Assembly (NCBI RefSeq): GCF_947568905.1
Contig: NC_079172.1
Coordinates: 22,878,001-22,942,000, forward strand
Source of the DNA: Ostrea edulis
Taxonomy: Eukaryota
Direction of reading: 5' to 3'
DNA: 64,000 bases
Below the pieces are notes generated by a model that was not told where the DNA came from, did not search any database, and was given only the letters and a program-made list of their open reading frames with translations. This document shows positions 1 to 64,000 of this stretch, in pieces (within the stretch, counting starts at the first letter, position 1; the number at the start of each line of letters is the position of its first letter). The position numbers were made by a program, and so were the translations under genes.

Positions 1-560
1 CAATTCACTCACTCACACACACACTTACCAATCCGCACACACACCTACCAATTCACTCACTCACACACACACTTACCAATCCACACACACACACTTACCA
101 ATTCACTCACTCACACACACTTACCAATTCACTCACTCACTCATACACTTACCAATCTGCACACACACTTACCGATTCACTCACTCACACACACACTTAC
201 CAATTCACTCACACACACACACACTTACCAATCTGCACACACACTTACCGATTCACTCACTCACACACACACTTACCAATTCACTCACTCACACACACAC
301 ACTTACCAATCTGCACACACACTTACCGATTCACTCACTCACACACACACTTACCAATTCACTCACTCACACACACACACTTACCAATCTGCACACACAC
401 CTACCAATTCACTCACTCACACACACACTTACCAATTCACTCACTCACACACACACACTTACCAATCTGAACACACACCTACCAATTCACTCACTCACAC
501 GCACACTTACCAATCCACACACACACTTACCAATCCACTCACACACACATTTCTGTACCA
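1..560. repeat. CA-rich compound minisatellite (approx. 26-30 bp units, cacacacacttaccaattcactcact), intronic
   Basis: Direct reading: recurring ttacc(a/g)at core separated by (CA)n and (CTCA)n runs. Confidence 0.9.
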
Positions 561-697
561 ATCTACCATACTCAAACACACACATACTACACATACTATA
601 TACATACTCACTCTCACACCCAAACTGGCACCATTATGTTACAATAACAGCCTCATTTTCTCTATCACATGGGGTGATTATATTTAAGATCACTCAC

Positions 698-780
698 AGC
701 CCTGGGAAGTTCGTCTGAATTACAGCCATTGACCATAGCTGGAGCTATCAAGTTGGCTGATAAAATTCCTAGTGGATTCG
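698..780 (-). CDS. SLC49A3: MFS transporter SLC49A3/MFSD7-like, coding exon 4 (gene continues off the left edge)
   Basis: AG/GT-bounded 83-bp exon, phase 1 to 0, reads (A)NPLGILSANLIAPAMVN, matching SLC49A3 NPLGVLVANVLSP. Confidence 0.85.
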
Positions 781-1715
781 CTATTGAAAAAAAGAAAAAA
801 AAAATACAGTTCAGATAATCTCAGAGTCTACATTCGCATGACTTTCTGCAGAAAAGTTATGCTAAGCGATATAAAATAGCTGTAAAAGAAAACTAGAACT
901 GTCCTAACCCCTGCAGGACATTTGATGGTGGTGGGAAATAGTGAATTTGTGCTCAGTGAAAAATGGTAATATATTTTGAACAATGACAATATAACATCCA
1001 CCCATGCCTTGAAATGAAAAAAAAAATCCATAACTTCTGTGAATGCTAAAAAAAATTCAATCAAAATAGCAGGAGCATAACTTCATTATTCATATAACAT
1101 ATGTACATAAAGTTTAATCTGTTATCTGTGTTAAATACTCTGGACAAATCATGACTACAAACTGAAACATATGGACGGACAGACGGACAAGGTGATTCCC
1201 TCCTAAAACATGCAATATGGGACAATACGAAGAATCTAGATATATTTTTTTAAACAAAACAAGATATGAATATAATCTGCAGATTATAAAGTCTCCCAAA
1301 CAAAGTAATGGCTGTATACATTGTATTAGTGGGCTTTTTCTGAGTACTACTGCCCCCCCCCCCCCCCCCGAAATTAATAACTTAATATCTATTTTCATTG
1401 TTATAATTAATTGCTTGTAAACTTGTACATGCCCCCCCCCCCCCCCCCCTAGGGCCCTTGATTGGTGAATAAACAATAAACATATATATATACACACATA
1501 TAGGCCAAAGTGTTTGCTTGAAAAAAAATCCAATAAACAGATAGCATTTTTAATCAAAATGTTTTATTACCGGTATTTACATTATTCACCAAGATTGCAG
1601 ACTTTTTGATGATCCCTCTTACATTATATTTCTATTAAAGAAAAGAAAATGTTAAGCTTACTGATCAGAGAAATTTATTTTCAATCTCACATGGAATATC
1701 TATATAATATATTAC

Positions 1716-1932
1716 CCATGGATGCCATCATATTTGCTGTAGCTCTCTGTGAGTCAGGGAACCACAAAGCCGCTAACTTTGTTGGAGCAAACATCACAAA
1801 AGGCTGAGAAATGGCTGCCAATGTCTGTCCCGCCAGCAAGATCCAAAACCTCAGGTCATTGGGAATATCTCCAAATGTACTCACATTCCTCAGGAGGTTT
1901 CCGATGCCATTCAGCCACGCTGACAACAGTAT
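1716..1932 (-). CDS. SLC49A3: SLC49A3-like coding exon 3
   Basis: 217-bp exon ILLSAWLNG...GQTLAAISQPFVMFAPTKLAALWFPDSQRATANMMASM; canonical splice sites, phases fit both neighbours. Confidence 0.9.
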
Positions 1933-2253
1933 CTGTTCATAAATAAATCAGTGTAGTACTTTTAGTAGAATTTTTAAAAAGAGTTGTTAAAAGTATCTGT
2001 AGGTAAAACATAGAACTGTTAAAATCAAAACATGGCTACTAGGGGCCTAGGAAAAGAGACCTGGTTGGCCATCTTTGCAAATAGCTAGACAGCATCACAT
2101 ACTGGAAAGTGATTACGGTACAGATGTGAGTTTTTGTTTATTACATTACTTCCAGCTAAGACTTCCTGTCACATTGGATTTATCTAAACAGTTGGACCTA
2201 TCAAAGAATCTTTACAGTGATAATACACAACCATCTATGTCTGTTGTACTCAC

Positions 2254-2412
2254 ACTAGTACGTAGTCCATAAGTGTCCAGTACCCAAGAAGCAGCGAAAC
2301 CAAAAGGAACAGATGCCACCATAAAAATCAGTGATAAGATATTCACTTTAAATGCATTTACATTGTAGTATGTACTGGTGAGATCAGCAATAGGGGAAAA
2401 GGTAATCCATGT
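2254..2412 (-). CDS. SLC49A3: SLC49A3-like coding exon 2
   Basis: 159-bp exon TWITFSPIAD...WVLDTYGLRTS; cag acceptor and gtgagt donor. Confidence 0.9.
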
Positions 2413-4669
2413 CTGAAATTTAATTTTTTTTTTAAAATCACACACAGTATAGTCATTATGACATAATTTTTTCCTACTAGATAATCAATCAATTTTTAAA
2501 AACCTATATAGATTCTGAGAAATATATGCATCTCATTTTCTATATGTATATCAAACATTCATTTACAAAATAAAAATTGTCCATATTGCAACCATGTTGT
2601 TAGTGATAACTAGTGAATCAAAGCATTTCATTGAGAAACTGTAAATATTATGTATATGATTTTTGTTTACATCATGCAATTGATATAATCTTATCTTATC
2701 TTATCTATAATATATGTTGTGCCGACTTATTAAATCATAAAATACTTCTGATTATACCGAATCAGATAGAAATCATTGTCCTTTAATATAGATCATGTTG
2801 TCATTAAAATAGGTCCGGGGAGTCTAAAATCATGCTCAGACAGATAAAATCTAGAGACAACTTGCCCAAAGAATGAGCAGATAATAAAGTTAAACATGTT
2901 AAATGTCTAAACTCTATCTCAAATTATCTCGCAAATGAATCTGAAGTGTACTTAAACATTAATACAAGAGTTTAAATGAACATTGATATTTCTCAAAATA
3001 CTAACCAACCAAGCCAAGATCAGAATATATCATCTCTTCATACTGTATGGATTTACATGTAAATGTGAAGGATGTTAAGAATTGTTGCCTTTCTGTTATA
3101 TTTTAACCTGATTGACCCTAAATTGTACTCCCTACCTTAGATTTCTTTTTAACATATTATTCAAGAGATCATTGAATAAACATTTTTTGGGAGTTGACTT
3201 TTGCAATTACTTCATAGGTAATTTACATCAGAGCATATTTAAAAGTTGCATTATTAGTGAAAAATGTCACAGCTCAATGTTTTAAAATGTACATTGTGAT
3301 TAAAAGGTGTTTTTCCTTCTTCTTCTTTTGGGGTAGGAAGTGTACTCTTGAAACAAAGTTTGAGAAAAAAAATATAATTTACTTTTTACCAGCCTAGGGT
3401 GATAGCGGAAACACCACAATATATATTTTTGGCCTAATTTATGGATGGTAGTTAGAATAATCTAACTGTGTCTTGGGACAGGCCCTCACCACAGTTAGAA
3501 TGCCTCCCATATACTCATAATGTAGCAGAAAATTGCAGAATCACTCCAAAACGATTTTAAAATCACCAAAGAATAAACGCGTAAATTTAAAGCTAAAATT
3601 GAATACAACTAACCTCGTTGATAATTCGTAAGTCCTTAACACTGTAAAAAATCATAAAATAATATTGTAAACCGAACACTTTGAAATACCTCTTCTTTCA
3701 ATTCAAATTGACTGCATTTTACCAGAAACTGTCATCAGAAACTGTCATCAGAAACCCTGCTGTTTTCGAAAACTTAATGAAGAACCACCCACTGCATGTA
3801 TATGGAAAACAGTGAAATGTACCTTTTGCAAAGAGTTTGAAGACAAAAAGAGTATGATGTGCAGTGGACAAAGAATTACACTCTAGAATTTAAAGATGAA
3901 CAGGCAGAAATAATCTCTGCAGTGCTAGAGGGAAAAGATGTGTTTGACTGTGCAATCTGGTTAATTTTCTTCATTCAGGCCTAATGACAGCAATTTTCAT
4001 CAAAAGAAGAATATCTTAACTTATATTTCTTAATTTACAATGTTTATTTGAAACTATAATTTATTTTTTCTGTAAATTAACGACATAGTAAAGATCGTAG
4101 TAACATTTTCCATAAAAGGTAATATCTCCATATTTGGGAGCTTTGCACTTATGCAATGATAAGTTCCCGTAAAATGGAAGCTGTTCACAGCAAAATTCAA
4201 CTCATAGGTTTTAGTTCTCCTTCTATTCTAATCAAAATGGAATTAATGGCGAGTCAGTTGTGAAGATAATTTAATTTTTTTTTGGTTGTATTTTACCAAA
4301 ACATGCATCGAGTGCAATTTTTATTTTTGCTACGTTACGGGTATATGGGACACATTTTATCGTTAAACCGGGTCCGTAGGACATTATTACTTGTACGATA
4401 GAACATTCTATCTATATGGATGGTAGTGAAGGGTACAACAAAAAACAAATATATATATATATATATATTAACACTGATTAAAAGGGGTCATCCTGGGTGA
4501 ATAATCTCATCAATACAATACAATACAGGAGTCATAATATGTAAACAAAGATAACCGACACTCATTTTTAAGTTACCTTCAACCCACATGACCTGATATA
4601 ATATGTAGATAACATTATTTGGGTGTTTGCATCAAATGAGTAATGTTTCGACGAGAATTAGCTACTTAC

Positions 4670-4855
4670 CATTGCATTAGACAAATTCAAAATAACGATC
4701 ACAATCAGAATAAACCATCTTCTTCCATAAACAACGTATTCGTCCTCTCGCCTAGACACGATCGACTGTTGACTTTCTGACTTTACAGGTCTGTCTCGCG
4801 ATCCACCGGAGGGAGCCATTTTGGGATCATGTGACTGCATTTCCATGTTCAGCAT
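4670..4855 (-). CDS. SLC49A3: SLC49A3-like coding exon 1 (exact start ATG uncertain among several)
   Basis: YVVYGRRWFILIVIVILNLSNAM then gtaagt donor; the YxRRW...N.SNA motif is typical of the SLC49 family. Confidence 0.85.
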
Positions 4856-7800
4856 TTGCTACACTTCGAGTTCGAAGTAATAAATTTTGAATCAACTAAA
4901 ACAAAAATCATTGCATGTCCAAATACTAATGTAAACCTCCTCCGATTGTTCCCATCACGCGGCAGGATAGAGGGTATGTCAAATGAAATGCTTCAGTTTT
5001 CATACGTCCGTAAATTCCGTTTTGTAGGCTTTAAAAATCTGAAATTTAAAACAAATGACTTGGATTTTTCACGCAAAATACTAAATCCCAAAACATTGGC
5101 TCTGTTTGATTGGATGGCCTGCATGAGGAGACTAATCTTTGATAGTGCCCAAGCTATATCAGCCCACTTAAAAGCAATGTTACACTGCACACGGAGAGTT
5201 TTGGGTTGCCAAGCTGGAGATACCTGTGTGCTGTCTTATCTACTTCCGTTATTTGATCAATTGTTTTTTGTTTTGTTTGTTTGTTTTCGGTTTTAATTGT
5301 ATTCAGGTGACCTGAGAATAAAAATAGTTGTGAGTGAGGTGCGATCCTAAATTTTGATCGCTTACGCATTTTAAAATATTGTTGGAATCCAAATATCGTT
5401 TTTAGGCACGGTGTACATGAATAGCACTGCATGCTATCGATCTAGAGTGATTTCATTGAGTGTGTATTGCTTTACCCCGCAGGCGCTTAATTTTGTTTCA
5501 TAAACTTCGCAAGCTATACTATATAATAACACAGCATAGCTTGCAATGTTTATGGAACAAGCGCCTGTATGGAGCGCCAAATTAACATGAACTCAAATAA
5601 TTGAAGATATCATCAATTGAATTATTGCTCTCTTATGTGCGCATTAATTATAGTATGTAGGACATTGTAATTTGGCGCGCCACACGCCTGTGCTTTAAAG
5701 TGTCCCCTGAACTGACCCCATAAGCTATTCTTTTTAGAGAATGAAAGGCATGCCTGTCCACTTCTCTAAAGAGAATACACCCATGAGCATAGAAAGTTGT
5801 GTTAAACCCAACCCAGTCGATTCTTCTAAGCGGGTGTTCCTCCTTAAGTTTGGTCTCCACCCTCATTTGTAGAAACCCGGAGAAAAGTTAAAGGTTTCTT
5901 TTAAAATTCACCACAAAGTTTGAAAGTTTCTTTCCGAGGAATGTCCGAAGTTCTCTCTCTCTAGCCGACCAAACCTACTATGTGATGACGTCCTCACAAT
6001 GTGTAGAAGAGAATACACACATTATTCTAAAGGCAAAATAGTACTATGTTAGGTTTAGCTATAGGGATACCTATAAAAGTTTATCTAATACTCCCTTTCG
6101 AATTATGAAGGGAAAAAAAGAAGGGTTTTGAGAGAGAATTTAGGTAGGACATGTCCTCATACCACTTGTCCTCACGCAGCTGATATTTTGTATAGATCTA
6201 CATCTATCACATGCTGTACATAGGTCAAATTAATGACGACGTAATTGTGAGGACATTTTGTGTGTGTGTGTGTCCTCATAGTGAAAATGTTGAAATGTGT
6301 CCTCACTTTAAAATACGTTTCTCTCTCTCTCTCACCACTGTACATAAAACATTTTATCAGAAAAACCTAAACGTGACACCACTGTACATTATTTAAGATT
6401 TTATCACCGAATGCGACAGACGTTCTTAGATTTAACAGTAAACGTTTTTATCTTTCTTTTTGAATTTTAGACCATAGTCAATCGATAGCATGCTGGAGTT
6501 TTCAACAACTGCTGAGAGAGAGAGAGAGAGAGAGAGAGCCTCGAATCAAGGAAAAAAAACCCATCAAAAACTGCTAGTGAACTAAAAATTTTAAGTTATC
6601 TGACCTCATTTTAATTCCTTACACAAACATTTGGTTGACCAAAATGTACATTTTGCCGTCGAGTAAATTTTAAAAAGGTCATGGGGTGGCCGGGAGTGAA
6701 AAAAGACGTGTACCCGATCCTAGGAAGATGCAAATTAAGCGGGGGAAATAGCTTAATTTGTTTGCTGATTTATATCATGTTCACACCATTTCAATATACA
6801 CAATATAGAAATAAATACAATATTAAATTCTAACACCAGCAAACATTTCATATAGGCTTCAAATTTGACTACCTGTACGTATATTTGTTTAAGATATTGA
6901 ATTGAGCGCACGTAACATGGCTGATCTACACTGGAGTCAATGTGATGTACGGAGAGCCCAAAATGTGCTTTATGTTATTAAATAGAGAAATAAAATACCC
7001 AGCAGTTTTTCATACTTTAATCCCTAAAAGAAGAAATCCGCCATACGAAAAAAGAGGGGGTGGGGTGGGGTGATGACGGTAACTGATAAGAAAACCTATA
7101 TAAAGGATGTACGTAATATGCTGACTTAGGTTATATTTCTGTCTTTTACTACTGTCAATTTAAATTCTAATCTGTAACCCAATGATTAGATATTAAAATA
7201 TTTCGATATATGGTAAATAAATGTAGGTAGATTTTAGGAAAGGGGGGCGCAGATTAGGGACAACATCAATATATTAAAAACACTTTCGCATTTTAACCTT
7301 TACTCTTACCAAGGTTTCTCATACTCTACTCGCTACTTTAAGCCAAGGACCGGGAATACTTAGCTTACAAAGAGGGGGTGGTGTTAGTGTTGAAAAATGA
7401 ATAACGTCAAGGTTAAGACCAATCTAATTAGAATTAGATCCGCTCGCGGGTGTACATGCGAGCGGATCTAACACCTAATTTTAATTAGAATGGGTTAAGA
7501 CAAAACACGAACAAAATTAGTCACATAAAATATTCGTACTCCATAGTTTCAGAGGATTGTTGACAACAAAATCATTTAGTACCGAGATGCAGATAAAATG
7601 TCAGGAACTATTAAAGGGTACTACATAGTATCAATTTAATCATGTTTCGGGGAATCACATTGTTTTGCTCAATAAGTTCTTCAGTACTAAAAAACACTGC
7701 GATTATCGTGCGATAGTCACCAGTCATCGATTAATATCAAACAATGAGCGCGGCGAGTTGGGTTCCAGTGCTGGTGGCCAGTTGGTAAAACACCCAACTA

Positions 7801-7949
7801 AAAATTCAGAGATCCCAGTCCCGTTATGTTTCAATTCTTTCTGGATTCACCTATTTATGCCAAGATCACATCTTCCTGACCATTAAAAAAGCCAACGTTG
7901 TGTTTATGAAACGCTCATGCCTCCGTATGACGCAAAACTTGATAATGAC

Positions 7950-8395
7950 CGTGGTTAGTAGGTAAAACCCCCAAGGTCAAGAGATTAAAAACTTTGGTAC
8001 CCAAAGAAGTCTTGCCATAAGGAATACACGTAAAATATGAAAACCTTAGACTAACCATTCAAAGTTAAAGTTTTCCAGAATTAGGTAACCATCAGGTAAA
8101 GTTAATGAGGGAAGAAAAAAAACATGGTTAGTAGGTAAAACCCCAAGGTCAAGAGATCAAAAACTTTGGTAGCCAATCTGATTAAAATCAGCTCCTCGAT
8201 CCGCTCCTTTATTTCTTTTGATTTGCCGCTACTCGAAGAAATAAAGGAGCGGATCGAGGAGCTGATTTTAATCAGATTATTTGGTAGCCAAAGAAGTCTT
8301 GCCATAAGGAATACACGTAAAATATGAAAACCTTAGCATTAACCATTCAAATTATAAGTTTTCCAAAATTAGGTAACCACAAGGTAAAGGTAATG
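7950..8395. repeat. Tandemly duplicated approx. 165-bp interspersed-repeat fragment (second copy interrupted by a fold-back)
   Basis: tggttagtaggtaaaaccccaaggtcaagag...aaagaagtcttgccataaggaatacacgtaaaatatgaaaacc occurs twice. Confidence 0.75.
8175..8279. mobile_element. 105-bp fold-back mini-element with 10-bp target duplication (MULE-like MITE, inferred)
   Basis: Perfect 43-bp arms 8175-8217 and 8236-8278, 18-nt loop; tttggtagcc at 8165-8174 and 8280-8289; the upstream duplicate unit shows the empty site. Confidence 0.75.
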
Positions 8396-8402
8396 AGGTA
8401 AA

Positions 8403-8405
<3 letters not shown>

Positions 8406-8436
<31 letters not shown>

Positions 8437-8988
8437 CGAGTTATCATATATTTACACATATGAAATACGGTTTCCCTTATTGTGGCAAAACCCGACACCC
8501 CGGGGGCCATGATTTGAACAAACTTGAATTTGAACTATGTCAGGAAACTTCGATGTAAATTTGAACTCTTCTGGCTCAATGGTTCTTGAGAAGATTTTTC
8601 CTATATAAATACATATAAAATGTGGTTTCCCCTAGTGTGGCCCCACCCGACCCCCAGGGGCAATGATATGAACAAACTGGAATCTGCATTATGTCAGGAA
8701 GCTTCCATGTAAAGTTGAACTCTTCTGGCTCAATGGTTCTTGAGAAAAATTTTCCTATATACACACATATAAAATATGGTTTCCCCATGTGTGGCCCCAC
8801 CCGACCCCCAGGGGCCATGATATGAACTGGAATCTGCATTATGTAAGGAAGCTTCCATGTAAAGTTGAACTCTTCTGGCTTAATGGTTCTTGAGAAGATT
8901 TTAAAAGATTTTTCCTATATATAAATACATATAAAATATGGTTTCCCCTATTGTGGCGCCATCCGACCCCTGGGGGACATGATATGAA
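8406..8988 (-). mobile_element. Non-autonomous Helentron-type element with oyster approx. 166-bp (Cg170/HindIII-like) satellite array, 3' part (left of the Polinton)
   Basis: End aacaagaggcccatgggccacatcgctcacc, then about 3.5 tandem approx. 160-bp units (tggttcttgagaagattttt...gatatgaacaaactggaatc) resembling the known oyster satellite family (recognised from memory). Confidence 0.75.
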
Positions 8989-9333
8989 AGTAGTATAACG
9001 CGTCCCGATAGGGAGTTCAACTGAGTGCACTTTTTATGCAAATGAGGTCAAGTAAGGGCGTTTTTGATTGGTCAAGCGGTGTTGGGGTCAACGGAGTGCA
9101 CTAGGACGGGGTCAACCCCAGCAGGGGTTGTAGAGCGGGTGAATAGACTGGGCTATGGCCGCTGGTCTATGATGCGGTACTTTCGCTTTGAGTTCCTGGA
9201 ATGAGTTCCTGCTATTTTTCTGAAAATCCAGTGAAATCCTGTGTATTAAATCTAAAAGAATAACAGTGTATTAAATCTAAAAGAATAACACAAGGTTTTA
9301 AGTTGACATGTTTATTAAAGAACAATAGTACAA
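8989..9333 (+). repeat. Left terminal inverted repeat (345 bp)
   Basis: 8989-9146 is the exact reverse complement of 29226-29383; the inner part matches with patches of divergence; contains a 2 x 25-bp tandem at 9241-9290. Confidence 0.95.
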
Positions 9334-9432
9334 TCCCCAGAGGTGGCACGGTCCCTAGTTTTACCCAGCGCTGTCTACAGGTAATATATATATAAAGCGG
9401 CGCGCGGTGCATTGGGTGTCACTTTCGACATC

Positions 9433-12400
9433 ATGTCAGACAAGTTACCTACTGGACTTCCACGGAGTTATATTGAACAGCGATTGAGATTTTTGAATGA
9501 TCAGCTGAACAGACAACGGCAGCGTGAATTACAACTTCGCAGAGAGAATCAACGACGACTACAGTATTTACAGCGGGGAGGGGGGAAAAAGAAACTCATT
9601 TCGGATTATTACAAAATTCAACTGGAACGAGGACGTCAATCACGGAAATTTAAAGTCAAGGAAAATGTCTACAATGTTGCTTTCAAACCTATTCCAGAGA
9701 AAGAAAATACAACCTTCATTCGTCGGCTCTTCCGGGATATGTTAAAAAATGTGAAACAGGAAATGCAGTGCAATCCCAATGATTATCTACGTTTAAATAT
9801 TCGGCACCCGTCTCTGGATTCAGCTATTTGGTACGAATTTACGCAGTCCAATCAGCTCAACGAGGACAAAATTCTGAACAAAATAGAATCCGTCCAGCAA
9901 TCTAAAAAGGAATTCCTAATCACCGACGGGGCAGTGCAGATGGATTTTTTCCATGTTAAATATCCACAAGGCAGCGGGTGCACTAAGAAAAAACATCTAC
10001 ACATGGATAAGGAGAAATTCAAAAACTCCAAGAGAGCGATCGTTCGCATTCAAAATCCTGAGGATTCTCTCTGCTTGTCCCGGGCTATTGTGGTAGCACG
10101 TCTACACAGCCAGAAATCAAACGACCCGGCATGGGAAACGAAATGGTTACGCATGAGAAAAGGGGATTTCAAAACGCTCGACCAGAAACGAGAAGCGATA
10201 GCCTTGATGGAACAAGCTGGGTGTGTTATGAACCACCCGTGTGGGCCGCGTGAATGGGAGCAATTACAGCACGCGCTCGCCCCACAGTATCGATTGAAAA
10301 TATTTCAATTCAAAACGAATACAACTCGTTTACGACTGGAACCTATTTACAAAGGACCGGGGTACGGGACTTGTTTGAATATCCTGCTGGATAACGAGCA
10401 TTACGATGCCATTGTGTCTATGGCTGGAGTGACGGAAAACGGATACTATTGCGATTATTGCGATGTTGGTTACAGTCACATTGAAGATCATCGGACCGTC
10501 TGTCCTCATCGATGCTCATTTTGTTTAGCCGATACCCCCTGTACCCCGGACGGGACTCAGACGAATTGCCCTCATTGTAAGGGATTTTTCAGAAATGCAG
10601 CTTGTTACCAGACCCACTTGAAACCTTACAGCAGTAATACAACAACCACGGTCTGCAGTTTAATGGGGCGGTGTAACCAGTGTCAGAAATGGATGTCCAA
10701 GCAATTATTAAAACGCCACGCGTGTGGGGGTCAAACCGAATGCCGCATCTGTCACAAAGTCGTCACCATGCCTCATCACTGCTTTGTACAGACGAAACCC
10801 AAACCTAAGAAAGAAAAAGAAGAAGAAGAGGAGTTGAAAATATACATTTATTACGATTTCGAATGCAGTCAGGAAAACGGTATTCACATCCCCAATTTAT
10901 GCGTGGCAGAACGTGTGTGTCAACATTGCGACAGTGTGGATATCGACAAGCCCTGTTCTCATTGTGAAGGATTCGGATCACAACGCCGCTTCCTATTTCA
11001 AGGCCCCGACACGTTAAAACAGTTTATGGAATGGCTCTTACAGAGCGAGACCGATGAGCAAGGCCATGTGGAACTCAAACACGATGAAGCCACCATCATT
11101 GCCCACAATTTCAAAGGATACGATGGGCAGTTTATTTTGAATTACCTGGTGCACACGGCGTGTATCAAACCCACCGTCATCCTGAACGGGAGTAAAATCT
11201 TATCCATGCAAGTCTTGGGGTTGAGATTCATCGATTCTTACAACTTTCTACCCTTTGCTCTTGCCAAGATGCCCTCTGCTTTCGGATTAACGGAATTGAA
11301 AAAAGGCTATTTCCCGCACTTTTTCAACACGACAGAGAACCAGCAGTATGTGGGTCCTTACCCGGCCGCTCATTTCTACAATCCTGACGATATGTCCACC
11401 GCCAATCGTGAAGCCTTCTATACTTGGTACCATCAACAAGAGGGCAAAGTCTTTGATTTCCAGAAAGAATTCTTAGCTTACTGCATCTCGGACGTGGATA
11501 TTTTACGCCGCTGTTGTGCCCATTTCAAATCCACCCTGTTTGATCTGGTGGAAGTAGACCCCTTTCAAGAATCCATCACGTTTGCCAGCACGGCTAATTT
11601 AGCCTACCGACGAGGATTCATGACACAGGACACCATCGCCATCATTCCTAATATGGGCTACCGGCCAGCACGACGATATTCAGCTAAAGCTTGCCGATGG
11701 CTCGCCTGGTTAGAACATCAACATCACTGCATACGACATGCTAGAAATGGGGGTGAAGTCACGCTTGGACCCTATACAGTAGATGGGTATGATGAGGAAT
11801 CCCGTATCGTGTACGAATTCTATGGCTGTTACTGGCACGGCTGTCCCACCTGTTACCCGAATCTGTTGACTGACATGCATCCTCATCGTGTTCAGCATAC
11901 GTATCAAGACCTCTACCTGGACACCTTAAAACGAGCCAGTGCTTTAGAAGACCAAGGCTATACAGTCGTGAGCATATGGGAACACGAGTTTGATCGTCAG
12001 ACCCAGACCAATGCCGACTTACAGGAATTTTTACAAGGAGTCGATATACAAGATCCTTTGAATCCCCGTGACGCTTTGTACGGAGGCCGGACCAATGCTA
12101 CACGACTGTATTGTGAGGAGGGTGACATGCGATACGTGGATGTCTGTTCCCTGTACCCGTACGTGTTGAAATACAAGCCATTTCCCGTCGACCATCCCCA
12201 AGTCATCACCAGCCATTTCACCGATGTCAGAGACTATTTCGGGCTCATTCGTTGTCGTGTCCTCCCACCCCGAGAGCTGTATCACCCCGTATTACCTTAC
12301 AAGACCGGGGGCAAATTACTCTTTCCCTTATGCCGCACCTGTGCGGAACAGCGCAACTTAGGACCCGACGAGCGGTGCCAGCACACCGATTCTGAACGCA

Positions 12401-20521: not shown

Positions 20522-21925
20522 ATGATGCACCGAGAATCTTGCGCTTGTGGCACCAGCAGTTTAGAACTGTTTAAAGTGCCCCCGACCAACGTCACTTTAG
20601 AAGATTCGAAATGGATGGAATATTACCCCATTTCCAGTACCCTCAACTCGGATACGGCTCCGATTGAATTTGAAATCAAAGGACAAGGAGATGAATATCT
20701 GGATTTATCCCAAACTTATCTCCAGATGGTATGTAAATTCACGAAAGCCAATGGAACGAATCTCGCAGGAGGCAATTCGACCTCCACCCCCGTGAATAAC
20801 ATTCTCCATTCCTTGTTCAGTGAAATCGATGTCAGTCTCAATGGAAAAGTCATTACCCCGGGGACGGATACTTATCCCTACAAAGCGTATCTGGAGAAAT
20901 TGTTGTCTTATGCACCCAAGACTCTGGAAACCCAGATGAGAGCCTGTAGCTTGTGGGAAAAAGATACGGCAGGACATATGGATGAGGTCAAATTAGAAGC
21001 TCTGGCTCAAACTCCTGTGGAATTTGCAGTAGTGTCTAACAAAGTCAACATCGCGGCCGTCATCCCGACTCCCGAGTATCCGGATGATTCCAAGAATGTA
21101 GGGTTGAGAAAACGTCACGAGAAGATTACAGACAGTAAGGAGATCGTGTTGATGGATCGATTACATCTGGATTTGTTTGAGCAAGAGAAATGTCTCCCTA
21201 ATGGCTTGGATGTCCGTCTCCGATTCAATCGCGCTCGACCCCAGTTCTACATGATGACCGCTGCCGGGAGTAGTGGGAAAGTGGCCATTCAAAGTATGAT
21301 CTTGTGGGTGAGGAAAGTCAAACCTGTGCCGAGTATCATTAATCTCATCAATCAGCAACTGAGTACTCAAACGGCGAAATATCCATTGAGACGAGTGGAA
21401 GTGAAAACCTTCACCATTCCTAGTGGCACCCAATCTAAAATCACCGATCATCTGTTTCAAGGACAGATGCCTAAACTGATCGTGTTGGGCTTTGTGGACA
21501 ATGCGGCTTTTAATGGGGATAATACCAGAAACCCCTTTCATTTCCAAAATGAGAGAGTCAAGAAATTAGAAATCAGTATCAATGGAGAAATGATGGAAAC
21601 CCGACCTTTGGAACCTAATTTCACCGACGATCAGTACCTGAGATCGTATTTGAGTCTGTACAAAGGCTTGGGAAAATTAGGTCAGGACTGGGCTCCGGAC
21701 ATTACCCTAGAAGAGTATAAAAACGGTTACACCCTCTGGTGTGTGGATTTCACGAAAGATCAAGAAGCCCAGACGGATAAATTTCATCTCATACAGACGG
21801 GGAACTTGAGAGTGGAAGTGCAATTTGCCGCCAACGTAGCCAGGACCTTAAACTGTGTGGTGTATGCCGTGTTCGACAATCTGCTAGAAATCAACAAACA
21901 ACGAGAAGTCAGCATCGATTACTAA
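20522..21925 (+). CDS. Major capsid protein (double jelly-roll, hexon-like)
   Basis: [10 protein letters not shown]...EYYP...[21 protein letters not shown] and [12 protein letters not shown] motifs of the Polinton MCP; 467 aa. Confidence 0.93.
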
Positions 21926-21932
21926 GAGAGAG

Positions 21933-22430
21933 ATGGATACTCAGCAATTGAGAGATGTTTTACAACGAGATTTAGGACCGGCGTTTGCCGGTGTGTATCC
22001 TCGAGATGTCATACCTGAGCTGTTACCTCATCACAAAGCCATCGTGGTGAATACAGACCCTCACGATCGCCCTGGAGCGCATTGGGTCTGTTTGTATTTG
22101 AGTAGCCCTACCGTCGAATATTTTGATTCTTACGGATTACCCCCCAGCCATAAAGACATCCAAGACTTTATTCAACGCCACGGAGAGACTTGGATTCATA
22201 ACACCCATTGTTATCAAGATTTGAATACGGATGTCTGTGGACAATACTGTGTGTATTTTTTACATCAACGCCATCGCCATAGAAGCACCGTACGAGAATG
22301 GTTACTTCCCTGGAAAGGCACGGCCTTACAACGCGATCGTTTTGTGGCGGATTGGTTTAAAGAGACCTTCCGAAAACCGAGAACCCATCAAGGACAAACT
22401 TGTCAATGTCAAAGACTGAATGTATTGTAA
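21933..22430 (+). CDS. Maturation cysteine protease (adenain/Ulp1-like)
   Basis: VNTD...GAHW, EYFDSYG, YQDLNTDVCGQYC give H, D, Q and C catalytic residues. Confidence 0.94.
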   Translation: MDTQQLRDVLQRDLGPAFAGVYPRDVIPELLPHHKAIVVNTDPHDRPGAHWVCLYLSSPTVEYFDSYGLPPSHKDIQDFIQRHGETWIHNTHCYQDLNTDVCGQYCVYFLHQRHRHRSTVREWLLPWKGTALQRDRFVADWFKETFRKPRTHQGQTCQCQRLNVL

Positions 22431-22515
22431 ACTATGTTATTGTTATTGTTTATAGTTGGAGTTTAATAAAACGTTGGAAAAAAAAAAAAAATTCTTGTCA
22501 TTGTAATCAACCATG

Positions 22516-22556
22516 TCTTTTCAAAAAGAATGGGTAGCCCTGAAAAGGGCTGTTTT
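22516..22556 (-). terminator. Histone-mRNA-type 3' stem-loop plus downstream element (copy 1)
   Basis: Minus strand AAAAC AGCCCTTTTCAGGGCT ACCCA TTCTTTTT GAAAAGA; stem-loop 22536-22551, downstream of ORF 22644-22940. Confidence 0.8.
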
Positions 22557-22643
22557 CTTTCTCTCTCTCTGTTCTTGGTCTTTTCTCTTCTTCTTCTCTC
22601 TTCTCCTTCTTCTCCTTCTCTTCTTCTTTTCTTCTCGGTCCCC

Positions 22644-22940
22644 TCACTGTCTGTTCTTCTTCTTCTTTCTTCTCTTCTTTTTCTGCTCCTCCGGGGGTTG
22701 CTCGTGGTCAAACACAAACACAGGCAACCACCCGTGTTTAAAAAACAATCTCCCCGGAGGCCGTTGCACCACTTCTAACTCTGCGTCCCAGTTTTCTTCT
22801 GGCGGGGGCAGATCCTGGCTCATGGGCGGTGGGGGAAGAGCCTCCCGTGAGGCCGGCGGGGTAATCTCTGCCTCCCAATCCTCCTCCCATTTGATACAAT
22901 AATCATTCACTGTAGGGTCTGGTCCTACTCTACGGCTCAT
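22644..22940 (-). CDS. Hypothetical 98-aa protein: acidic/Pro-rich with basic NLS-like tail
   Basis: EEDWEAEI and EENWDAEL repeats, LPPPP, KKKRRKKKK; has a dedicated upstream promoter and 3' stem-loop. Confidence 0.6.
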   Translation of the reverse strand: MSRRVGPDPTVNDYCIKWEEDWEAEITPPASREALPPPPMSQDLPPPEENWDAELEVVQRPPGRLFFKHGWLPVFVFDHEQPPEEQKKKRRKKKKNRQ

Positions 22941-22984
22941 GGTTCTGGTTCCTTTAAAAAATCGGAATGCCCGATTTTTGACGT

Positions 22985-23033
22985 TGCGCTCGGTTTAAAA
23001 AGGCGAGAGCGCGGACGTCCTCGAAAACATCCC
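22985..23033 (-). promoter_or_regulatory. Duplicated H4/HiNF-P-like promoter element, copy 1
   Basis: Minus strand GGGATGTTTTCGAGGACGTCCGCGCT...TTTAAACCGAGCGCA; 25/26 identical to 25044-25069. Confidence 0.65.
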
Positions 23034-23047
23034 CTACCTCAGATGGC

Positions 23048-23089
23048 TGACGTCATGTTGATGACTCATCAAAAAACACTATATAAATA
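23048..23089 (+). promoter_or_regulatory. CRE + AP-1 + TATA promoter
   Basis: TGACGTCA 23048-23055, TGACTCA 23062-23068, TATATAAATA 23080-23089, ATG at 23117. Confidence 0.7.
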
Positions 23090-23116
23090 GGTCACTTGTT
23101 ACCATTTTTCTCAATC

Positions 23117-23518
23117 ATGTCGTTTGAACGGTACGCGGATGATGAAAATGATGTACTAGTGTGTGGGTATTGCCGAGGACCTTGGAGCACTTGTGGGTGT
23201 TTTCATTATAAAAAAGAAAACATCCTGGCCAAACAGAAGTGGATAGAGAGATTGGCAGAGCTGACGTTTTATCCCTTTGTCTATAAATGTTGTGGTCACA
23301 CTAGAGAACCCTGGCTAGAGTGTAAGTGTCCGCAGCATTGTACCATCACCCCTGAAGAAGAAATAGCGCATAAGGACTGTACCTGTGAGATCTGTCAGGA
23401 GTTTAGAGAGCGCTGGACTCAGAGAAAGTTTGATCCCCGGGTGTTTCAACATTGTCCTTACAGTCAAGAACCCCGGTCAACGTGTACCTGTGAGACCTGT
23501 CAACCAGCATGTCGGTGA
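23117..23518 (+). CDS. Cys-rich putative zinc-binding protein (133 aa)
   Basis: Three copies of C-x-[YH]-x-[RQ]-[GE]-P-[WR]-x-x-C-x-C plus two CTCExC motifs. Confidence 0.7.
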   Translation: MSFERYADDENDVLVCGYCRGPWSTCGCFHYKKENILAKQKWIERLAELTFYPFVYKCCGHTREPWLECKCPQHCTITPEEEIAHKDCTCEICQEFRERWTQRKFDPRVFQHCPYSQEPRSTCTCETCQPACR

Positions 23519-24006
23519 CGGATCTACGAGGAGATGTATTATCTCTACCTTGGGTGGATGCTATTGTACAACAATGTAACTGTTTAACGGTGAAACCTCA
23601 TGGATTAAGTCAACGTATTGCCGAACGATTTCCTTGGGCTAATCTGTATGCGACCCGACAACCTTTAGGACGGAGAAATTTAGCTATAGCAGCGGATCGA
23701 GGAATACCGGGTACTGTGTGTATTATGCCTCATTCTACTCATCCTGATGTGATCTGTTTGTTAGCGCAATGGGATTACGGGAGAGGCACTCAACGCTTAC
23801 CCCTGTATGCCGATACCCCCGAACAACGTGAACTTTGGTTTCAACAATGTTTACAGGAATTAGGCACTTTGTCTTACCAGACTTTAGCGTTTCCTTATCG
23901 TATTGGATGTGGATTAGCCGGAGGCAATTGGACTCATTATAGACAATGGATTTGTGACTTTGCTTATCAGTATCATAAACATGTGTACATTGTCAAGAAA
24001 ATGTAA
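23509..24006 (+). CDS. Macrodomain (ADP-ribose binding/hydrolase; Poa1p/TARG1/DarG-like class)
   Basis: GDVL...AIVQQCNC...GLSQRIAERFP...PGTV...LLAQWDYG...LAFPYRIGCGLAGGNW. Confidence 0.9.
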   Translation: MSVTDLRGDVLSLPWVDAIVQQCNCLTVKPHGLSQRIAERFPWANLYATRQPLGRRNLAIAADRGIPGTVCIMPHSTHPDVICLLAQWDYGRGTQRLPLYADTPEQRELWFQQCLQELGTLSYQTLAFPYRIGCGLAGGNWTHYRQWICDFAYQYHKHVYIVKKM

Positions 24007-24098
24007 CTTTATTATAGCTTTATTCTAGCTATTACTTGTGTTAATAAAACTTTTTTAAAACAAACTTGTGTGTTTCTTGATTTTTGCCATAAAAAGTG

Positions 24099-24139
24099 TC
24101 TTTTCAAAAAAGTTGGTGGCCCTGAAAAGGGCCGTTTGG
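24099..24139 (-). terminator. Histone-mRNA-type 3' stem-loop plus downstream element (copy 2, perfect consensus)
   Basis: Minus strand CCAAAC GGCCCTTTTCAGGGCC ACCAA CTTTTTT GAAAAGA; stem-loop 24118-24133, 23 nt after the TGA of ORF 24157-24948. Confidence 0.9.
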
Positions 24140-24156
24140 TCCTAAGGACCGACTTT

Positions 24157-24948
24157 TCATTCCCTGCTTCCGGTAAACCGGCATAACGGGCACCGTCCCC
24201 GGGTGTGTCGCCGCTCCTGTAACTCTTCCACGCACGAGCAGCAAGCTGGGCGCTGCCCACATCCCCTGCACGTAATTCCAGAGTGTACCCTGTCTTGCCA
24301 GCAGACAGGACACTTAAACCAGATGGGAACCGCCCTATCTGCCCAGCCAGGGACAGTCATAGGGTGGTTCCTCGGGGGATGAGTTGCCACCGGTGCGTGG
24401 GTTGGTCTCGGTGGTGGTGGAGTCCTCCCTGCAAACCGGATGGTAGGTGGTGGGGGTCTTGCAGGGGCTGCTGGTCTCGGTGGTGATGCTGTGTCTGCCA
24501 CCAACAGCGACGGACTCTGGGCTGGACTGGGAGGTGGTGCGGGGGACGGTGACCGCGGTGAATACTCCACCGGTGACGCTGGTGAGTCGCTCATCGGCAC
24601 CGGGCTGTATTCCACTGGTGCCGATGGGATCGCTGGTGGTGGTGTTGTAGGCGTCGCCGGTGAGTAAGGTGGTGGTGGTGAGGGTGGCTGTGGGGCCCGT
24701 CGGCGCGGTCTCGTACCCGTGGAGATTCGAGCGGTGCGGCGGCGGGGTGCCCTCCCTTCATACTCGGCCCGCACCCGGCAGATGATCTCACGGACCCCAC
24801 TCTGGTCGAAAGGGGAGAAGGTGCTCAGGTCGTTCTCAGAACGCACGACCCAATTCTCCCCTACCCGTTCCTCAGCCACCACTACCAGCCGGTACCGGAA
24901 TCCAGGCAAGGTCTGAAAATTGTAGAGCGGGTCTCTTCTTGTAGCCAT
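24157..24948 (-). CDS. Pro/Ser-rich protein with C-terminal RING-like finger (263 aa)
   Basis: CPVC-x10-CRGCGQRPACCSC-x13-CPLC; PPPPY; YSPATPT, YSPVPMS, YSPRSPS; first ATG 24948. Confidence 0.8.
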   Translation of the reverse strand: MATRRDPLYNFQTLPGFRYRLVVVAEERVGENWVVRSENDLSTFSPFDQSGVREIICRVRAEYEGRAPRRRTARISTGTRPRRRAPQPPSPPPPYSPATPTTPPPAIPSAPVEYSPVPMSDSPASPVEYSPRSPSPAPPPSPAQSPSLLVADTASPPRPAAPARPPPPTIRFAGRTPPPPRPTHAPVATHPPRNHPMTVPGWADRAVPIWFKCPVCWQDRVHSGITCRGCGQRPACCSCVEELQERRHTRGRCPLCRFTGSRE

Positions 24949-25022
24949 TCTTCTTTCTTCTTTAAAATCCTTCAAAAATCTTCTATAACTGTGCTGGGTC
25001 ACCAGTGAAGCGAACTGGCGAG

Positions 25023-25069
25023 TGCGCCGGTATATATCGGGAAAGCGCGGACCTCCTCGAAAACATCCC
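25023..25069 (-). promoter_or_regulatory. Duplicated H4/HiNF-P-like promoter element, copy 2
   Basis: Minus strand GGGATGTTTTCGAGGAGGTCCGCGCTTTCCCGATATATACCGGCGCA, with TCACT Inr-like motif 29 nt after the TATA. Confidence 0.7.
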
Positions 25070-25503
25070 TCGCTTCGGAGACGAAGCCAAGATGGTGGCC
25101 GTCAAAATGGCGGATTTGTGCTTTCGAGTAGAGAGATTTTTCTCATTGTCTTTTTCTAGACATTCGATATCTGTGCAAGGTAGATTTAATCTGATAGATT
25201 CTGAGACGGCGAATGCGTTAAACTTATTTTTATTTTGCTACGTCGCATAGTTTTCAAAGAAACAGAGGTTAAAGAGGTCGAGTCGAGGTTCAATGTTTCT
25301 TCACCCCTCTTTAAAAATTTATTTCTCGACCATGTACATCCCTAACAACATCTCATAAGGTCTATTCGATAGAAAACACCTTATTTGATTCGATTTTCAC
25401 TCTACCTTTAGGATTTTCTGGATTCCTCAACAAATAAACCCTTCTCTGAGAGACTCAACCAAACACAGCTTTCGTGTAAACAATTTTATTCATGTCACAT
25501 ATT

Positions 25504-25722
25504 TCAAATACATAACTCCCACACACAACACCAATTCACATGTCTTTTTAAAATAGGGTCCAACATTTTTTCCATTTCTCGAATCCTGCGTTGAAATCGA
25601 TATCGATCAGCGGCTACAGTCATCCAGATACTTGTCCGGTCTTCTTCGGGTAACAGATGCACTTCATTTTGATCCAGATTAAAAGTCACACGTTTAACTT
25701 GACGTACATCTCTCGAAGACAT
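25504..25722 (-). CDS. PPP1R15/GADD34-like (ICP34.5/DP71L-type) PP1-recruiting protein, 72 aa
   Basis: KRVTF (RVxF) then EVHLL...W...AADRYRFQRRIREMEKMLDPIL, matching the GADD34/DP71L W...ARDRxRFxRRI...L signature; ATG 25722. Confidence 0.88.
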   Translation of the reverse strand: MSSRDVRQVKRVTFNLDQNEVHLLPEEDRTSIWMTVAADRYRFQRRIREMEKMLDPILKRHVNWCCVWELCI

Positions 25723-25991
25723 CGTAGTCTGATTTTCTCGATTTCTGCTCTGTCTGTGAGTCGAATTCGTTTCAATTCCTGGCCCATTAAATGAATCAGT
25801 ACTAAGGCTTGCGGGGTGATCCGGTTCTCGATCAAATACTGACAGAGACATGGATAGTCCTTTAAGCTGATGGGAAATAATTCTTCTCGCATATAGTGTA
25901 ACACAAATTCAAACTGCCCAGAATGAATGTCTGTGAGATAATCCAATACATAAACTATCGCTTTCTCTGTGATGTGGTCACTGCTGGCCAT
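25686..25991 (-). CDS. Helical paralogue 4 of tandem array (101 aa)
   Basis: MASSD start and FPISLKDY...LVLIHLMGQELK...IEKI...CLREMY, shared with its neighbours. Confidence 0.8.
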   Translation of the reverse strand: MASSDHITEKAIVYVLDYLTDIHSGQFEFVLHYMREELFPISLKDYPCLCQYLIENRITPQALVLIHLMGQELKRIRLTDRAEIEKIRLRCLREMYVKLNV

Positions 25992-26325
25992 CCTCCGGGA
26001 ATAAATGAAATGAATTAAGTTCTTCACACTTTATGTATACTTCTCGAAGCCAGTCCTTGGTGATACTTTCAATCTCGGCGGTTTTTTCAGGCATGCGTTT
26101 CTTGAATTCCTCCCCCGCGACATAAATTAACATCAACCCCGCATCGTTATAGAGATTGATGTACACATGGTTCCGTAGATCTGTATATTCGTCCAGAGTC
26201 ATTGGAAACACCCCCGCTATCAGATAATTTTTAACAGCTTGAAACACCGTATCGTCTTGCATTTTCTCCACCCATTCTAATGCATGGTTATGCGCTTTTT
26301 CTGCGATGTTGTCACTGCTGGCCAT
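25978..26325 (-). CDS. Helical paralogue 3 of tandem array (115 aa)
   Basis: MASSD...FPMTLDEY...GLMLIYVAGEEFKKRMPE...IESI...WLREVY. Confidence 0.8.
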   Translation of the reverse strand: MASSDNIAEKAHNHALEWVEKMQDDTVFQAVKNYLIAGVFPMTLDEYTDLRNHVYINLYNDAGLMLIYVAGEEFKKRMPEKTAEIESITKDWLREVYIKCEELNSFHLFPEDGQQ

Positions 26326-26353
26326 CCTCCAGGAATAAAGGAAAAGAAAACGG

Positions 26354-26707
26354 TTAGGTTTTTTTATACACCTTTTCCAGCCAGTGATCGGTAATCGCTA
26401 CAATCGCCCCAGTCTTCTCAGGTTCCCGTCGTCTAAATTCTTGGTCCATGTTATAAATCATGATCAATCCAGACTCTCTGTTCAGGTTGTCGGCTATATG
26501 CTTGCAAACGCTGGAATATTCATATAAGGTCATAGGAAATTCCCAAAAGATCAACAACTTCATGGCGAATTTATATCTCAACGGCTGTTTTTCTTTCCAG
26601 TCCTTGATACACTGTAATGCAGCGCTACGAGCGTTGTTCACCGATTCTTTGTAGTCCTCGAAATGCTGTAATACAGCGGTAAGAACGTTGTTGGTCAATT
26701 CAGCCAT
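26354..26707 (-). CDS. Helical paralogue 2 of tandem array (117 aa)
   Basis: FPMTLYEY...IADNL...GLIMIY...EFRRREPE...WLEKVY; first ATG 26707. Confidence 0.8.
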   Translation of the reverse strand: MAELTNNVLTAVLQHFEDYKESVNNARSAALQCIKDWKEKQPLRYKFAMKLLIFWEFPMTLYEYSSVCKHIADNLNRESGLIMIYNMDQEFRRREPEKTGAIVAITDHWLEKVYKKT

Positions 26708-26744
26708 GATGATCAAAATGAAAAAATTCTAAAACGTTCTTGTT

Positions 26745-27077
26745 TTATAACAGGGCAGCCATTCCTTTCATACGAATCAGTTCCACGAATCCTTTTTGTA
26801 GACAATCGCGTAAGATCCGATCAATGTCACTCATCTGGTCTGGAAGATTCTGTTTCAATTCCTCAGCATACAAATAAATCATGAGTAAACGTCCCGTATT
26901 GGTATTCTCCGCTAATGAATCAGCAATCCGTTGAAAACTATGTACATTTCTGACCTCCGGTGACATCTGTTGTACAAATTGACGAGCATTTTGAATGTGA
27001 GGATTATGTAAGGCCACGTTCATACATTGTAGTACATAACTATATCCATTTATTCTCGTAGTAGCACTGCCCCCCAT
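26745..27077 (-). CDS. Helical paralogue 1 of tandem array (110 aa), possible Bcl-2-fold protein
   Basis: SFQRIADSLAENTNTGRLLMIYLYAEEL resembles BH1 (FxxVxxELFxDGxNWGRIVxxxxF); TATAAATA on the minus strand at 27107-27114. Confidence 0.65.
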   Translation of the reverse strand: MGGSATTRINGYSYVLQCMNVALHNPHIQNARQFVQQMSPEVRNVHSFQRIADSLAENTNTGRLLMIYLYAEELKQNLPDQMSDIDRILRDCLQKGFVELIRMKGMAALL

Positions 27078-27128
27078 AGTAAATAACGAACGTTCAGAAA
27101 ACACCTGTATTTATAGGTAAAGGTTATG

Positions 27129-27181
27129 CATCACGTGATCAAACACCTGCACCACGTGATCAAGCACCTGTACGTCAGCTG
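27129..27181. promoter_or_regulatory. E-box cluster (2 x 21-bp direct repeat) in a divergent promoter
   Basis: catcacgtgatcaaacacctg 27129-27149, caccacgtgatcaagcacctg 27150-27170, then TACGTCAGCTG. Confidence 0.6.
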
Positions 27182-27216
27182 GTTTTTCTACAGTCATTCT
27201 TGTCTGACCTTCAGTC

Positions 27217-27723
27217 ATGGATACACGGAGAATTTTAAGAGCGAGACGCCGCGGCCAGGGAATACAACCAGTGGAGAATTTAACCATAGTAGAAGATTAT
27301 GTAGACGAGATGGAGATCTGGGCCAATTTAGTACAGAGATGTCGCCATCGATTACGCTGGGGCCGATCTAAAAATTGGTGTTTTGACTATGTATTGCGGT
27401 CACATGAAACAGTGGAGGATATTTACCTGCGTTTAAGTGACATGTACCTGAAAAATTCCCCCCTCATACAGTACATGATTTACCAGTTTTACACGTTATT
27501 GAACGGCACTCAAAAAGTATCGGGATTTATTCGACTGGAGAAACCACGTTACCGGAGAAGTGTATGGGTATTGTTTTGGGATGCACACTGGATGTGGGAA
27601 ACCGTCGAAGAGATACGTTTCCCCGGGAGAAGAGCTCGACAATTAGTACAACACATTATATCCGAAGATCATGACTTACACGTGTATATAGAAGAACCTG
27701 CGTATGAAGCCGGCCATTTTTAA
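27217..27723 (+). CDS. Hypothetical 168-aa protein resembling a catalytically dead CRESS-virus HUH Rep endonuclease domain
   Basis: SKNWCFDY (motif I-like), YMIYQ...GTQKVSGFIRL (motif II-like, no His), DAHW; no motif III Tyr. Confidence 0.55.
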   Translation: MDTRRILRARRRGQGIQPVENLTIVEDYVDEMEIWANLVQRCRHRLRWGRSKNWCFDYVLRSHETVEDIYLRLSDMYLKNSPLIQYMIYQFYTLLNGTQKVSGFIRLEKPRYRRSVWVLFWDAHWMWETVEEIRFPGRRARQLVQHIISEDHDLHVYIEEPAYEAGHF

Positions 27724-27742
27724 AAATAAAAACTTCATGCAC

Positions 27743-27758
27743 AGCCCTTTTTAGGGCT
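27743..27758 (+). terminator. Variant histone-type stem-loop (copy 3)
   Basis: AC AGCCCTTTTTAGGGCT AC, 19 nt after the stop of ORF 27217-27723; no clear purine-rich downstream element. Confidence 0.55.
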
Positions 27759-27811
27759 ACTTTAAACACCAATATAAGTTCCATTCCACTAAAGTCAATG
27801 TGTACCAATGG

Positions 27812-27883
27812 GCACTAGCACGCGCTGGTCGCGAGAAACCGGCTTTTCAAGTTCAATTAGTGCACTAGCACGCGCTGGTCGCG
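27812..27883 (+). promoter_or_regulatory. 22-bp direct repeat (50-bp period) upstream of the zinc-knuckle gene
   Basis: gcactagcacgcgctggtcgcg at 27812-27833 and 27862-27883, each followed by gaaaccgg(c/t)ttttc. Confidence 0.6.
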
Positions 27884-28043
27884 CGATGTTCTAGCTGAAA
27901 CCGGTTTTTCCAGAAAAAGATGATGCAACCACGTGCTCCCCACGTGCCCCTCACGAGACAGAATAGTCTAGACATTTTGCTGGCTATAAAAGCGGAGCCC
28001 CAGTGTCAGTCCTCATTCGATCTTCAATCACCTTCCAGAAGAC

Positions 28044-28961
28044 ATGGCTCAGAAACAACTAGAATTTGTGGACAAAGCTCAGAAGAAAATAGATCAGCTG
28101 GTACAGAAGGAGATGGGGCCACAAAAAGACTACATTGAACTGAAGAAAGCTAAGAGTGACGATCAGAAGACTGAACTGGGGAAGACCTCGAACTTCTTGC
28201 TCACGTCTCCAGACTACGTTGCTCAAAGAAGAAGAGAAGAGAAGAAGATGGCCCAGACCTCGAACCAGACCACGAGCTTCAATCTCACGCCTTCAGACCA
28301 CGTTGCTCGACAAGTGAAGATGGCCCAGACCTCGGATTACCTCCCTAGCCAGAATCCGACAGACCCGGGATTAGGCTTCTATTTTCCCGATTCACAGGAC
28401 GCTACGGGACTGGAGATGGGCTTATACGATAAACCCCCCTTCGGCGGAGAAGATTCCCCCATGAGCAGGACCGATTTCGCCATCATTACCACGACACTCG
28501 ACGGGATCGTTAACCGCATTAATGTGCTGAGTAATGAGATTGGAAATCATACCACAATCCTACTGAAGAAGCTGGAAGACCTGACTTCTAAAAAACCTAG
28601 GAAGGAATACACTCCAGATTACACTGCTAACCCGTGCTACACGTGTGGAGAAACAGGACATTGGTCGCCGGATTGCCCACAGAAAACAGATTATCCGCAG
28701 ACCAGTAAGAAATCGTGGTCGGCAGATTCTCAACAGACCAGCAAGAAAACCAAACAAAAGGATCCTTGCTTCAAATGCGGAAAAATAGGACACTGGATTA
28801 GTGAGTGTCCAGAAGAACAAGCGGAGATAGATGCGATGATTGGACCCGTACCTGGCTCAAAACCCCCTGTGAAGAGAGAATACACACCGTTAGAGATGTG
28901 GAATCCACCCGCACCTACTGAAGAACGGCCAAAAAAGAAGAAGAAACTCAGCAGAAAGTAA
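28044..28961 (+). CDS. Coiled-coil plus double CCHC zinc-knuckle protein with C-terminal NLS (305 aa)
   Basis: CYTCGETGHWSPDC and CFKCGKIGHWISEC; RPKKKKKLSRK; TATA 27985, Inr 28013, AATAAA 29052. Confidence 0.85.
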   Translation: MAQKQLEFVDKAQKKIDQLVQKEMGPQKDYIELKKAKSDDQKTELGKTSNFLLTSPDYVAQRRREEKKMAQTSNQTTSFNLTPSDHVARQVKMAQTSDYLPSQNPTDPGLGFYFPDSQDATGLEMGLYDKPPFGGEDSPMSRTDFAIITTTLDGIVNRINVLSNEIGNHTTILLKKLEDLTSKKPRKEYTPDYTANPCYTCGETGHWSPDCPQKTDYPQTSKKSWSADSQQTSKKTKQKDPCFKCGKIGHWISECPEEQAEIDAMIGPVPGSKPPVKREYTPLEMWNPPAPTEERPKKKKKLSRK

Positions 28962-29034
28962 TGGACTGTGCTTGAACTGTTATGCTTATTGAACTGTTTT
29001 TATGCTTATTGAATTGTTTTGCATTGTTCTATGC

Positions 29035-29383
29035 TTGTACCATTGTTCTTTAATAAACATGTCAACTTAAAACCTTGTGTTATTCTTTTAGATTTAATAC
29101 ACTGTTATTCTTTTAGATTTAATACACAGGATTTCACTGGATTTTATACCGATTTTCAGAAAAATAGCTTTTCCAGGAACTCAAAGCGAAAGTACCGCAT
29201 GCTAAAATTAGGACCATAGGCCAGCCTATTCACCCGCTCTACAACCCCTGCTGGGGTTGACCCCGTCCTAGTGCACTCCGTTGACCCCAACACCGCTTGA
29301 CCAATCAAAAACGCCCTTACTTGACCTCATTTGCATAAAAAGTGCACTCAGTTGAACTCCCTATCGGGACGCGTTATACTACT
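29035..29383 (-). repeat. Right terminal inverted repeat (349 bp)
   Basis: Reverse complement of 8989-9333. Confidence 0.95.
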
Positions 29384-29810
29384 TATGAACAAACTTGAAT
29401 CTCCATTATGTCAGCAAACTTCCACGTAAATTTCAACTATACTGGTACAGTGGTTCATGAGATTTTATTAAATGACCCCACCCTATTTTTACACTTTTGT
29501 GATTATCTCCCATTTGAAGAGAACCTGGCCCTTAATTTGAACAATTTTGAATTCCCTTCAACTAAGGATGATTTGCATTAAGTTTGAATGAAATTGGCTT
29601 ACTGGTTCTGGAGAAGATTTTTAAAAATTTTCAGTGTATTTTTACCGATTTGCTATTATCTCCCCTTGGATAAGAGGGTTGGCCCTCATTTGAACAATTT
29701 TGAATCCCCTTCACCCAAGGATGATTTGTGCCAACATTGGTTAAAATTGGCCCTATGGTTTTGGAGAAGTTGAAAATGTAAATGTTTAACAGACAGACGA
29801 CGGACAAAAA

Positions 29811-29842
<32 letters not shown>

Positions 29843-29864
29843 GAAAGCTCAGGTGAGCTAAAAA
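29384..29864 (-). mobile_element. 5' part of the satellite-bearing Helentron-type element interrupted by the Polinton
   Basis: Resumes the satellite unit exactly (tatgaacaaacttgaatc), then cagacagacgacggac microsatellite and gctcacttgagctttcagct...caggtgagctaaaa end. Confidence 0.75.
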
Positions 29865-29991
29865 CACACCAAAAAACGTGGACACAAAAGGTCTTATCAC
29901 AAGGAAATCTGAGAGCCCACCATTCAAGGTTAACGTTTTTTTGGTGCACAAACAGACAGATCAATAAACTATATGCCTCCAATCTCTGAAG

Positions 29992-30032
<41 letters not shown>

Positions 30033-30975
30033 CCAAAAAACAAAACAAAAACCCAAACCAATCTCAAATTCAAGTCTTTATATTTCAAAAGGAAATAATT
30101 TTCAGCAGGATGATGACACAATAGTCTCCCTTTCTTTACTACATTTAGTCCGATAATAAAACAATTCTGCAGTAAACACATTCAGCTACAGCGATAACAT
30201 GAAAATATCTAAAATTATAAATTGTCACCGTCAATCTGACACATCAAATATTTAAAATTCACAAGATAGATACTAAGTCTAAAATTGCAGGCTTACCTCA
30301 AAGCCATCGCACAAGACAGTCCTCCAGAAATTAAAATGCACCAATTATAATGAAACTAAATCTACATTAAACATGTTTCTACTATTTTTAAAATATCTTT
30401 TACAGAGAAACAGTTCTATATACATGTACCAATATTTCAATTTAAACACACAGCCATATAGACGTTTGCACAAGTAGACATGGTAGATGGCAACAAGATT
30501 ATAAATACCTGAGTATATCATAAAACAGTTATGTGCAAAAGCATGCAGGAAATGCTCAAGTGTGGGGCACATGGACACATGTATCAACCACACACATACT
30601 GTATACTTGTTTCAAGAAATTTCATTCCAATTAGTTTCACCCTTGTCCTTCACACATGTAATCTAATGTCGAGGTAGCAAAAAAATTTTCAGGCGAGTAA
30701 AATTATTTTTCAATGTGTCTGGACAAAACTTTCTAATTACACAGTAGTTCATATTATATGTAATCCTGTTACATCTCATAGTAGAGGACTTTACATACAA
30801 TGGGTCTTAAATTAAGTGTTAAAGGACAAAACCAGTAATATGAAACATTATCGTCACTGATAAAAATTAATACATTTATACTGAGTATACAACAAAAGAA
30901 TTACAGGTACATCTGTACATGTTCTAGATATTGAGACAAAGTAACAATTCCATACTTGTACATCAATCTCACGAT

Positions 30976-32665
30976 TTACAGAATGATACATTTTGCACCC
31001 ATGCTAGTGTGAGCAGATGTATTCAGACTGTCATTTAATGACAAGGTGGATTTCTCTTTTCCTTTGCTTTTCAGTTTTTTGATTTTACTCTCCTTTTTGC
31101 TCTTTCCTTTCGGAACAATGTCTTTGTTCACCATGTCTGGCCGGACCCTTCCTGGAGTACTTTTTCTTTCTGCTAATTTACCACTATGCTGCACAGGAGA
31201 GCTCAATTCAGGGGGGACAACTTGGACTGTTTTGTGAGAAACTTTGTCCACATTTTCCTGAGTGACAGTTTCCACTTTGGTCTCTTCATTTCCAGAATCT
31301 CCATTAGGTAGAGTAAGCTTGACCAGCTTCACCTGAGGCATCTCATCTGCTGTTGTCATAGTTTTAGATGACTTTATCCCTTTAGGGGTCTTCATGGGAG
31401 TTTTGAATTCCATGGAATCATCAAGAGAAATATTTTCAACTGCCACATCACCAGTTCCCTTCATTTTGGCTGGAGTTTTCCTGTAGGCTTGTCTGGATTT
31501 TCTGGTGGACGTTTCGGACACTGCCTGGGTCACTTTGACCTTCTTTACTTGTGGGGTCTCAGAGGTGAGGTCCATCCTCCGCTTCACGCCTGTAAAACTC
31601 AGACTGTCATCCTCTTTGTTCTCGTTTACTTCAGGTGAAAATGTCACATTTGTTTCCTCAGAAGCAGATTTTGTTAACTTCACCTCCGTTTTAGTGTTAG
31701 CTTCTAACTGTTCCATCTCTATCTTCTTTGTACTTCTTTTGCTTTTAGCTGATGACCTTAGTCTTCTGGAAGCAGACTGGACTGGTGTTGTCTTCTTTGT
31801 ACTAGCTGTATCCTTCGGTGTACTGGGCTTGACATCATTCATTGACTTTGAAACTCGAACTGGAGTCTTCCTGGAACTACGCTGTGATCTTTTTGCAGAT
31901 TCTGGTTGTGCATCCTCTGATGTACTGGACACTGGGCGGGCAGGGGTTTTCCTGGAACTACGCTGTGATCTTTTTGCAGATTCTGGCTGTGAATCCTCTG
32001 ATGTGCTGGACACTGGACGGGCAGGGGTTTTAAAAACACCTTCTACTGGTTCTGGCATGCTCTTTCCTTTGGCTGATTCAGCAGTAGAGCGTCTCGGGGT
32101 CTTTATTGTTTTTTTGGCTGGTGAAGGTGAAGCTACTTTTTCAGATCTTTTGGCAATAGGTTGGACTGATTTTCTCCTAGTGACGGATCCTTCACTAGAC
32201 TGGGAGGATGGCACTTCTAAATTTGTTATCTGCTTGGAAGTTCTAACTGGAGATTTTGGACAAACTGACCTACGGGCAGCTGGCGCCTTTCGTTGAACTG
32301 CACTCTCTTTTTTTTCACTGACCCTTGTAACTCTCTTGGCTTGACCAGTTTTAGAAGCCTTTAGGGGCTGGGAACAAGCTTCCTGGAGAGTTTGACCTTT
32401 CTGGTACACCGATGACCTTCTGGTACGTGTCTTCACACCAGGAGGTGAGAGCACCTTGGCTGGACCTTTCTTCGGCTTTTCCTGTGGAGTAACAGCTATA
32501 GTTAGCCTTATTCCTCCTTTCCTACTATTGACATTGAATATGGATGACCGTCGGGATCGAGTGCCTATTGGGGAGGACCTCACAGGCTCTGGGAGTTTGA
32601 ACATGGTGTGTCTTCTGAAGTTGGTGGCTTTCTGGGATATTGTTCCCGTTGGCATAACTGATTTC
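30976..32665 (-). CDS. Large exon of an unidentified Lys/Ser/Thr-rich disordered protein (3' structure uncertain)
   Basis: Acceptor tgtag at 32666, phase-compatible with the upstream exon; long open frame with a 27-aa tandem KTPARPVSSTSED[SA]QPESAKRSQRSSR x2. Confidence 0.7.
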
Positions 32666-34985
32666 CTACAATAAGCAATGAATATCGGTAAAACTCTACA
32701 TCCCCCAGAAATTCCAAACTTCTCCAGCATCATTCTGATTATTAGATGTTACATGAAATTTCCAATGGTTCTTGCAAAGCAGGGCCTGAAACTAACTTTT
32801 TATGTCACCAGTCCAGTCAGACTGATAGGGTATAATTTCAACCAGTCTGCAGAAAAATCTACCCTTTTCAAGAAATAATTAAACAATATTTCGTTAATGT
32901 TATTGAAAAAAAAAAAAGGAATTTAACTCGAAATATCTCAGAAAATATTGTATTACACATGTGACATATATATTTAGTAATCGGGTTCTTATATCTACAG
33001 AGAATGCCAAATGTGTGTTCAAGATTTGACAAGTGGGTTTTCCAAAATAATGTGTTACAAAATTGACTAGTCCCATCAGACTGACTAAAACAAATGTCAA
33101 TCAGTCTGTCAGACTTTTAACCAGTCACAGACTGATGGGCAAATGTTAGTTTCAAGCCCTACAAAGGTTATATTCAAACAATATTCTACAAACAATATGT
33201 GCTTGTGAAAATAATGAAACATTAACACTCCCACAGCAACACCAGTTATCTGTAGAATGGAGGTCAAAGTACACATTTCCAAATAATTTTCAATGTTGCT
33301 ACCATCCTACAATCTAAAATGAACTCCTGGTTAACTTAAGAGTAAGGAGTACCAATATATCAATTGATAAAAAGTGCTATTTAACTGTCCAGTAAACATG
33401 GTTAAATCTGATGTAGCCAGGGCACCTAATACAAGACAAAGTTTGATTAGATACAATGATTTAAAATGGGATTGATGTACATAAATGTAACTGTAATAAT
33501 GGTTGTATATAAAAATGTAAGATTATGACTCCTAAGAAAAGCAATATATTATAATGGCAAGGTCAAAACCTTAGGTACCAAATGAAAAGTCTTGTCATGA
33601 GGAATGCACATATGAAAATATCAGTCAAGGGTCATGTTATTTTCAAAAATAACTCAAATGAGGATTTTTTTTGGGGGTCATGATGAGTTACTTCTCTTTG
33701 CTCTCAACTGCTCCTGTCCTTCACCAATATTAGTCTTTCCTTCATTAATAACTGATTTACTCAAACAGGTTATCCTTAGTTATTTTGTTTACATTATTTA
33801 GTCAATCCCCCTCACTTCACACCACATATTTTCACTGGTGGAATAAGACAAAAACAAATGGTGGTTTTTTTAAAGCTTGCTTAATCCAGGAAAATTATTC
33901 AAAGTCTTCAGAAAAGTGTGAAAAATTGTTCCATTGTTGATAAAATTCCACCTCAAAATGTAAATTAACACCCCAAAGAGCAAGTAGTAATTTAAATTTT
34001 TGGGTGGAATGGGCTACAGTCTTTTGATGCAAATGTTTATTGGAGTCTGTATATCTTTTTTGTTCTTACATCTGGAATCCCAGAATGCAATATACATTGC
34101 CAGGAAATACAAAAGATCAAAGATTTCAGATGAAATCAATGACACTGTAAGATAGAACAATAACGATTAAATGTTATTTTTGAAATATATATGTGTGTGT
34201 TTCAAATAACTTATGTGTGTTATTTTTTAAATAACATGACTGTCTGTTATGCCTCTGATTGATCACTCACGATTCCAAAGTTATAAGCAAGGATAAAAGT
34301 TTCTGACAGACAGGACAACAATTATATATGCCCTCCAATCTTTAATACAGGTGCATAAAAATAAAGTAAAATCATTGTTGATTTTACCAATGGAAAATTC
34401 TAATAAGTGAAATCTATTCCAGTATAAATATTGTGTTGCATCTGGAAAAAATTGTTCAATACACAGCTCTATATTGCTTGTTCATCTATACACAGCTTAC
34501 CTTTCTTTCCCAACATTTATAACAGGAGAATGTTCTTGCTCAAAAACCATCTGCCTCCCCGACACCCAGCCTGGAGTTATCGGGCTGTAAAACTTTGCAG
34601 GGGACAACCTGTTATAAAATGGGGATATAGATATATATTATCATAAAATTCAGATTTTAATACCCAATACCAACGTTTTTCTGATATTAGCTCGCTCACT
34701 TGAGTGTTTGAAAAGTGTGTAGCCTTGAATCTCAGAGGTAAAATGAACATTCTAAGCTTAATTGCTATAATAATTACTGTAATACATGTAGATGTTGAAG
34801 AATTTACCCATATTGTATTAAAATATCAATATGGGATTGCCTGAACCCCTATATCCCTAACATTGTCATGTTGTTCTGGAGAAGGTCAATGTCACAAAGC
34901 CAAACATTATAGTATGAAATGAAATCTTGTCGTATTAATCTAAATACAAAATATGAAACCCTGATAAACAATTTCTACAACTTAC

Positions 34986-35062
34986 CCTGCAGGCTTTTCT
35001 GGAGTCCTCTGGGGGCCCCTCCTTCGTGGCGTTCTGCTGGACACACCAGGCATTGTTGTCAT
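34986..35062 (-). CDS. First coding exon of the same unidentified gene
   Basis: MTTMPGVSSRTPRRRGPQRTPEKPA(G); acceptor at 35068, gtaagt donor at 34985, phase 2 matches 32665. Confidence 0.6.
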
Positions 35063-36117
35063 TTATCCTACAAGTAAAGACAGCATTTATTCTGACATAT
35101 ATCTTTTGTCCTAAGGTTTCATCAACAAAATACAACTTTGATATCTTCAAGACGCCTGCATTTCTTCAAAATAATGCCATAAGATTTATTTTACAACTCT
35201 GTAAAACAGATCGTCATTCAGATAATTTGTCTTCTTACAACAATATCTGTTTTCTCAAAAAAGGGATCCATCATCCATGTTTGTAAACATGATAAACTGG
35301 ACCCCAACATGCTCTATTTATAGTAAGAATCAATGTGTCTAAAATCTAAAACCACAATCTATAACATTAAAACAAATTGGACTATTGTTTTCTTTGATTA
35401 ATGCAGCAACCTATGGCAGTAGTTACTTGCTTTTGGGAAATATCAAATGGAAGCAAGAAAGAGAAAGGGCTGGGTTGTGTCAAAGCCTTGAGGACGGGGG
35501 GGGGGGGGGGGGGGGGGGGGGCGGGGCTTCTTCTTAAACTCTCAACCAGGTTTCCCCACTTTGTTTTTTATTATGTAAAACCAACCAGACTAACATGCTC
35601 CATAAGAGAAGACAGCAAGGATTAAAGTTAATACTAATTGCCCACAGATATCTAACTTGGCAAGCCGAATTTCAGTTGTTCAGGTTGGTGATTGATGTTT
35701 ATTGCCGATTTTAATTGATGTATATTTTTCCACTTTCAATTCATTTTACAAAATCGCTCACTTAAACACTTTTATATACTGATTTAATATATATAGCTAT
35801 TTGATCGTATCCAAGGTACTGAATGACAAGGACAACAAATATAAACATGTGGAATTATATGCAGGGGGTAAGGAAGTCTGAGAAAAGAAAGACCGATTCT
35901 GAGGATTTAGGTATATATTTATAAATGTTTGACATATTGTTTACATTGTTTCATCAATTTTCACCTGGGTAACCAAAATTTGATTTTTAGGGGCCCAGCT
36001 TACTACCATGATTTTTTGGTTGTAAGTTTAAATCCTGAGGAAGTTTTGCACCTATTGGACAGTGGGAACACACAAGAACATTGATCTTTTCCTCATGTAC
36101 AGAACTAAAGGTACCGG

Positions 36118-36430
36118 TCATGGGAGCTCAGAGGTAGAGCATTCATTTCTTAACATGTTTAACCAGGAGGTTATGAGTTTGAACCTCATTTGTGCCATGG
36201 CTGTCTCAAAACAAGACAGACATAGGTAGTGATTGCTCCTTTGCCAAACGCTCAACAATTAGAAGTGAGCAAAACATTTATTTTGGATATACAAACAGGA
36301 TATTAACGAACCCTCACTGCTACGAACCTGAGTGCTAAGCATAGGTCTAATTTTGTGTTGTTTCTCCTACAGTTGTGACATCTCAATATGAGTAAAAAAT
36401 TCTTGAAAGGACATAAAACAAATTGAACTC
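36118..36430 (+). mobile_element. Degenerate tRNA-derived SINE
   Basis: A-box-like agctcagaggtagagc, B-box-like gagtttgaacc; body shares ataggtagtga..ttgccaaacgctc and aaccctcactgct with 52183-52493. Confidence 0.65.
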
Positions 36431-36544
36431 AGTAGGTCTTAATTATCACCGCATTTACCTATCTACTAGTGACTATATATAATTATTACTGGACATCTTT
36501 CATCGTTTCTTATTGTAGTCCTGTCTCAGGAGAGAGGTGGTGAT

Positions 36545-36780
36545 TGTATATTGTTACAACATTCCTCTCGAGAATCTTTCACTCATTCATACAGAGATTT
36601 CACCATTGCTGGTGAAGAGCTGCAAAATTTAGGCCTATGCTCAGGTGCAGGAAGGGATCTTTATTGTACCACACCTGCTGTGGGACGGGGTCTCAGTTTA
36701 TGCCGTCTCATCTGAAGGACTGCCCCATTTAGTTGCCTCTGATGACAAGCAAGAGGTACTGAGAACCTATTTTAACTCAA
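36545..36780 (-). mobile_element. SINE body/3' fragment, related family
   Basis: Reverse complement shares caggtgtgg...gagcataggcctaaattttgcagctcttcacc...gtgaaagattctcgagagg with the other SINE copies. Confidence 0.55.
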
Positions 36781-37710
36781 GAGAGAGGTGGTGAATATAT
36801 TTAATATTATGCTTGGGTGAGTTTTATTCCCGGGTAGTGTCAGTCACGTGGTCGGGTAGTATTAATAGTCAGTGCGTGCTCGTTTTGAACCATTTTACCG
36901 CTCGCTAGAACTTGGGTGAATAGCGTATTTATTACGCCTTATATTGGATGGAAAGCCCTGCAAGTTTATTGTATGCATATATGTTGTAATATGAAATATA
37001 GCATTTATATGTTATCATTAAAGTTTAATCATTTTATATTCGGACGAACGAAGTGAGGGAGAATATAAATTTATGGACGTTCTCTTGAAGTCTTTAATCT
37101 GTCATAATGATATGCTATATGAAAGCAAAGCTTTTTTTCCCTCGTGTAACCTAGCTGTTTACAAAATTGCCAAGTGCTCAGTAAAATTGTTCTGATTTCT
37201 TGAATTTTCTTGAAAGAACAAGAATCATTGTATGCCTCGCTAAGCTCATTAATAGCATTTATGCCCATTTCTCATGTATTTTTACTTCATTGATAAAACT
37301 GCCGACTCCTGGGCTCGTAGTAGTAGATCTAGGGCGCGTGGCATTTTAACAATATTTCCAGATGTTTTGTTTATTAGGCCTAGTCTTGAATAACAAATTT
37401 TTTTATTTTTAGTAAGTTTAAATAAAACTGTATTTTAAGGCACATGCTAAACTAAAGGCCATCCAGATCTATATATACACACTATCAAATGGCCTAGTTG
37501 GATCTAGACGGTGCTAAAGCCTAGTCTACATGCCGTTAGGCATTCCAAGGCCAAACACGACACAAAATTCGAATTTTACCAGATGGTACTATACAAAATA
37601 ACTAAATATATTGTGGTTTTGAATATGCATGATTCAAAGATCCACTGTTATCGACATTAAATATTTAAGCTAATTTAGTAATATCATCATAACAAAAATT
37701 GTAAACTTAC

Positions 37711-38131
37711 TACATCCAAATTCACCGCCGGAACTATATATAATTTAAACCTTTAGCATTTTCCATATTAGGAGAACAATGGCGGCTTGAGGAAATTCAA
37801 CCAATGAGAAATCAGGAAATATGAATTTCAAACCAAATTCGAAATATCTTTACGCCAAATGTATACGATTTGCACTGATAAAATAATAAATACCCTGATA
37901 TATATCTGGTATAAAATGTCTCAAAGAGTACATACTATATTTAGCATATATTTGTTTTGTATCGAATTAATATAAAACAGTTATATCTTCAGCTGACCTT
38001 TAATTTCATGGTGACTATATTTTTGTATCGTAAGAGTGTTATCATTGGTTGTTATATGTCACGGTTTATTCGCGCTTCAACCTTCGAGGAAATGTATTTA
38101 CAGTAGACCCTAAATTTATGTGTTTTGCAAG
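37711..38131. promoter_or_regulatory. Head-to-head promoter region with putative 5' UTR exons of the minus-strand gene and MKI67
   Basis: Minus-strand donor gtaagt at 37710, plus-strand donor gtaagt at 38132; CCAAT 37801, TTCAAA 37827 and TTCGAA 37838 (CHR-like), ATTGG 38044, TTCGCGC near 38069. Confidence 0.5.
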
Positions 38132-39166
38132 GTAAGTTTAAATGTACATATCTTATCATTAAATGTTAATCTCAAGCAGTTTTGAAAGATTTGTAAATAA
38201 CGGGTAATGTCTTTTTTATTTATGAAATGATCCTGTACGTACGCCAAAGTTCATGTTCATTGACTTTGTTGCATATTGTTGATCATACTGTAGTAGACCT
38301 AGGCCTAATAAGGTGTTGTTATATAGATCTCTTTCAGTCGTTGTCTCTAGTTAAGATTAGCGAGTTTTATAGTGAACATTAATTAATTCAGTATAAGCAA
38401 CACGAAGTATAATATATGTTTACCCATGCCAGCTGTTTGGTGTTTGTATTTGGCGGTACAAATGTGTATTGAAAGTCAAGGCCATACTTTAAATGATGTT
38501 TGCATGTACTGCGATGCTATTAGATATGTCTTTAATAATACAGTTTAGTATTTAAAGTCTTACGCTAATGTTTATAGAATAGTTATAAATCCATCTTTTA
38601 ATCATCTGTTAAATTTATAATAAGAATCACACAAATGGCTAGTTTCAGATATTCAGCGAATGCTTGCATTTTTGCGCATTTAAGTAAGTGAATTCTATAT
38701 CAATACATTTGAATTGTTCTGTAGAACTTTTTAACAGACATGCAGAAGCATATGTCTGGATACCATAACAGTAATGTGTCTTCAGAATACTATTATGTAC
38801 ATAGCACAATGCACAATCAATAAATTCAAGTATTCTGAAAAGATACAGTTTAGATTTCATGCATGTCAGTGTTCAAGCATTAATAAATTAATACATTGTA
38901 TAATACATGTACTCATTTATAGTCTTCATCTTCCTCATTTTAGGGAAAGGGTGTACTACATTATCATGGTTGTAGACTTGTAGGTTATCATGGTTATAGA
39001 TATAGGGTATCATGGTGATAGACTTAAGGTTCAAATCTCAGTTCATGCATTTATAAGGTTGCTGTAAACATGCTCAAATCTCCTTTGAACATTTAATGTA
39101 GTCTAGTGTTTGTTACGAGAATGCTGAATGGTTTTTCTTGACAGTTTTTTAATTTTAAAATTTCAG

Positions 39167-39255
39167 ATGTTGCATGGAAAAATTGTTGTAATAAAAAGGT
39201 CAGGTACAGATGGAGCTCAGTTTCCACTAACTGCTGATACCTGTGTGTTTGGAAG
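39167..39255 (+). CDS. MKI67: Ki-67 orthologue, coding exon 1 (FHA domain)
   Basis: MLHGKIVVIKRSGTDGAQFPLTADTCVFGR matches vertebrate Ki-67 LVTIKRSGVDGPHFPL..STCLFGR. Confidence 0.92.
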
Positions 39256-39469
39256 GTATGGTTCACTGAACAGAATAATTGGTAAACAATAAGATGCTTG
39301 AACTGATTTTAATTACCCCTTCAGGATAATCATACTTACTGATTAGAAAAAAAAATTAATATTTAGATTAAAGGTGTCAAACCCTGTAGATATTATATGT
39401 CATGCTATTGTTTTGAGATTATGATGTATCCTGTAGGCCTATTTTCAATGTTCACTCTTGTGTTGTAAG

Positions 39470-39548
39470 GTCCAGTGAATGTGACATAAGAATACAACTT
39501 CCAAATGTATCAAGGGAGCATTGTCAAGTGACAGTTGAAAATGGTGGA
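39470..39548 (+). CDS. MKI67: Ki-67 coding exon 2 (FHA)
   Basis: SSECDIRIQLPNVSREHCQV matches CDIRIQLPVVSKQHC. Confidence 0.92.
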
Positions 39549-39697
39549 GTAAGTGCTCTAAAAGACTGGAATTTTATGCACCTTATTTCAAAATATTGGT
39601 CTTTTTTTTTTAAGTTGAATATTTGAAGCCAAAATTACAAGTATATATTTAAAGAGCTGTCTTAATTTTGATAAATTTCATTTCTTTTTATTTATAG

Positions 39698-39880
39698 GTG
39701 TTTCTGACTAATCTCAGCAACTCAAATCCTGTGTCTTTGAATGGAAAAAATCTGGACGGGAAGAAAAATCTGGCCAGCAAAGACATCTTCACAATTATAG
39801 ACAGATCATTTAGATTTGAGCTCCCAGAAAATATGCAGAGTTCATCTCCTAAAAAGACGCCTGTTAAATCTTCACCTAAG
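39698..39880 (+). CDS. MKI67: Ki-67 coding exon 3 (FHA end)
   Basis: NPVSLNG...DIFTIIDRSFRFE matches DVITIIDRSFRYE. Confidence 0.92.
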
Positions 39881-40092
39881 GTATTTTGATCTAAGTGAAT
39901 TATATTCTGTCATAGTGGCTTATTTTTCCAAATCTTCAGGATTACTGTGCTCAGGATTCTTTTTGACAGAGCTGTTTAATGTATATATATATATATTTAC
40001 ATGGAAGAAAGGTTATTAAAATTACTTGCCACTCACAGGAGGATAAAAGCAATGTCATATAACTTACTGATACTACTTAGTACTTTAATGCT

Positions 40093-41633
40093 CAGTCTTC
40101 GCGCTTAATGATTTTTACTACAAGCCCATCGGGCAAGTAAGAGTGCAAAATTTGGTAGCCCAAATAAAATTTTGCTAGCCCAAATGCTATACAAGAATGA
40201 TTCAACATGATTTGAAATTTCAAGTTTGAACATTTTTGTTAAGTATTACAATACAAGTTTAAGACGAGAGTTCAGGCCCTCTTTCAACTTCTAATTCTGT
40301 CATTTCAGTCAGATTCTCCGGAATCCTCCAATGTTTTAATTCTTCTAGTTCTTCATCATCATCACTCTCATCCTAAATAAGTAAAAAACTAGGGTTCTCA
40401 ACTTATTCTCATACATTCTGAACGTCTGATCCGGCCGCTTGTGGTTTTTCACTTTGGGGTAAGATGCTTGTGTCATTTTTTATTTTCATGTTCACTTACA
40501 GAATCAATTCTGAATTATCCAAGCCGGACATGAACTCGCAATTTGCAATGTTTTCCTTTCTGCACCAGATGCAAAATACAAGACCATCATAGTATTCAAG
40601 TCAGACGCAGTTCTTCTGCCAAACACGCTGATCATTTTCTTTGTTTCCTCATAATTCAGGGTTGGCAAAAAAGTGGTCAATATGAGTATTGACCAGGCCA
40701 GTGGTCAATACTGGTTAATACTGGTCGAATGAAAATTGTTTGGTCATTATAGTCTGTTATTTATTTTAAATGTTTAAGTGCCCATTATGGTAAATTCTGT
40801 AATTCATAACATGCCCTATCAGTTTATAATATACTTATAAGTCATAATATTACATAAATAGTGTACAAATGACTGTTGAATTGGGGAAGATGTATAAATT
40901 TCTGTTCAAATTCCATAGTTTAACAAGAACTACCTAGAAGTATTGTTTCATCAATCTTCATTTTAACTGTTGAATAAACATTTGAGGAGGTGGGTTGGTG
41001 ATGTTTTCATAACAATATCAGACACACTGGTCATCTCTGGTCCCAGCCTATGCTTATTAACACCTGTCAACTCTGCTTCCTGTGCTCAGGAAATGTCCAG
41101 CTACCTTTTATTCTTAATCTGTCCAGGTACATGTATTAAGAGGTCTGTCTCCAATCGTCAAGCTATGCTATAGAACTGTGACCCTCTGGTAGGTACTGAA
41201 GAGATTTTGGTCAGTTTCAGCAAACCAAATATATTAAACTTATGAAATTACATTTGATTATCTAATGAAAATTTTAATCAACAATTGATCCATATAATGA
41301 AAAGACTTAATTTATCTTTATCTTTGCAAGAAATGTACAAAAATAGGAAAATGGACAGTTTAAATCACAATTGACCACTTGAGGAGTATTGACCAGGGCA
41401 GCGGTTTTAACCGCCCAACCCTGCTCATACTTCTCAGTGCCAACTTTCTCTTCCTCTGTAAGAACTGGCTGTTTCACCGACTTCCTACCAGGAATCACAC
41501 TCTAATAGCGGAATCATAATCTCCGCTGGAAATATGTACTGGCCAACTGGGCATGTGCGTTAATAATTTTTGGTAGCCGAATTCCGATTTTACTAGCCAC
41601 TGTCATCGGGCTACCGCTTAATTTTGAAGACTA
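40093..41633. mobile_element. Decayed hAT-like DNA transposon derivative (intronic)
   Basis: cagtcttc...gaagact ends with a taatgct direct repeat at both flanks; repeated tagccc/gggcta subterminal motifs. Confidence 0.45.
40657..41423. mobile_element. Nested TIR element CAGGGTTGG...CCAACCCTG
   Basis: 9-bp terminal IR, flanks ctcataatt and ctcatactt (8/9), subterminal tggtcaata / tattgacca repeats. Confidence 0.6.
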
Positions 41634-41744
41634 ATGCTTGAAATTTCAAAAAATGGTGTCAAATTTTACTAATATATATTCAGTCTACGTGAAAGGCGTT
41701 GGACTGTATGGCCTGGCAGTCATAGTTTATGTCCTACAAAGGTC

Positions 41745-42830
41745 TAGGCCATCATTAAAAAAAAATTTGTTTGATGTACTCCGACCCACATTTTTCAACT
41801 CGGGTAGGTAGGTTGGTATTTTTATATATTTTTTTTTGAAAATCAGATATACAAATTTTCTTATGTTTTCATTAAACACATAATGCTGCCAGACAGAATA
41901 GAATTTAGAACATTCATTTTGTACAAATTGTATCTAATACACGTAAATCATCCAACGTCTCCTGAGATTTACTCAGGACGTTTTGCATTCGTCACGGATG
42001 ATGACCTCAACAGTTAATAAATAAACACCCCTTTTTATTACCACCGGTCGATTCCAACATTCATAATAGCAGTCTTAAACACTTTAATGTGATCCATGAA
42101 TATCCAAGTGAATTGCATGATGACAGCAATTTACAATAAGTTTTAATATTACCCATTTTATGATCATTTTAATGCCGACTTTCCCGCATCATTCGAATTG
42201 TTGCGACGATCGTGTTCCATTCGTGTGTCTCAGTTTAAGAGCAAATTAAAAATGTCGTTCACATATTAAATCGTCATAACATTTAAATAATCCCATATCA
42301 AAATGATATGCGTGCCTTTTCAGAAATATAGACCATTAACTTAAACGTCGACTTGTGGTACACCATAATTTTGGTGCGCTATCCCACATGATTTTTTATT
42401 TAAATAACATGGCTTTCAAACTTTTGTACATAAAAATACGATCAGGCCTCGATGGGCGAGTTCGTAGCTCCTTGTTCTATCTTGTTGGTAGATAAGGTGG
42501 TGATTTGCAGCTGTGATGTGGTATATTTGATCGTTCACATAGAAACGTGTTTGAAAAGTTCCCGGATTAACAAATGGTCCTTATCAAAGTGAAAGTAGAA
42601 CCGAAAGACGCCCTAAGGACATTTTGATAACTAGAATTCTGTAAAACAACTAGTCCAAATTAAAAAAAATGACATTAAGTTTAATACTAATTCGAAGAAT
42701 GTCTATTTTCCAGGGAGCAAATAAAAAAAATTAAAAATTTCCAAGTGGGGAAAAAATGATCGGGTCTGAGCAAATTTCATGGGTCGGTCGGAGTACATCA
42801 AACAAATAAATTTTTATGATATATATATTC
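41745..42830. mobile_element. MITE-like element with 22-bp perfect subterminal inverted repeat
   Basis: atttgtttgatgtactccgacc 41765-41786 and ggtcggagtacatcaaacaaat 42786-42807. Confidence 0.55.
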
Positions 42831-43112
42831 AGCTGATTATTAGGCCATAATTTAAAATATCTTTTGTTTCCCCAAACCCAACCCTAAATTTTCTGACTGG
42901 GTAGGTAGATTGGTAAAAAAAAAAATATTTGGGTGTTGGATATGTATTTTAAATGTTACATTCTGCATCTCAGTTTTTATTAATAAATCCAACATGAACA
43001 AACAATGCATATGAAATGTCAATACAGGTCTGTCAGCGCTTTGCCAAATTCATGCCCGTTGTCAACAATTTAGTGGTTAAAAGATCTTATTTCCCTACCT
43101 TGGCCTTTGTAA

Positions 43113-43370
43113 TTTTTATACCCTCCGAACGAAGTTCTGGGGGGTATATAGGAATCACTCTGTCCATCTGTCTGTCTGTCTCCAGATTCGTGTCCGGGCC
43201 CTAACTTCTTTGTTCTTTGACATAGGCATACCATATTTAACACACAGGTGGATCACCATGAAACGATGTCATATACCTTCATGACCTCTTTGTTCTTTGA
43301 CAACACCCTTTTGGAGATTGGGGTAAGCGAGGGGTATTCATAGTGAGCATTGCTCACAGTACCTCTTGTT
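43113..43370 (+). mobile_element. Short non-autonomous Helentron (HINE/DINE-1-like)
   Basis: tttttataccc start, tctgtctgtctg microsatellite, 3' hairpin gtgagcattgctcac, cctcttgtt end (same end as the 8406 element). Confidence 0.7.
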
Positions 43371-43777
43371 GGATCTGTAAGTTTGACATTTGTTGAGTTG
43401 ACTCTAGTAGCAAGCTACTCTTTGGCATCGGGACCGTCCTGCGGATTCACTGCTTCATTTACCACCCTAGCCCATGATTTGAATATAGTTTGACTGGCAG
43501 TGTATGTTTTGTTAAATAAAATCATTGCCATGCACTTAAATTCTTAATAATGGCAATATAACGCACGCATTGTTTGTGAAAGAATGTGAAAATATTTTAG
43601 AATTTAGCTTAGATATTCAGAACAAGAAATGTTTTCTATGTTTCATAGCCCTTGGGAGTAGGGATACTTTTTCGCTAGTACTCAGGTGACCGATAAGGCC
43701 TGTGGGCCTCTTGTTTGGTTGTTGTTTAGCTTCTTCTTTTTTTTCCCCTTCTATGATTAAGTTTTTCTAAATTGTAG

Positions 43778-45344
43778 ATGAAGACAGAATCCAAAATTCT
43801 GACACCTAAAGTAAAACCACCAAGTGCTTCACCTCAGAGAAATAGCAATACACCTTCAAGTAAAAGCCCAAACAAAAGAAATTCATTGATTGTTGCCAAG
43901 TCTCCTGGGCTGAATGCTGTTGCAACACCAAAGGCCAAACCTCGGTCTCCTTCCCCAAGGAAAACACCAGCTCCTGTTATGAAGACACCTGTTGCCACTG
44001 TAACACCAACAAAATCCCCTGTTAAAAAGTTCTCCACTCCTAAGTCTCAGGTAAATTCAAGAAGTGTATCACCTAAAGCTGTGACCCCTGTTGTCTCCAC
44101 AACTCCTGCAAATAAACAGAAGACCACTCCAAAAGCTGAGAGGAAGTCCAGGAGTACCTCTCCTAAGGCTAAGACACCTAGTGCATCTCCAAAAGTCAAG
44201 ACCCCAGCGGCTTCCCGAAGCATGTCACCCAAAACTAGTATTCCAGTAGTTTCTACTTCAGCAGATGATGAAGTCTTGACAACTCCGAAATCGGGAAGGA
44301 AGTCAAGAAATACCACTCCAAAACCCAAGTCTTCAAAAAGTTCATCTCCGAAAGCTAAATCTCCCATAGCCAAATCTCCAAAAGCTAAAACACCCAGAAG
44401 TGCATCTCCAAAGGCGAAGACTCCCAGAAGTGCATCTCCACAGGCGAAGACTCCAAGAAGTGTATCGCCAAAAGTTGCTACACCTAGAGTTGCGTCTCCT
44501 ACAGCCAAGACTCCCAGGAGTGTATCTCCAAAAGTTGCTACACCTAGAGTTGCATCTCCAAAGGCCAAGACTCCCAGAAGTGTATCTCCAAAGGCCAAGA
44601 CTCCCAGGAGTGTAACTCCAAAAATTGCTACATCTAGAGTTGCATCTCCAAAGGCCAAGACTCCCAGAAGTGTATCTCCAAAGGCCAAGACTCCCAGAAG
44701 TGCATCTCCAAAGGCCAAAACACCTGTAGTGTCTACCCCTGTAAAACCAGCTGAAGAAGTTAAGAAAAGTCCTGCATTGGAAAGGACATCAAAGAGCAAA
44801 TCTCCAAAAGGCAAGACGCCTATAAGTGCATCTAAAGCTAAATCTCCCAAGGGCCAAACACCAAGAAGTGCATCTCCCAAGGCCAAAATTCCTGTCTCAC
44901 CAAGTCCTACCCAGATTGGTGGTGTGGTAACAACTCCTAAGGCTAAGACACCTGTGTCTTCTACCACTCCTGTGAAACCTGTTAAGGAACCCATGTCAAC
45001 ACCTAAGTCAGACAGACGGTCAAGAAGCACATCACCAAAAGCTATGACTCCCAATCTGTCACCAAATGTGAAGACACCTGAGGTCTTAGCAATTAAAGAG
45101 AAAATCTTGTCCACACCGAAGTCTGGCAGAAAGTCTAGAAGTGTATCTCCAAAATCAAACACAGTTGCAAACACCCCAAAATCTGCACAGAAGGCTGAAT
45201 CACCAAAGTCAAAGAGTCCATCTCCCAAGGTAAAGACACCAGCTACTCCAAAATTTACCAGTTCAGGGTTGAAGTCCAGAACACCATCCCCCAAGGCTGT
45301 TACCACAACTGAATCCCCCTTAACCAGTGGATGGACACCAGTCG
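43778..45344 (+). CDS. MKI67: Ki-67 coding exon 4 (SPK/TPK-rich, 10-aa tandem repeats)
   Basis: 1567-bp exon, phase 0 to 1, repeats SPKAKTPRS[AV]. Confidence 0.85.
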
Positions 45345-46606
45345 GTAAGTCATTACGACAAATTTACTCAGTCATATTTTCAGTACAAAATTATTGATCA
45401 TTGACAAGAATTAAAAAGTTATTTTTATTTGTTGTTGTAATTCATTATCTATTGTGTGAAATTTGAAAATTATTTTCGTAGTTTAGAGGTATTTTGTATA
45501 TGAATTGTTGAAGAGAAGAGTGGGAGTAGATGTTTAAGAATAATGATCATATTCATTCTTGTTATTTGTAGTAAACAAAAAGAAACTGGAAAGGAGGGTA
45601 AGTGGAAAATAACGATAATTCCATGGTGATTATGATAATTTTAAAGATGTAAATTAGTGCTGTCTATGAATAGTTGATATAAATGAATACCTATCATTTT
45701 GTCCAAATGAGCTTGAATGTAAGTTTTTATTGTCAGTCAGACTATGAAAGAGGCCAGTCTTCATTTTACACTAATCTTGGTTGAGATTCAGCTTGGCTGA
45801 ATATTTAGACTGACGCCTTCACTGAATCTCAGAGCAGTTCTTCATAATTCATGTCTGGAAATTTACTTCCAGTTTCGGCTGGTTCTAGCTATTAATGTGC
45901 ACTTAGATTGCACTGCTGTTTGCTTCAGATATTAAGTGGTTTGACTATTAAACTAACTATCACTATTAATCTTGCATTGCTTACCGTGTAAGTATGAAAA
46001 TTCCAAAATGAAAACTGTCCCTAAATTTTCCGTTCAGATGAAGACTTCCACCGCACAATATTTTGTATTCTGAAATTGAAAAGTTCCAATTGTCTGTTTT
46101 ATCAAATTACTGATACATTGTATTGATCTCCACATACCTACTCGTACATTGCTAATTTAAGAACAAACTATGGAAACTCTTCAGTTTCGGGAGATAAAGT
46201 ATTGTGCCATCCAAATATTCAGCCAGGCCGAATCTCAGCTGAGATTACATTTTACACAACTCTGGATTGGAAATACTTTCACTTAATTAAGCTATTTTAA
46301 ATTTGAATGTACCCATTACTTTCCAGTCTTTGCCAGTGGGAAATCCTATAATTGCTGCAGGTAAGACTATTTTAAACTTGAGATAAATTGAAAAATAAAA
46401 ACAGAAGAATTGCTTTTGGCATCATGTAAATTTTAATTGAAAATGGTCAAATTGCATGATAAATGGCACATTTACAGCTACAAGAAAAAAGCTGAGCATA
46501 AGGATTGAATCATCTCTGTTGCAGTTCTCCAAATTCCATTAATTAACACATATTAATGGATTTTATGTGGTGTTTCTTCTTCATTATCTGGGTGTGTTTT
46601 TTCCAG

Positions 46607-48093
46607 CATTACCTACATCACATGCAAGTTCTGGAAAGAAAAGAAAGTCTACAGAAAGTTTAGAATCCAGGTCTAAGAGGGCAAGAGTGTCATTTGGACC
46701 CAAACTCAGCCCTGAACACTTCTTAAAGACCCTGCCTCCATCCACACCCGTCAGGAAGGGAGCAACACCCAAACGAATGGCTTCTAATTCAGATTTGAAA
46801 CCACTGCTGAAAAGGAAATCTGTCGTCACTGTCCCAAAATCTCCAATCAAAGAAGAGAGTCCACAGAAAGCCAGAAGTTCTCAAAAATCTCCAAAGGCTG
46901 GTCGTTCTCCAAGAAGTCCAAATGATAAAAAATCTCCACAACAGAAAACTAAGAGCCCGAGTGCTTCACCCAAGACAGCTCAGAACAAGGTACCAGAGAT
47001 GACTACAACCACTTCTAGAAGTCCGGTTCAAAGTAGATCTCCAGCAAAATCTGCTACACCCACATCATCACTCAGAACTCCAATGAACAAATTGCCTAAA
47101 GCTAAGCCTTCAACACCCAGAAGTGCCTCTCCTAAGACACCAAGTAACAAATCTCAAGTTATAGCAGTATCGCCAGTCGCAACTCCAGCAAAGCCTTCAC
47201 CCAAGTCTCCAACTCGAAGCCAATCTCCTAAAACAAAAGCAACACCTAAATCTACTCCGAAAAAATCGTCACCAACTAAGGCTAAGTCTCCTATATCCAA
47301 AATATCTCCTAATAGTTTAAAGAAGGATAAATCAATGGATGAGTCCTTTGGACTAGATGGTCTGTTTCAGACACCCAATTTGGTTACAAGTACTCCTGCT
47401 GCTGGCAGTAAAAAGAAGAGAAAATCAGCTGTGTTGAATTCAACTCGGTCAAAGAAAAATATAGAGACCAAGCGAAGAACAAGTACAGGGAATCTTGGAG
47501 GTGTTAAGAGGCTGCTAAAGACTCCAAAGAGGTTGCCAGACACCAGCTTCACTGGAATAGCTGCCCTGATGAAGACCCCAACAGCAGTAACAGCAAAAAA
47601 GACCACTCCAAAAATTGTATCGATGAAGACTCCAGCAGACATTAGCTACACTGGAATTGCTACCATGATGAAGACCCCCAAAACAGCTTCAGCAAAGAAA
47701 ACACCCACGATGAAGACCCCCAAAACAGCATCAGCAAAGAAAACACCAAAAGTTAAATCTGCAAAGCCTTCAGCAGACACGAGCTACAGTGGCATTGCAG
47801 ACATGATGGCTACACCTAAACAAAAACCAACACCTACAAGGAAAAACTCCCCTAAAGTTGTTGTTTCCCCAGCTGTACAGAAAATTAATAATCCCATTGC
47901 AGACCTAAGGAAAGCTGTAGCCATTCGTGCTATTCATGGGAAAAATGCAACTCCAAAATTGTTAAAGATGGCTCCTGCATCATGGGCTGATGTAGTAAAA
48001 AAAGGTGTGGCAAAGAAAGTTCTTACCCCACAGGCCAAGAGAGTAATGCATGGGAAGAGAGCTGCACAAAGTGCCAAGAAGAATCGAAGGAAG
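46607..48093 (+). CDS. MKI67: Ki-67 coding exon 5 (PP1-binding domain, Ki-67 motifs, SWADVVK)
   Basis: KRARVSFGPKLSPEHF..TLPPSTPVRKGATP matches KRRRVSFGGHLRPELFDENLPPNTPLKRG; SWADVVK conserved. Confidence 0.92.
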
Positions 48094-48209
48094 GTTTGCA
48101 GAATATTTTCTAAAATTTTATAAATAATATTGAAATTATTTACCTTAAAAATTATGACAATGTTGTAAAATACATTTGTACTATGAATATTCATACCAAT
48201 GTATTTCAG

Positions 48210-48362
48210 TCAATTGCAAAGACACCCAGAACCATTGCCAGAGCAGCTGCACCCACCACAGGGCATGCAGACTCACCAATGACTCTTGTCATTGGCAAGA
48301 AGAAGGCCAAAACTCCTAGAGCTCTACCTAAAAAAGGAAGAAAATCAGTTGGAAAGTCTAAG
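48210..48362 (+). CDS. MKI67: Ki-67 coding exon 6 (conserved domain)
   Basis: TTGHADSPMTLVIGK matches TGHANSPCTIIIGK. Confidence 0.9.
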
Positions 48363-48733
48363 GTACAGGGATTTAAATTTGTTTTAAATTCAATAGTTGA
48401 ATGGTTCGAATATTTAGGGTTCTTCTCTTAAAATTTAACCATGGAGGAAGGTGTTCTGAAGTGAAAACACAAATACATGTTTAGCCTTTTAGGTTGGTAT
48501 TATCAACAATTCAGAATTTCGTCATACAGACAGGTGTGAAATCTACAGACATTGGTTTCATCTGTTTAACATTGTCACTGTAATGTCACTCATGCTTAAC
48601 ACCTAGCATACACATTACAAGCAGTGAAATTGGATGACATTTTATGCAGTCTTGAAATGTTAAACATCGCTGAAATGCAATAAACATTTTCATCATAACA
48701 ACTGCTGTTTTGACTATGGTGCTGTTGATTTAA

Positions 48734-49051
48734 GGAGGTATGCTACACCAGAGAAATTTGATGTAGATGAAAAGTGGAGGATATGTACAACAATATTTTG
48801 AAGTTGAAAATTTTCAAATTTACTTTATTTTGTCAAAAAATACAGTTTTAGTAGAAGGTAATCTGGAAAAAATTTAAAACCCCTTCTGGACTTGAACCTG
48901 CGACCTACAGTTCAGCAGTCGGTATTCTAACCTACTGAGCTACTCAGCTAGGTATTTAAATGGAAAAGGGAAAGTCAAATATTGCTGATATCGATTTTTT
49001 CACCCATGTTTTTAAAGGAAGTCTGCCATTATGACAATGTAGAGTACTACC
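48734..49051. mobile_element. 318-bp TTAA-flanked MITE (Kolobok/piggyBac-type) containing a tRNA-like segment
   Basis: TTAA at 48730-48733 and 49052-49055; imperfect TIR ggaggtatgctacac / atgtagagtactacc; minus-strand A and B boxes at about 48881-48949. Confidence 0.7.
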
Positions 49052-49197
49052 TTAAGCATGATGTACAGGATACAAATTCAATGATGGTGAACGTGCTTGG
49101 GAAAAACCCTTATAGAGGACCCTTTATAATTTCTTGCATATCCCTGGTACTATCTAATATGTGTTATTTAGGAATTGTTAAACTTTTACATTGGTAG

Positions 49198-49479
49198 TCT
49201 GTGAAGAATAATGCAGTTAGCCCATCTGGTGTGAAAGAAATGTTCACCACTCCTAAGACAAAGTCTCCAGCTCGTAGTCGATTGAGTACAGGAACCCCAC
49301 ACTCACTCTTCTCGGATCTCCCAGACACTCCCAATGGACCTGGTGAGATGGCTGTGTCGCCCTTGTCCAACAGCACATCTGCTGGAAGTCCTCGTCTTGC
49401 TGGCATGAAGAGACTATTTACACAGCAAAAGGTTGCAAAATCTCCAGCCAGCCCACTTGGAATCAAGAATTTAATGAAA
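49198..49479 (+). CDS. MKI67: Ki-67 coding exon 7
   Basis: SGVKEMFTTP, AGMKRLF and LGIKNLMK motifs; gtaagt donor. Confidence 0.85.
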
Positions 49480-49644
49480 GTAAGTACAGACTGTATGCTT
49501 TTCAAGTTACATACAAATTGTATTAAAGAGGAAGCAATTTTGTTTACAAAATAAATTGAAGCAAAGTAACTGCAGATTCCTAAATTCTGGGATTTTATTG
49601 ATGATTAATAAAAGTTGAATTGAAATTTACCATTTGAATTTTAG

Positions 49645-49724
49645 ACACCAGGATCTTCAAAATCTACGCCAACAAAGAAACTGAAGAGTCCCAAGGTTTC
49701 AAAATCCAAATCCCCAACACCAAG
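49645..49724 (+). CDS. MKI67: Ki-67 coding exon 8
   Basis: TPGSSKSTPTKKLKSPK...; completes GIKNLMK|TP across the junction; phase 0 to 2. Confidence 0.75.
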
Positions 49725-50909
49725 GTATGTTTGCTTCTTGTTGGGCCAATTCAACTTAATTGATAGATTATCATCCCCGCCCGCCCCGAAAAAATTTTAT
49801 TATGCGAAACTTGCAATTTCCGGAAAATTTTCATGTCCGACTCTGGTATTTGCTTTTCTTATTTACATTTCCAGTATAACAATGTGAGAAGCCATGTGAA
49901 GAAAATACTAATTAAATATGGTTTTCTTAATTTCTTGCATTCTTACGGGCATAAATCTTGAAAAAGTTTGGTATCTTTTAAAGCTTAACCTGGAATTTGT
50001 TGAAAATAAGCAAAGATTGATATCCATCTGGCATTAATAATACACTTCTGTTGACAAAAACTCATTTATCATTAACCCAGACTAACTCTACCTCACCTGA
50101 ATACACAACCATTTTGAATGTAGTGTTGTTTTCATTGTTATATACGTATGTATTCCTACATGCCATTTCAAAATTGTTAAAGCTTTTTGATGAGAGAAAC
50201 TATTTGTTTTACTATTTGAAAACATAATTAAATGATAAGAAATGAATCTTATAATTCTTTTCTTGACGGCGGTATCATATAGGTAAAATTAGGTGGAAAC
50301 TTGCGCTATGAACATTGATGAAGTTTTCCATCTTATTTTCCCTATGATACTGCCATCAATAAAAGAATTTCATGATTCATTTTTTTAAATCATTAAATGT
50401 AATTTATTATACCATACCCTAAGCCTTACATAGTAAACATACTTTGATGCAAGTAGTTCAAAGTATGCTATTTTCATAACAAAAGAGAACTTGTGAGAGC
50501 CTGTGTTTACAATTGTAAAATACATTTGAGTTATGACACCTTTCACATATTGCATGCACATGTAGGAGCTATACTTTGGGCACGCAGTGATTGGGATGAG
50601 CATGCGCCATGGTCACATTGAATTAAAAAATGGCGCATAGAATATTGAAAACACTGTGCCGTTGTGGCACATATCGTCAATATACCTAGTTTGAGCTTTT
50701 CCCCACTTACTCCGTAAATCTTAAGCCTGACAAAGGGCAAACTTTCTTTGATTTTCGCCTGAATGATATGCCAGTACTGGCAATAGACACTGTTGGAGCA
50801 CAAGTAGACGACGCAGAAATGTCAAAACAAAAAATCACGATGAGAATCCTATTTTTTGCAAAACGTAAATTTAACACAAATATTGATACAACTAAAGTTA
50901 CCTATGGCA

Positions 50910-51332
50910 ATACAGTCTGTCAGCATAGTGTTTAGATTGATTTACTGATCTCTCATACAGTCTGTCAGCATAGTGTTTAGATTGATTTACTGATCTCTCA
51001 TACAGTCTGTCAGCATAGTGTTTAGATTAATTTACTGATCTCTCATACAGCCTGTCAGCATAGTGTTTAGATTGATTTACTGATCTCTCATACAGTCTGT
51101 CAGTATAGTGTTTAGATTGATTTACTGATCTCTCATACAGCCTGTCAGTATAGTGTTTAGATTGATTTACTGATCTCTCATACAGTCTGTCAGTATAGTG
51201 TTTAGATTGATTTACTGATCTCTCATACAGTCTGTCAGTATAGTGTTTAGATTAATTTACTGATCTCTCATACAGTCTGTCAGTATAGTGTTTAGATTGA
51301 TTTACTGATCTCTCATACAGTCTGTCAGCATA
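50910..51332. repeat. 45-bp tandem array, left part (about 9 units)
   Basis: Unit atagtgtttagattgatttactgatctctcatacagtctgtcag(t/c). Confidence 0.95.
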
Positions 51333-51846
51333 TAGTCCAGTCATTCTACGCCAGATTGTGCTGAACCTAGAACTAATTGCAACAGAAATGTTTTTATGTT
51401 TTTTGGATAGCTTACAGTGTCCTTTATGCTATATTAAAAATCGCCATCAATTGAAATTTGCATTAGATAGATTTTTGAGGTAAAAATCACGGATTTTGAA
51501 GAAAAATCGCAAAAAACTGGAAATCATAAATACAAAGCTTTAGTCTGAAAAATAGTCCATTTTAGTTATTTGAAAACTAAATACTGTTAGACAGAAATGT
51601 GATTTCCAACAGCTAAGATTGATAATTAACTTTCATAAACATGACAAAGCAAGTTCTATTTTGTAAGCCTCTTAGATAACGTTTAACAAAGTTATCATAA
51701 TGTTTTGATTCACAGCTATCTTTTACATTTCATCTTTATTCCTATATCTTACTGTTTTTAATATTATGAATCATCGGAATCTTCATTTGGGCTAAAATCG
51801 TACACGCAAGTTGTGCCTCGACACTCGGTACATGCTATTGAGCATT

Positions 51847-52095
51847 CTAGTCCATGTTTTCTGTAGTTTGTTTGGTATCACAACTGATTTTGCATCTACA
51901 ATAAATTGTTTTTAAGAGTTCGTCAGGTGCAGGAAGCATGGTTGATCTTACAGGTAAGCACATATTCCCTTCAATGGTCCACCCAAAGTCCGTCAAATTC
52001 ATGTTTTCGTCATTACCAGTCCATTGTTTTACTTGATAGAATGCTCTAAGAGAATGATATTTTGTTGCATTTGATGTTGGTGGAAGAGTGTGCAC
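51847..52095 (-). pseudogene. Academ-type transposase C-terminal fragment
   Basis: LPPTSNATKYHSLRAFYQVKQW...GW...PAPDELLKTIYCRCK..C pattern. Confidence 0.7.
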
Positions 52096-52182
52096 TTCAA
52101 CCGATGTTGTACATGTAATTCCTAGGGCGATTTATCCTTGAAATGTTACTTTAAATTGAATATACACTAAAATTTACCCTCT

Positions 52183-52493
52183 CCGCCACACTGATCTATA
52201 GGTTAGAGCGTTCGAATCCCTGGCGTGACAGAACTAAGTCGTTAAAATAGGTAGTGACAGTTCCATTGCCAAACGCTCGGCATCAGGTGTGAATGTCACG
52301 GGTCCTCGAAGATGACCTTAAAAACGGATGTCCCGTGTCACAGTAGGTGTGGCACGTTAAACAACCCTCACTGCTCAATGACCGTAATTACCGAGCAAAG
52401 GTCTAAAGTTGAAGCTCTTCACCGGTCTTGGTGACGTCTCCATATGGGTGAAAAATTCTCCCGAGAGACTTTAAACAAGAAACAATCAATCAA
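52183..52493 (+). mobile_element. tRNA-derived SINE nested in the Academ element
   Basis: B box gttcgaatccc, conserved body, aacaatcaatcaa tail. Confidence 0.7.
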
Positions 52494-53026
52494 AATTCTC
52501 TCATATATATATGACTCACGGTGGGTGTAACCGGTCAGCAGGGGATGCTTACTCCTCCTAGGCACCTGATCCCACCTCTGGTGTGTCCAGGGGTCCGTGT
52601 TTGCCCAACTATCTATTTTGTATTGCTTGTAGGAGTTATGAGATTGATCGCTGTTCGTTATCTTCACCTTGCATATACCTGATAAAGTTATTGTTATGCG
52701 AATTGCTACTCTAAAATTTTATTTAATGGCGCATTAAAGCATCTCATATCATTATAAAGTATGATCTCTCGCCATCAAAAGAGTGATTCAATCTCTAAAT
52801 TATCTTATATGATATTTTTGTTATGAAATTATATATCATATGAGATACTTTAACGAGCCAGGTAAAATTTTGGTGTAGTGATCCACCTTAAGGTGTTACC
52901 TGTAAAGCTAAATTCTCAACAAAGAGAAGCACCACAACATATATAATTTTTATTTATACATGTGTATAGTACACATACCTTTTGTTACAGAATATAAATT
53001 GTAATTTGCATAATGTCCTGAAAGTC

Positions 53027-53105
53027 TTGTCGGATACCCACGGCTGATCTCGTCTTTTACTCATCTGATGAGTAGAAGACGAGATCAGCCGTGGGTATCC
53101 GACAA
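53027..53105. repeat. 79-bp near-perfect palindrome
   Basis: 39-bp arms around a single T (53066), one T/G mismatch. Confidence 0.9.
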
Positions 53106-54198
53106 TGTGAATGCAGGGGCGTAGCTAGAACGAAATGATGTGCGTGCCAAAGGAGGCAGGAAGTCTGGAGGGTCATCTTAACCCCCTGCCTCTCGTGGGC
53201 CCTGGGCGAAACCATAGTAGGAGCACAGGTGTAAAGTTCCAGAAGCTATTGGGGTTTAGCATTTTCTGTTGTCAAAATATGTATATAAAGTAAAACTTAT
53301 ACGGTACCAATTTTGATGCACCAGATGCGCATTTCGACGAACAATGTCTTTTCAGTGATGCTCAAAAACAACAACAAAGTGAACAACACCCGAGTTTGAA
53401 ATCGCTTAACAGAATTTCTAAGTTTTACTTTCTTGTTAAATAAGCGTTCGGTAGATTTTCTCTTTCAAAATTGCAACAAATAATTTATTGAATATCAAAC
53501 AATATAATATATAAATGTTTTGACATTAATTAAGAAGTATTTTTTCGAATAAAATGGAAAAACGTAAATAACGAAATTTCTTGGTACCTTTTTGTTAAAC
53601 ACGCGTTCCATAGATTTATTTTTCGTCTGCATCCCCCTTCTGTCGGATTTCGAATTATTTTGGTACAGAATAATTTTGATTATGATCGTCTGAAGTTGAA
53701 CTAGAATATCCTTGACTAAATATCATTTGAAATACGCCCAATATTGGTTAAAGACGGAGAAATAACAGTTTTATATTACTTTAGTGCATTATGGGTAAGT
53801 AGCGTCTGTTATGTATGGATTTCGTGTTTATTTTAAGTGAATAAAAGTTTATCGGTGCTGAATTATGAGGTGTATCAACTAAGATATGAACTATTTGTAC
53901 ATTTGTATATAAAACTTACGAAAAAAATTCAATTTCGACTGTTTTTAAACCATGATTTCCATTGTCTTGCTATCTCCGGAAAAAAAAAATATAATTCGGA
54001 ACTGGTTATGGCGGCCCAATGGCGTTATTTTCATTTAACAAAATTAGCAACATTTAAAAATTGTTGTAATTTTACTTAAACAAAATATTTATGTGGCGAT
54101 TTTTGATGGGGTGTTCTAGGGATATAGTTCAAAGTTTTTACGCATTTATTTTTTCTGTTGCAATTTGTTCTGGGTTAATTAGTATTATGACTGGACTA

Positions 54199-54856
54199 AT
54201 AGTGTTTAGATTGATTTACTGATCTCTCATACAGTCTGTCAGTATAGTGTTTAGATTGATTCACTGATCTCTCATATAGTCTGTCAGTATAGTGTTTAGA
54301 TTGATTTACTGATCTCTCATACAGCCTGTCAGTATAGTGTTTAGATTGATTTACTGATCTCTCATACAGTCTGTCAGTATAGTGTTTAGATTGATTTACT
54401 GATCTCTCATACAGTCTGTCAGTATAGTGTTTAGATTGATTCACTGATCTCTCATACAGCCTGTCAGTATAGTGTTTAGATTAATTTACTGATCTCTCAT
54501 ACAGTCTGTCAGTATAGTGTTTAGATTGATTTACTGATCTCTCATACAGTCTGTCAGTATAGTGTTTAGATTGATTTACTGATCTCTCATACAGTCTGTC
54601 AGTATAGTGTTTAGATTGATTTACTGATCTCTCATACAGTCTGTCAGTATAGTGTTTAGATTAATTTACTGATCTCTCATACAGCCTGTCAGTATAGTGT
54701 TTAGATTGATTTACTGATCGCTCATACAGTCTGTCCGTATAGTGTTTAGATTGATTTACTGATCTCTCATACAGTCTGTCAGTATAGTGTTTAGATTGAT
54801 TTACTGATCTCTCATACAGTCTGTCAGTATAGCGTTTAGATTGATTTACTGATCTC
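54199..54856. repeat. 45-bp tandem array, right part (about 14.5 units)
   Basis: Same unit and orientation as 50910-51332, in register across the insertion. Confidence 0.95.
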
Positions 54857-56487
54857 TTGGACTCGTCATTTTAAAACGTCGCATGAAAATTTCAATATGG
54901 CGCATTCATTTTAGAAATGGCACGTTGACACTAGCTGGTAACGCGCCATTGTCACTTTCGACAATATGCTTATCCCAATCACTCGGCACAGGGAATACAT
55001 AGAAAATGATACATCTACCATGAGTCCTGTGTTACAGATATTATTAAAAATCATCTTGTGGAAAAGCTGAAGAAATGTTAGTTGAATGCAAATTTAATTT
55101 ATGACATCTTTTCACTTGCCAAAGGAATTATGATTTGACTGTCCAAGTTGATTTCATCCATCAAATTCCTCTTGAAAGAAACCTTGTTTAGACTCATTAA
55201 CTACATAAACAATATTTAAACTTGCAGCACTCGGATATTATGATGCATGAACAAAAATACGACATGGACAAAATATATGATCTACCATTATTACATGGAC
55301 ATATACTATTTCTAATCTAAACCATCGTTAATTTTCTATAGCTACCCGCCAAGCTGCCCCTCTCAATCATCAAGACAGTCACAAGACTCTCAAAAACAGG
55401 CAACGAAATTAAGGGGAAATACTCGCTAAATGCGAGTTAAAAATTGAAATTGCGAGTAAAAAATCATAAGTGATCGCAACTTTTTGCGAGTGAAGAAAAA
55501 ATGATCTTTTCCCGGATTTCCTCTGTTTATTGGCTGTACTTTGAAGTTTACAATAATTTTGTCTTGTGCATAGAAACGCTTTACAGAATCAATATACAAG
55601 TATTGAAAAAGTAAACGTGGATCGAATAAATAACTAAGACCAAGGTCATCTCAGTCGGTGATGTCGAAGATGGCCTACTTCAAGCACACTTCGGGCATCT
55701 CTGTGAAGTCTGATTTAAATAGCAAGCATGTTGATCTCGTCCGTGTCTACATGAAACAACACATGACAGTGTGTCACCGCTTCACGCGGTGTCCTTCTGT
55801 ATTCTATAGTCAAACACTTCCGAGTTCGCGGGGTTTTCTTTTCAACTAGAATTTTTTAGATGAAATTTCCAAAAGGTTTGAACATATAGTTTAAATTGGC
55901 ACAAACAGTCTTCAAGATTTCAATCCACACGATGTTGTAAATAGGTGGTAGATCTCTGGACAGCGAGTACGCCGCACAAGTGTGCGCTATGACCCTCACC
56001 ATGTGTGTTGTCTGACAATTCATTAAATTTTAAATGAAAGAATTCGCAATCTTATTTTTATTATTGCACTTTAAAGGAAATTTTTAAAGATTTCCCCTAT
56101 ATTTTGATAAAGAGACTTGCTTGTTTTTTTAAATTCATGTAAAACAGCAATTGATTGAAAAATGCTAGTAAAAGCTCAATTTTGCTAGTTGGAAAATAAT
56201 CCACTAGCTAAAATTTGCTAGTAGTGAAAAAAGTTAATTTCGATCCCTGCAAAAACCCCTTTTGTTTTTCAATACTCTATGAAGGTGTAAGAAATTCCGA
56301 AAAATATATACACTCACTCATCACTGTATGAAAATACAATTTTTACTGATCATGAGGTTGCTACCTTTAAACAAAAAATTGAATGAAACCTGGATACATG
56401 AAAGTGTATTTCAGTGCTAAATTATGCACCTTTTTAGAAGATGATGTAGGTGATGTTAACAATTTTGAAAAAATTTCTTATCAATAG

Positions 56488-56631
56488 GAGAGGCACTAAA
56501 AGAGGAGCCAAGGTACTGTCCACTCCTCCCCAGCCCTCAAAGAAAGTCCGTGTGGAGCAGAAACCTGCCAAAGCAGATGAATCCCTGACTGTCTCTCCAG
56601 CTAAATCACCAATAGCCAACACCAAGAAAGG
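56488..56631 (+). CDS. MKI67: Ki-67 coding exon 9
   Basis: RGTKRGAKVLSTPPQPSKKVRV...; aatag acceptor, gtatgc donor, phase 2 to 2. Confidence 0.7.
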
Positions 56632-56750
56632 GTATGCTCACTCAATGTTTATAGACACATTATGTCATTAAAGGGACTGATTCACGATTCCCCCCCCCAA
56701 ATTTTGTTTTTCACTTTTAATAATCAAAATCTACTGTCTAATGTGTTTAA

Positions 56751-57001
56751 GGGGTTATGCTACACCAGAGAAATTTGATACAGATGAAAAGTGGAGGATG
56801 TGTACAACTTTAGACACAAAATGGAGTTTTAGTTGAAAGCAATCTGAGAAAAATTTAAATCCCCTAGACTTGAACACACTCAATTTACAGTTCACAACCA
56901 ATGTGCTAACCGACTGAGCTACTCAGCTAATGAGTAGACAAATATTGCTGATATTAATATTTTCATCCATGTTTTTAAAAGGAAGTCAGTCATTATGACA
57001 A
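56751..57001. mobile_element. Second, 3'-truncated copy of the tRNA-bearing TTAA MITE
   Basis: ttaa ggggttatgctacaccagagaaatttgat...ggaagtcagtcattatgacaat parallels 48734-49040. Confidence 0.7.
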
Positions 57002-58319
57002 TTTTTTGTTGTTCATTGAAATGGCTTGATATTCATATCATAGGTAGATATTGAGACCCTTAACTGATCTGCTTGGTCAAAATTACCAATTTGCACACGC
57101 ATGCACGTGCGCTTCTTTTTGATTACATAATACAAAATGTTTGTAACTATCTTATTTATGAAGTGAATGAGTTGATATTTACAGTATAGGTAGATAATAC
57201 GTGTATCTATATATTAGTGTAACAAAAAATGCCAACGCGCAAAATGTTCAATTTTTAAAGGACAATAACGTGGGGTTTTTTCTTCATCAAATTCTATTGA
57301 TATTAAGGGTTTAGATGTGTCTTGGTACTCCTTACAAATTTCTGTGGTTAAAATTACTGTTCAGCACGTGCATGCACGTGTGCTGAATTTTGATTGGACG
57401 GTTTTCAAATCGCTATAACTTCCTTATATTTGATTGAAACGTTATGAAATTCATACTGGGCGTATATGATACAAATGCCTGTTGAATGACATCAACGAAA
57501 GTGCAGAATCATGCACACATGCGCGTGTATGCACGTGCAACGCTTTTTTCATTTCTTGATTACTGAAATGACCATATTGAACGTACTACATGTAATTACA
57601 GGCTTAAATAAAATGAATTTTTGCTATAGGTTTACAATGACATCACTTTTTAATTGGGGGAGGTTTGGAGAACATGTAACGGTCCCCGTTACAATTAGAA
57701 CTAGTTACAGTTGTTTTGATTGGACAGAAATAAAGCTGAATGAGAGTATACACATCAATAAATCCGAAAACGCAATATCTTCATACTCGTCTGAAAACAA
57801 ATAATGTAGTGCGGGAAAACTATTCAAATTTTTGAAATTGTTAATGCAGTGAATGAATTGGAATTATTAGAATCAAACATTCGCACTTTCCAGTTTGTGA
57901 GTAAAATGTCCGAAGTTTACACATCAATAAATTCTTCAAAAGAATGTTTAATCCTATAGTATAGTACCTCTTTAAAAGGTTTATCAAGAAAATTAAGGTT
58001 ATACATTATCGCAGAAGCTCATTTTAGAGTTTATTATTTGTTTCGTAAACAAAGATTGTGGTATGTTATTGTTTACAAAGTTTTCAACAAAATGGATATC
58101 GATCAAAGTTTTTATATCTATCACATTTCAAGTATTATTTAGGTAAAATATGTCATCTAAAAGTTAAATTTGTGTCTGTGGAACATCAAAATCCTTTAAA
58201 TTACAAAATTAACATTTCACTGATTTTAAGGCATGTTCAACATCAAAAATGAAAAATAAAATGATTGGTGACATTCACATATAATTCAACATGTACTCCA
58301 TTATTGTTTTGAATATTAG

Positions 58320-58381
58320 AAGCAGAGCAGTAGCAAAGAAGACACCTGCCAAAAAGACAACTCCTGCAAAGCTAAATACAG
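58320..58381 (+). CDS. MKI67: Ki-67 coding exon 10
   Basis: SRAVAKKTPAKKTTPAKLNT; ttag acceptor, gtatgt donor, phase 2 to 1. Confidence 0.7.
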
Positions 58382-58546
58382 GTATGTATGATTGTAGACT
58401 AGTAATCCTTAGTGCAAAAGATTGACAGTGAAATTTTGCCCTGTGAAATATTTTGATAAGCAGCAATTGTAGGTATTTATGTATGACATGGAAATTTGTT
58501 ATGTTCAGAATGTTTCTTAACACAGACCTAAAGTTATTTAGATTGG

Positions 58547-59472
58547 TTAATGTGGCATGGACACGATTTGAACTTAACATTTTCAAATATTTTTTTTCAT
58601 TTTTAATGTTTAGAATGCTTAACTAAGACATTTTTAATGGTCAGCAAAAATTTGAATGTCAGTTGTCGAGGTATATGAGAGATACAGAGCTCACAATTCT
58701 TTGTTACGTAAACAAGGCTCGTGTCATGTTTTTGTTTAAATAAGTTAGATATACTAGTAAGAGTTTGTTTAAAGCTGATTTTTCATTTACAAGTTAGTTC
58801 TGGACACAATGAACTAGTATACACCTCTTTACTGGCTATGAGGTGCAGCCGGGGGAAATAATTGCTGTCGAGGGGGACATTAAACTTGCTATTGTCCAAA
58901 TAGTCAGTAAATAGGTGTTTTACTACCGAAGTAGACTTTACTTGTGTCAGACATACCAAAGTGAAGTAAACTAACATTCGGCATAAGCCTAGATGGAACC
59001 GACCGAGGTGATCCGAGTGGTAAACTAATTAGAGTTATCAGACTTTGACGTCACAGAAAAGAAAACGCGGGAAAATATAGCATCAGGTAAATAGTTTCGA
59101 GACTATTTCCCTAGGGTGAGATAGTTCAGAAACTATTTCACGGCTAGCGTTATCCAGAAGAAATGGCAAATTTATTCCCCTAACATTTATATAGCAAAAA
59201 CATTCTGAAGTATGATAGTTTAAGATTTCTACTGTTTAGCACAAATCATTTTGTTTTACACATGCTATTTTTTATCAAGCAATCTATATGTAAACAAAAA
59301 CATGGCACGAGCCTTGTTTACATAACAGAATTGTGAGTGCTGTATCTCACTTGTAACTCAAAAGTTGATTTTGAAATTTTGGTTGACCAATAGAAACATT
59401 TTAGTTAAGCATTGTAAACAATAAAAATGGAAAAAATAAAATGTTCAGCTCAATCGTGCTCATGCTCTTTAA
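58547..59472. mobile_element. TTAA-ended MITE with approx. 200-bp imperfect TIRs
   Basis: e.g. gtaaacaaggctcgtgtcatgtttttgttta / taaacaaaaacatggcacgagccttgtttac; TTAA at both ends. Confidence 0.7.
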
Positions 59473-59713
59473 GGTGACCAAAATTGTACCACAACTTCAT
59501 AATGCAAGAATTATAGAAAAACACAGTTGTGTTAAAAGGTTTCTTACGAACAAGCTACGTGTCATGATCCTCATTCAATGGCATTTTCAAACGGTCAAGT
59601 TGACCATAACTTACAGCTCATATGAGCTTTTGTGAATGAAATTTATCAGTGGTCCATTTGTCTGTTGTATGTATGTAGTTAATCTGTCAGTTTTATTTAC
59701 ACAGTGGGGTTAA

Positions 59714-60547
59714 GGTATCCCAAGTAAATTTAACAAGTAATTACAGCATATTCAAATTAAAGTAAAATTCTTCCAAACGTCACATATTTTACTAAAAATT
59801 GTTTGTCAATACATAAGCATCGTACCCTGTGGGGAAAACCCTCAATAAACTATTGTGTCATCATACAAGTGAAGTAGAGCTATTTTTATCCGCTAGACTT
59901 TCAATTGTTTATCACCTCTGCACAGGTGAAAGATGCACTCAAATTTTCTGCATTTTAGGCTTGATATGTCGATATTGATATAATTTAAAAAGTGATCTGG
60001 ACTGGTATGATATCCTCTCATATTTAGCAATTTCCATAACCTTTATTAAAATATTCATATCCCTCATTCACTGCCAAATCTTATGTAAACGAGGTAAAAA
60101 AAAAAAAAAAAAAAAATGCCTTCCCCATCAAAATCATAAATCTGCAATTAGTTACCTTTTAGAAAATCATCTATAGAAAATATCATCGTCTTTCACTTGT
60201 GCGAAGTTGATATGTACACACAATTGGCTATCTTTTTTCTATATGATGATGCACATTGCGGGCAATTTCAAGGTCACAATGTAATATCAAGATTACTAGT
60301 GCACGCTATATAGAAAAACAGGAGACTTATATGTTAAGAAGAAAGAAAACTAAAAATCATTTGACAAACAGATCTACATATATACAGCTTGAACACTTTG
60401 TAGCAGTTGTAAATAGCGAGAAAATGTGACATTTTCCCCCTGTTGTAATTATAAACTTGTACATTGTGACATACTTTTATATTGTGATGTCATAAAGTGT
60501 GAAGTGCACTGCAGTACATTTTGTGATATTTTATTTTTCGGGACACC
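59714..60547. mobile_element. TTAA-flanked non-autonomous DNA transposon (Kolobok-like)
   Basis: ttaa|ggtatccc ... gggacacc|ttaa. Confidence 0.55.
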
Positions 60548-60949
60548 TTAACTACGCTGTGTAGTTCATCTGTCTGGTTTTTGTAAACTTTTTGCTATTA
60601 GCTTCTTATCAAAAACTACATGGTCAATTTCAATCATAGTTGGCACAAAGCATCTACAGTTCTATGATAAGCACCTGTTTACAGTAGTACGAGTAAACTC
60701 GCATATGACAAAATAGCAACAGGGTTTTAAAATTTGAATAAATGGTAAATTCGTAATTAAAACAGGCCGTGATACATTGCTATTAAGTGATTGTACATCA
60801 TGTCAGAGGAAATTGAGTTTGTGATTTTTGACAATCAAAGCGGTGACATTTTGTTGGGTACCAGTGTAATTGAAAACCCTGTATGTATCTATTCATTCAC
60901 ATGAAGTAAATCAAGAAAGATTAATTGGTGAATATATTGTTTATTGTAG

Positions 60950-62769
60950 CTGTAGAAGATGTCCCAAAGAAGAGGGGGAAACATGCACAAACAAATGTTG
61001 GCGTGGTGTCACCTGTAACAGTACAGACAACCCCCAAACCTGTGGCTGTTGTGGCACCCATGAGTACCAAGAAAAAAGTAGAGGAGGAGGCGAAACCTCT
61101 CAAGAATGGAAAAGATAACATGAAGGCTTTGGTCAGCATTACTCCAATGAAAAATGCTTCAGAAAAAGCAGTGAAGCATGATACTAAGGCCTCTGCAAAG
61201 AAAGCTGCAACACCTCCAAAAAAATCTCTGAAGCCCACACCTAGAAAGAATGTCACAAGGGGTAAAGCAGGCGCAAAAGTTGATGCACCTGAAGAAAAGA
61301 ATGAATCTATAGAAATTAATCCAGTAAAAGGTAGAAGCACTAGAGGAAAAGCAGTGGCAAAATCTACACCCAAAAAAGTAGCTTCTCCAGCCAAACCAGC
61401 AGATCGCAAAAGAACTAGGGGTGCTGCAGTCGTGTCTGAAAAAGTAGTTTCACCTCCGGCAAAACGACAGAAAACTGAGGAGACAAAGCAAGCTTCTCCA
61501 GTGAAAGTTAATAAGGGACGAGCAACAAGAGGAAAGAAAGCTGGAGCTGCCATTAAGAAAGTTTCACCAAAGAAAGCAACAAAGGCAGCTTCTCCTGTCA
61601 AACCAGCAACACCAGAAGTGAGTCTTGTAAAGAAGGCAACAAGAGGAGGAAAACGAGCTGCTGTTAAGAAAGTTTCACCGAAAAAAGCAACAAAGGCAGC
61701 TTCTCCTGTCAAACCAGCAACACCAGAAGTGAGTCCTGTAAAGAAGGCAACAAGAGGAGGAAAACGAGTTGCTGTTAAGAAAGTTTCACCGGAAAAAGCA
61801 ACAAAGGCAGCTTCTCCTGTCAAACCAGCAACACCAGAAGTGAGTCCTGTAAAGAAGGCAACAAGAGGAGGAAAACGAGTTGCTGTTAAGAAAGTTTCAC
61901 CGAAAAAAGCAGCAAAGACAGCTTCTCCTGTCAAACTAGCAACACCAGCAGTTAGTCCTGTAAAGAAGGTGGTTGCAACTCCTGCAGTCAGTCCGAAAGC
62001 AACCAGGAGAAGGGGGGGAAGAGCAGCTACGGTAAAGAAAGCAACTCCTCAAAAAGCAGCTAATGAAAAAGAAGTTATCTCAGTGGTTAGTCCTAAAAAG
62101 GGTAGGGCAACCAAACGAAAGGCAGAGAAACCAACTACTGTTACCAAGGAAACACCCTCGTCAATTGCTTTTAGCCCAGTGAAAAAAAGTATGAGAGGTA
62201 AAACAGCGAAAGCAACACCGAAGAAAACGGCAACTCCTGCAGCTACCCGCAAGAGGACTAGAGTAACGGCACCTGAGGGCCCAAATTCCCCCAAACAGCA
62301 GAAGACTATCAGTGAGCCAGCTGGAGTTAGTCCTGTAAAAGCAACAAGAGGGAGAAAGGGCAAGGCTGTGACTGCAACAAAAGCAACTCCCAAGAAGCAG
62401 GAAAAGAGCAAAGCACCCTCTCCAGCAAAAAAAACACCTGTAAAGAAAAACATAGCTCCTGTAGAAGTCACTCCAGTCAAAAAAACTACAAAGGGCAAGA
62501 AAGCTGCTACTTCAAAACAGACCACAAGTAAAGTGGCCTCTCCTGTGGAAAAAGCAAGTCCTGCAAAAGTTAGATCTACAAGGGCCAAAGCATCAGTAAC
62601 CACATCAGCTGCTAAAAAACCCGCACTGAAAAAGGAAGCAAAGAGCAAAACAGCCACACCTCAGAAATCTGCTGCCACACTGAAAGTGTCGCCAAAGAAA
62701 ACAAGAGGCAAGGCTGTGACAAAATCTCCATCCCCAGCTAAAAGGGTAACGCGCCCAAGGAAGAAGTAG
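60950..62769 (+). CDS. MKI67: Ki-67 terminal coding exon 11 (histone H1 tail-like, 38-aa repeats)
   Basis: Phase 1 acceptor, stop TAG at 62767-62769; the 11 exons sum to 5946 nt (1981 aa) in one frame. Confidence 0.85.
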
Positions 62770-64000
62770 AGGTCACAATTTCACATCTCATAAGCACAAA
62801 CAGCTGTACATTGGATTTTATGTATTTATTTTAGAAATATTTTACGAAACAAATTTCACTTGATGAACAGACTTTTATTATGATTGTGTATAAAATGTAG
62901 TCTTAGAATGTGGAGATTTTTATTCACAAAATCTTTTAGTATGTCATTGGGCAGGCAGCAACTACAGGCATGTTCATTTAATATTGAAGTGTTCAGATGT
63001 AGTAAAATGATGAAAATAAAATTTTTACAGTAAAGAAAATGTACATGTATATTTTGTCGTACATTAAGTAGATTAGAATATGTATTTATTGTTTGTACAT
63101 TGTGTGACGGTAATTGTAATGTCTGCATGGAACATCAGGGAATTTTATATAGATATTATATATATAGCCTCGTCTTATTACTTCCTCTCTATCTTTCTAT
63201 TCATTCACTTGCTGTTAGGACGTGTTTGGTATAATTATTATGTATGCCTATGTACTGTCTCCTTATCATTTTGTTAATTTAGGCTTCATGTGTCCCTGTC
63301 GTTTCTATTTTATCGTAATATGTTTTTGAATAGTGCAAATCCCATTCATTGTGTATGCCCTGTATCTGTGGTATAATTTTAGCTATGTATATCTAGAATA
63401 ACCATCTTAAAATCATAACCAACTCTGTTGGGAAGCATTCTAGAACCTCGTGTAGCATGTATTGGTCCAGTAGTGCGGATTTTGACAGTTTTACTCATAA
63501 ATTGTTTTTTCAGATTTGACATTTTATTTGAACAGTACTTTTGACTAAAATTTCATAATTAGTAGTTGGTCCTTCAAGAATAAACTAGTGAAAAAATTGT
63601 TCATGCTTGATCATTGTAATATATTTAAAAAGGTATATTAAAGCATTGTCTCAGACATGTGCTGTCTTTTCTGTGAAAACTTTGGAAAGGAGGCAACATA
63701 AAGGGGGGGGTATGTACAGAGTAGATTTCAGTACATATCCTTTGGCACTTGAATAGGTTCAATATTATATGTACACCTCCAACAAACAGTTTGGTGTGTG
63801 AATAGGACTAATCATCCCTCCCTCTGTCCGGGACAACTACTCGATAGAAGATCGTACTTTAAGCAAATTTGAAATACAAAAATGAAGGTCATTAATGTAC
63901 AGCTAGGGTTCAACAGCATCTTGCGTTAACTAGCCAAAATTTTTACAGCTTTTTAAAATCCGTTTTATTTAAACGAATTTGATTTAGAAAGGATATTGAA

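Follow-up and report, generated by a model that had tools for sequence, protein, structure and literature searches.

Structure and age of the element

The window, i.e. the whole stretch of 64,000 nucleotides of the Ostrea edulis genome that was analysed, contains a Polinton of the Maverick/adintovirus type at positions 8989-29383. The element is 20,395 bp long and has a GC content of 45%. Its terminal inverted repeats (TIRs), target-site duplications (TSDs) and genes are listed below, with E values for Pfam profiles.

8983..8988, no strand: left TSD, TATGAA, 6 bp, within a 154-bp host tandem repeat
8989..9333, + strand: left TIR, with AGTAGT end; outer 158 bp the same as in the right TIR
9433..13395, + strand: protein-primed DNA polymerase B (pPolB), 1320 aa (DNA_pol_B_2, PF03175, E=2e-55); exonuclease and polymerase motifs present
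13431..13958, + strand: inhibitor-of-apoptosis protein (IAP), 175 aa, with a single BIR (1e-15) and a C-terminal RING (2e-11)
14000..14638, + strand: A32/FtsK-type packaging ATPase (Pox_A32, PF04665, E=5e-7)
14652..15560, + strand: basic 302-aa protein with a C2H2-like finger at the C-terminus, putative core protein
15472..16694, + strand: two conserved ORFs of 152 aa (real start probably downstream) and 255 aa
16676..17761, + strand: rve integrase (2e-11) with a chromodomain (4e-8) at the C-terminus
17728..18457, + strand: 95-aa hydrophobic (membrane-type) ORF and 149-aa ORF, both conserved among copies
18580..19575, + strand: probable penton / minor capsid protein
19750..20442, + strand: basic 230-aa probable virion core protein
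20522..21925, + strand: probable double-jelly-roll major capsid protein (MCP), 467 aa
21933..22430, + strand: adenain-type maturation protease (Peptidase_C5, PF00770, E=3e-4)
22644..22940, - strand: 98-aa acidic/Pro-rich ORF with a basic tail, strongly conserved (pN/pS 0.09-0.13 among copies)
23117..23518, + strand: 133-aa Cys-rich ORF
23509..24006, + strand: macrodomain of the ALC1/TARG1 class, SCO6735/BT1257 subclass (Gln87, Asn24), intact here
24157..24948, - strand: RING263, 263 aa, Pro-rich, with a PPxY motif and an atypical Cys-rich RING-like C-terminus below the Pfam cut-off
25504..25851, - strand: DP71L/GADD34-like PP1 recruiter, with RVTF, eIF2-alpha-binding motif and LxxxL
25686..27077, - strand: four tandem paralogous helical proteins of 101-117 aa, namely BclA (26745-27077), BclB (26354-26707), BclC (25978-26325) and BclD (25686-25991), all on the - strand
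27217..27723, + strand: orf168, 168 aa, with weak likeness to the CRESS-virus Rep (HUH)
28044..28961, + strand: 305-aa protein with two CCHC zinc knuckles (zf-CCHC, twice)
29035..29383, - strand: right TIR, with ACTACT end
29384..29389, no strand: right TSD, TATGAA, 6 bp

The element combines the AGTAGT...ACTACT TIRs and 6-bp TSD of Polintons/Mavericks with a protein-primed PolB, an rve integrase, an A32 ATPase and an adenain/Ulp1 protease. The C-terminal chromodomain of its integrase agrees with the definition of adintoviruses given in 10.1101/2024.03.25.586562. The full TIRs span about 345-349 bp with one short divergent patch, and all core ORFs are open. Re-reading of the ends and ORFs bore out the original prediction of a perfect TSD, 158 bp of identical outer TIR and no broken core ORF. 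The element also bears TATA boxes and AATAAA signals of a kind that host RNA polymerase II could use. The observed/expected ratio of CpG was 0.92 inside the element versus 0.57 and 0.46 in the flanks.

The element had been called young. Across 29 copies, left and right TIRs were 98.7% alike within copies versus 91.4% between copies. The two TIRs of a copy are thus homogenised, and their identity is no measure of youth. The young age is supported by the small number of private changes in the window copy (25 of 19,681 sites, seven of which form one short tract common to a sister family). Strong CpG decay was not seen, as 62 of the 610 singletons were CpG transitions while CpG made up 9.6% of sites.

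Replication, integration and virion genes

In pPolB, Cys214 and His323 are putative vOTU residues on the basis of motif patterns. No profile matched this OTU-like N-terminal domain; a TP-vOTU-Exo-palm layout of pPolB is given in PMC11161782. The protease scored 21.0 bits, just below the Pfam cut-off of 21.3. The MCP (hexon) and penton assignments are probable on the basis of position, size and conservation, with zero matches for either protein in Pfam, NCBIfam, PHROGs or PDB. Neither the MCP nor the Bcl array had relatives in IMG/VR. Furthermore, viral and metagenome scans returned no named relative, the metagenome scan giving one short relative and one spurious match. The 230-aa protein is probably pX-like.

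Accessory genes

The IAP shows the BIR pattern CX2CX16HX6C plus a RING at the C-terminus, and occurs as three alleles across the family. The PP1 recruiter has a 72-aa core starting at 25722, and its 115-aa form overlaps the last Bcl-like gene. Its best PDB match was DP71L of African swine fever virus (ASFV; E=5e-5), and the Pfam profile PP1c_bdg matched at 2e-5 (24.9 bits against a cut-off of 26.1). Like ASFV DP71L, HSV ICP34.5 and the C-terminal domain of PPP1R15A-B, it joins an RVxF PP1-docking motif to an eIF2-alpha-binding motif, and it satisfies the Rojas motif save one position (both as quoted in PMC5346070). It also shares with them the two leucines of LSAVL, and with DP71L the 72-aa size. 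In contrast to these proteins, one motif position is changed, the gene overlaps a Bcl-like gene, and a 43-aa N-terminal extension is possible. The peptide may bind PP1 and promote dephosphorylation of eIF2-alpha.

The macrodomain has the RIGCGL loop, a Gln at the position of the TARG1/DarG Lys and an Asn partner. Gln87 is invariant and Asn24 near-invariant; they align with BT1257 and hence correspond to Gln85 and Asn27 of SCO6735, which are required for activity (PMC9411070). The RIGCGLAGG loop and Asn partner are shared with SCO6735, BT1257, TARG1 and DarG (PMC9411070), whereas Gln replaces the catalytic Lys of TARG1/DarG. Unlike these four, the element's macrodomain belongs to a separate family, whose closest kin are proteins of other oysters, metagenomes and large viruses. 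A MacroD-type macrodomain was considered and rejected, the best PDB matches being BT1257, SCO6735 and TARG1. The whole protein had no Pfam match, and PF01661 was found on one of 120 relatives among the matches listed. On viral contigs, the nearest relatives lie in large-genome viruses (14 of 79 loci labelled as giant-virus MAGs).

The C-terminal 57 aa of RING263 matched zf-RING_2 at E=6e-4 (20.5 bits against a cut-off of 27.3). They contain eight Cys at RING-like spacing and lack the His ligand of the C3HC4/C3H2C3 cross-brace pattern; the whole protein had no Pfam match.

The four Bcl-like paralogues are about 110 aa long and probably adopt a compact Bcl-2-like fold, as suggested by the model of BclA, the sole paralogue modelled (pLDDT 87, compact). 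Bcl-2 proteins were the top fold matches of BclA in all three libraries, and its top viral fold match was a lancelet adintovirus Bcl2. The scores were modest, with Foldseek E>=0.32 and a best Z of 6.9, a range common for helical proteins. The Pfam Bcl-2 profile matched one of the four paralogues (E=0.0066), and the ESM Atlas gave no usable match for BclA. In the model, as in the best structural neighbours (orf virus ORFV125, vaccinia F1L and ASFV A179L), five helices surround a central hydrophobic helix, and a BH1-like NTGRL motif is present. Unlike these viral proteins, with which the scores are individually not significant, those of the element are shorter and lack a transmembrane tail. Indeed, none of BclA-D ends in a hydrophobic tail that could form the C-terminal anchor that is common, though not universal, in the Bcl-2 family. 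A further difference from the viral Bcl-2 proteins is an N-terminal Gly motif that may point to myristoylation.

The likeness of orf168 to Rep is a lead only. PF02407 matched at E=0.007-0.015, and at 0.009 in the sister homologue (45% identical). The single-sequence model had a pLDDT of 41, a search for homologues returned only one, usable matches were absent from the ESM Atlas (scores <=0.77), and the catalytic His motif of HUH Rep is missing. No LxCxE or PxDLS motif was present in the six small ORFs checked, and the 133-aa Cys-rich ORF had no counterpart in four sister-family copies.

The original prediction of a broad counter-defence arsenal holds in that the accessory genes are truly homologous to proteins with which viruses counter host defence. 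The IAP call was confirmed and refined to BIR plus RING, and the GADD34-type PP1 recruiter was upheld by its DP71L match and conserved eIF2-alpha motif. The macrodomain is a genuine homologue with giant-virus relatives, but its class is SCO6735/TARG1 instead of MacroD. The RING protein keeps its Cys-rich RING-like C-terminus, but the match is weak. The proposed Bcl-2-fold array consists of four paralogues with a probable Bcl-2-like fold, Bcl-2 proteins ranking first, at modest scores, for the single paralogue modelled. The IAP and Bcl2 parts of the arsenal were already known, as homologues of both have been described in adintoviruses, with maps that include the bivalves Mytilus and Pinctada (PMC8502044).

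Copy number, recombination and allele exchange

In the host genome, 78 of the 91 scored MCP matches had 97-100% identity, and 76 of these 78 were without internal stop; the remaining 13, at 87-88% identity, represent the sister family. These numbers are lower bounds, since 91 matches were scored among 270 candidates. All copy counts leave out locus N20 (L095/L115), and N19 is without a left end. Whole copies were 96-99% identical over 20 kb. Of the 18 copies with both ends read, 17 had matching TSDs and one had a single mismatch; in a further set of 12, both ends were detected in eight copies, and the TSDs agreed in seven of these. pPolB was intact in 22 and damaged in nine of the 31 other copies sampled.

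The copies are recombinant mosaics. Four-gamete incompatibility, calculated for 373 sites in 13 copies, rose from 4.8% at distances below 100 bp to 65% at 5 kb or more. Within pPolB alone, the incompatibility of neighbours was 0.32, lower than in all 500 permutations (mean 0.46). Moreover, the second IAP allele, present in eight of the 31 other copies, was 96-97% identical to the IAP of the sister family, and the second BclD allele (six of 31) was 93-97% identical to the sister's BclD. Judged from these identities, both alleles derive from the sister family. Synonymous divergence from the sister family was 0.65-1.5 in core genes versus 0.11-0.17 in BclC, the PP1 recruiter and RING263. A third RING allele, about 50% identical, had no donor among the sister copies read.

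Gene content varied as well. The Bcl array is three or four genes long, with BclB missing in five and BclC in two of the 31 other copies. One sub-lineage lacks a 309-bp in-frame internal stretch of the macrodomain. Among the 12 copies with the most similar TIRs, 11 had lost most of the gene and are nevertheless recent insertions, and it was intact at >=99% in at least 40 loci; as sampling by TIR and by macrodomain has opposite biases, these counts do not yield a deletion frequency. An intact macrodomain in the window copy alone is ruled out by the same loci. Since the macrodomain, BclB and BclC are missing from such copies, they are dispensable for spread within the genome.

Misassembly of the near-identical 20-kb repeats might account for the mosaics and for some of the copies counted. 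We regard this as highly improbable: TSDs differ from copy to copy and private mutations occur, identical swapped alleles turn up in many copies, and contigs of the public runs X12 and X16 diverge over 25837-26001, the very place of the second BclD allele.

Much of the element is represented in contigs of the public runs X16, X2 and X4. The loose ends of X4 resemble a cDNA template-switch adaptor, but none of the runs is recorded as RNA, so these contigs speak neither for nor against expression. Stretches missing from X2 were not scored as absent, and no contig shown bridged the insertion junction, the flank of which is itself a repeat. In X12, depth was flat at about 20-25 with long contigs, versus about 1500 in the flanking repeat, which hints at far fewer copies, although depth is not copy number.

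Selection

Purifying selection acts on core and accessory genes alike, with dN/dS below 1 in all 16 genes compared with the sister family. Values were 0.09 for MCP, 0.07 for the ATPase and 0.18 for the protease. Among young copies, pN/pS was 0.15 for MCP, 0.21 for penton, 0.03 for the ATPase and 0.07 for the protease. The accessory genes had a dN/dS of 0.16-0.65 and a shared-variant pN/pS of 0.40, which speaks against the neutral evolution (dN/dS near 1) that would have counted against the originally predicted infectious virus. Shared-variant pN/pS exceeded 1 in BclD (13 nonsynonymous, 1 synonymous) and BclB (10 and 2), which may reflect relaxed rather than positive selection.

Relation to known elements

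The element resembles adintoviruses and animal Polintons (Starrett et al. 2021, PMC8502044) in its pPolB with a putative OTU domain, its rve integrase carrying a chromodomain, its FtsK/A32 ATPase and adenain, its probable penton/hexon module and its inverted terminal repeats. It differs from the Bcl2 of that account in its ~110-aa proteins that form a 3-4-gene array without C-terminal anchor, and from the account as a whole in the allele exchange within one genome. In the main text and supplement text of PMC8502044, as far as accessible, the terms GADD34, ICP34.5, PP1 and macrodomain were not found. More generally, in a mostly open literature that does not establish absence from print, neither a DP71L/GADD34 mimic nor this macrodomain nor such allele swapping turned up for Polintons. 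Intact vertebrate Mavericks (Barreat and Katzourakis 2021, PMC8097293) share the (AGT)2//(ACT)2 ends, 6-bp TSD, TIRs of a few hundred bp, accessory regions and capsid genes under purifying selection. Whereas no more than 38 intact copies per genome are reported for them, the present genome has at least 76 MCP copies free of stops, and all core genes of the element lie on one strand.

Interpretation

As a whole, the results are probably best explained by an endogenous bivalve adintovirus-type Polinton, one of at least 78 recent insertions, with a putatively cell-protecting accessory block. We infer that the element replicates in the nucleus as a linear, terminal-protein-primed molecule. Pairing of its two ends would keep the TIRs identical within each copy, and the integrase would reinsert it, making the 6-bp duplication. 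The capsid, ATPase and protease module may package it, now or in the recent past. The accessory genes would let the producing cell survive and go on translating: the IAP and the Bcl-2-like proteins by blocking apoptosis, the DP71L-like peptide by recruiting PP1 so that eIF2-alpha is dephosphorylated, and the macrodomain by stripping ADP-ribose from acidic residues or DNA, with RING263 as a possible E3 ligase. Co-replicating genomes would recombine freely, making the accessory block a viral-style variable region in which alleles are swapped with the sister lineage and genes are gained or lost.

A stronger reading, close to the original prediction of a real infectious virus of bivalves and put forward here tentatively, is that of a still-infectious adintovirus invading the bivalve germ line. 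Counter-defence genes, including an ADP-ribose eraser from giant viruses and a Bcl-2-like accordion, would then be traded between co-infecting lineages under host immunity, as in adenovirus E3 and poxvirus variable regions. Polinton particles had not been observed as of 2021, and in vertebrate Mavericks purifying selection on capsid genes is an argument for virion formation (PMC8097293).

The same selection on MCP, penton, ATPase and protease, both among young copies and between families, makes it rather unlikely that the element is an intragenomic self-synthesising transposon, as does the third RING allele without a donor. Its accessory genes would in that case shield the germ cell from stress of the element's own making: PARP, the integrated stress response and apoptosis would be set off by linear ends and by breaks from the integrase. 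The mosaics would arise among co-replicating or integrated copies, without an extracellular stage today. In favour of such a transposon, a high copy number, the spread of a sub-lineage without most of the macrodomain and exchange with a sister family in the same genome are all possible in one germ line, and the TARG1/SCO6735 class acts on DNA and DNA-damage-type ADP-ribosylation (PMC9411070).

The large-genome viral kin of the macrodomain imply past co-infection, and Polinton-like viruses associated with entomopoxviruses have been reported. The element might be virophage-like, activated by a large DNA virus that infects the host and replicating on it, with genes that keep the co-infected cell productive or limit damage. 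We consider such helper dependence very unlikely, because the element's own polymerase and its polymerase II signals leave no obvious need for a helper and no link to any particular large virus was found.

For the adintovirus-type Polinton that we favour, the question of transposon versus true virus is the one long open for animal Polintons. Dozens of intact, very young and recombining copies in an accessible invertebrate offer an unusually good system in which to look for transcripts, episomes and particles. The DP71L/GADD34 mimic implies selection to overcome eIF2-alpha shut-off, which operates in the oyster antiviral response, where PERK is induced by poly(I:C) (PMC9680061). Finally, the IAP, Bcl-2-like and PP1-recruiter genes that such elements carry by the dozen would inflate counts of 'immune gene expansion' in annotated bivalve genomes.

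Structure of the element and its copies

The Polinton (Maverick/adintovirus type) spans 8989-29383 of the window (20,395 bp), starts with AGTAGT, ends with ACTACT and has TATGAA on either side. Its terminal inverted repeats (TIRs) are about 345 bp long, with identical outermost 158 bp on the left and right, and all of its core open reading frames (ORFs) are open. The original prediction of an intact element, with a perfect target site duplication (TSD), 158 bp of identical outer TIR and unbroken core ORFs, is thereby confirmed. The CpG observed/expected ratio is 0.92 inside the element versus 0.57 and 0.46 in the flanks, and GC content is also higher inside. The insertion interrupts a 154-bp host tandem repeat. 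The array of this repeat around the element (8456-8988 and 29390-29770) is highly repeated in the host.

Pfam matches and motifs identified the core as pPolB, an A32 ATPase, a chromodomain-bearing rve integrase and a protease of the adenain type. The ORFs of 467 and 331 aa are the putative major and minor capsid proteins, respectively, assigned solely from where they lie, how long they are and how well they are conserved; searches of Pfam, NCBIfam, PHROGs and PDB gave no confirming match.

The family has multiplied recently. Matches fall on ten large contigs. In a search with the putative major capsid protein (MCP), among the 91 scored of 270 candidates, identity was 97-100% in 78, of which two had a stop, and 87-88% in 13. 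We compared 31 copies, 12 of them full-length and selected by TIR similarity, and 19 selected by macrodomain with both end regions compared. Their own TSDs matched in 17 of 18 macrodomain-chosen copies and in 7 of 8 scorable TIR-chosen copies, and pPolB was intact in 22/31. Changes private to the window copy affect 25 of 19,681 sites. TIRs are homogenised, with up to 18% difference between copies and 98.7% likeness within one copy. Because TIRs differ between copies yet agree within each, their identity reflects how the element replicates, not how old it is, and would fit end-pairing in protein-primed replication.

Putative counter-defence genes

The accessory region includes the following features:
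23509-24006 (+), macrodomain
24157-24948 (-), RING263, a 263-aa protein
25504-25722, 72-aa core of the PP1 recruiter
25686-25991 (-), BclD
25978-26325 (-), BclC
26354-26707 (-), BclB
26745-27077 (-), BclA
27217-27723 (+), orf168, a 168-aa ORF

The predicted IAP is a clear BIR+RING protein in Pfam. The proposed GADD34-type PP1 recruiter was also supported: its best match is ASFV DP71L (E=5e-5), with PPP1R15B also matched, it carries RVTF, and it agrees at every position but one with the eIF2-alpha-binding consensus in the available text of PMC5346070. Both leucines of DP71L's LSAVL are kept. At 25686-25851 (-) its frame is open for about 45 codons further upstream, overlapping BclD, both in the window allele and in the strongly divergent one of the sister family (a related Polinton family with MCP about 88% identical). 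Lacking an internal Met, the sister's allele probably uses an overlapping form of 110-115 aa. In RING263, called a RING protein earlier, a RING match was found, at a sub-threshold score and no better.

A profile from A-type sequences alone identified the four ORFs at 25686-27077 as paralogues: it retrieved both D alleles as well as B and C, with E-values from 1e-10 to 5e-5, and the next-best of 102 window ORFs at E=0.4. The predicted BclA model (19 sequences) is a five-helix bundle with pLDDT 87. Bcl-2 proteins were its top neighbours in all three structure libraries; neighbours included orf virus ORFV125 (E=0.32, probability 0.96), F1L, A179L and BAK (Z 6.9-6.6), and lancelet adintovirus Bcl2. 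None of the fold scores reaches significance by itself, so the suspected Bcl-2 fold of this array is probable but short of proof.

The macrodomain profile, built from 61 aligned of 120 relatives listed, matched BT1257 (E=3e-9), SCO6735 and TARG1, in agreement with the earlier call of a macrodomain. Among the aligned relatives, Gln87 is invariant and Asn24 almost so. They are equivalent to SCO6735 Gln85 and Asn27, and mutating these leaves little or no removal of thymidine-linked ADP-ribose (PMC9411070, available text). Relatives on viral contigs lie mostly in large genomes, and 14 of 79 loci are giant-virus MAGs. The only named close homologues among the relatives listed are Saccostrea proteins, in keeping with a host that is probably an oyster. 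At least 14 'uncharacterized' Saccostrea cucullata proteins (P0013, P0014, P0139-P0150) are homologous, pointing to a related multicopy element in this oyster.

Weak matches to CRESS-virus Rep (PF02407, E 0.007-0.015) came from orf168 and from the sister family's homologue (L205:5480-5905; 45% identical), and the catalytic His motif of Rep is absent from both. They possibly derive from a HUH domain that lost its activity and was taken over for DNA binding.

Recombination and allele exchange

Copies recombine: four-gamete incompatibility increased with distance from 4.8% to 65%, and a distance effect was also found within pPolB alone (versus 500 permutations). They also exchange alleles. The IAP has a second allele (69% aa identity), carried by 8/31 copies, and a third, carried by six; a second BclD allele (39% identity) was seen in 6/31, and a divergent RING allele (40-53%) in two. 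BclB is missing from five copies and BclC from two; all 31 retain BclA, which is frameshifted in two, and the PP1-recruiter motif. An internal 309 bp of the macrodomain, lying between two 7-bp repeats, is absent from 11/12 TIR-selected copies and kept at at least 40 loci. An assembly artefact would be a very improbable source of these patterns, as contigs from two other runs diverge across the same BclD stretch.

The second IAP (96-97%) and second BclD (93-97%) are the native alleles of the sister family. Synonymous distance between the window copy and the sister is 0.65-1.5 in core genes and only 0.11-0.17 in BclC, the PP1 recruiter and RING263. These native alleles and low distances show that accessory genes have moved recently between the two lineages.

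In pPolB, a 9-bp tract (11623-11631) differs at seven positions from all 31 other copies and equals the sister sequence except for its first base, probably through micro-scale gene conversion. A third, more divergent lineage (L212:2316-8886; L198-L204) has genes resembling BclC, BclD and the PP1 recruiter, together with a remnant of RING, close to an AGTAGT-type end. No core genes were seen within the stretch read, and this lineage is possibly a non-autonomous derivative.

Selection

Virion and accessory genes are under purifying selection. Compared with the sister family by the Nei-Gojobori method, using a single pair for each gene and with few sites in the short ones, dN/dS was 0.07-0.24 in core and virion genes and 0.16-0.65 in accessory genes, rather than near 1 as in neutrally evolving ORFs. 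Among shared variants of young copies, pN/pS was 0.18 in pPolB+ATPase versus 0.40 in 12 accessory genes. BclD and BclB have a surplus of shared replacement changes, at very few sites, which could reflect positive or relaxed selection.

Other features of the window

Long Lys/Ser/Thr/Pro-rich exons with tandem repeats occur at 43778-45397, 46543-48123 and 60925-62769 (+). The second contains RVSFG..LSPE, which we take to be the motif of the Ki-67/Repo-Man PP1-binding domain, and the exons probably belong to an ordinary Ki-67-like host gene. Another low-complexity exon of this kind occupies 30976-32748 (-). One 45-bp minisatellite forms two arrays, at 50910-51332 and 54199-54857 (96-97% matches).

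Endogenous virus or transposon

We consider it fairly probable that the element is an endogenous virus. From what is known of the family, it would replicate as a linear, protein-primed genome, with a vOTU releasing the terminal protein (after the available text of PMC11161782), be packaged, and insert by its integrase; its accessory proteins may inhibit apoptosis, undo the phosphorylation of eIF2-alpha and remove ADP-ribose. A purely intragenomic transposon, in which these genes counter stress from the element's own replication, is an unlikely explanation, and a helper-dependent element considerably more so.

According to the available parts of the respective papers, IAP and Bcl2 homologues are known in adintoviruses and bivalve elements have been mapped (PMC8502044); vertebrate Mavericks have capsid genes under purifying selection and at most 38 intact copies per genome (PMC8097293); the wider group is mosaic at module level (10.64898/2026.10.13.758929); coral polintoviruses express core genes (10.1101/2023.10.06.561300); and insect Polintons underwent recent horizontal transfer (10.1101/2025.02.07.637071). 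In the literature and supplements, which were incompletely covered, we found no published GADD34-type gene or macrodomain in a Polinton, nor allele-level exchange of counter-defence genes. The element belongs to a known class, of which it is a real and intact representative, and its counter-defence region is broader and more dynamic than in the descriptions found within this partial coverage.

Follow-up and report, generated by a model that had tools for sequence, protein, structure and literature searches.

Histone-type 3' signals behind two non-histone genes of an oyster Polinton

[quoted passage not shown] U7 snRNA carries a universally conserved UCUUU box (PMC5054213). Hybrid histone genes such as H2A.X produce both hairpin and poly(A) isoforms (PMC7807067). 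A recent survey found no part of the histone mRNA machinery in viral genomes, and our literature searches returned no report of histone-type 3' ends in Polinton/Maverick virus-like transposons of animals, or in any other transposon or virus. Here, we analysed a 64,000-nt stretch of the Ostrea edulis genome (GCF_947568905.1, NC_079172.1, positions 22,878,001 to 22,942,000; hereafter the window), in which a complete 20.4-kb Polinton ends two non-histone accessory genes with this type of signal. Related oyster Polintons conserve it, suggesting that the element probably uses the histone mRNA processing pathway of its host.

The element (Table 1) has a GC content of 45% compared to 33% in its flanks. 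Profile searches against Pfam identified a protein-primed family B DNA polymerase (pPolB, PF03175, E 1.9e-55), a retroviral-type integrase (rve, PF00665, E 1.6e-11) with a chromodomain, and an IAP gene with BIR and RING domains, and the element also carries Bcl-2-like and PP1-binding-like genes. Of the virion module, the A32-like packaging ATPase (PF04665) scored 29.5 bits (cut-off 22.8) and the adenoviral-type protease (PF00770) 21.0 bits (cut-off 21.3), whereas the putative capsid gene is assigned only by its position and its many Polinton-linked homologs. The host is an oyster (Ostrea edulis-like), as the best capsid and RING hits are from O. edulis at 98%, and not a mussel, as implied by the original prediction.

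Table 1. Coordinates of the Polinton, its two stem-loop genes and neighbouring features, numbered from the first nucleotide of the window.
Positions	Strand	Feature	Support
8989-29383		Complete Polinton/Maverick element	See text
about 8988-9333 and 29035-29384		Terminal inverted repeats, about 350-400 nt	95-99% complementary
8983-8988 and 29384-29389		6-bp target-site duplication	TATGAA on both sides
25044-25067	-	24-nt promoter motif of gene 1, followed by a TATA-like box, about 96 nt upstream of the ATG	Motif occurs only twice in the window, once before each stem-loop gene
24157-24948	-	Stem-loop gene 1, RING-like zinc-finger protein (263 aa from the ATG; proline-rich middle, Cys-rich C-terminus), intronless ORF	98% identical to O. 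edulis models; eight invariant Cys in orthologs
24118-24133	-	Stem-loop 1, GGCCCT-TTTC-AGGGCC (6-bp stem, 4-nt loop), 23 nt after the stop	RF00032 match 24093-24138, 40.2 bits, E 2.3e-8 for the whole window; the MFE structure is exactly this hairpin
24099-24105	-	GAAAAGA, candidate downstream element of gene 1, starting 13 nt after the stem	Contains AAAGA, the complement of the U7 UCUUU box
24019-24024 and 24008-24013	-	Two AATAAA hexamers 94 and 105 nt after stem-loop 1, a possible alternative poly(A) site	
23509-24006	+	orf165, convergent with the RING-like gene; its AATAAA at 24043-24048	Conserved in related elements L001-L003; weak macrodomain-like PDB hits
23008-23031	-	Second copy of the 24-nt promoter motif, about 68 nt upstream of the ATG of gene 2	Upstream regions of both genes align over about 150 nt
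22644-22940	-	Stem-loop gene 2, 98-aa protein (acidic W-D/E-A-E motifs, basic C-terminal tail)	Orthologs in related elements L001 (73 aa, 40%) and L035 (94 aa, E 3e-4); otherwise an orphan
22536-22551	-	Stem-loop 2, AGCCCT-TTTC-AGGGCT, 92 nt after the stop	RF00032 match 22511-22556, 32.0 bits, E 2.7e-5 (3e-6 locally); compensated first stem pair A-U
22516-22522	-	GAAAAGA, candidate downstream element of gene 2, starting 14 nt after the stem	
22462-22467	-	ATTAAA overlapping the plus-strand hexamer below	
22465-22470	+	AATAAA 35 nt after the protease stop	
21933-22430	+	Adenoviral-type protease gene, convergent with the 98-aa gene and ending in an ordinary AATAAA	Pfam C5, just below cut-off
27743-27758	+	Third, weak histone-like hairpin, 19 nt after the stop of orf168 (27217-27723)	RF00032, 22.3 bits, E 0.11

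The two hairpins and downstream elements named in the original prediction are present as described, and the observation is confirmed. A scan with the Rfam Histone3 model (RF00032), which had been proposed as a check, placed stem-loop 1 above the gathering score of 34 bits and stem-loop 2 just below it, by 2 bits. The 14-nt core occurs exactly twice in the 64 kb, against 0.19 matches expected when two mismatches are allowed, and together with the Rfam E-values and shuffled controls this rules out a chance occurrence. The predicted AATAAA hexamers are also correct, while the ATTAAA had been placed one base off and overlaps the hexamer serving the convergent protease gene. The third hairpin, which had not been listed, was considered as a further case but set aside, as it lacks both ACCCA and GAAAAGA, is preceded by an AATAAA, and is absent from the L001 ortholog. 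The exact 16-nt RNA of stem-loop 1 is used as a laboratory SLBP ligand (PMC1635294, PMC10127258).

Neither upstream ORF has a histone fold. The RING label of the first gene is only weakly supported, as the window copy has no Pfam hit, the ZZ/RING hits in the PDB are marginal, and an AF2 model reached a pLDDT of only 42. Searches with the full-length protein and its C-terminus for transcript-derived contigs returned only genome models and two short metagenome contigs, and an exhaustive search with the 98-aa protein gave only two unrelated repeat proteins. IMG/VR contained no relative of the capsid, and three scans of this database with hairpin variants gave 0, 1, and 0 hits, the single hit being a chance match inside a long ORF of a GC-rich phage-like contig.

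The same signal follows RING-like or 98-aa-like genes in twelve related elements or contigs (numbered with the prefix L) from Ostrea, Crassostrea/Magallana, Saccostrea, and unidentified samples, with capsid identities down to 52% and RING-protein identities down to 36-44%. Ten of these have RF00032 hits above the gathering score (L001, 39.5; L003, 35.5; L004, 36.2; L005, 43.2; L007, 40.6; L010, 36.6; L011, 35.5; L029, 37.6; L034, 39.0; and L035, 38.3 bits). Every hairpin lies on the strand of its gene, 20-92 nt after a stop, although gene order and orientation differ, and in L005 and L034 the cassette is located on the plus strand just before the ATPase gene. More distant Polintons lack the signal (Mercenaria L006 and L008/L009 at 45% capsid identity), and L036 and L037 (capsid 48%) end before the accessory region and are uninformative.

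Several lines of evidence indicate that the signal is evolutionarily maintained. In 15 hairpins, 90 of 90 stem cells pair, and two pairs change only on both sides (G-C to A-U in three sequences, C-G to U-A in two), with no one-sided changes; L003 and L029 share flanks but differ by a compensated pair. The share of the commonest base is 0.51 upstream, 0.97 in the stem, 0.90 in the loop, 0.87 in the 3' flank, and 0.58 after the downstream element, against 0.45 at random, with column shares of 0.92-1.00 for the three bases before the stem and 0.83-1.00 for the first four bases after it. GAAAAGA lies 13-16 nt after the stem in 12 of 16 hairpins that were found without using it as a criterion, and the same architecture with a modal spacing of 14 follows true H2A, H2B, and H3 genes in environmental contigs, although complementarity to U7 rests here only on the universal UCUUU box. 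In the degenerate copy L002 both hairpins carry stem mismatches, and the Rfam score drops to 26.8 bits for one and to no hit for the other, but this decay argument rests on a single copy. Within the window, the other units of the element end with AATAAA 2-43 nt after the stop, while the stem-loop genes have none before 133 and 177 nt.

We consider it likely that the two genes are expression cassettes, each consisting of a private shared promoter, an intronless ORF, and a complete histone-type 3' processing signal. The analysis establishes that this signal is present, that it is statistically and structurally indistinguishable from those behind real histone genes, and that it is under purifying selection across a clade of oyster Polintons, whereas the action of SLBP and U7, the cleavage position, coupling to the cell cycle, and the advantage to the element are inferred from sequence alone. 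In the most likely mechanism, host SLBP would bind the hairpin, host U7 snRNP would pair with the downstream element, and the pre-mRNA would be cut a few bases after the stem, giving a short non-polyadenylated mRNA whose translation and stability would follow SLBP availability in S phase or in SLBP-rich oocytes and embryos. The L003 gene model implies an intron, which is atypical of hairpin-processed genes. A further inferred benefit follows from the geometry of this element, as both genes converge on plus-strand units, and cleavage at the hairpin would keep the convergent transcripts from overlapping, whereas use of the next poly(A) hexamers would not. The interpretation in the original prediction is thus supported in part: the elements are bona fide histone-type 3' signals on non-histone Polinton genes and no precedent was found, but S-phase-restricted or oocyte SLBP-controlled expression independent of poly(A) remains an inference, and dual hairpin/poly(A) processing is at least as likely as pure poly(A)-independence.

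The best-surviving alternative, although unlikely as the main explanation, is that the hairpin is functional but the principal product in most tissues is a polyadenylated mRNA carrying it internally, with hairpin cleavage used only in proliferating or SLBP-rich cells, as in hybrid histone genes. Same-strand AATAAA/ATTAAA hexamers follow the hairpin in 8 of the 11 loci with 300 nt of downstream sequence, at a near-constant 38-47 nt in four Crassostrea/Saccostrea-type loci (L003, L005, L007, and L029), making polyadenylated read-through isoforms likely, and about half of the true histone contigs also have hexamers within 300 nt. In contrast, L034 and L035 have no hexamer within this distance, the ATTAAA in the window is better explained as the reverse face of the protease AATAAA, and AT-rich intergenic DNA yields such hexamers by chance. 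This alternative refines the main explanation rather than excluding it. It is very unlikely that the signal is an inert relic co-captured from a host histone gene flank; although its form is identical to host-type histone signals and Polintons capture host genes, it is kept at 36-44% protein identity while the flanks are randomised, shows only compensatory changes, sits behind two unrelated genes and in different genomic slots, and carries mismatches in the one degenerate copy. Equally improbable is a role as a DNA or RNA structure for termination or insulation, or as a binding site for a factor other than SLBP without U7 cleavage, since, although both window hairpins sit between convergent units and tandem double hairpins occur in L004, L010, and L011 (only the second being followed by GAAAAGA), the strand-specific flanks and fixed spacing are conserved together with the hairpin and the cassette is co-directional with its neighbour in L005 and L034.

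It is somewhat more likely than not that a clade of oyster Polintons has evolved a dedicated cassette routing mRNAs for a RING-like protein and a small acidic protein through the host SLBP/U7 pathway. These would be the first non-histone, mobile-element or viral mRNAs made as hairpin-terminated, poly(A)-less transcripts, with expression tied to host DNA replication or to SLBP-rich germline and embryonic cells. A virus-like element keeping this signal on non-histone genes would be a natural exception, would show that the pathway can be used by other genes, and would point to a strategy for coupling the gene expression of an element to host S phase or to the germline. It would also provide a naturally evolved non-histone substrate with many sequence variants for studies of histone mRNA biology. 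For genome annotation, RF00032 hits in bivalve genomes cannot be taken as markers of histone genes.

Compared to the described systems, the element shares with other Polintons the pPolB, integrase, and packaging ATPase genes, the putative protease and capsid genes, long TIRs, and a 6-bp TSD, but carries histone-type 3' signals, which our searches found reported for no Polinton and which more distant bivalve Polintons lack. As in hybrid histone genes such as H2A.X, a hairpin signal is followed by poly(A) hexamers on the same strand, which could allow a cell-state-dependent choice of 3' end, but the predicted products are non-histone proteins and two loci lack a hexamer within 300 nt. With replication-dependent histone genes, the two cassettes share the hairpin geometry and invariant bases, the A-rich 5' and ACC(C)A 3' flanks, a purine-rich element containing AAAGA about 14 nt after the stem, the position shortly after the stop codon, and, in the window, intronless ORFs, whereas they encode non-histone proteins of a virus-like mobile element and carry their own shared promoter.

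The hairpin-bearing genes lie within a GC-rich island (about 45% against 33%) that is bounded by inverted repeats with 95-99% complementarity and flanked by the 6-bp direct repeat TATGAA. Pfam identifies a protein-primed family B polymerase, a BIR+RING IAP, an A32-like ATPase, an rve+chromodomain integrase, a marginal adenoviral-type protease, and a zinc-knuckle protein. The closest relatives of the 467-aa capsid-position gene are Ostrea edulis proteins (87-98% identity), followed by Saccostrea and Crassostrea/Magallana (about 72%) and Mercenaria (about 45%). The element is therefore a complete Polinton in the genome of an Ostrea-like oyster, not a mussel, and no interrupted core ORF was seen in this copy. 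It also carries a host-manipulation gene set, which in addition to the IAP includes a PP1 catalytic-subunit-binding (GADD34-like) ORF (PF10488, E 1.9e-5), four paralogous ORFs of about 100-117 aa, one of them with a weak Bcl-2 hit (E 0.008), and a conserved 165-aa ORF (orf165) with weak macrodomain-like PDB hits. Outside the element, a perfect 43-nt inverted repeat with an 18-nt spacer lies about 700 nt to its left and is probably a foldback or MITE, with weak miRNA-precursor-like Rfam hits on both strands. Long ORFs in locally GC-richer patches may belong to other mobile elements; the first of these has no Pfam hit.

Coordinates of features in the window and in related loci (L004, S. echinata; L010 and L011, metagenome assemblies; L035, capsid identity 52%)
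Sequence	Feature	Coordinates	Strand
Window	Inverted repeats bounding the element	about 8988-9333 and 29035-29384	
Window	Protein-primed family B polymerase	9412-13395	
Window	BIR+RING IAP	13431-13958	+
Window	A32-like ATPase	13952-14638	
Window	rve+chromodomain integrase	16676-17761	
Window	Capsid-position gene (467 aa)	20522-21925	
Window	Marginal adenoviral-type protease	21933-22430	
Window	Zinc-knuckle protein	28044-28961	
Window	Hairpin 1, behind the 263-aa RING-like gene	24118-24133	-
Window	Hairpin 2, behind the 98-aa gene	22536-22551	-
Window	Weak third hairpin, behind orf168	27743-27758	+
Window	24-nt promoter motif, two copies	23008-23031 and 25044-25067	-
Window	Regions in which the U-rich spacer can pair with GAAAAGA	22511-22535 and 24093-24117	-
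Window	Proline-rich middle of the RING-like protein	24363-24800	-
Window	Host-manipulation gene set	13431-13958, 25504-27104, 23509-24006	+, -, +
Window	Perfect inverted repeat left of the element	8175-8278	
Window	Long ORFs outside the element	30976-32733, 43778-45397, 46567-48123, 60925-62769	-, +, +, +
L004	Tandem double hairpins	12339-12405	
L010	Tandem double hairpins	1274-1318	
L011	Tandem double hairpins	1123-1166	
L035	tRNA gene	15091-15164	
L035	Palindromic hairpin between two core genes	6088-6190	

The observation behind the original prediction, that two minus-strand accessory genes end in histone-type stem-loops, is real, and the reported positions hold. Hairpin 1 begins 23 nt after the stop codon of the 263-aa RING-like gene, hairpin 2 begins 92 nt after that of the 98-aa gene, and GAAAAGA starts 13 and 14 nt after the respective stems. 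The Rfam model RF00032 (Histone3) scores the first hairpin at 40.2 bits, above the gathering score of 34, and the second at 32.0 bits, with whole-window E-values of 2.3e-8 and 2.7e-5, and both fold as predicted. In both cassettes the U-rich spacer can pair with GAAAAGA, and a second hairpin is predicted for the 3' UTR of the 98-aa gene, reminiscent of the structural rearrangement on SLBP binding described for H4-12 (PMC1635294). The RING-like protein has a long proline-rich middle with PPxY-like motifs, whose low complexity swamped the word-indexed homolog search. A third hairpin follows orf168 but was not counted, as it scores only 22.3 bits, lacks the flank and the downstream element, is preceded by an AATAAA, and is missing from the ortholog in the related O. 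edulis element L001.

To assess how widespread this feature is, we examined the DNA around capsid homologs at graded distance and around a 44%-identical RING-like homolog. Histone3 hits above the gathering score occur in L001 (O. edulis, 39.5 bits), L003 (C. virginica, 35.5), L004 (36.2), L005 (C. angulata, 43.2), L007 (S. cucullata, 40.6), L034 (C. angulata, capsid identity 57%, 39.0), L035 (38.3), L010 (36.6), L011 (35.5), and the metagenome contig L029 (37.6). In every case the hairpin is on the strand of an ORF that stops 20-92 nt upstream, and this ORF is either RING-like (L001, L003, L004, L005, L007, L010, L011, L029, L034, and the metagenome contig L019) or 98-aa-like (L001, L035). The cassette moves with the gene: in L005 and L034 it lies on the plus strand directly before the ATPase gene, in the slot filled by the IAP gene in the window, whereas in L035 it is the last plus-strand gene. 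In L035 a tRNA gene (64 bits) lies 40 nt after the hairpin and downstream element, at the right edge of the element, and may mark a tRNA-adjacent insertion or a carried tRNA; the same element contains a long palindromic hairpin with strong plant-miRNA-precursor-like hits on both strands, which is likely a nested MITE. L004, L010, and L011 have tandem double histone-type hairpins 13-35 nt apart (29-51 nt start to start), of which only the second is followed by GAAAAGA, and the first uses the A-U first-pair variant in L010 and L011. In contrast, Mercenaria (L006) and L008/L009 (capsid 45%) have no Histone3-like hit even at E-values up to 1.

Several lines of evidence indicate that the signal is under constraint. 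In an alignment of 15 hairpins all 90 stem cells are standard pairs, and two pairs vary, but only by changes on both sides, with no one-sided changes. L003 and L029 have the same flanks but differ by a compensated third pair. Across 12 cassettes, the share of the commonest base is 0.51 in the 32 nt upstream, 0.97 in both stem arms, 0.90 in the loop, 0.87 in the 3' flank, and 0.58 in the 30 nt after the downstream element, compared to a random expectation of 0.45; the value of 1.00 for GAAAAGA in this comparison arises by construction, as the motif served as the anchor. Independently, 12 of the 16 hairpins ascertained without reference to GAAAAGA have it 13-16 nt after the stem. In L002, a degenerate O. 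edulis copy in which the RING-like ORF is interrupted once and the protease ORF is shortened, both hairpins carry stem mismatches (one and two unpaired positions), and Rfam falls to 26.8 bits for one and gives no hit for the other, although this is a single example.

The two genes share both ends of their transcription unit. A 24-nt motif followed by a TATA-like box occurs exactly twice in the 64-kb window, 68 and 96 nt upstream of the two start codons. It recurs at the same places in L001 and L002, and about 150 nt of upstream sequence aligns. A related motif plus TATA box lies upstream of the stem-loop genes in L010 (4 mismatches), L035 (5), and L005 and L011 (6 each). By our estimate, about 0.7 chance hits are expected at 6 mismatches over the roughly 0.6 Mb searched, 0.08 at 5 or fewer, and 0.006 at 4 or fewer; the L010 and L035 matches are therefore significant, whereas the other two are supported mainly by their position. 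Terminal genes of the other units of the element have AATAAA soon after the stop codon (protease +35, orf165 +37, the PP1-binding-like gene +14, orf168 +2, and the zinc-knuckle gene +91), while the two stem-loop genes have no hexamer before +133 and +177. Both stem-loop genes converge on plus-strand units. We infer from the coordinates that cleavage just after the hairpins would leave about 40-50 nt between the opposing 3' ends, whereas use of the next minus-strand hexamers would make the transcripts overlap.

Taken together, the sequence data show a genuine, selectively maintained histone-type 3' module on non-histone Polinton genes, which is so far restricted to an oyster-centred clade, while its function at the RNA level, including cleavage after the hairpin and any action of SLBP or U7, is inferred. 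The interpretation originally put forward, that these mRNAs are processed like histone mRNAs and expressed independently of poly(A), is thus only partly supported. No paper in the literature searched combines the histone stem-loop or SLBP with Polinton, Maverick, or transposable element. A 2026 preprint found no histone 3'-end machinery in large DNA viruses and does not mention viral hairpins, and a report on U7 repression of HERV1/LTR12 elements links U7 to retroelements but does not concern hairpin-terminated mRNAs.

To compare the module with that of real histone genes, we performed a gene-agnostic scan of JGI metagenome contigs for the hairpin followed by ACC, 6-12 nt, and GAAAAGA, which gave 22 contigs. 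Of these, 16 have H2A, H2B, or H3 genes ending about 30-36 nt upstream, three more are partial contigs with flanks matching those histone loci, one (L030) is unresolved, and two (L019 and L029) are C. virginica-type Polinton RING-like genes. A survey of U7 (PMC5054213) reports a universally conserved UCUUU box in its histone-binding region, whose complement AAAGA lies within GAAAAGA; pairing with the host U7 is inferred from this box alone. The exact 16-nt hairpin of the RING-like gene is the wild-type SLBP competitor or ligand RNA in two papers (PMC1635294, PMC10127258), and bivalve histone mRNAs carry the typical hairpin and purine-rich elements (PMC6210712). In the histone contigs the G of GAAAAGA is 13-16 nt after the stem, most often 14, which is the same as in the Polinton cassettes. 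Same-strand poly(A) hexamers also follow the hairpin in most Polinton loci, at 38-47 nt in L003, L005, L007, and L029 and at 69-133 nt in the Ostrea copies, although L034 and L035 have none within 300 nt. This tempers the proposed independence of poly(A) and resembles hybrid histone genes such as H2A.X (PMC7807067).

What the first reader, a model, noticed from the sequence alone, without database searches (positions are those of the whole stretch)
22985..25069. The same two genes share a duplicated promoter resembling the histone H4 HiNF-P element
Seen: a 26-bp block (agcgcggac[g/c]tcctcgaaaacatccc) occurs at 23008-23033 and 25044-25069 with one mismatch. Each copy lies just upstream of a TATA-like box of exactly the two stem-loop genes. 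On the coding strand it reads GTTTTC-GAGGA-[C/G]GTCCGCG-x9-10-T(T/A)TA(A/T)A. Established (from memory): the human H4 site II reads GGTTTTC-AATCT-GGTCCG upstream of TATA. GGTCCG/ACGTCCGC is the HiNF-P (HINFP) motif that recruits NPAT under cyclin E/CDK2 control, and GTCCG boxes are typical of invertebrate H4 promoters. The 5-nt spacing between TTTTC and (G/C)GTCCG is the same. Inference: both promoter and 3' end mimic an H4 gene, so these viral genes could be recruited to the histone locus body and fire at G1/S.
Basis: partly seen in the sequence, partly recalled or inferred. Interest (0 to 1): 0.85.

Follow-up and report, generated by a model that had tools for sequence, protein, structure and literature searches.

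The report
Shared promoter block in oyster Maverick
Two unrelated genes of a virus-like Maverick element in the flat oyster genome share a 26-base promoter block that matches the binding consensus of the histone H4 activator HINFP. The same two genes end in histone-type stem-loops, so they may be expressed like histone genes, but binding and cell-cycle timing are untested.

Summary
The 26-nt block occurs only at 23008-23033 and 25044-25069, matching at 25 of 26 bases, while the 100-nt flanks are 24-25% identical.

Each copy lies 6-7 nt upstream of a TATA-like box, in the same orientation. The genes downstream are two minus-strand genes with unrelated proteins: a 98-aa Pro-rich protein and a 263-aa protein with a C-terminal RING domain. 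These are the only two genes in the window with convincing histone 3' stem-loops (Rfam 40.2 and 32.0 bits).

The locus is a 20.4-kb Maverick/Polinton element (8989-29383) with inverted terminal repeats (TIRs), a 6-bp target-site duplication (TSD) and no broken listed ORF. The host is Ostrea edulis.

A published paraphrase of the JASPAR HINFP consensus, RSGTCCGC, matches exactly twice in 64 kb. Both matches are inside the blocks, on the gene strand, and the single difference between the copies falls on the degenerate S.

So the block is most likely a shared proximal promoter module. HINFP is the best named candidate for the factor that binds it, but the evidence for HINFP is only an 8-mer. I could not test the likeness to human H4 site II, to oyster H4 promoters, or the histone-locus-body and G1/S inference.

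One new point: an RNA splice acceptor at -12 of both genes, and an NCBI model that fuses the two genes, mean block 1 is intronic in one isoform.

The parts
23008..23033 (-). Block copy 1, a shared proximal promoter module upstream of gene 1
   Evidence: It matches copy 2 at 25/26 while the flanks are at random identity. It spans -93..-68 from the gene 1 ATG.
25044..25069 (-). Block copy 2, a shared proximal promoter module upstream of gene 2
   Evidence: It spans -121..-96 from the gene 2 ATG. The only + strand ORF beyond it is a short 81-aa GTG ORF (25005-25250). It lies downstream of the AATAAA-type signal of the preceding minus-strand gene.
23011..23018 (-). Octamer inside block 1 that matches the HINFP consensus RSGTCCGC
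   Evidence: one of only two exact matches in 64 kb.
25047..25054 (-). Octamer inside block 2 that matches the HINFP consensus RSGTCCGC
   Evidence: It differs from copy 1 only at the degenerate S position.
22994..23001 (-). TATA-like box of gene 1 (T-run followed by AAA), 6 nt after the block
   Evidence: Read. It lies about 55-60 nt upstream of the ATG at 22940.
25031..25036 (-). TATA box of gene 2 (TATATA), 7 nt after the block
   Evidence: Read. It lies about 85 nt upstream of the ATG at 24948.
22644..22940 (-). Gene 1: 98-aa Pro-rich protein with an acidic middle and a Lys/Arg tail
   Evidence: One homologue, of the same length and 74% identical (68% over the full alignment). No Pfam family.
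24157..24948 (-). Gene 2: 263-aa protein with a small N-terminal domain, a Pro-rich linker and a C-terminal RING-type zinc finger
   Evidence: A family profile hits RING domains in the PDB (TRIM32 at 2e-5, Mdm2 at 1e-3). It is 98% identical to the Ostrea edulis protein LOC130054518, whose cluster has 54 members.
22511..22556 (-). Histone-type 3' stem-loop region of gene 1. The stem-loop is 22536-22551, 92 nt after the stop codon.
   Evidence: RF00032 at 32.0 bits, E 3e-5, below the gathering score of 34. The element 22514-22527 downstream of it is shared with gene 2.
24093..24138 (-). Histone-type 3' stem-loop region of gene 2. The stem-loop is 24118-24133, 23 nt after the stop codon.
   Evidence: RF00032 at 40.2 bits, E 2e-8, above the gathering score. 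The shared downstream element is at 24097-24110.
22952..22959 (-). TTTTAAAG at -19..-12 of gene 1; the 3' splice acceptor implied by an NCBI model
   Evidence: The third piece of P0003 starts at 22952, directly after this AG.
24960..24967 (-). TTTTAAAG at -19..-12 of gene 2, at the same offset from the ATG; a candidate 3' splice acceptor
   Evidence: Its use is not shown.
8989..29383 (.). Maverick/Polinton (adintovirus-like) element that carries all of the above
   Evidence: TIRs of about 345 bp at 95-99%. 6-bp TSD TATGAA at 8983-8988 and 29384-29389. Protein-primed PolB, A32-type ATPase, rve+chromo integrase and adenain-like protease. GC 45% and CpG o/e 0.92, against 36% and 0.49 in the flanks.

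Best explanation
The 26-nt block is a proximal promoter module shared by two accessory genes. It is a binding site for a sequence-specific factor, placed 6-7 nt upstream of a TATA-like box. The genes encode unrelated proteins and belong to a recently inserted Maverick/Polinton element, with no broken listed ORF, in Ostrea edulis.

Together with a shared 3' module (a histone-type stem-loop plus a conserved downstream purine-rich element), the block defines a two-gene expression class inside the element.

The best named candidate for the factor is the host orthologue of HINFP. If so, the two genes would be transcribed like replication-dependent H4 genes, and their RNAs would be cut after the stem-loop instead of being polyadenylated.

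Shown: the duplication, its sharp bounds, its fixed geometry relative to the TATA-like box, its one-to-one pairing with the stem-loops, and the consensus match.

Inferred: that it acts as a promoter element (my probability about 0.75), that HINFP is the factor (about 0.3-0.35), and S-phase or histone-locus-body expression (about 0.3). The overall confidence of 0.6 applies to the shared-promoter-module reading.
For: - The block occurs twice only, and no shuffle of the window reproduced it.
- It is 25/26 identical against 24-25% in the flanks.
- The two proteins are unrelated (BLASTP E=48), so a plain gene duplication does not explain the shared block.
- The distance to the TATA-like box is constant (6 and 7 nt). 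The distances to the ATG (68 and 96 nt) and to the -12 acceptor differ.
- Copy 2 has only a short 81-aa GTG ORF beyond it on the + strand (25005-25250), so only the minus-strand genes are common to both copies.
- The two genes with the block are the two with RF00032 hits at E<=3e-5. With about 22 ORFs in the element, such a pairing arises by chance about 1 time in 231 (my arithmetic).
- RSGTCCGC matches only at 23011-23018 and 25047-25054, both on the gene strand, and the copy difference sits at S.
- HINFP (also called Mizf) genes are widespread in Metazoa (PMC2837044).
- Other promoters in the element carry their own, different duplicated motifs, so motif-defined promoter classes seem to be how this element is organised.
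Against: - There is no transcript, start-site or binding evidence.
- The HINFP evidence is one degenerate 8-mer, taken from a preprint's paraphrase of the JASPAR matrix.
- The window-wide count of the octamer is not enriched (2 against 1.25 expected).
- The gene 1 TATA-like box is not a canonical TATA box, and the gene 1 stem-loop scores below Rfam's gathering score.
- Host H4 promoters were not compared.
- An NCBI model (P0003) splices gene 2 sequence onto gene 1 through an acceptor at -12. Gene 1 can therefore be expressed without its own promoter, and block 1 is intronic in that isoform.
- The binding specificity of a mollusc HINFP is unknown.
Confidence: 0.6

Rival explanations
1. The block is a shared promoter module read by a different factor, either another host protein or a protein of the element itself. 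Candidates in the element are the adjacent 133-aa Cys-rich protein (23117-23518) and the CCHC zinc-knuckle protein (28044-28961). On this reading the HINFP match is a coincidence.
For: - Only 8 of the 26 conserved bases are explained by the HINFP consensus. The other 18, including the TTTTCGAGGA part, are kept just as well.
- The octamer count in the window is at the chance level.
- Copy 1 turns the core into an 8-bp palindrome with an ACGT centre, a feature of other factor classes. Copy 2 does not.
Against: - No other named motif was found that is shared by both copies. The printed E2F consensus is absent from both upstream regions.
- The pairing with histone-type 3' ends makes a histone-gene factor the more economical guess.
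Confidence: 0.3
2. The block is not a promoter element for the minus-strand genes. Either it acts at the RNA level inside long spliced minus-strand transcripts, as an intronic regulator of splicing or 3'-end choice, or it serves + strand transcription starting at the nearly symmetrical AT-rich boxes.
For: - Block 1 lies in the intron between the second and third pieces of the NCBI fusion model.
- Both genes have a T-rich tract ending in AG at -12.
- The AT-rich boxes could be read on either strand. Copy 1 is followed on the + strand by the Cys-rich gene at 23117.
Against: - The distance from the block to the acceptor differs (55 against 83 nt), while the distance to the TATA-like box is fixed.
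- Copy 2 has only a short, unsupported + strand ORF after it.
- The + strand gene after copy 1 has its own canonical TATA box at about 23082.
Confidence: 0.07
3. The block is a functionless remnant of an old duplication or a short gene-conversion tract.
For: Two copies alone cannot prove selection.
Against: - It is a 25/26 island between flanks at random identity.
- The coding sequences are unrelated.
- The geometry relative to the TATA-like box is the same in both copies.
- A second shared module sits at the 3' ends of the same two genes.
Confidence: 0.03

Closest known systems
Site II / HiNF-P (HINFP, also called MIZF) element of replication-dependent histone H4 promoters, which recruits NPAT under cyclin E/CDK2 (PMC5706932)
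   Same: An exact match to the printed HINFP consensus lies about 10 nt upstream of a TATA-type box. The genes are intronless in their simple form, and the RNA ends in a histone-type stem-loop.
   Different: The genes encode no histone and lie in a mobile virus-like element. Binding, NPAT recruitment and timing are untested. The likeness to the human site II letters, their spacing and oyster H4 promoters could not be checked.
Replication-dependent histone mRNA 3' end (Rfam RF00032 stem-loop plus a downstream element)
   Same: Both genes have a 6-bp stem and 4-nt loop hairpin with matching flanks, and they share a purine-rich element 13-14 nt further on.
   Different: The gene 1 hit is below the gathering score and lies 92 nt after the stop codon, behind a GA-rich tract. 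Gene 2 also has AATAAA signals about 90-110 nt past the stem-loop. Processing is not shown.
Accessory genes of animal Mavericks/Polintons and adintoviruses ('Oncoid', Bcl-2 and IAP homologues) (PMC8502044)
   Same: The core gene set is the same (protein-primed PolB, integrase, ATPase, protease), with IAP and Bcl-2-like cargo in the same element.
   Different: That paper describes no promoter motif and no histone stem-loop. Among the 15 listed papers holding at least two of the terms Maverick, Polinton and 'histone stem-loop', none contains the stem-loop term.
Promoters of DNA viruses that borrow host cell-cycle factors to time their early genes. This comparison is general knowledge from memory and was not tested here.
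   Same: A small motif for a host factor sits next to the TATA box of regulatory genes, and one of those genes encodes a RING protein.
   Different: Here both ends of the transcription unit would copy one particular host gene class. I know of no described case of that.

Membership tests
HINFP / H4 site II type promoter element | Match to the HINFP binding consensus | tested here: met
   RSGTCCGC (consensus printed in bioRxiv 10.1101/2024.09.18.613605) matches at 23011-23018(-) and 25047-25054(-). These are the only two matches in 64 kb. The JASPAR matrix itself was not available for scoring.
HINFP / H4 site II type promoter element | Position directly upstream of the TATA box of the regulated gene | tested here: met
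The octamer ends 9-10 nt before the TATA-like hexamer in both copies.
HINFP / H4 site II type promoter element | Likeness to the H4 promoters of the host, and to human site II including the TTTTC spacing | not testable with these tools
   There is no histone gene in the window. No animal genome collection was reachable for a host H4 locus. No held paper prints the site II letters.
HINFP / H4 site II type promoter element | The regulated gene is a histone H4 gene | tested here: not met
   Gene 1 and gene 2 have no histone fold or Pfam histone hit. Gene 2 ends in a RING domain. The claim can therefore only be 'works like', not 'is a member'.
HINFP / H4 site II type promoter element | HINFP binding, NPAT recruitment and G1/S-dependent transcription | not testable with these tools
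   This needs occupancy and expression data from oyster cells.
Replication-dependent histone 3' end (RF00032) | Stem-loop scoring at or above the Rfam gathering score | tested here: inconclusive
   Gene 2 scores 40.2 bits against 34, so the feature is met. Gene 1 scores 32.0 bits, E 3e-5, just below.
Replication-dependent histone 3' end (RF00032) | Purine-rich downstream element able to pair with U7 snRNA | tested here: inconclusive
   The 14-nt element at 22514-22527 and 24097-24110 is identical in the two genes and holds a purine run. Oyster U7 was not available for a pairing test.
Maverick / Polinton (adintovirus-like) element | Protein-primed family B polymerase, retrovirus-type integrase, packaging ATPase and adenain-type protease | tested here: met
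   DNA_pol_B_2 at 1.9e-55; rve at 1.6e-11 plus Chromo; Pox_A32 at 6e-7; Peptidase_C5 at 3e-4, just under its cut-off.
Maverick / Polinton (adintovirus-like) element | Long terminal inverted repeats and a 6-bp target-site duplication | tested here: met
   TIR arms 8988-9333 and 29035-29384 at 95-99%. TATGAA on both sides.
Maverick / Polinton (adintovirus-like) element | Double jelly-roll major capsid protein | not tested
   The 467-aa ORF at 20522-21925 has more than 500 relatives named 'F54H12.2-like' in oysters and clams. It has no Pfam or PDB sequence hit. I did not model its fold.

The most novel reading that the evidence does not exclude
A virus-like mobile element has built complete mimics of replication-dependent histone genes around two non-histone genes. 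Each mimic has an H4-type HINFP/NPAT promoter at the 5' end and an SLBP/U7-type stem-loop at the 3' end. Its RING protein and a small partner protein would then be made only where and when the host makes histones, that is in S phase and in proliferating germline and embryonic cells. A splice that skips the first stem-loop would add a second layer of choice. This would be the first mobile element or virus known to hijack the whole histone-gene expression pathway.
Probability: 0.3. Interest if true: 0.85.

Novelty: new variant of a known kind. Interest (0 to 1): 0.62.

Why it matters
Very little is known about how Mavericks/Polintons control their genes.

A promoter class defined by a motif, paired one-to-one with a histone-type RNA end, would give a concrete hypothesis that existing expression data can test. 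The hypothesis is that an integrated virus-like element ties part of its programme to host DNA replication.

It would also give one of very few cases of non-histone genes that use the histone mRNA pathway. And it would supply a natural pair of test sequences for what a mollusc H4-type promoter needs.

If the HINFP reading fails, the block still marks a co-regulated gene pair (a RING protein and a partner) in an element that is abundant in oysters.

Tried and rejected
1. Gene duplication as the source of the block: rejected. The two proteins share no similarity and the flanks are at random identity.
2. Further copies or half-copies of the block elsewhere in the window: none with up to 3 mismatches. 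Shared 8-10-mers elsewhere are at the number expected by chance.
3. A third member of the class: the weak stem-loop at 27738-27784 belongs to a gene whose promoter has other motifs and no block.
4. E2F as an alternative cell-cycle factor: the printed consensus TTTSSCGS is absent from both upstream regions.
Only one preprint prints a HINFP consensus.
6. Pfam and PDB sequence searches gave nothing for gene 1. Gene 2 alone gave nothing significant. Only the family profile of gene 2 reached RING domains.
8. Steps left out on purpose:
- Building or searching the joined product of the three-piece splice model. The pieces were compared with the window one by one.
9. Slip: in my reasoning I recalled a few short motif strings from memory (HINFP variants, E2F, YY1, the histone stem-loop consensus, splice consensus). 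Only the consensus strings printed in the preprint were used.
Full report
**1. Observation**

Allowing three mismatches, there is no other copy in the 64-kb window. None of 100 dinucleotide-preserving shuffles produced a match.

When the two loci are laid on each other at the block, identity is 25/26 inside it. It is 24% and 25% in the 100 nt on either side. There are about ten further weakly similar bases on the upstream edge. The block is therefore a sharply bounded island, not the visible part of a longer duplication.

**2. Where it sits**

The block lies inside a 20,395-bp Maverick/Polinton-type element, 8989-29383.
- The terminal inverted repeats (TIRs) are about 345 bp long and 95-99% identical.
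- The target-site duplication (TSD) is the 6-bp sequence TATGAA.
- The element is inserted in a 154-bp host satellite.
- It encodes a protein-primed family B polymerase, an A32-type ATPase, an rve integrase with a chromodomain, and an adenain-like protease.
- Its cargo includes an IAP (BIR+RING), a PP1c-binding protein, a weak Bcl-2-like protein and a CCHC zinc-knuckle protein.
- Its GC content is 45% and its CpG o/e is 0.92, against 36% and 0.49 in the flanks.
- None of the ORFs I listed is broken.

The host is the flat oyster. The gene 2 protein is 98% identical to the Ostrea edulis protein LOC130054518, whose 90% cluster has 54 members. The 467-aa core protein has more than 500 relatives in Ostrea, Saccostrea, Crassostrea/Magallana and Mercenaria.

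**3. The two genes**

Both genes are on the minus strand, antisense to the core genes.
- Gene 1 (22644-22940) encodes a 98-aa Pro-rich protein with a basic tail. It has one homologue of the same length, 74% identical (68% over the full alignment).
- Gene 2 (24157-24948) encodes 263 aa: a small N-terminal domain, a Pro-rich linker and a C-terminal Cys-rich domain. It has 30 representative relatives at E<=1e-3. Seven Cys columns of the C-terminal domain are kept in at least 90% of 21 aligned members. A profile of the family reaches RING domains of solved structures: TRIM32 at 2e-5 and Mdm2 at 1e-3.

The two proteins are unrelated (BLASTP E=48). The shared non-coding modules are therefore not leftovers of a gene duplication.

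**4. Anatomy**

On the gene strand each block is followed by a 6-nt or 7-nt spacer and then a TATA-like box (22994-23001, a T-run plus AAA; 25031-25036, TATATA). The ATG follows 68 or 96 nt after the block's end. The distance to the TATA-like box is fixed and the distance to the ATG is not.

Copy 2 has only a short 81-aa GTG ORF beyond it on the + strand (25005-25250). It lies downstream of the poly(A)-type signal of the preceding minus-strand gene. Only the minus-strand genes are therefore common to both copies.

At their 3' ends the same two genes carry the only convincing Rfam Histone3 matches of the window: 40.2 bits with E 2e-8, and 32.0 bits with E 3e-5. A third hit of 22.3 bits with E 0.11 belongs to a gene without the block. 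After each of the two stem-loops there is an identical 14-nt element with a purine run.

With about 22 ORFs in the element, the chance that two blocks land on exactly the two stem-loop genes is about 1 in 231. That figure is my own arithmetic.

Other promoters in the element have their own, different duplicated motifs.

**5. The HINFP test**

The JASPAR matrix could not be loaded. A preprint prints its reading of the JASPAR HINFP consensus as [A/G][C/G]GTCCGC. That pattern has exactly two matches in the window, at 23011-23018 and 25047-25054. Both are in the blocks and on the gene strand, and the single difference between the copies falls on the degenerate S.

The count itself is not enriched: 1.25 matches are expected, and 34 of 100 shuffles gave two or more. 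What counts is the place. From, the chance that a given 26-mer holds a match is about 4e-4. Because the two copies are one duplicated event, this is one observation and not two.

Only 8 of the 26 conserved bases are explained by the consensus. HINFP (Mizf) genes are widespread in Metazoa (PMC2837044), and HiNF-P is the H4-specific activator that recruits NPAT (PMC5706932).

I could not check the human site II letters, the claimed equal spacing to TTTTC, or the statement about invertebrate H4 promoters. Nor could I compare oyster H4 promoters.

**6.

Both genes share a second motif, TTTTAAAG, at exactly -19..-12 from the ATG.

An NCBI model from another copy (P0003, LOC130055009) joins the first 196 residues of the gene 2 protein, a 23-residue piece and the whole gene 1 protein. 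Compared piece by piece with the window, it maps to 24948-24286, 23437-23369 and 22952-22647, all on the minus strand.
- In the window the second intron begins with GT at 23382-23381 and ends with the AG of the TTTTAAAG motif, at 22953.
- I could not place the first junction exactly.
- I did not build or search the joined product.

If that model reflects real RNA, gene 1 can also be reached by splicing from the gene 2 promoter. Block 1, its TATA-like box and the gene 2 stem-loop would then lie in introns of that isoform, and cutting at the first stem-loop would compete with splicing. The block-to-acceptor distance differs between the genes (55 and 83 nt). The block therefore goes with the TATA-like box and not with the splice site.

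**7. Explanation and rivals**

Best reading (0.6): the block is a shared proximal promoter module. With the shared 3' module, it defines a two-gene class. HINFP is the best named candidate factor (about 0.3-0.35), and histone-like S-phase expression follows as an inference.

Rivals:
- The same module read by another host factor or by a protein of the element (0.3).
- An RNA-level or + strand role (0.07).
- A functionless remnant (0.03).

**8. Comparison with what is known**

The unit works like, or at least looks like, a replication-dependent H4 gene at both ends. It is not a member of that family, because the genes are not histones.

The adintovirus paper lists Bcl-2 and IAP homologues and 'Oncoid' genes, but no promoter motif or stem-loop. 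Among the 15 listed papers holding at least two of the terms Maverick, Polinton and 'histone stem-loop', none contains the stem-loop term.

I rate it a new variant of a known kind: a virus-like element borrowing host regulatory signals. It would matter because it gives a testable link between a Maverick and host DNA replication.

**9. Limits**
- There is no expression or binding evidence.
- There are only two copies of the block.
- The HINFP consensus is second-hand.

Noticed in passing
window 24948-24286, 23437-23369, 22952-22647 (all minus strand): The NCBI model P0003 (LOC130055009, another copy) fuses most of gene 2, a 23-residue piece that is antisense to the Cys-rich + strand gene, and all of gene 1. 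The second intron has GT...AG in the window, and its acceptor is the TTTTAAAG motif shared by both genes at -19..-12.
   Followed up: partly
window 8983-8988 and 29384-29389; 8447-8988 and 29392-29770: The element has a 6-bp target-site duplication (TATGAA) and is inserted in a 154-bp host satellite array that continues on both sides.
   Followed up: yes
window 27132-27149 and 27153-27170; 27812-27833 and 27862-27883: Two other promoters of the element carry their own tandemly duplicated motifs. One is an 18-mer with a CACGTG core, between the Bcl-2-like gene and the gene at 27217. The other is a 22-mer upstream of the CCHC gene's TATAAAAG.
   Followed up: no
window 27738-27784 (+): A weak third histone-like stem-loop (22.3 bits, E 0.11 window-wide) lies right after the stop codon of the 168-aa gene 27217-27723. 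That gene has a faint Viral_Rep hit (E 0.015) and no block.
   Followed up: partly
window 13431-13958 (+), 25504-25851 (-), 26745-27104 (-), 23509-24006 (+): The cargo looks like host manipulation: an IAP (BIR+RING), a PP1 catalytic-subunit-binding motif protein, a weak Bcl-2-like protein and a weak macro-domain-like protein.
   Followed up: partly
window 23047-23070 (+): Between block 1 and the TATA box of the + strand Cys-rich gene lie a perfect 8-bp palindrome, TGACGTCA, and a TGACTCA. This intergenic region therefore looks like a two-way promoter with separate motifs for each direction.
   Followed up: no
window 22552-22643 (-) and 24138-24150 (-): The gene 1 3' UTR is a 92-nt, almost pure purine (GA-rich) tract before the stem-loop. 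Gene 2 has a second small hairpin (5-bp stem, 3-nt loop) directly before its histone-type stem-loop.
   Followed up: no
window 22466-22476 and 24042-24052 (+): The shared 3' modules of genes 1 and 2 face the AATAAA signals of the convergent + strand genes (the protease and the macro-like gene). A short stretch around those signals is also shared, so the two convergent termination regions resemble each other as wholes.
   Followed up: no
window 43778-48123 (+): The host flank holds long ORFs with 30-nt coding repeats and a PP1_bind domain (E 1e-11), probably exons of a host gene.
   Followed up: no
window 50775-51479 and 54049-55023: Two arrays of a 45-bp tandem repeat lie about 2.9 kb apart in the host flank.
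   Followed up: no

What the first reader, a model, noticed from the sequence alone, without database searches (positions are those of the whole stretch)
25504..25722. Minimal GADD34/ICP34.5-like eIF2-alpha phosphatase adaptor in a Polinton
Seen: 72-aa ORF MSSRDVRQVKRVTFNLDQNEVHLLPEEDRTSIWMTVAADRYRFQRRIREMEKMLDPILKRH..., hidden inside a longer track ORF, with AATAAA just downstream on the minus strand. Established: RVxF followed by W...DRxRFxRRI...L is the PP1/eIF2-alpha-binding core of PPP1R15A/B, HSV ICP34.5 and ASFV DP71L (also about 70 aa), which reverse PKR/PERK translational shut-off. Oysters have dsRNA-inducible PKR-like kinases. Inference: the element blocks the integrated stress response. 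I do not recall this reported for Polintons.
Basis: partly seen in the sequence, partly recalled or inferred. Interest (0 to 1): 0.8.

Follow-up and report, generated by a model that had tools for sequence, protein, structure and literature searches.

The report
Polinton-encoded GADD34-like stress-response blocker
A virus-like jumping element in an oyster genome carries a small gene, kept under selection, that looks like the proteins herpes simplex and African swine fever viruses use to switch protein synthesis back on after a cell shuts it down in self-defence, which suggests these elements still behave as real viruses.

Summary
25504-25722 (-) encodes a PPP1R15/DP71L-type core: PF10488 E=1.7e-5, just under the cut-off; best PDB hit ASFV DP71L, E=4.9e-5. 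Every core PP1- and actin-contact residue named for GADD34/CReP is in register. It lies in an intact 20.4-kb capsid-encoding Polinton, last in a row behind four Bcl-2-like genes. The core is under purifying selection (dN/dS 0.05-0.23). It occurs in at least 150 places in this genome and in at least three divergent Polinton families, which form one clade apart from the host's own intron-containing PPP1R15. A PP1 complex model scores 0.94 against 0.00 for controls (may be recalled from solved complexes). One correction: the 72-aa start is not conserved. An upstream ATG (25851, 115 aa, overprinted on the last Bcl-2-like gene) is, so 'minimal' fits sister families better than this copy. A derived copy sits in two endogenous herpesvirus-like regions, where selection on the core has relaxed. 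Best reading: a viral PP1 adaptor that reverses eIF2-alpha shut-off. eIF2-alpha specificity and expression are not shown. No report for Polintons was found in the library searched.

The parts
25504..25722 (-).
25504..25851 (-). 115-aa long form from the positionally conserved upstream ATG; first 55 codons overprint the Bcl-2-like ORF B4
25549..25695 (-). Functional core K10-L58 (72-aa numbering): RVxF (KRVTF, 25681-25695), hydrophobic pair V21-H22, R29, W33, DRxRF-xRRI (D39-I47), L54 and L58
   Evidence: alignment to DP71L and PPP1R15B; residue roles from PMC10743859 and PMC5346070; model interface
25485..25490 (-). AATAAA; the first such hexamer on this strand downstream of 27054, i.e. after all five leftward genes
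   Evidence: one 153-nt contig from an RNA run ends 11 nt past it, at 25474 (weak)
25686..25991 (-). B4, Bcl-2-like paralog (101 aa); overlaps the adaptor ORF out of frame
25978..26325 (-). B3, Bcl-2-like paralog (115 aa)
   Evidence: 35-41% identity to B4 and B2 by tblastn; alignment
26354..26707 (-). B2, Bcl-2-like paralog (117 aa)
26745..27077 (-). B1, Bcl-2-like protein (110 aa)
   Evidence: Pfam Bcl-2 E=0.0066, below cut-off; model pLDDT 75.6; the top 43 VIA-align rows are Bcl-2-family chains, best Z 8.4, rmsd 4.1, 102 aligned; Foldseek gave no E<=0.001
13431..13958 (+). BIR-RING inhibitor-of-apoptosis gene in the same element
   Evidence: PF00653 E=1.2e-15, PF13920 E=1.5e-11
9433..13395 (+). 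Protein-primed DNA polymerase B
   Evidence: PF03175 E=1.8e-55
14000..14638 (+). A32-type packaging ATPase
   Evidence: PF04665 E=5.4e-7
16676..17761 (+). Integrase with chromodomain
   Evidence: PF00665 E=1.6e-11, PF00385 E=3.5e-8
20522..21925 (+). Double jelly-roll major capsid protein
   Evidence: low-confidence model (pLDDT 48) hits Sputnik, PBCV-1 and mavirus capsid proteins, best E=1.8e-11; no Pfam capsid hit
21933..22430 (+). Adenain-type maturation protease
   Evidence: PF00770 E=2.9e-4, just under cut-off
8989..29383 (.). Whole Polinton/adintovirus element: TIRs (8988-9333 and 29035-29384), AGTAGT...ACTACT ends, 6-bp target duplication TATGAA (8983-8988, 29384-29389)

Best explanation
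The gene is a viral PPP1R15 (GADD34/CReP) mimic. Steps: (1) SHOWN in sequence: it has the PPP1R15 core and is conserved as protein in several Polinton families. (2) MODELLED: RVxF, the V-H pair and R29 dock on PP1. (3) INFERRED from family knowledge: the W33-I47 helix, with G-actin, presents phospho-eIF2-alpha to PP1, which removes the Ser51 phosphate and keeps translation going when PERK, GCN2, HRI or a PKR-like kinase fires during the element's replicative phase, also damping ATF4/CHOP-type death signalling. (4) INFERRED: it is the last gene of a leftward anti-defence unit (four Bcl-2-like genes plus this one, one poly(A) signal), complemented by an IAP. In this family it is most likely made as the 115-aa form, perhaps with the 72-aa form as a second product of leaky scanning.
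For: PF10488 and PDB hits. Register against CReP V641/F643/R658/W662/F672/I676 and GADD34 V564-H565/R595 (roles from PMC10743859) = V12/F14/R29/W33/F43/I47, V21-H22, R46; the two leucines of DP71L LSAVL (PMC5346070) align with L54/L58. Over 35 non-overlapping core codons dN/dS is 0.15, 0.23 and 0.21 (window vs L035, L038, L041) and 0.05 (L076 vs L077); Fisher p=1e-4, 6e-3, 1.5e-3 and 1e-6; the sense frame is the only one of six without stops. 136 of 150 scored genome matches have no stop inside (hand count). Complex with an insect PP1-beta: ipSAE 0.94, best of 3 controls 0.00, runs agree in at least 77% of contacts, partner pLDDT at least 63; that mark was reached by 51 of 78 solved and 2 of 108 mismatched microbial pairs; contacts are at PP1 residues 70, 73, 77, 167-168, 241-242, 260, 287-298. 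Neighbouring anti-apoptosis genes.
Against: This copy scores under the Pfam cut-off (25.1 vs 26.1 bits; 23 bits). The complex has solved look-alikes (9NB9, 4V0X), so the pass may reflect memory; it used a non-host PP1 and covers only the PP1 side. Expression evidence is one 153-nt contig at depth 3.6 in one small RNA run. The C-terminal tail after L58 is not conserved across families. Derived copies in herpesvirus-like regions show no purifying selection on the core (pN/pS 0.9-1.6), so the motif can be let go. The long-form ATG has a weak context in this copy (T at -3).
Confidence: 0.75

Rival explanations
1. A PP1 adaptor aimed at another substrate, or a PP1 sponge: it binds PP1 but redirects it to viral or signalling proteins (as reported for ICP34.5 and DP71L on TBK1/STING-type pathways) rather than to eIF2-alpha.
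For: Only the PP1 side was modelled. A search listing shows DP71L also inhibits STING signalling (PMC11796124, title only). The 43-residue N-terminal extension has no match in the host-type protein. The herpesvirus-like copies keep RVxF, R and W but depart from DRxRF.
Against: The most invariant columns across 32 relatives are E-R-W-R-F plus D, R and I: the substrate/actin-facing half, not only the PP1-binding half. A generic PP1 ligand would need only RVxF.
Confidence: 0.17
2. A passive, recently captured fragment of the host PPP1R15 last exon, carried as cargo without function.
For: The host gene has an intron inside the RVxF motif, so its last exon alone resembles this core; 42% identity over 53 aa to an oyster PPP1R15.
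Against: Synonymous sites against the host exon are saturated (pS 0.93-1.07 for all 11 element copies compared). The element copies have the RVxF lysine contiguous, with no intron. They form one clade (97/96) and grouping family A with the host gene is rejected (p-AU 0.015; 25 rows, 60 columns). Purifying selection between families.
Confidence: 0.03
3. A domesticated or mutualistic role: the hundred-plus endogenous copies tune the host's own stress response, or protect against superinfecting viruses, rather than serving the element's replication.
For: High copy number (at least 150 matches). Endogenous herpesvirus-like genomes share the same host genome.
Against: In the loci examined, the intact gene sits in elements with virus genes nearby; 7 identical copies at separate sites point to recent spread. 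Lowering eIF2-alpha phosphorylation would help, not hinder, other viruses.
Confidence: 0.05

Closest known systems
ASFV DP71L (short form, 71 aa; PDB 9NB9)
   Same: Best PDB hit (E=4.9e-5, residues 8-61); RVxF, linker, W...DRxRFxRRI and the two downstream leucines align; little else besides the core.
   Different: Encoded by a 20-kb integrating Polinton, not a 170-190-kb asfarvirus; likely 43 extra N-terminal residues overprinted on a Bcl-2-like gene; function not tested.
Cellular PPP1R15A/GADD34 and PPP1R15B/CReP, and the oyster's single PPP1R15 (G000 C6:28294153-28296232)
   Same: Same C-terminal core and contact residues.
   Different: Lacks the long acidic N-terminal region (ER targeting, eIF2 recruitment); no intron in RVxF; sits in a separate clade.
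HSV-1 ICP34.5 and canarypox CNPV231
   Same: Viral PPP1R15 mimics; CNPV231 lowers PKR- and GCN2-driven eIF2-alpha phosphorylation in yeast (PMC13712846, passages).
   Different: CNPV231 is closest to vertebrate CReP (same review). A CNPV231-like ORF (L082; name recalled) groups with CReP-like cellular rows, not with the Polinton clade, so these are separate captures. ICP34.5 was not aligned here.
Adintoviruses/Polintons (Starrett et al. 2021, PMC8502044)
   Same: pPolB, integrase, ATPase, adenain, capsid; Bcl2 and IAP homologs are reported as accessory genes (passages).
   Different: No phosphatase, eIF2, PP1, GADD34 or ICP34 term in its main text or in the held, cut supplement.

Membership tests
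PPP1R15/ICP34.5/DP71L eIF2-alpha phosphatase adaptors | PF10488 profile match | tested here: inconclusive
   E=1.7e-5 but 25.1 bits against cut-off 26.1; about 109 of 150 genome matches pass the cut-off, this copy does not (hand count); 32 of 32 relatives match at E<=0.01
PPP1R15/ICP34.5/DP71L eIF2-alpha phosphatase adaptors | RVxF motif followed by a hydrophobic pair and the PP1 arginine-pocket Arg | tested here: met
   K10-R-V12-T-F14, V21-H22, R29 at F+15 as in CReP F643/R658
PPP1R15/ICP34.5/DP71L eIF2-alpha phosphatase adaptors | W...DRxRFxxRI substrate/actin helix with W, F, I at 0, +10, +14, and downstream leucines | tested here: met
   W33, F43, R46, I47, L54, L58; W, R and F invariant in 32 of 32
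PPP1R15/ICP34.5/DP71L eIF2-alpha phosphatase adaptors | C-terminal amphipathic actin-binding helix (GADD34 W616-R620, CReP F696-Q700) | tested here: inconclusive
   W64 and W68 lie near the equivalent spacing (W33+31, +35) but the tail differs between families
PPP1R15/ICP34.5/DP71L eIF2-alpha phosphatase adaptors | Binds the PP1 catalytic subunit | tested here: inconclusive
   Model supports binding, 0.94 vs best control 0.00, canonical pocket; solved look-alikes exist, so it shows likeness, not binding
PPP1R15/ICP34.5/DP71L eIF2-alpha phosphatase adaptors | Drives dephosphorylation of eIF2-alpha Ser51 | not testable with these tools
   needs an assay; no eIF2-alpha was modelled
Polinton/Maverick (adintovirus) | pPolB plus retroviral-type integrase | tested here: met
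Polinton/Maverick (adintovirus) | Long TIRs, AGT-repeat ends, 6-bp target duplication | tested here: met
Polinton/Maverick (adintovirus) | Packaging ATPase, adenain protease, double jelly-roll capsid | tested here: met
   (protease just under cut-off; capsid from a low-confidence model)
Polinton/Maverick (adintovirus) | Forms virions | not testable with these tools
   none
Bcl-2 fold (upstream paralogs B1-B4) | Bcl-2 helical fold | tested here: inconclusive
   B1: weak Pfam hit, Bcl-2 chains fill the top of both fold lists but Z is 8.4 or less for a helical protein. B2-B4 by paralogy only. A PDB profile search found no Bcl-2 protein
Herpesvirales-like endogenous virus (context of L042/L043) | Herpes terminase and large intronless PolB nearby | tested here: met
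   PF02499 over cut-off at 4 places on C8, 23 kb from L043 and 98 kb from L042; intronless PolB frames of 1119-1417 aa at 3 places nearby. Element boundaries were not mapped

The most novel reading that the evidence does not exclude
Bivalve Polintons run a coupled anti-defence unit in which the PP1 adaptor is overprinted on the last Bcl-2-like gene so that its translation is gated by the very stress it cancels (an out-of-frame overlapping upstream ORF, as in ATF4 mRNA). They have held their own ancient PPP1R15 lineage across families and have donated it to a mollusc herpesvirus-like lineage, where it is drifting to a new job: an independent route to an ICP34.5-like herpesvirus gene. The ancient lineage and the transfer are each fairly well supported (about 0.7); the stress gating is conjecture and sets the overall probability.
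Probability: 0.12. Interest if true: 0.85.

Novelty: new member of a known kind. Interest (0 to 1): 0.6.

Why it matters
Whether animal Polintons are live viruses or only transposons with capsid genes is still open. A gene whose known purpose is to cancel host translational shut-off, kept under purifying selection in several families beside Bcl-2-like and IAP genes, is what a virus with a productive phase needs and a silent transposon does not. It is testable with standard yeast and cell assays. It extends viral PPP1R15 mimicry from large DNA viruses (herpes-, asfar-, poxviruses) to 20-kb integrating ones, points to eIF2-alpha kinases as an antiviral barrier in oysters, and documents a Polinton-to-herpesvirus-like gene transfer. 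The many 60-80-aa natural variants are also a comparison set for work on DP71L as an ISR inhibitor (bioRxiv 10.1101/2025.02.28.640897).

Tried and rejected
IMG/VR scans found no Polinton carrying the gene: A1 gave 0 of 56 candidates confirmed; A2 gave 2 of 7, both from other virus types; the capsid query gave 0 of 3. The metagenome scan gave 7 loci from 53 candidates; 3 carry the gene beside Polinton-type genes (L083-L085), only L085 is long enough to show the core genes, L086 has no Polinton gene, and 3 weak 14-residue matches (L087-L089) were not examined. Atlas searches gave no usable hit for B3 and only sub-0.9 protease leads for a herpes-region ORF; both were set aside. A PDB sequence-profile search for B1-B4 found nothing under E=0.09. 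Laying contigs of four runs showed no GT-AG joint across the five-gene unit; three of the four runs are probably DNA, so splicing is neither shown nor excluded. A ribosomal frameshift fusing B4 to the adaptor was considered; I saw no canonical slippery heptamer by eye, and the one in-frame fusion (L058) looks like a damaged copy. Positive selection in the herpesvirus-like copies is not supported: pN/pS 1.6, p=0.55. The antisense frame sharing third positions also shows a low ratio but has stops. Rojas 2015 (PMC4500263) is not held; its motif definition was taken second-hand. Three look-ups of earlier scan findings returned nothing.

Full report
OBSERVATION. It is in frame with an upstream ATG at 25851 (115 aa), and AATAAA lies at 25490-25485. 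Pfam gives one family, PF10488, E=1.7e-5, 25.1 bits against a 26.1 cut-off. A PDB sequence search gives ASFV DP71L (E=4.9e-5) and two PPP1R15B chains (1.1e-4, 1.4e-4) as the only hits under 1e-3; PPP1R15A appears at 0.27. The resemblance is not chance.

THE ELEMENT. The ORF lies in an intact Polinton, 8989-29383, with AGTAGT/ACTACT ends, TIRs and a TATGAA target duplication. It encodes pPolB, A32 ATPase, integrase-chromodomain, an adenain protease and a BIR-RING IAP. The 467-aa ORF at 20522 gives a low-confidence model (pLDDT 48) whose best matches are virophage and NCLDV double jelly-roll capsids, E=1.8e-11. Directly upstream on the same strand are four paralogous 101-117-aa ORFs, B1-B4. B1 has a weak Pfam Bcl-2 hit and its model matches Bcl-2-family chains best (top 43 rows, Z up to 8.4; no Foldseek E<=0.001). 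I call them Bcl-2-like with moderate confidence. A TATAAA lies near 27114 (by eye), and between 27054 and 25490 there is no AATAAA or ATTAAA on this strand. One five-gene leftward unit is therefore plausible but inferred. The host is an oyster by inference: its own PPP1R15 is most like a protein named from Saccostrea.

RESIDUE TEST. PMC10743859 (passages) lists the working residues: CReP V641, F643, R658, W662, F672, I676; GADD34 V564-H565, R578, W582, F592, R595, I596. In 72-aa numbering the window protein has V12, F14, V21-H22, R29 (F+15), W33 (R+4), F43 (W+10), R46 and I47, so spacing from F14 to I47 equals CReP's. PMC5346070 (abstract, introduction and first results, part 1 of 5) shows that the two leucines of DP71L LSAVL matter; they align with L54 and L58. 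A model of the 56-aa core with an insect PP1-beta scored ipSAE 0.94 in 3 of 3 runs, best of 3 controls 0.00, runs agreeing in at least 77% of contacts, partner pLDDT at least 63. That mark was reached by 51 of 78 solved and 2 of 108 mismatched microbial pairs, and 71 of 105 solved and 2 of 126 unrelated eukaryotic pairs. Contacts run from K10 to R29 on PP1 residues 70, 73, 77, 167-168, 241-242, 260 and 287-298, the RVxF and arginine pockets (pocket identity from family knowledge). Like complexes are solved, so this shows likeness and not binding. eIF2-alpha and actin were not modelled.

IS IT A SELECTED GENE? The genome search scored 150 of 197 candidates; all 150 match, 7 are identical to this copy and 136 have no stop inside (hand count). 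Among 20 divergent matches that I chose and fetched, and further context, the gene occurs in subfamilies of this element (A) and in Polintons whose PolB, integrase and capsid are only 30-45% identical: family B (L044/L063; 12 copies at 96-100%), family C (L077/L097, L076) and a degraded family D (L069/L099). On 35 core codons outside the overlap, dN/dS is 0.15, 0.23 and 0.21 for window vs L035, L038 and L041, 0.05 for L076 vs L077 and 0.11 for L077 vs L084. Fisher p runs from 6e-3 to 1e-6, differences concentrate at third positions, and only this frame is free of stops. Between distant families the ratios are 0.14-0.50 or saturated. Outside this genome, a profile found 137 proteins of 32-119 aa among 497 candidates. 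Many are 59-85-aa ORFs with Met just before the motif, but some are host last-exon fragments. The unfiltered search found 1,498 representatives at E<=0.001. Context is known for few of them: metagenome contig L085 has the gene with PolB, ATPase, integrase, capsid and protease.

WHICH START? In L031, L034, L037-L041 and L050 the nearest in-frame Met is about 52 codons before the motif, and P0002 has Ile at that position. An ATG exactly 54 codons before the end of B4, with an open frame to the motif, is present in the window and in 6 of 6 other intact B4 orthologs I tested. Under synonymous resampling of B4 that has probability 0.03 (window, L035) and 0.0005-0.002 (L031, L034, L037, L038, L040); paralogs B1-B3 show no such frame. 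These copies share ancestry, so they are about three independent cases, not seven. A pyrimidine tract ending in AG lies 15-16 nt before this ATG in both subfamily types (by eye; it is also B4 coding sequence). The herpes-region copies start near the same position. Against: here the upstream ATG has T at -3 and the downstream one A, so both products may be made. I put the long form as the main product at about 0.65. Families B and C have the minimal form.

ORIGIN. The host has one clear PPP1R15, at C6:28294153-28296232: a long exon, an intron that splits the RVxF motif, and a last exon scoring 40.9 bits on PF10488. The element copies have no intron and are saturated against it at synonymous sites. 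In a 25-row tree the 10 Polinton-type rows form one side of a branch (97/96), and forcing family A with the host gene is rejected at p-AU 0.015. A 54-row tree agrees (96/89 for 28 rows; 2 rows without a recognisable core left out). With about 60 columns, and compositional or long-branch effects possible, this indicates an old capture and does not name the donor.

TRANSFER TO A HERPESVIRUS-LIKE ELEMENT. Two matches (L042, L043) lie in gene-dense, intronless regions with an IAP and no Polinton genes. Herpes terminase (PF02499) and large PolB frames lie within 23-106 kb. Each holds a 106-aa ORF in a segment 72-74% identical in DNA to window 25811-25455, including a remnant of B4 in the other frame and the 3' flank past AATAAA. 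B4 belongs to the Polinton's paralog array and its frame is broken in L043, so the direction Polinton to herpes-like virus is the simplest reading (inference). There the core departs from the DRxRF motif, drops to PF10488 E=0.03-0.06 and shows pN/pS of 0.9-1.6, not different from 1: relaxed or redirected.

EXPRESSION. Only one listed run is on record as RNA. It yields one 153-nt contig, 25474-25626, depth 3.6, ending 11 nt past AATAAA. That fits a 3' end but is a single contig among many near-identical copies; it is a hint only.

LITERATURE. No paper in the library holds polinton plus GADD34 or polinton plus eIF2 plus phosphatase. Among 16 listed of 17 papers with three of six terms, none combined a Polinton term with an ICP34.5, DP71L or ISR term; the same holds for the 40 listed of 86. 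Starrett 2021 reports Bcl2 and IAP homologs but none of these terms (passages and a cut supplement). Three further Polinton/virus preprints had no hit for phosphatase, ICP34, PP1 or eIF2 (term searches). Known viral members are ICP34.5, DP71L and CNPV231; other insect and marsupial virus members are recalled only. A survey of 391 such proteins exists (bioRxiv 10.1101/2025.02.28.640897, section 8 and passages); its table could not be seen and may hold unrecognised Polinton entries. Most subscription journals were not searched.

VERDICT. A real, selected, new member of a known class of viral eIF2-alpha phosphatase adaptors, in a carrier where I found no report of it. Mechanism confidence is 0.75. 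Interest is 0.6: the protein type is textbook, but its spread across capsid-encoding animal Polintons, its overprinting on a Bcl-2-like gene and its passage to a herpesvirus-like genome bear on whether these elements are active viruses.

Noticed in passing
G000 C8 about 25.35-25.62 Mb and 52.26-52.40 Mb (L065-L067, L078-L080, L094): Large endogenous herpesvirus-like regions: 4 terminase and 3 intronless PolB matches, an IAP, many ORFs without Pfam match, and a roughly 16-kb block that appears twice in L065-L067. More than one genome copy per region seems likely.
   Followed up: partly
L063:437-1507, L069:5141-6097, L077:4044-4595, L084:1078-2226: In Polinton families B-D the gene next to the PP1 adaptor is a CARD-PC4 fusion (Pfam; L084 by resemblance), a possible caspase or MAVS-type decoy. 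The adaptor keeps anti-defence neighbours even where the Bcl-2-like array is absent.
   Followed up: partly
window 25686-27077 (-): The number of Bcl-2-like paralogs varies between copies: four here, three in L035/L036/L046 (B3 missing), a single one in L069/L072/L073. An accordion-like array; direct repeat D14 marks the B3 and B4 starts.
   Followed up: partly
window 23509-24006 (+): 165-aa ORF with weak PDB hits to two conserved hypothetical proteins (2fg1, 2afc; E about 0.003); by recall these are macrodomain-like, suggesting ADP-ribose counter-defence. No Pfam hit.
   Followed up: partly
window 24157-24948 (-): Proline-rich 263-aa ORF ending in a RING-like cysteine cluster; no Pfam hit.
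   Followed up: no
window 28044-28961 (+): ORF with two CCHC zinc knuckles and a basic C-terminus next to the right TIR; a 59% identical copy lies next to the family-C element L077.
   Followed up: no
window 8447-8988 and 29392-29769: The element is inserted in a tandem repeat of about 154 bp whose units continue on both sides (families D6-D9).
   Followed up: no
L081 (IMG/VR contig, 6.6 kb) 1542-1754: A 70-aa PPP1R15-core ORF in a large-DNA-virus-type contig with an SMC/Rad50-like gene; another minimal viral member, outside the Polinton clade (long branch).
   Followed up: no
P0187, P0191, P0193 clusters: Relatives of 170-220 aa with a low-complexity Arg/Ser/Gly-rich N-terminus in P0187 and P0191 that looks like a second overprinted frame; genomic context unknown.
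   Followed up: no
window 43778-45397, 46777-48123, 61060-62769 (+), 30976-32733 (-): Long repeat-rich host ORFs without Pfam match; 43778-45397 carries Lys/Ser/Pro 10-aa repeats like sperm-specific basic proteins (recalled).
   Followed up: no

What the first reader, a model, noticed from the sequence alone, without database searches (positions are those of the whole stretch)
25686..27077. Four tandem diverged paralogues with a Bcl-2 BH1-like signature
Seen: four consecutive 101-117 aa minus-strand ORFs share the pattern [FVL]xx[IVL]xxxL...G[RL]L.[LM]IY...E[LF]....P....I..I...[WC]L. Three also share FP[MI][TS]LxxY. Two keep a 32/34-nt identical leader and start (25977-26010 and 26311-26344), evidence of serial duplication. 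Paralogue 1 has QQMSPEVRNVHSFQRIADSLAENTNTGRLLMIYLY, resembling Bcl-xL [36 protein letters not shown]. Established: adenovirus E1B-19K and many poxvirus proteins use the Bcl-2 fold, and poxviruses expanded TM-less Bcl-2-like paralogues into innate-signalling inhibitors. Inference: a gene-accordion of miniature Bcl-2-fold immunomodulators. They are short and lack BH2/TM, so the fold call is tentative.
Basis: partly seen in the sequence, partly recalled or inferred. Interest (0 to 1): 0.75.

Follow-up and report, generated by a model that had tools for sequence, protein, structure and literature searches.

The report
Four small Bcl-2-like genes in a Maverick
Four neighbouring genes in an integrated virus-like element (a Maverick/Polinton) encode small, related five-helix proteins whose best but unproven structural match is a shortened Bcl-2 cell-death regulator, and one of them sits next to, and in some relatives is fused to, a motif that recruits protein phosphatase 1.

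Summary
Four intact minus-strand ORFs (110, 117, 115 and 101 aa) are true paralogues: pairwise BLASTP E 5e-4 to 3e-19, profile-profile probability 94%. The repeated leader is real and extends to 56 nt at 89% identity.

They lie in the accessory arm of a ~20.4 kb Maverick/Polinton-like element with 95-99% identical terminal inverted repeats. The element carries protein-primed PolB, integrase, packaging ATPase, adenain-like protease and a BIR+RING IAP.

The Bcl-2 reading is partly supported.
- For: two confident AlphaFold models (pLDDT 81 and 84) give the same five-helix bundle. Foldseek's top PDB matches for both are mostly Bcl-2 family proteins (ORFV125, Mcl-1, Bcl-xL, BAK).
- Against: no match has E below 0.48, and the only sequence signal is a sub-threshold Pfam Bcl-2 hit (E 0.0066) for the P1 type. 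BH2, helices 7-8 and a membrane anchor are absent.

The family is tiny: 29 representatives among 1.84 billion proteins.

Two new points.
- P3 is missing from the closest relatives and is bracketed by the repeated leader.
- The P4 type is fused in some relatives to a GADD34/ICP34.5-type PP1-binding tail. Here that tail lies just downstream in another reading frame.

Verdict: a new variant of a known kind.

The parts
26745..27077 (-). P1: 110-aa paralogue of the P1 type, with a BH1-like GR at the start of helix 4.
   Evidence: ORF. Pfam Bcl-2 E 0.0066, below cut-off. AF2 pLDDT 81, five helices. Foldseek top hits are Bcl-2 family.
26354..26707 (-). P2: 117-aa paralogue of the FPxTL clade.
   Evidence: ORF. 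BLASTP to P3 E 3e-19. Orthologues 82-90% identical exist in relatives.
25978..26325 (-). P3: 115-aa paralogue of the FPxTL clade. Its last ~15 codons read through the leader of P4. It is absent from the closest relatives.
   Evidence: ORF. AF2 pLDDT 84.5, same five helices as P1. Foldseek. No orthologue above 56% identity; P0046 joins the P2 type directly to the P4 type.
25504..25991 (-). P4 (101-aa helical paralogue, ORF ending at the finding's start coordinate) together with the downstream GADD34/ICP34.5-type PP1c-binding tail (RVxF motif). The two are encoded in different, overlapping reading frames here and in one frame in some relatives. Given as a single part.
   Evidence: ORFs. PF10488 E 1.7e-5, 25.1 bits against cut-off 26.1. 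P0016 N-terminal half matches P4 at E 3e-11 and its C-terminal half matches the tail at E 8e-17. Relatives.
26293..26348 (-). Copy 1 of the 56-nt direct repeat: the leader plus the first 11 codons of P3.
   Evidence: the repeat finder family D2, 89% identity, 334 nt spacing. 32/34 nt core.
25959..26014 (-). Copy 2 of the 56-nt direct repeat: the leader plus the first 11 codons of P4.
27110..27115 (-). TATAAA 38 nt upstream of the P1 ATG. This is a consensus match only.
26744..26749 (-). TATAAA 42 nt upstream of the P2 ATG. This is a consensus match only.
26363..26368 (-). TATAAA 43 nt upstream of the P3 ATG. This is a consensus match only.
25485..25490 (-). AATAAA just after the tail ORF. It is the only such signal downstream of the cluster's coding sequence within it, and is a candidate shared poly(A) signal.
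8988..9333 (.). Left terminal inverted repeat of the Maverick/Polinton-like element.
   Evidence: Inverted-repeat pairs I1 and I2, 95-99% complementary.
29035..29384 (.). Right terminal inverted repeat of the element.
13431..13958 (+). BIR + RING (IAP-type) gene of the same element. It is a second putative anti-cell-death gene.
   Evidence: Pfam BIR E 1.2e-15 and zf-C3HC4_3 E 1.5e-11.

Best explanation
The four ORFs are real, intact accessory genes of a young Maverick/Polinton (adintovirus-like) element integrated in an animal genome.

Each encodes a soluble protein of about 100 residues forming a five-helix bundle. The proteins belong to a small family that appears restricted to such elements. 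The best available fold assignment is a shortened Bcl-2-like bundle. It has equivalents of helices 1-6, with the family's most conserved motif on the helix that Pfam aligns with BH1/alpha-5. It has no BH2 or helices 7-8 and no membrane anchor.

Inferred mechanism: the proteins act by protein-protein binding inside the host cell to blunt cell-death and stress responses.
- The P1 type keeps the BH1-like Gly-Arg and is the candidate minimal viral Bcl-2.
- The FPxTL clade (P2-P4) has lost that motif and has probably taken other partners, as poxvirus Bcl-2-like proteins have.
- The P4 type is physically coupled to a GADD34/ICP34.5/DP71L-type tail. It is fused to that tail in some relatives and adjacent to it in another frame here. 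The tail would recruit PP1 to dephosphorylate eIF2-alpha.

P1-P3 each have a TATA-like box about 40 nt upstream, and the cluster shares one downstream AATAAA. This suggests separate promoters and 3'-coterminal transcripts.

The array changes in copy number by recombination at the conserved 56-nt leader, as shown by P3 being present here and absent in close relatives.

Shown: paralogy, intactness, element context, the predicted five-helix fold, the PP1-tail link and the P3 polymorphism. Inferred: Bcl-2 homology, all functions and the transcript structure.
For: Paralogy.

Element context: PolB, BIR+RING, A32-like ATPase, rve+chromo integrase and adenain-like protease; TIRs.

Fold:
- AF2 pLDDT 81.2 / pTM 0.74 and pLDDT 84.5 / pTM 0.76, with coincident helix boundaries.
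- Foldseek PDB for P1: ORFV125, Mcl-1, Bcl-xL, BAK, BFL1 and BAX fill most of the top 50, with probability up to 0.98 and TM (query-normalised) 0.50-0.62.
- Foldseek PDB for P3: again mostly Mcl-1, Bcl-xL, Bcl-2 and Bcl-w.
- BFVD top hit is 'Bcl2' of a lancelet adintovirus.
- Pfam PF00452 is the only family recurring among P1-type members: E 0.0066 for P1, matches for P1, P0001 and one further relative in set scans (3 of 12, 3 of 11), and E 0.11 in the same register for P0005 and P0006 scanned singly.

Literature:
- Adintovirus homologues of Bcl2 and IAP have been observed (PMC8502044).
- Poxvirus Bcl-2-like proteins have been re-purposed to inhibit NF-kB (PMC2494871, PMC4358236).

PP1 tail: PF10488; fused relatives P0016 and P0070; stand-alone tails P0114 and P0115 carrying PF10488; DP71L recruits PP1 to eIF2-alpha (PMC5346070).

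Other points: no TM segment. Promoter-like and poly(A)-like signals. P3 polymorphism and its flanking repeat.
Against: - No Foldseek match has E <= 0.001. The best is 0.48 for P1 and 1.6 for P3.
- For P3 the probabilities are low (<= 0.38) and unrelated helical proteins are interleaved.
- TM scores of 0.4-0.6 between ~100-residue helical bundles can arise without homology.
- The proteins have five helices and ~100 residues, against roughly 130-150 aligned-domain residues in the matched Bcl-2 structures (target lengths).
- The Pfam hit is 14 bits below the gathering score. P0007 and P0009 give no Bcl-2 hit, and P0010 and P0060 weakly hit a different family.
- Family profiles do not find any Bcl-2 protein in PDB sequences or in 1.84 billion proteins.
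- The AF2 and Pfam signals may not be fully independent.
- There is no expression or functional evidence of any kind here.
Confidence: 0.55

Rival explanations
1. The five-helix domain is not a Bcl-2 relative. It is a family-specific helical module whose primary role is as the N-terminal targeting or regulatory domain of a PP1 regulatory subunit (PPP1R15/ICP34.5-like). On this reading P1-P3 are tail-less derivatives that act as decoys or as substrate specifiers supplied in trans.
For: - The P4 type is fused in frame to an RVxF-containing PF10488 tail in P0016 and P0070, and partly in six other relatives.
- In the window the tail lies directly downstream of P4.
- All sequence-profile searches fail to link the family to Bcl-2.
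- The Foldseek E-values are non-significant.
Against: - Most P4-type relatives (about 97-101 aa) end before the tail.
- In alignment A3, which holds P1-, P2- and P3-type members, the only PF10488 match is the fused P4-type relative P0016.
- No RVxF motif is seen at the C-termini of P1-P3.
- Bcl-2 family structures, rather than any PP1 regulator, dominate the structural matches for both models.
- The two readings are not exclusive.
Confidence: 0.25
2. The proteins are small structural or genome-associated proteins of the element, such as core, scaffolding or DNA-binding proteins, with no role in host modulation.
For: The proteins are small and helical, lie in a virus-like element and have no recognised domains.
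Against: - They lie in the opposite-strand accessory arm with a RING-like ORF and the PP1-binding tail, away from the morphogenetic block.
- Their pI values of 4.7-7.8 are not those of typical basic core proteins.
- Copy number varies between close relatives, which is unusual for structural genes.
- The family is absent from most Mavericks: only 29 representatives in 1.84 billion proteins.
Confidence: 0.07
3. The ORFs are chance or decayed open frames with no protein product.
For: There is no expression evidence, and the ORFs are short.
Against: - Four same-strand ORFs share full-length homology.
- Orthologues 40-50% identical retain full-length frames.
- AF2 models are confident from shallow alignments.
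Confidence: 0.02

Closest known systems
[quoted passage not shown] ORFV125 of orf virus, Mcl-1, Bcl-xL, BAK as returned by Foldseek)
   Same: All-helical bundle. It gives the best structural matches for both models. P1 has a sub-threshold PF00452 hit spanning profile positions 8-87 of 100. The P1 type has Gly-Arg at the start of the conserved hydrophobic helix. The genes sit in a DNA virus-like element next to another anti-death gene (IAP).
   Different: About 100 residues and five helices instead of seven or eight. No BH2, no recognisable BH3 or BH4, and no C-terminal membrane anchor. All scores are below significance thresholds. P2-P4 lack the Gly-Arg.
Adintovirus / Maverick accessory 'Bcl2' and IAP homologues (Starrett et al. 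2021, PMC8502044)
   Same: Same kind of element and same accessory-gene theme. The best BFVD match is the 'Bcl2' of a lancelet adintovirus. A BIR+RING gene is present in this element.
   Different: That protein is 197 aa and matches only weakly (E 0.78, TM 0.44). I found no report of a tandem array of four ~100-aa versions, or of a link to a PP1-binding tail, in the papers searched.
Poxvirus Bcl-2-like immunomodulators (vaccinia A52, B14, A49, N1 and relatives; PMC2494871, PMC4358236)
   Same: Multiple TM-less paralogues in one genome that have lost BH motifs.
   Different: No Pfam or Foldseek match to these proteins was returned, apart from a cowpox F1L homologue at E 2.2. They are about 150 aa or longer. 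The likeness is by analogy only.
PPP1R15 (GADD34/CReP) C-terminal domain and its viral mimics ICP34.5 and DP71L (Pfam PF10488; PMC5346070)
   Same: The ORF immediately downstream of P4 has an RVxF motif and matches PF10488 (E 1.7e-5). Relatives P0114 and P0115 carry the domain. The tail is of DP71L-like length, about 70 aa.
   Different: The score is 1 bit below the Pfam cut-off. In some relatives the tail is fused to the five-helix domain, an architecture not described for this family in the papers searched. eIF2-alpha recruitment is untested.

Membership tests
Bcl-2 family (PF00452) | Sequence match to the family profile at or above the curated gathering score. | tested here: not met
   P1 scores 17.4 bits against a cut-off of 31.4 (E 0.0066). 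P0005 and P0006 score about 13.4 bits. P2, P3 and P4 give no hit.
Bcl-2 family (PF00452) | Bcl-2 fold: a globular helical bundle that superposes on solved family members. | tested here: inconclusive
   Foldseek top hits are mostly Bcl-2 family. For P1, TM is 0.50-0.62 and probability up to 0.98. For P3, TM is 0.40-0.55 and probability <= 0.38. No match has E <= 0.001. The models have only five helices.
Bcl-2 family (PF00452) | BH1 motif (conserved Gly-Arg at the helix 4/5 junction). | tested here: inconclusive
   Gly-Arg is present in P1 and in most P1-type relatives at the start of the conserved helix. It is absent in P2, P3 and P4, which have G-L, G-L and A-L.
Bcl-2 family (PF00452) | BH2 motif and helices 7-8. 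| tested here: not met
   The proteins end after the fifth predicted helix. The Pfam match stops at profile position 87 of 100.
Bcl-2 family (PF00452) | C-terminal transmembrane anchor (present in most but not all members). | tested here: not met
   The maximum 19-residue Kyte-Doolittle mean is <= 1.06 in all four proteins.
Bcl-2 family (PF00452) | Binding of BH3 ligands in a hydrophobic groove. | not testable with these tools
   This needs an experimental structure. [quoted passage not shown]
Poxvirus Bcl-2-like immunomodulators | Sequence or structural match to A46, N1, A52 or B14-type proteins. | tested here: not met
   No Pfam hit. BFVD returned only a cowpox F1L homologue at E 2.2.
PPP1R15 / ICP34.5 / DP71L PP1-binding domain (PF10488), for the tail next to P4 | RVxF PP1-docking motif followed by the conserved C-terminal region, with a profile match. 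| tested here: inconclusive
   The RVxF motif is present and invariant in the tail alignment. PF10488 scores 25.1 bits against a cut-off of 26.1, E 1.7e-5. Relatives P0114 and P0115 carry precomputed PF10488.
Maverick / Polinton (adintovirus-like) element, for the context | Protein-primed PolB, retrovirus-like integrase, packaging ATPase, adenain-like protease and terminal inverted repeats. | tested here: met
   DNA_pol_B_2 E 1.9e-55, rve + Chromo, Pox_A32-like ATPase, Peptidase_C5 at E 2.9e-4, just under its cut-off. TIRs of about 350 nt at 95-99% identity. The capsid genes were not identified by Pfam.

The most novel reading that the evidence does not exclude
A miniature Bcl-2-fold domain has been recruited as the targeting module of a virus-encoded PP1 regulatory subunit, with the five-helix domain joined to an RVxF/GADD34-type tail. 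Its tail-less paralogues have radiated into a small array of host-response antagonists whose copy number changes by recombination at a conserved leader. That would be a new architecture both for viral Bcl-2 mimics and for viral eIF2-alpha phosphatase adaptors, found in endogenous Maverick-type elements.
Probability: 0.2. Interest if true: 0.8.

Novelty: new variant of a known kind. Interest (0 to 1): 0.55.

Why it matters
Mavericks/Polintons (adintovirus-like elements) are widespread in animal genomes, and their accessory genes are largely uncharacterised. This element carries, in one arm, an array of four small proteins with a probable cut-down Bcl-2 fold and a GADD34-like PP1-binding tail. 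Elsewhere it carries an IAP. That is the kind of anti-death and anti-stress gene set known from large DNA viruses, here in an element of about 20 kb.

If the fold call holds, these would be among the smallest Bcl-2-like proteins. They would give a compact case for how that scaffold is shortened, duplicated and re-purposed. The fusion to a PP1-docking tail in relatives, if confirmed, would be an undescribed way of building a viral phosphatase adaptor. If the fold call fails, the result is still a new, narrowly distributed accessory gene family with documented copy-number change.

Tried and rejected
- **PDB sequence searches.** Searches with P1 alone, with the four paralogues (A1), with 22 family members (A3) and with the P1-type subfamily (A4) gave only chance-level hits and no Bcl-2 protein.
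- **Word-indexed protein search.** The four-paralogue profile gave only 8 relatives, all unnamed.
- **Exhaustive search of 1.84 billion representatives.** This gave 29 hits. All were short and none was a canonical Bcl-2. One 732-aa repetitive hit (P0017) looks spurious.
- **Cluster look-up.** It gave no organism names or useful annotations. One member is labelled 'Sec63', which is surely a mis-annotation.
- **E1B-19K likeness.** Rejected: BFVD rank 38, E 3.5, TM 0.30.
- **Bacterial-type promoter and terminator scan.** Uninformative, at or below the shuffle expectation.
- **Further family copies elsewhere in the window.** None found.
- **Pfam on the presumed capsid ORFs and on several flanking ORFs.** No hits.

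- Reading P4 and the tail as one joined protein across the two frames.
- Any look-up, pattern scan or accession fetch of the DNA of related elements.
Full report
**1. What is there**

Between 25686 and 27077 the minus strand carries four consecutive intact ORFs:
- P1: 26745-27077, 110 aa
- P2: 26354-26707, 117 aa
- P3: 25978-26325, 115 aa
- P4: 25686-25991, 101 aa

They are packed tightly. There are 37 nt between P1 and P2 and 28 nt between P2 and P3, and P3 overlaps the start of P4 by 14 nt.

All six pairwise BLASTP comparisons are significant, from E 5e-4 to 3e-19. A profile-profile comparison of the two most distant types, P1-type against P4-type, each with its own relatives, gives 93.9% probability and E 1.5e-7 over 89 columns. 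An HMM of the family finds exactly four copies in the six-frame translation of the 64-kb window.

The FP[MI][TS]LxxY motif is shared by P2-P4.

The 32/34-nt identity around the starts of P3 and P4 is exact. It is the core of a 56-nt direct repeat at 89% identity, spaced 334 nt apart.

**2. Context**

The ORFs lie inside a ~20.4-kb element bounded by terminal inverted repeats at 8988-9333 and 29035-29384, 95-99% complementary. The element's GC content is about 0.45, against 0.32-0.38 in the flanks.

The plus-strand block encodes the following:
- a protein-primed family-B polymerase (E 1.9e-55)
- a BIR+RING IAP-type protein
- an A32-like packaging ATPase
- an rve integrase with a chromodomain
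- an adenain-like protease

This is a Maverick/Polinton (adintovirus-like) element. At ORF level I counted no breaks in these core genes.

The four paralogues sit in the right-hand accessory arm with these neighbours:
- a proline-rich ORF with a RING-like C-terminus (24157-25002, minus strand)
- a Cys-rich ORF (23096-23518)
- an ORF with weak macrodomain-like hits (23509-24006; E 0.003)
- a 168-aa ORF (27217-27723)
- a CCHC zinc-knuckle protein (28044-28961)

**3. The family**

The word-indexed search found 8 relatives. The exhaustive profile search of 1.84 billion representatives found 29 at E <= 0.001, all short and none a recognisable Bcl-2 protein. A further search with a P4-type relative found 47.

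All relatives come from short ENA, JGI or Logan contigs (<= 5.6 kb), without organism names or informative annotation.

Two clades are visible:
- The P1 type, with relatives 40-50% identical, all about 100-110 aa.
- The FPxTL clade, to which P2, P3 and P4 belong.

**4. Fold**

AlphaFold2 gave these models:
- P1, with a 12-sequence alignment: pLDDT 81.2, pTM 0.74.
- P3, with a 22-sequence alignment: pLDDT 84.5, pTM 0.76.

The helix boundaries nearly coincide: 11-22, 26-41, 45-57, 61-77 and 79-109 in P1, against 2-22, 26-39, 44-57, 61-77 and 79-106 in P3.

*Foldseek against the PDB*
- P1: the top matches are ORFV125 of orf virus (E 0.48, probability 0.97-0.98, TM 0.56), Mcl-1, Bcl-xL (TM 0.62), BAK, BFL1 and BAX. 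Together these take most of the top 50 places.
- P3: the list is again mostly Mcl-1, Bcl-xL, Bcl-2 and Bcl-w. The scores are weaker (E >= 1.6, probability <= 0.38, TM 0.40-0.55), with prolactin, a CdvB2 filament subunit and designed proteins interleaved.

*Foldseek against BFVD (P1)*
- The first hit is 'Bcl2' of a lancelet adintovirus (E 0.78).
- Several herpesvirus and iridovirus Bcl-2 homologues follow among many unrelated phage proteins.

No match in any library reaches E 0.001.

*Sequence evidence*
- The only recurrent Pfam family is PF00452 (Bcl-2). P1 gives E 0.0066 and 17.4 bits against a cut-off of 31.4, with residues 23-94 on profile positions 8-87 of 100.
- In the set scans PF00452 also matches P0001 (93% identical to P1) and one further relative (3 of 12, 3 of 11).
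- Two relatives 50% identical to P1, P0005 and P0006, give E 0.11 in the same register.
- Other P1-type members give nothing or a different weak hit. P2-P4 give nothing.
- Family profiles find no Bcl-2 protein among PDB sequences.

*My reading*

It is unlikely to be coincidence that a marginal sequence hit and two structure searches all point to the same family out of thousands. Each line is individually below threshold, however, and AlphaFold and Pfam may be reading the same local signal. I put the probability that this is a genuine, shortened Bcl-2-like fold at about 0.6.

If so, the five helices correspond roughly to alpha-1 to alpha-6. The family's most conserved motif, [GA]L..[ML]I[YH]...E[LF][KR], sits on the helix aligned with BH1/alpha-5. 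BH2 and alpha-7/8 are absent, and so is a membrane anchor (maximum Kyte-Doolittle 19-mer mean 1.06).

In known members the BH3 groove is built from alpha-2 to alpha-5 (PMC3847314). A groove is therefore not excluded. The BH1-like Gly-Arg is kept only in the P1 type.

**5. The PP1-binding tail**

Directly downstream of P4, in a different frame that overlaps the end of P4, lies an ORF (25504-25851). Its last ~70 codons match the PPP1R15/GADD34/ICP34.5 PP1-binding region: PF10488, E 1.7e-5, 25.1 bits against a cut-off of 26.1. It includes an RVxF motif that is invariant among relatives.

A relative, P0016 (148 aa), and its 91%-identical neighbour P0070 encode both parts in one protein. The N-terminal part of P0016 matches P4 (E 3e-11) and its C-terminal part matches the window's tail (E 8e-17).

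Six more relatives run from the helical domain into part of a tail. Most P4-type relatives (about 97-101 aa) end just before it. Stand-alone tail ORFs also exist, P0114 (66 aa) and P0115 (109 aa), both with precomputed PF10488.

Relative to the fused forms, the window shows one change of frame between the two parts. Most relatives also separate them, so this may be the usual arrangement rather than a private defect. I cannot tell which from protein data alone. I give neither a place nor any change, and I did not read the two parts as one string.

Known viral proteins of this type (DP71L, ICP34.5) recruit PP1 to dephosphorylate eIF2-alpha (PMC5346070).

**6. Array dynamics**

The closest relatives are 82-94% identical. 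They include orthologues of P1, P2 and P4 but none of P3. The best outside match for P3 is a P4 orthologue at 40%, plus a 76-aa fragment, P0030, at 56% over 54 residues.

P0046 (229 aa) is a single ORF made of a P2-type protein, 12 linker residues and a P4-type protein. In that copy, therefore, P2 directly abuts the leader of P4.

In the window P3 is bracketed by the 56-nt repeat. P3 is only about 35-38% identical to its neighbours. The simplest readings are:
- P3 was lost in the relatives by recombination between the two leader copies, or
- P3 was gained here by unequal recombination with a diverged element at the leader.

Either way, copy number is changing. This supports an 'accordion' in a limited sense. 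The leader identity, however, is not a mark of a recent duplication of the flanking genes.

Shared contig lengths hint that the array is also present in close and distant relatives:
- 2921 nt for a P1-type, a P2-type and a P4-type protein.
- 2764 nt for a P1-type and two FPxTL-type proteins of a more distant lineage.

This rests on coincidence of lengths only.

**7. Expression signals (consensus matches, inference only)**

TATAAA lies 38, 42 and 43 nt upstream of the ATGs of P1, P2 and P3. A degenerate version lies upstream of P4. The same arrangement, at -45, is seen at two plus-strand ORFs of the element.

The only AATAAA after the cluster's coding sequence is at 25490, just past the tail ORF. 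This fits separate promoters with very short leaders and a shared 3' end.

Upstream of the P1 TATA-like box there is a 21-nt tandem repeat, each copy containing CACGTG (27127-27168).

**8. Comparison with what is known**

Adintovirus homologues of Bcl2 and IAP have been noted in the literature (PMC8502044). Virus-encoded Bcl-2 mimics, and TM-less poxvirus Bcl-2-like paralogues re-purposed to inhibit NF-kB, are well established (PMC2494871, PMC4358236, PMC3847314).

I found no paper linking Mavericks with GADD34-type proteins, and none describing a tandem array of ~100-aa Bcl-2-like genes in them.

I therefore class the finding as a new variant of a known kind. Membership of the Bcl-2 family is not established, because the sequence threshold and BH2 are not met and the fold test is inconclusive.

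**9. Steps left out, and a slip**

Noticed in passing
window 25504-25851 (-): This ORF's C-terminal ~70 residues match the GADD34/ICP34.5-type PP1c-binding region (PF10488, E 1.7e-5) and contain an RVxF motif. It overlaps the end of P4 in another frame and is fused to a P4-type domain in some relatives. I found no paper linking Mavericks and GADD34-type proteins.
   Followed up: yes
window 13431-13958 (+): A BIR + RING (IAP-type) gene lies directly after the polymerase gene of the element. It is a second candidate anti-cell-death gene.
   Followed up: partly
window 27127-27168: A tandem 21-nt repeat (90% identical), each copy containing the palindrome CACGTG, lies just upstream of the TATA-like box of P1, in the divergent region between P1 and the plus-strand ORF at 27217. 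It may be an upstream promoter element.
   Followed up: no
window 23509-24006 (+): A 165-aa ORF with no Pfam hit but weak PDB sequence matches: two uncharacterised bacterial proteins (2fg1 and 2afc, E 0.003) and a protein named 'Macrodomain protein' (5e3b, E 0.16). It may be a macrodomain.
   Followed up: partly
window 24157-25002 (-): A 281-aa proline-rich ORF in a locally GC-rich stretch (GC 0.61), with a Cys-rich, RING-like C-terminus judged by eye. It has no Pfam hit.
   Followed up: no
window 28044-28961 (+): A 305-aa ORF with two CCHC zinc knuckles (E 3e-15) lies next to the right TIR. This is unusual for a Maverick and reminiscent of retroelement Gag or nucleocapsid proteins.
   Followed up: no
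window 18535-18540 and 19705-19710 (+): A TATA[AT]A box lies 45 nt upstream of the ATGs of ORFs 18580-19575 and 19750-20442. The spacing matches that at P1-P3 and suggests a common compact promoter layout in the element.
   Followed up: partly
window 46567-48123 (+): A flanking 518-aa ORF outside the element has a 'Protein phosphatase 1 binding' domain (PF15276, E 1.2e-11). It is presumably a host gene exon and is unrelated to the element's PP1-binding tail.
   Followed up: no
window 8175-8278: A perfect 43-nt inverted repeat with an 18-nt spacer lies about 700 nt outside the left TIR.
   Followed up: no
window 1-2000: Strong negative GC skew (-0.39) in the first 2 kb of the window, unlike the rest.
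   Followed up: no
P0046 (relative, 229 aa): A single ORF joins a P2-type and a P4-type protein through 12 residues that translate the leader. It shows that P2 abuts P4 in that copy, with no P3.
   Followed up: yes

Follow-up and report, generated by a model that had tools for sequence, protein, structure and literature searches.

The locus at 27217..27723 raises the question of how a gene resembling the Rep nuclease of CRESS viruses, which have single-stranded (ss) DNA, came to lie in a Polinton, and what its product may do there. The window, by which we mean the whole 64,000-nucleotide stretch of Ostrea edulis DNA that was analysed, contains a complete Polinton of 20.4 kb spanning 8989-29383 and flanked by the 6-bp target duplication TATGAA, and the Rep-like gene sits in an accessory block near its right end. 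The preliminary description of the window was therefore right to assign the gene to such an element.

The Polinton and its accessory block

The features of the element are as follows.

8989..9333, + strand: left terminal inverted repeat (TIR), which starts AGTAGT; target-site duplication TATGAA at 8983-8988
9433..22430, + strand: Polinton core, with Pfam matches for PolB, IAP, ATPase, integrase and protease
9433-13395, + strand: protein-primed PolB (Pfam)
13431-13958, + strand: IAP gene, BIR plus RING, directly 3' of PolB (Pfam)
14000-14638, + strand: A32-type (packaging) ATPase (Pfam)
16676-17761, + strand: rve integrase with chromodomain (Pfam)
21933-22430, + strand: adenain-type protease (Pfam)
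25504..27077, - strand: upstream neighbours, four short related ORFs and an ORF with a PP1-binding match, divergent from the Rep-like gene
27217..27723, + strand: Rep-like accessory gene, 168 aa, with a variable N-terminal extension (residues ~1-45) and one predicted HUH-fold domain (~49-150)
27812..27913, + strand: short direct repeats 3' of the Rep-like gene
28044..28961, + strand: downstream neighbour with two CCHC zinc knuckles, adjoining the Rep-like gene in all three subfamilies
29035..29383, - strand: right TIR; target-site duplication TATGAA at 29384-29389

The TIRs, the 6-bp target duplication, the protein-primed PolB, the rve integrase, the packaging ATPase and the adenain protease together identify the element as a Polinton/Maverick (adintovirus). 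The gene at 20522-21925 is probably the major capsid gene, a label drawn from its size, position and conservation; it has no Pfam match. The TIRs are ~345 nt long and each contains GGTCAA four times (in the left TIR at 9046, 9070, 9086 and 9110), in agreement with the repetition remarked on earlier, and the hexamer occurs in the TIRs of all three subfamilies of the element. A second unit, TCAAC(T/G)GAGTGCA, is repeated within 8989-9120 (at 9017 and 9088) and is likewise conserved in all subfamilies; it could be a better iteron candidate than GGTCAA, and host factors could also explain such sites. The same explanation could apply to the octamer ATGCAAAT at TIR nt 48-55, which among the TIRs listed was seen only in that of the window. 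The TIR end TAGTATAAC is one mismatch away from the circovirus nonanucleotide and was given no weight, one-mismatch matches being found in the window at chance level (57 seen, 58.8 expected). No origin hairpin was seen near the Rep-like gene.

The surroundings of the gene contain several further ORFs and repeats. A 115-aa ORF at 25504-25851 (-) contains the motif RVTF, matches PP1c_bdg slightly below the cut-off (E 1.9e-5) and presumably resembles GADD34 or ICP34.5; it overlaps the next ORF in another frame, and its pN equals or exceeds its pS in comparison with subfamily C. The four short tandem ORFs at 25686-27077 (-) match one another by tblastn, so that they are likely to be a paralogous array as judged from their sequences, and the first of them has a weak Bcl-2 match (E 0.0066). 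Further upstream, a 165-aa ORF at 23509-24006 (+), present in two copies in some relatives, has no Pfam match and looks like a macrodomain. Clustered E-box-like repeats (CACGTG/CACCTG) lie between the divergent genes at 27099-27172, where the other subfamilies have different repeat units. In subfamily C, a 70-nt version of the direct repeats found downstream of the Rep-like gene is present on both sides of it and marks the junction of one gene loss.

On a larger scale, synonymous divergence between the loci L189-L194 and window positions 20522-28961 ranges from ~0.1 to 0.7 along the element, which suggests an exchange of modules between subfamilies. At L195 (G000:C8:33156600-33166500) the capsid and Rep-like genes of a subfamily A copy are separated by a distant Polinton, likely a nested insertion, whose own capsid gene is 34% identical. 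In the window itself, a host gene with long, repetitive exons rich in Lys, Ser, Pro and Thr occupies 30976-62769, the Polinton being upstream of or within that gene.

Likeness to CRESS Rep nuclease domains

The Rep-like ORF has G at positions -3 and +4 of its ATG, and AATAAA directly follows its stop codon. The motifs quoted in the preliminary description are present in the order given there, and can be placed as follows.

27334..27372, + strand: Arg/Lys-rich stretch (residues 40-52) just 5' of motif I, in all three subfamilies
27376..27390, + strand: motif I equivalent W54-C55-F56-D57-Y58, with Asp or Glu across the family where CRESS Reps have Thr
27490..27528, + strand: metal-ligand region, with Y92 and the motif II equivalent G97-T-Q-K100-V-S102-G-F104
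27652..27663, + strand: motif III equivalent H146-I-I-S149, which is Y-x-x-K in CRESS Reps and in 11/31 family members

The Arg/Lys-rich stretch is possibly a nuclear localisation signal or a DNA contact. In CRESS Reps two metal ligands come from motif II and the third is an upstream Glu, the Tyr of motif III being the nucleophile, as described in the available parts of PMC10288648, PMC8780604 and PMC6668415; the His/Glu/Gln triad binds the metal that is required for cleavage (PMC8780604, in its available part). In the alignment, the Rep Glu falls at or next to Y92, and His, Gln and Tyr correspond to K100, S102 and H146, respectively. Residues were counted in the 31 family sequences long enough to align, with nine partial ones excluded. 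K100 and S102 are invariant (31/31), as are L107, R111 and R139, while R106, K109 and Y92 are found in 30/31; one of the excluded partial sequences, P0044, has Asn at the first of the two former ligand positions. Position 146 is far more variable (Ala 14, Tyr 11, His 3, Phe 2, Ile 1). All 11 relatives with Tyr146 also have Lys three residues on, and such a YxxK at the right place gives independent support for the register of the alignment; the Tyr-keeping clade is possibly an intermediate of inactivation. The Tyr is absent from the window's protein and from all 14 other aligned copies of the Ostrea edulis genome. The earlier claim that the HUH histidines and the catalytic Tyr had been replaced thus holds as to the loss of catalytic residues and needs amending in two respects: the ancestral pair would have been His and Gln instead of two His residues, and the Tyr, lost in this genome, is kept in 11 of the 31 relatives. 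In all three subfamilies the ORF ends ~20 residues past helix 3, leaving room for neither an oligomerisation domain nor an SF3 helicase, the latter having already been described as missing. Judging from these replacements, the protein has very probably lost nicking activity.

The sole Pfam match of the protein is Viral_Rep (PF02407), at E 0.015 and 16 bits, where the gathering cut-off is 26 bits; the same entry is matched by 8 of 16 family members, with a best E of 0.007. For comparison, 116 CRESS Rep HUH domains were collected from IMG/VR by a motif II pattern, a selection which by itself fixes His and Gln in that set. When a family profile of 24 sequences was aligned with these domains by hhalign, a probability of 95.9 and a score of 52.9 over 94 columns were obtained, compared to scores of 9.0-16.5 in the controls (one reversed and 11 column-shuffled profiles). 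With the Rep HMM in HMMER, 8/24 family members scored above the best of 984 decoys and the window's protein tied with it at 8.0 bits; in the reverse direction, 23 of the 116 Reps exceeded the best of 1044 decoys. Closest to the family are Reps of the HUQ type (His-x-Gln), and identity to CRESS Rep endonuclease domains is 13-19%. No CRESS Rep appeared among the matches in searches of 1.8 and 5.8 billion proteins. PF02407 was matched nowhere in the host genome, a search that is uninformative since the control genomes gave no match either. Sequence searches of the PDB with the protein and with the family profile returned only kinesin and ribosomal matches, by chance, and the ESM Atlas gave kinesin-like leads at 0.77, followed by nothing usable.

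The full-length model of the protein was poor (pLDDT 53). Even so, 24 of the 25 named rows in its BFVD top 50 are CRESS or nanovirus proteins, and a circovirus Rep ranks fourth in the PDB; in the wide VIA structure search, run with this first low-confidence model only, a Rep stands at rank 39 (Z 5.0). The model of the domain (residues 45-168) reached pLDDT 72, with a predicted core of strand-helix-strand-strand-helix-strand-helix, the strand and helix order of HUH Reps, in which strands 1 and 3 carry motifs I and II, respectively, and helix 3 carries motif III. All six Foldseek matches in the PDB at E<=0.001 are Rep nuclease domains of circoviruses or redondoviruses. VIA-align superimposes the domain on PCV2 Rep with Z 8.8 (rmsd 3.4, 89 residues aligned). 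The papillomavirus E1 DNA-binding domain, at Z 8.1, is level with the circovirus matches, and generic ferredoxin folds (ribosomal S6, ACT) reach Z 7-7.6. An RRM-like HUH fold, on which the preliminary description had staked its reading, is thus what the domain model predicts; the modelled structure by itself indicates an HUH-like domain, and its CRESS type is read from the sequence.

A phylogeny with CRESS Reps, which had been suggested at the outset, was built from 20 family members and 30 Reps (69 columns). Its root fell between the Tyr-keeping and the Tyr-lacking clades and is not stable, having moved in 3/3 runs when the 10 motif III columns were left out; the stem from the family to the sampled Reps is ~2 substitutions per site. 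From the profile match and the modelled fold, the origin in a CRESS Rep that had been proposed for this gene is almost certain.

Copies, selection and gene loss

Among 150 scored candidates in the 895-Mb host genome, at least 146 match the Rep-like gene, and they form three subfamilies. At least 82 of these copies are full length, stop-free and 94-100% identical, and most of the others belong to two subfamilies at ~43-55%. Across 20 divergent loci, among the matches listed, the order of neighbours is the same wherever preserved: short ORFs, then the Rep-like gene, then the zinc-knuckle gene. Outside this genome, a search of 1.84 billion proteins gave 16 matches, seven of which are true relatives; the remaining nine are TPR/CHAT repeat proteins, rejected as spurious after matching over one short stretch. 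A profile search gave 19 clusters, all short and from contigs of 0.5-5.4 kb. Among 6829 candidates there was none of greater length and no fusion, though this is weak evidence, and neither viral contigs, queried with the family or the capsid gene, nor metagenome contigs yielded a related locus.

Contigs from three of four sequencing runs, whose status as RNA is a guess, cover parts of related genes. Those of run X4, compared with window positions 26700-29000, cover 27442-27766 at ~90-95% likeness and have a loose end at 28608, presumably a cDNA template-switch adapter. A related gene may thus be transcribed in another organism, although the hint is weak and DNA carry-over is a possible alternative.

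Between subfamilies, dN/dS is 0.19-0.44 where it could be computed (13 sequences) and 0.17-0.37 in a second calculation, values qualified by a dS of 1.0-2.4, close to saturation. On these ratios, the gene is under purifying selection between subfamilies. Inside subfamilies dN/dS is scattered (0.12-2.5), as is expected of copies decaying after insertion. The genomic copies, the between-subfamily ratios and the relatives outside this genome indicate that the family is real, small and under constraint.

Between subfamilies, identity is 45-50% for the Rep-like protein and 86-88% for the capsid gene; the Rep-like gene thus changes much faster than the latter, at about the rate of the short ORFs beside it. 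Across the three subfamilies, the initial ~46 nt of the TIR show 78-96% identity. A fast gene beside a conserved TIR core would be expected of a gene involved in conflict more than of one whose product binds a core origin. With an overall pI of 5.3-9.6, mostly 8-9.6, the family does not exceed active Rep domains (median 8.8) in basicity.

In subfamily A, 81 of 82 capsid loci have the Rep-like gene within 14 kb, and in the remaining one it is 26 kb away. In subfamilies B and C it accompanies the capsid gene at 38/49 loci. Ten of the 11 gene-less B/C loci were inspected: six end before or within the accessory block, and four retain both neighbours and the TIR and are missing the Rep-like gene. 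These four clean copies form two pairs, L181 and L183 in subfamily B and L182 and L187 in subfamily C, each with a common junction, which in subfamily C lies inside the 70-nt direct repeat flanking the gene. The gene was therefore likely lost twice, with each loss copied to a second locus, and two clean losses, each at two loci, make it likely that the gene is dispensable in cis. The gene-less copies could have kept their TIRs through helper copies that supply the protein in trans.

Possible functions and comparison with captured Reps

The scenario that we prefer starts from a co-infecting ssDNA virus as the likely source of the Rep, captured, as we infer, before the three subfamilies split. 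The captured protein lacks metal ligands, catalytic Tyr, oligomerisation domain and helicase. Its likely role is that of a nuclear protein, acting in trans, that binds the Polinton's own DNA without cutting it and thereby adjusts the replication or transcription of this DNA. We hold this regulatory role tentatively, at somewhat less than an even chance. DNA binding is suggested by the invariant Lys at the former His position and by the near-invariant Arg/Lys and aromatic residues. By analogy, it is also suggested by the dead HUH domains that serve as origin-binding domains in polyomaviruses and papillomaviruses, of which that of E1 resembles our model. Against a regulator, the basic residues could be a localisation signal instead, and the conservation of the TIR core while the protein diverges, together with the four gene-less copies that keep their TIRs, weighs against an essential TIR-binding role. 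The GGTCAA repeats are tied to the protein by no result and could be read by host factors, the polymerase or the integrase.

Two other explanations would leave the gene's ancestry or its chemistry in a different state. A chance likeness, in which an unrelated ferredoxin-fold protein merely resembles a Rep, would account for single-sequence scores under the Pfam cut-off, for the failure of any CRESS Rep to appear in the large protein searches and for the Z scores of ribosomal S6 and ACT. It is highly improbable, given a profile score three times that of the best control, three motifs in register on the expected strands and helix, and relatives that keep YxxK at the right place. A residual or altered chemistry, by which the family, or at least the YxxK clade, would nick or covalently bind DNA with the invariant Lys replacing the metal, draws on the motif III Tyr and Lys in 11/31 and on the invariance of K100 and S102. 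It too is very unlikely, the Tyr being missing from every aligned copy of this genome, and the whole family having other residues in place of His and Gln and of the motif I Thr, by which these two are positioned.

The remaining explanations concern the target of the protein. It may occupy, without cutting them, the iterons or origin hairpin of CRESS viruses that infect the same cell, blocking their Rep and thereby protecting the replicating Polinton and, through integrated copies, the host. A sequence signature nearest to HUQ-type Reps is consistent with such a decoy, and fast evolution, a site in the accessory block and loss in cis all fit a conflict gene. The idea was proposed for the apvReps of avipoxviruses by Kinsella et al., who discounted it since poxviruses are cytoplasmic (PMC10193959, in its available part). 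That objection would not hold here, since integration of the Polinton is nuclear and a basic stretch near the N-terminus has been retained. On the other hand, the protein has no oligomerisation domain with which to poison the Rep hexamer and could act only by competing for DNA; in the beta-4 region, from which Reps derive their ssDNA specificity according to the available part of PMC8780604, the alignment is poor and there is an insertion; a long stem separates the family from the sampled Reps; and neither a donor or target virus nor a Viral_Rep match in the host genome was found, although the control gave none either. We regard this anti-viral role as unlikely, though worth serious attention, and its extension, in which a Rep cut down to a dead origin-binding head acts as a nuclear decoy and more than 100 integrated copies form an inherited host defence against ssDNA viruses, as a decidedly speculative one. 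Also unlikely, and not to be dismissed, is a protein-binding modulator of the host, in which the fold would be reused as a scaffold for a host or viral protein and nucleic-acid binding would be gone. The neighbours with IAP, PP1-binding, weak Bcl-2-like and zinc-knuckle matches would suit such a role, as would a rate of divergence similar to that of the neighbouring short ORFs and a ferredoxin/RRM-like fold, common in protein adaptors; yet the invariant positions are largely basic or aromatic and surround the former active-site strand, which suits nucleic acid, and no result suggests a partner.

The preliminary description took polyomavirus large T and papillomavirus E1 as precedents for the regulatory reading. 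They share the inactivated HUH fold with our protein, but a closer precedent is provided by avipoxvirus apvRep-1, -3 and -4, captured cressdnavirus Rep endonuclease domains whose function is not established and for which both self-regulation and dominant-negative defence were raised (Kinsella et al. 2023, PMC10193959, available part). Like these, the Rep-like gene encodes an endonuclease domain only, in a dsDNA virus, with the HUQ inactivated, the Tyr missing and no oligomerisation domain, and is under purifying selection with occasional loss. As the available text describes them, the apvReps differ in being carried by a cytoplasmic poxvirus, and not by an integrating Polinton of an animal germ line, and in having lost the region with the nuclear signal, where the Polinton protein has a basic N-terminal stretch; the latter is also more diverged from Reps. 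Since the two carriers are unrelated, the capture by the Polinton was presumably an independent one.

The E1 and large T domains are essential, form one protein with an SF3 helicase and retain none of the three motifs (PMC6668415, available part). The Rep-like protein, in contrast, stands alone, is likely dispensable in cis and keeps remnants of the motifs; identity with E1 is 9-10%. With HUQ-type CRESS Rep endonucleases (PF02407; PCV2 6wdz/8h56, Muscovy duck circovirus 7kii/7kij, Vientovirus 9pqf) it shares the fold, the order and spacing of motifs I-III and residual sequence, and it differs in the replaced metal ligands and catalytic Tyr and in lacking the oligomerisation and SF3 helicase domains. 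HUH domains without a fused helicase are also found in varidnaviruses or eukaryotic mobile elements as active nucleases, namely in mriyaviruses (PMC11253617), as circovirus Rep-like nickases of some polisuviruses (bioRxiv 10.64898/2026.10.13.758929) and in Replitrons (PMC10288648); in the available parts of these sources their motifs are retained, and they are interpreted as initiators of replication or as transposases. Unlike them, the domain described here has no catalytic residues, and its Polinton has its own protein-primed PolB and rve integrase. HHV-6 U94 is similarly a Rep that a nuclear dsDNA virus has captured and co-opted and whose endonuclease motifs are inactivated, but it is of parvovirus origin and has kept its helicase domain (PMC10193959, available part). 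An auxiliary CRESS Rep has been reported in a parvovirus group. No report of a dead Rep in a Polinton was found in the available portions of the literature, adintovirus, preplasmiviricot and coral polintovirus papers included; the Starrett 2021 and Buck 2024 maps, or Repbase, could annotate the gene. It is apparently the same kind of gene as apvRep-1, -3 and -4 in a different carrier, and one so far unreported for Polintons.

Polintons would thereby join the short list of dsDNA viruses that have taken a Rep from ssDNA viruses and hold its disarmed nuclease domain under selection, which suggests that a CRESS virus and a Polinton once infected the same animal cell together. With a nuclear, high-copy carrier, natural gene-less variants and a Tyr-keeping sister clade, self-regulation and action against CRESS viruses may be tested against each other with one small protein.
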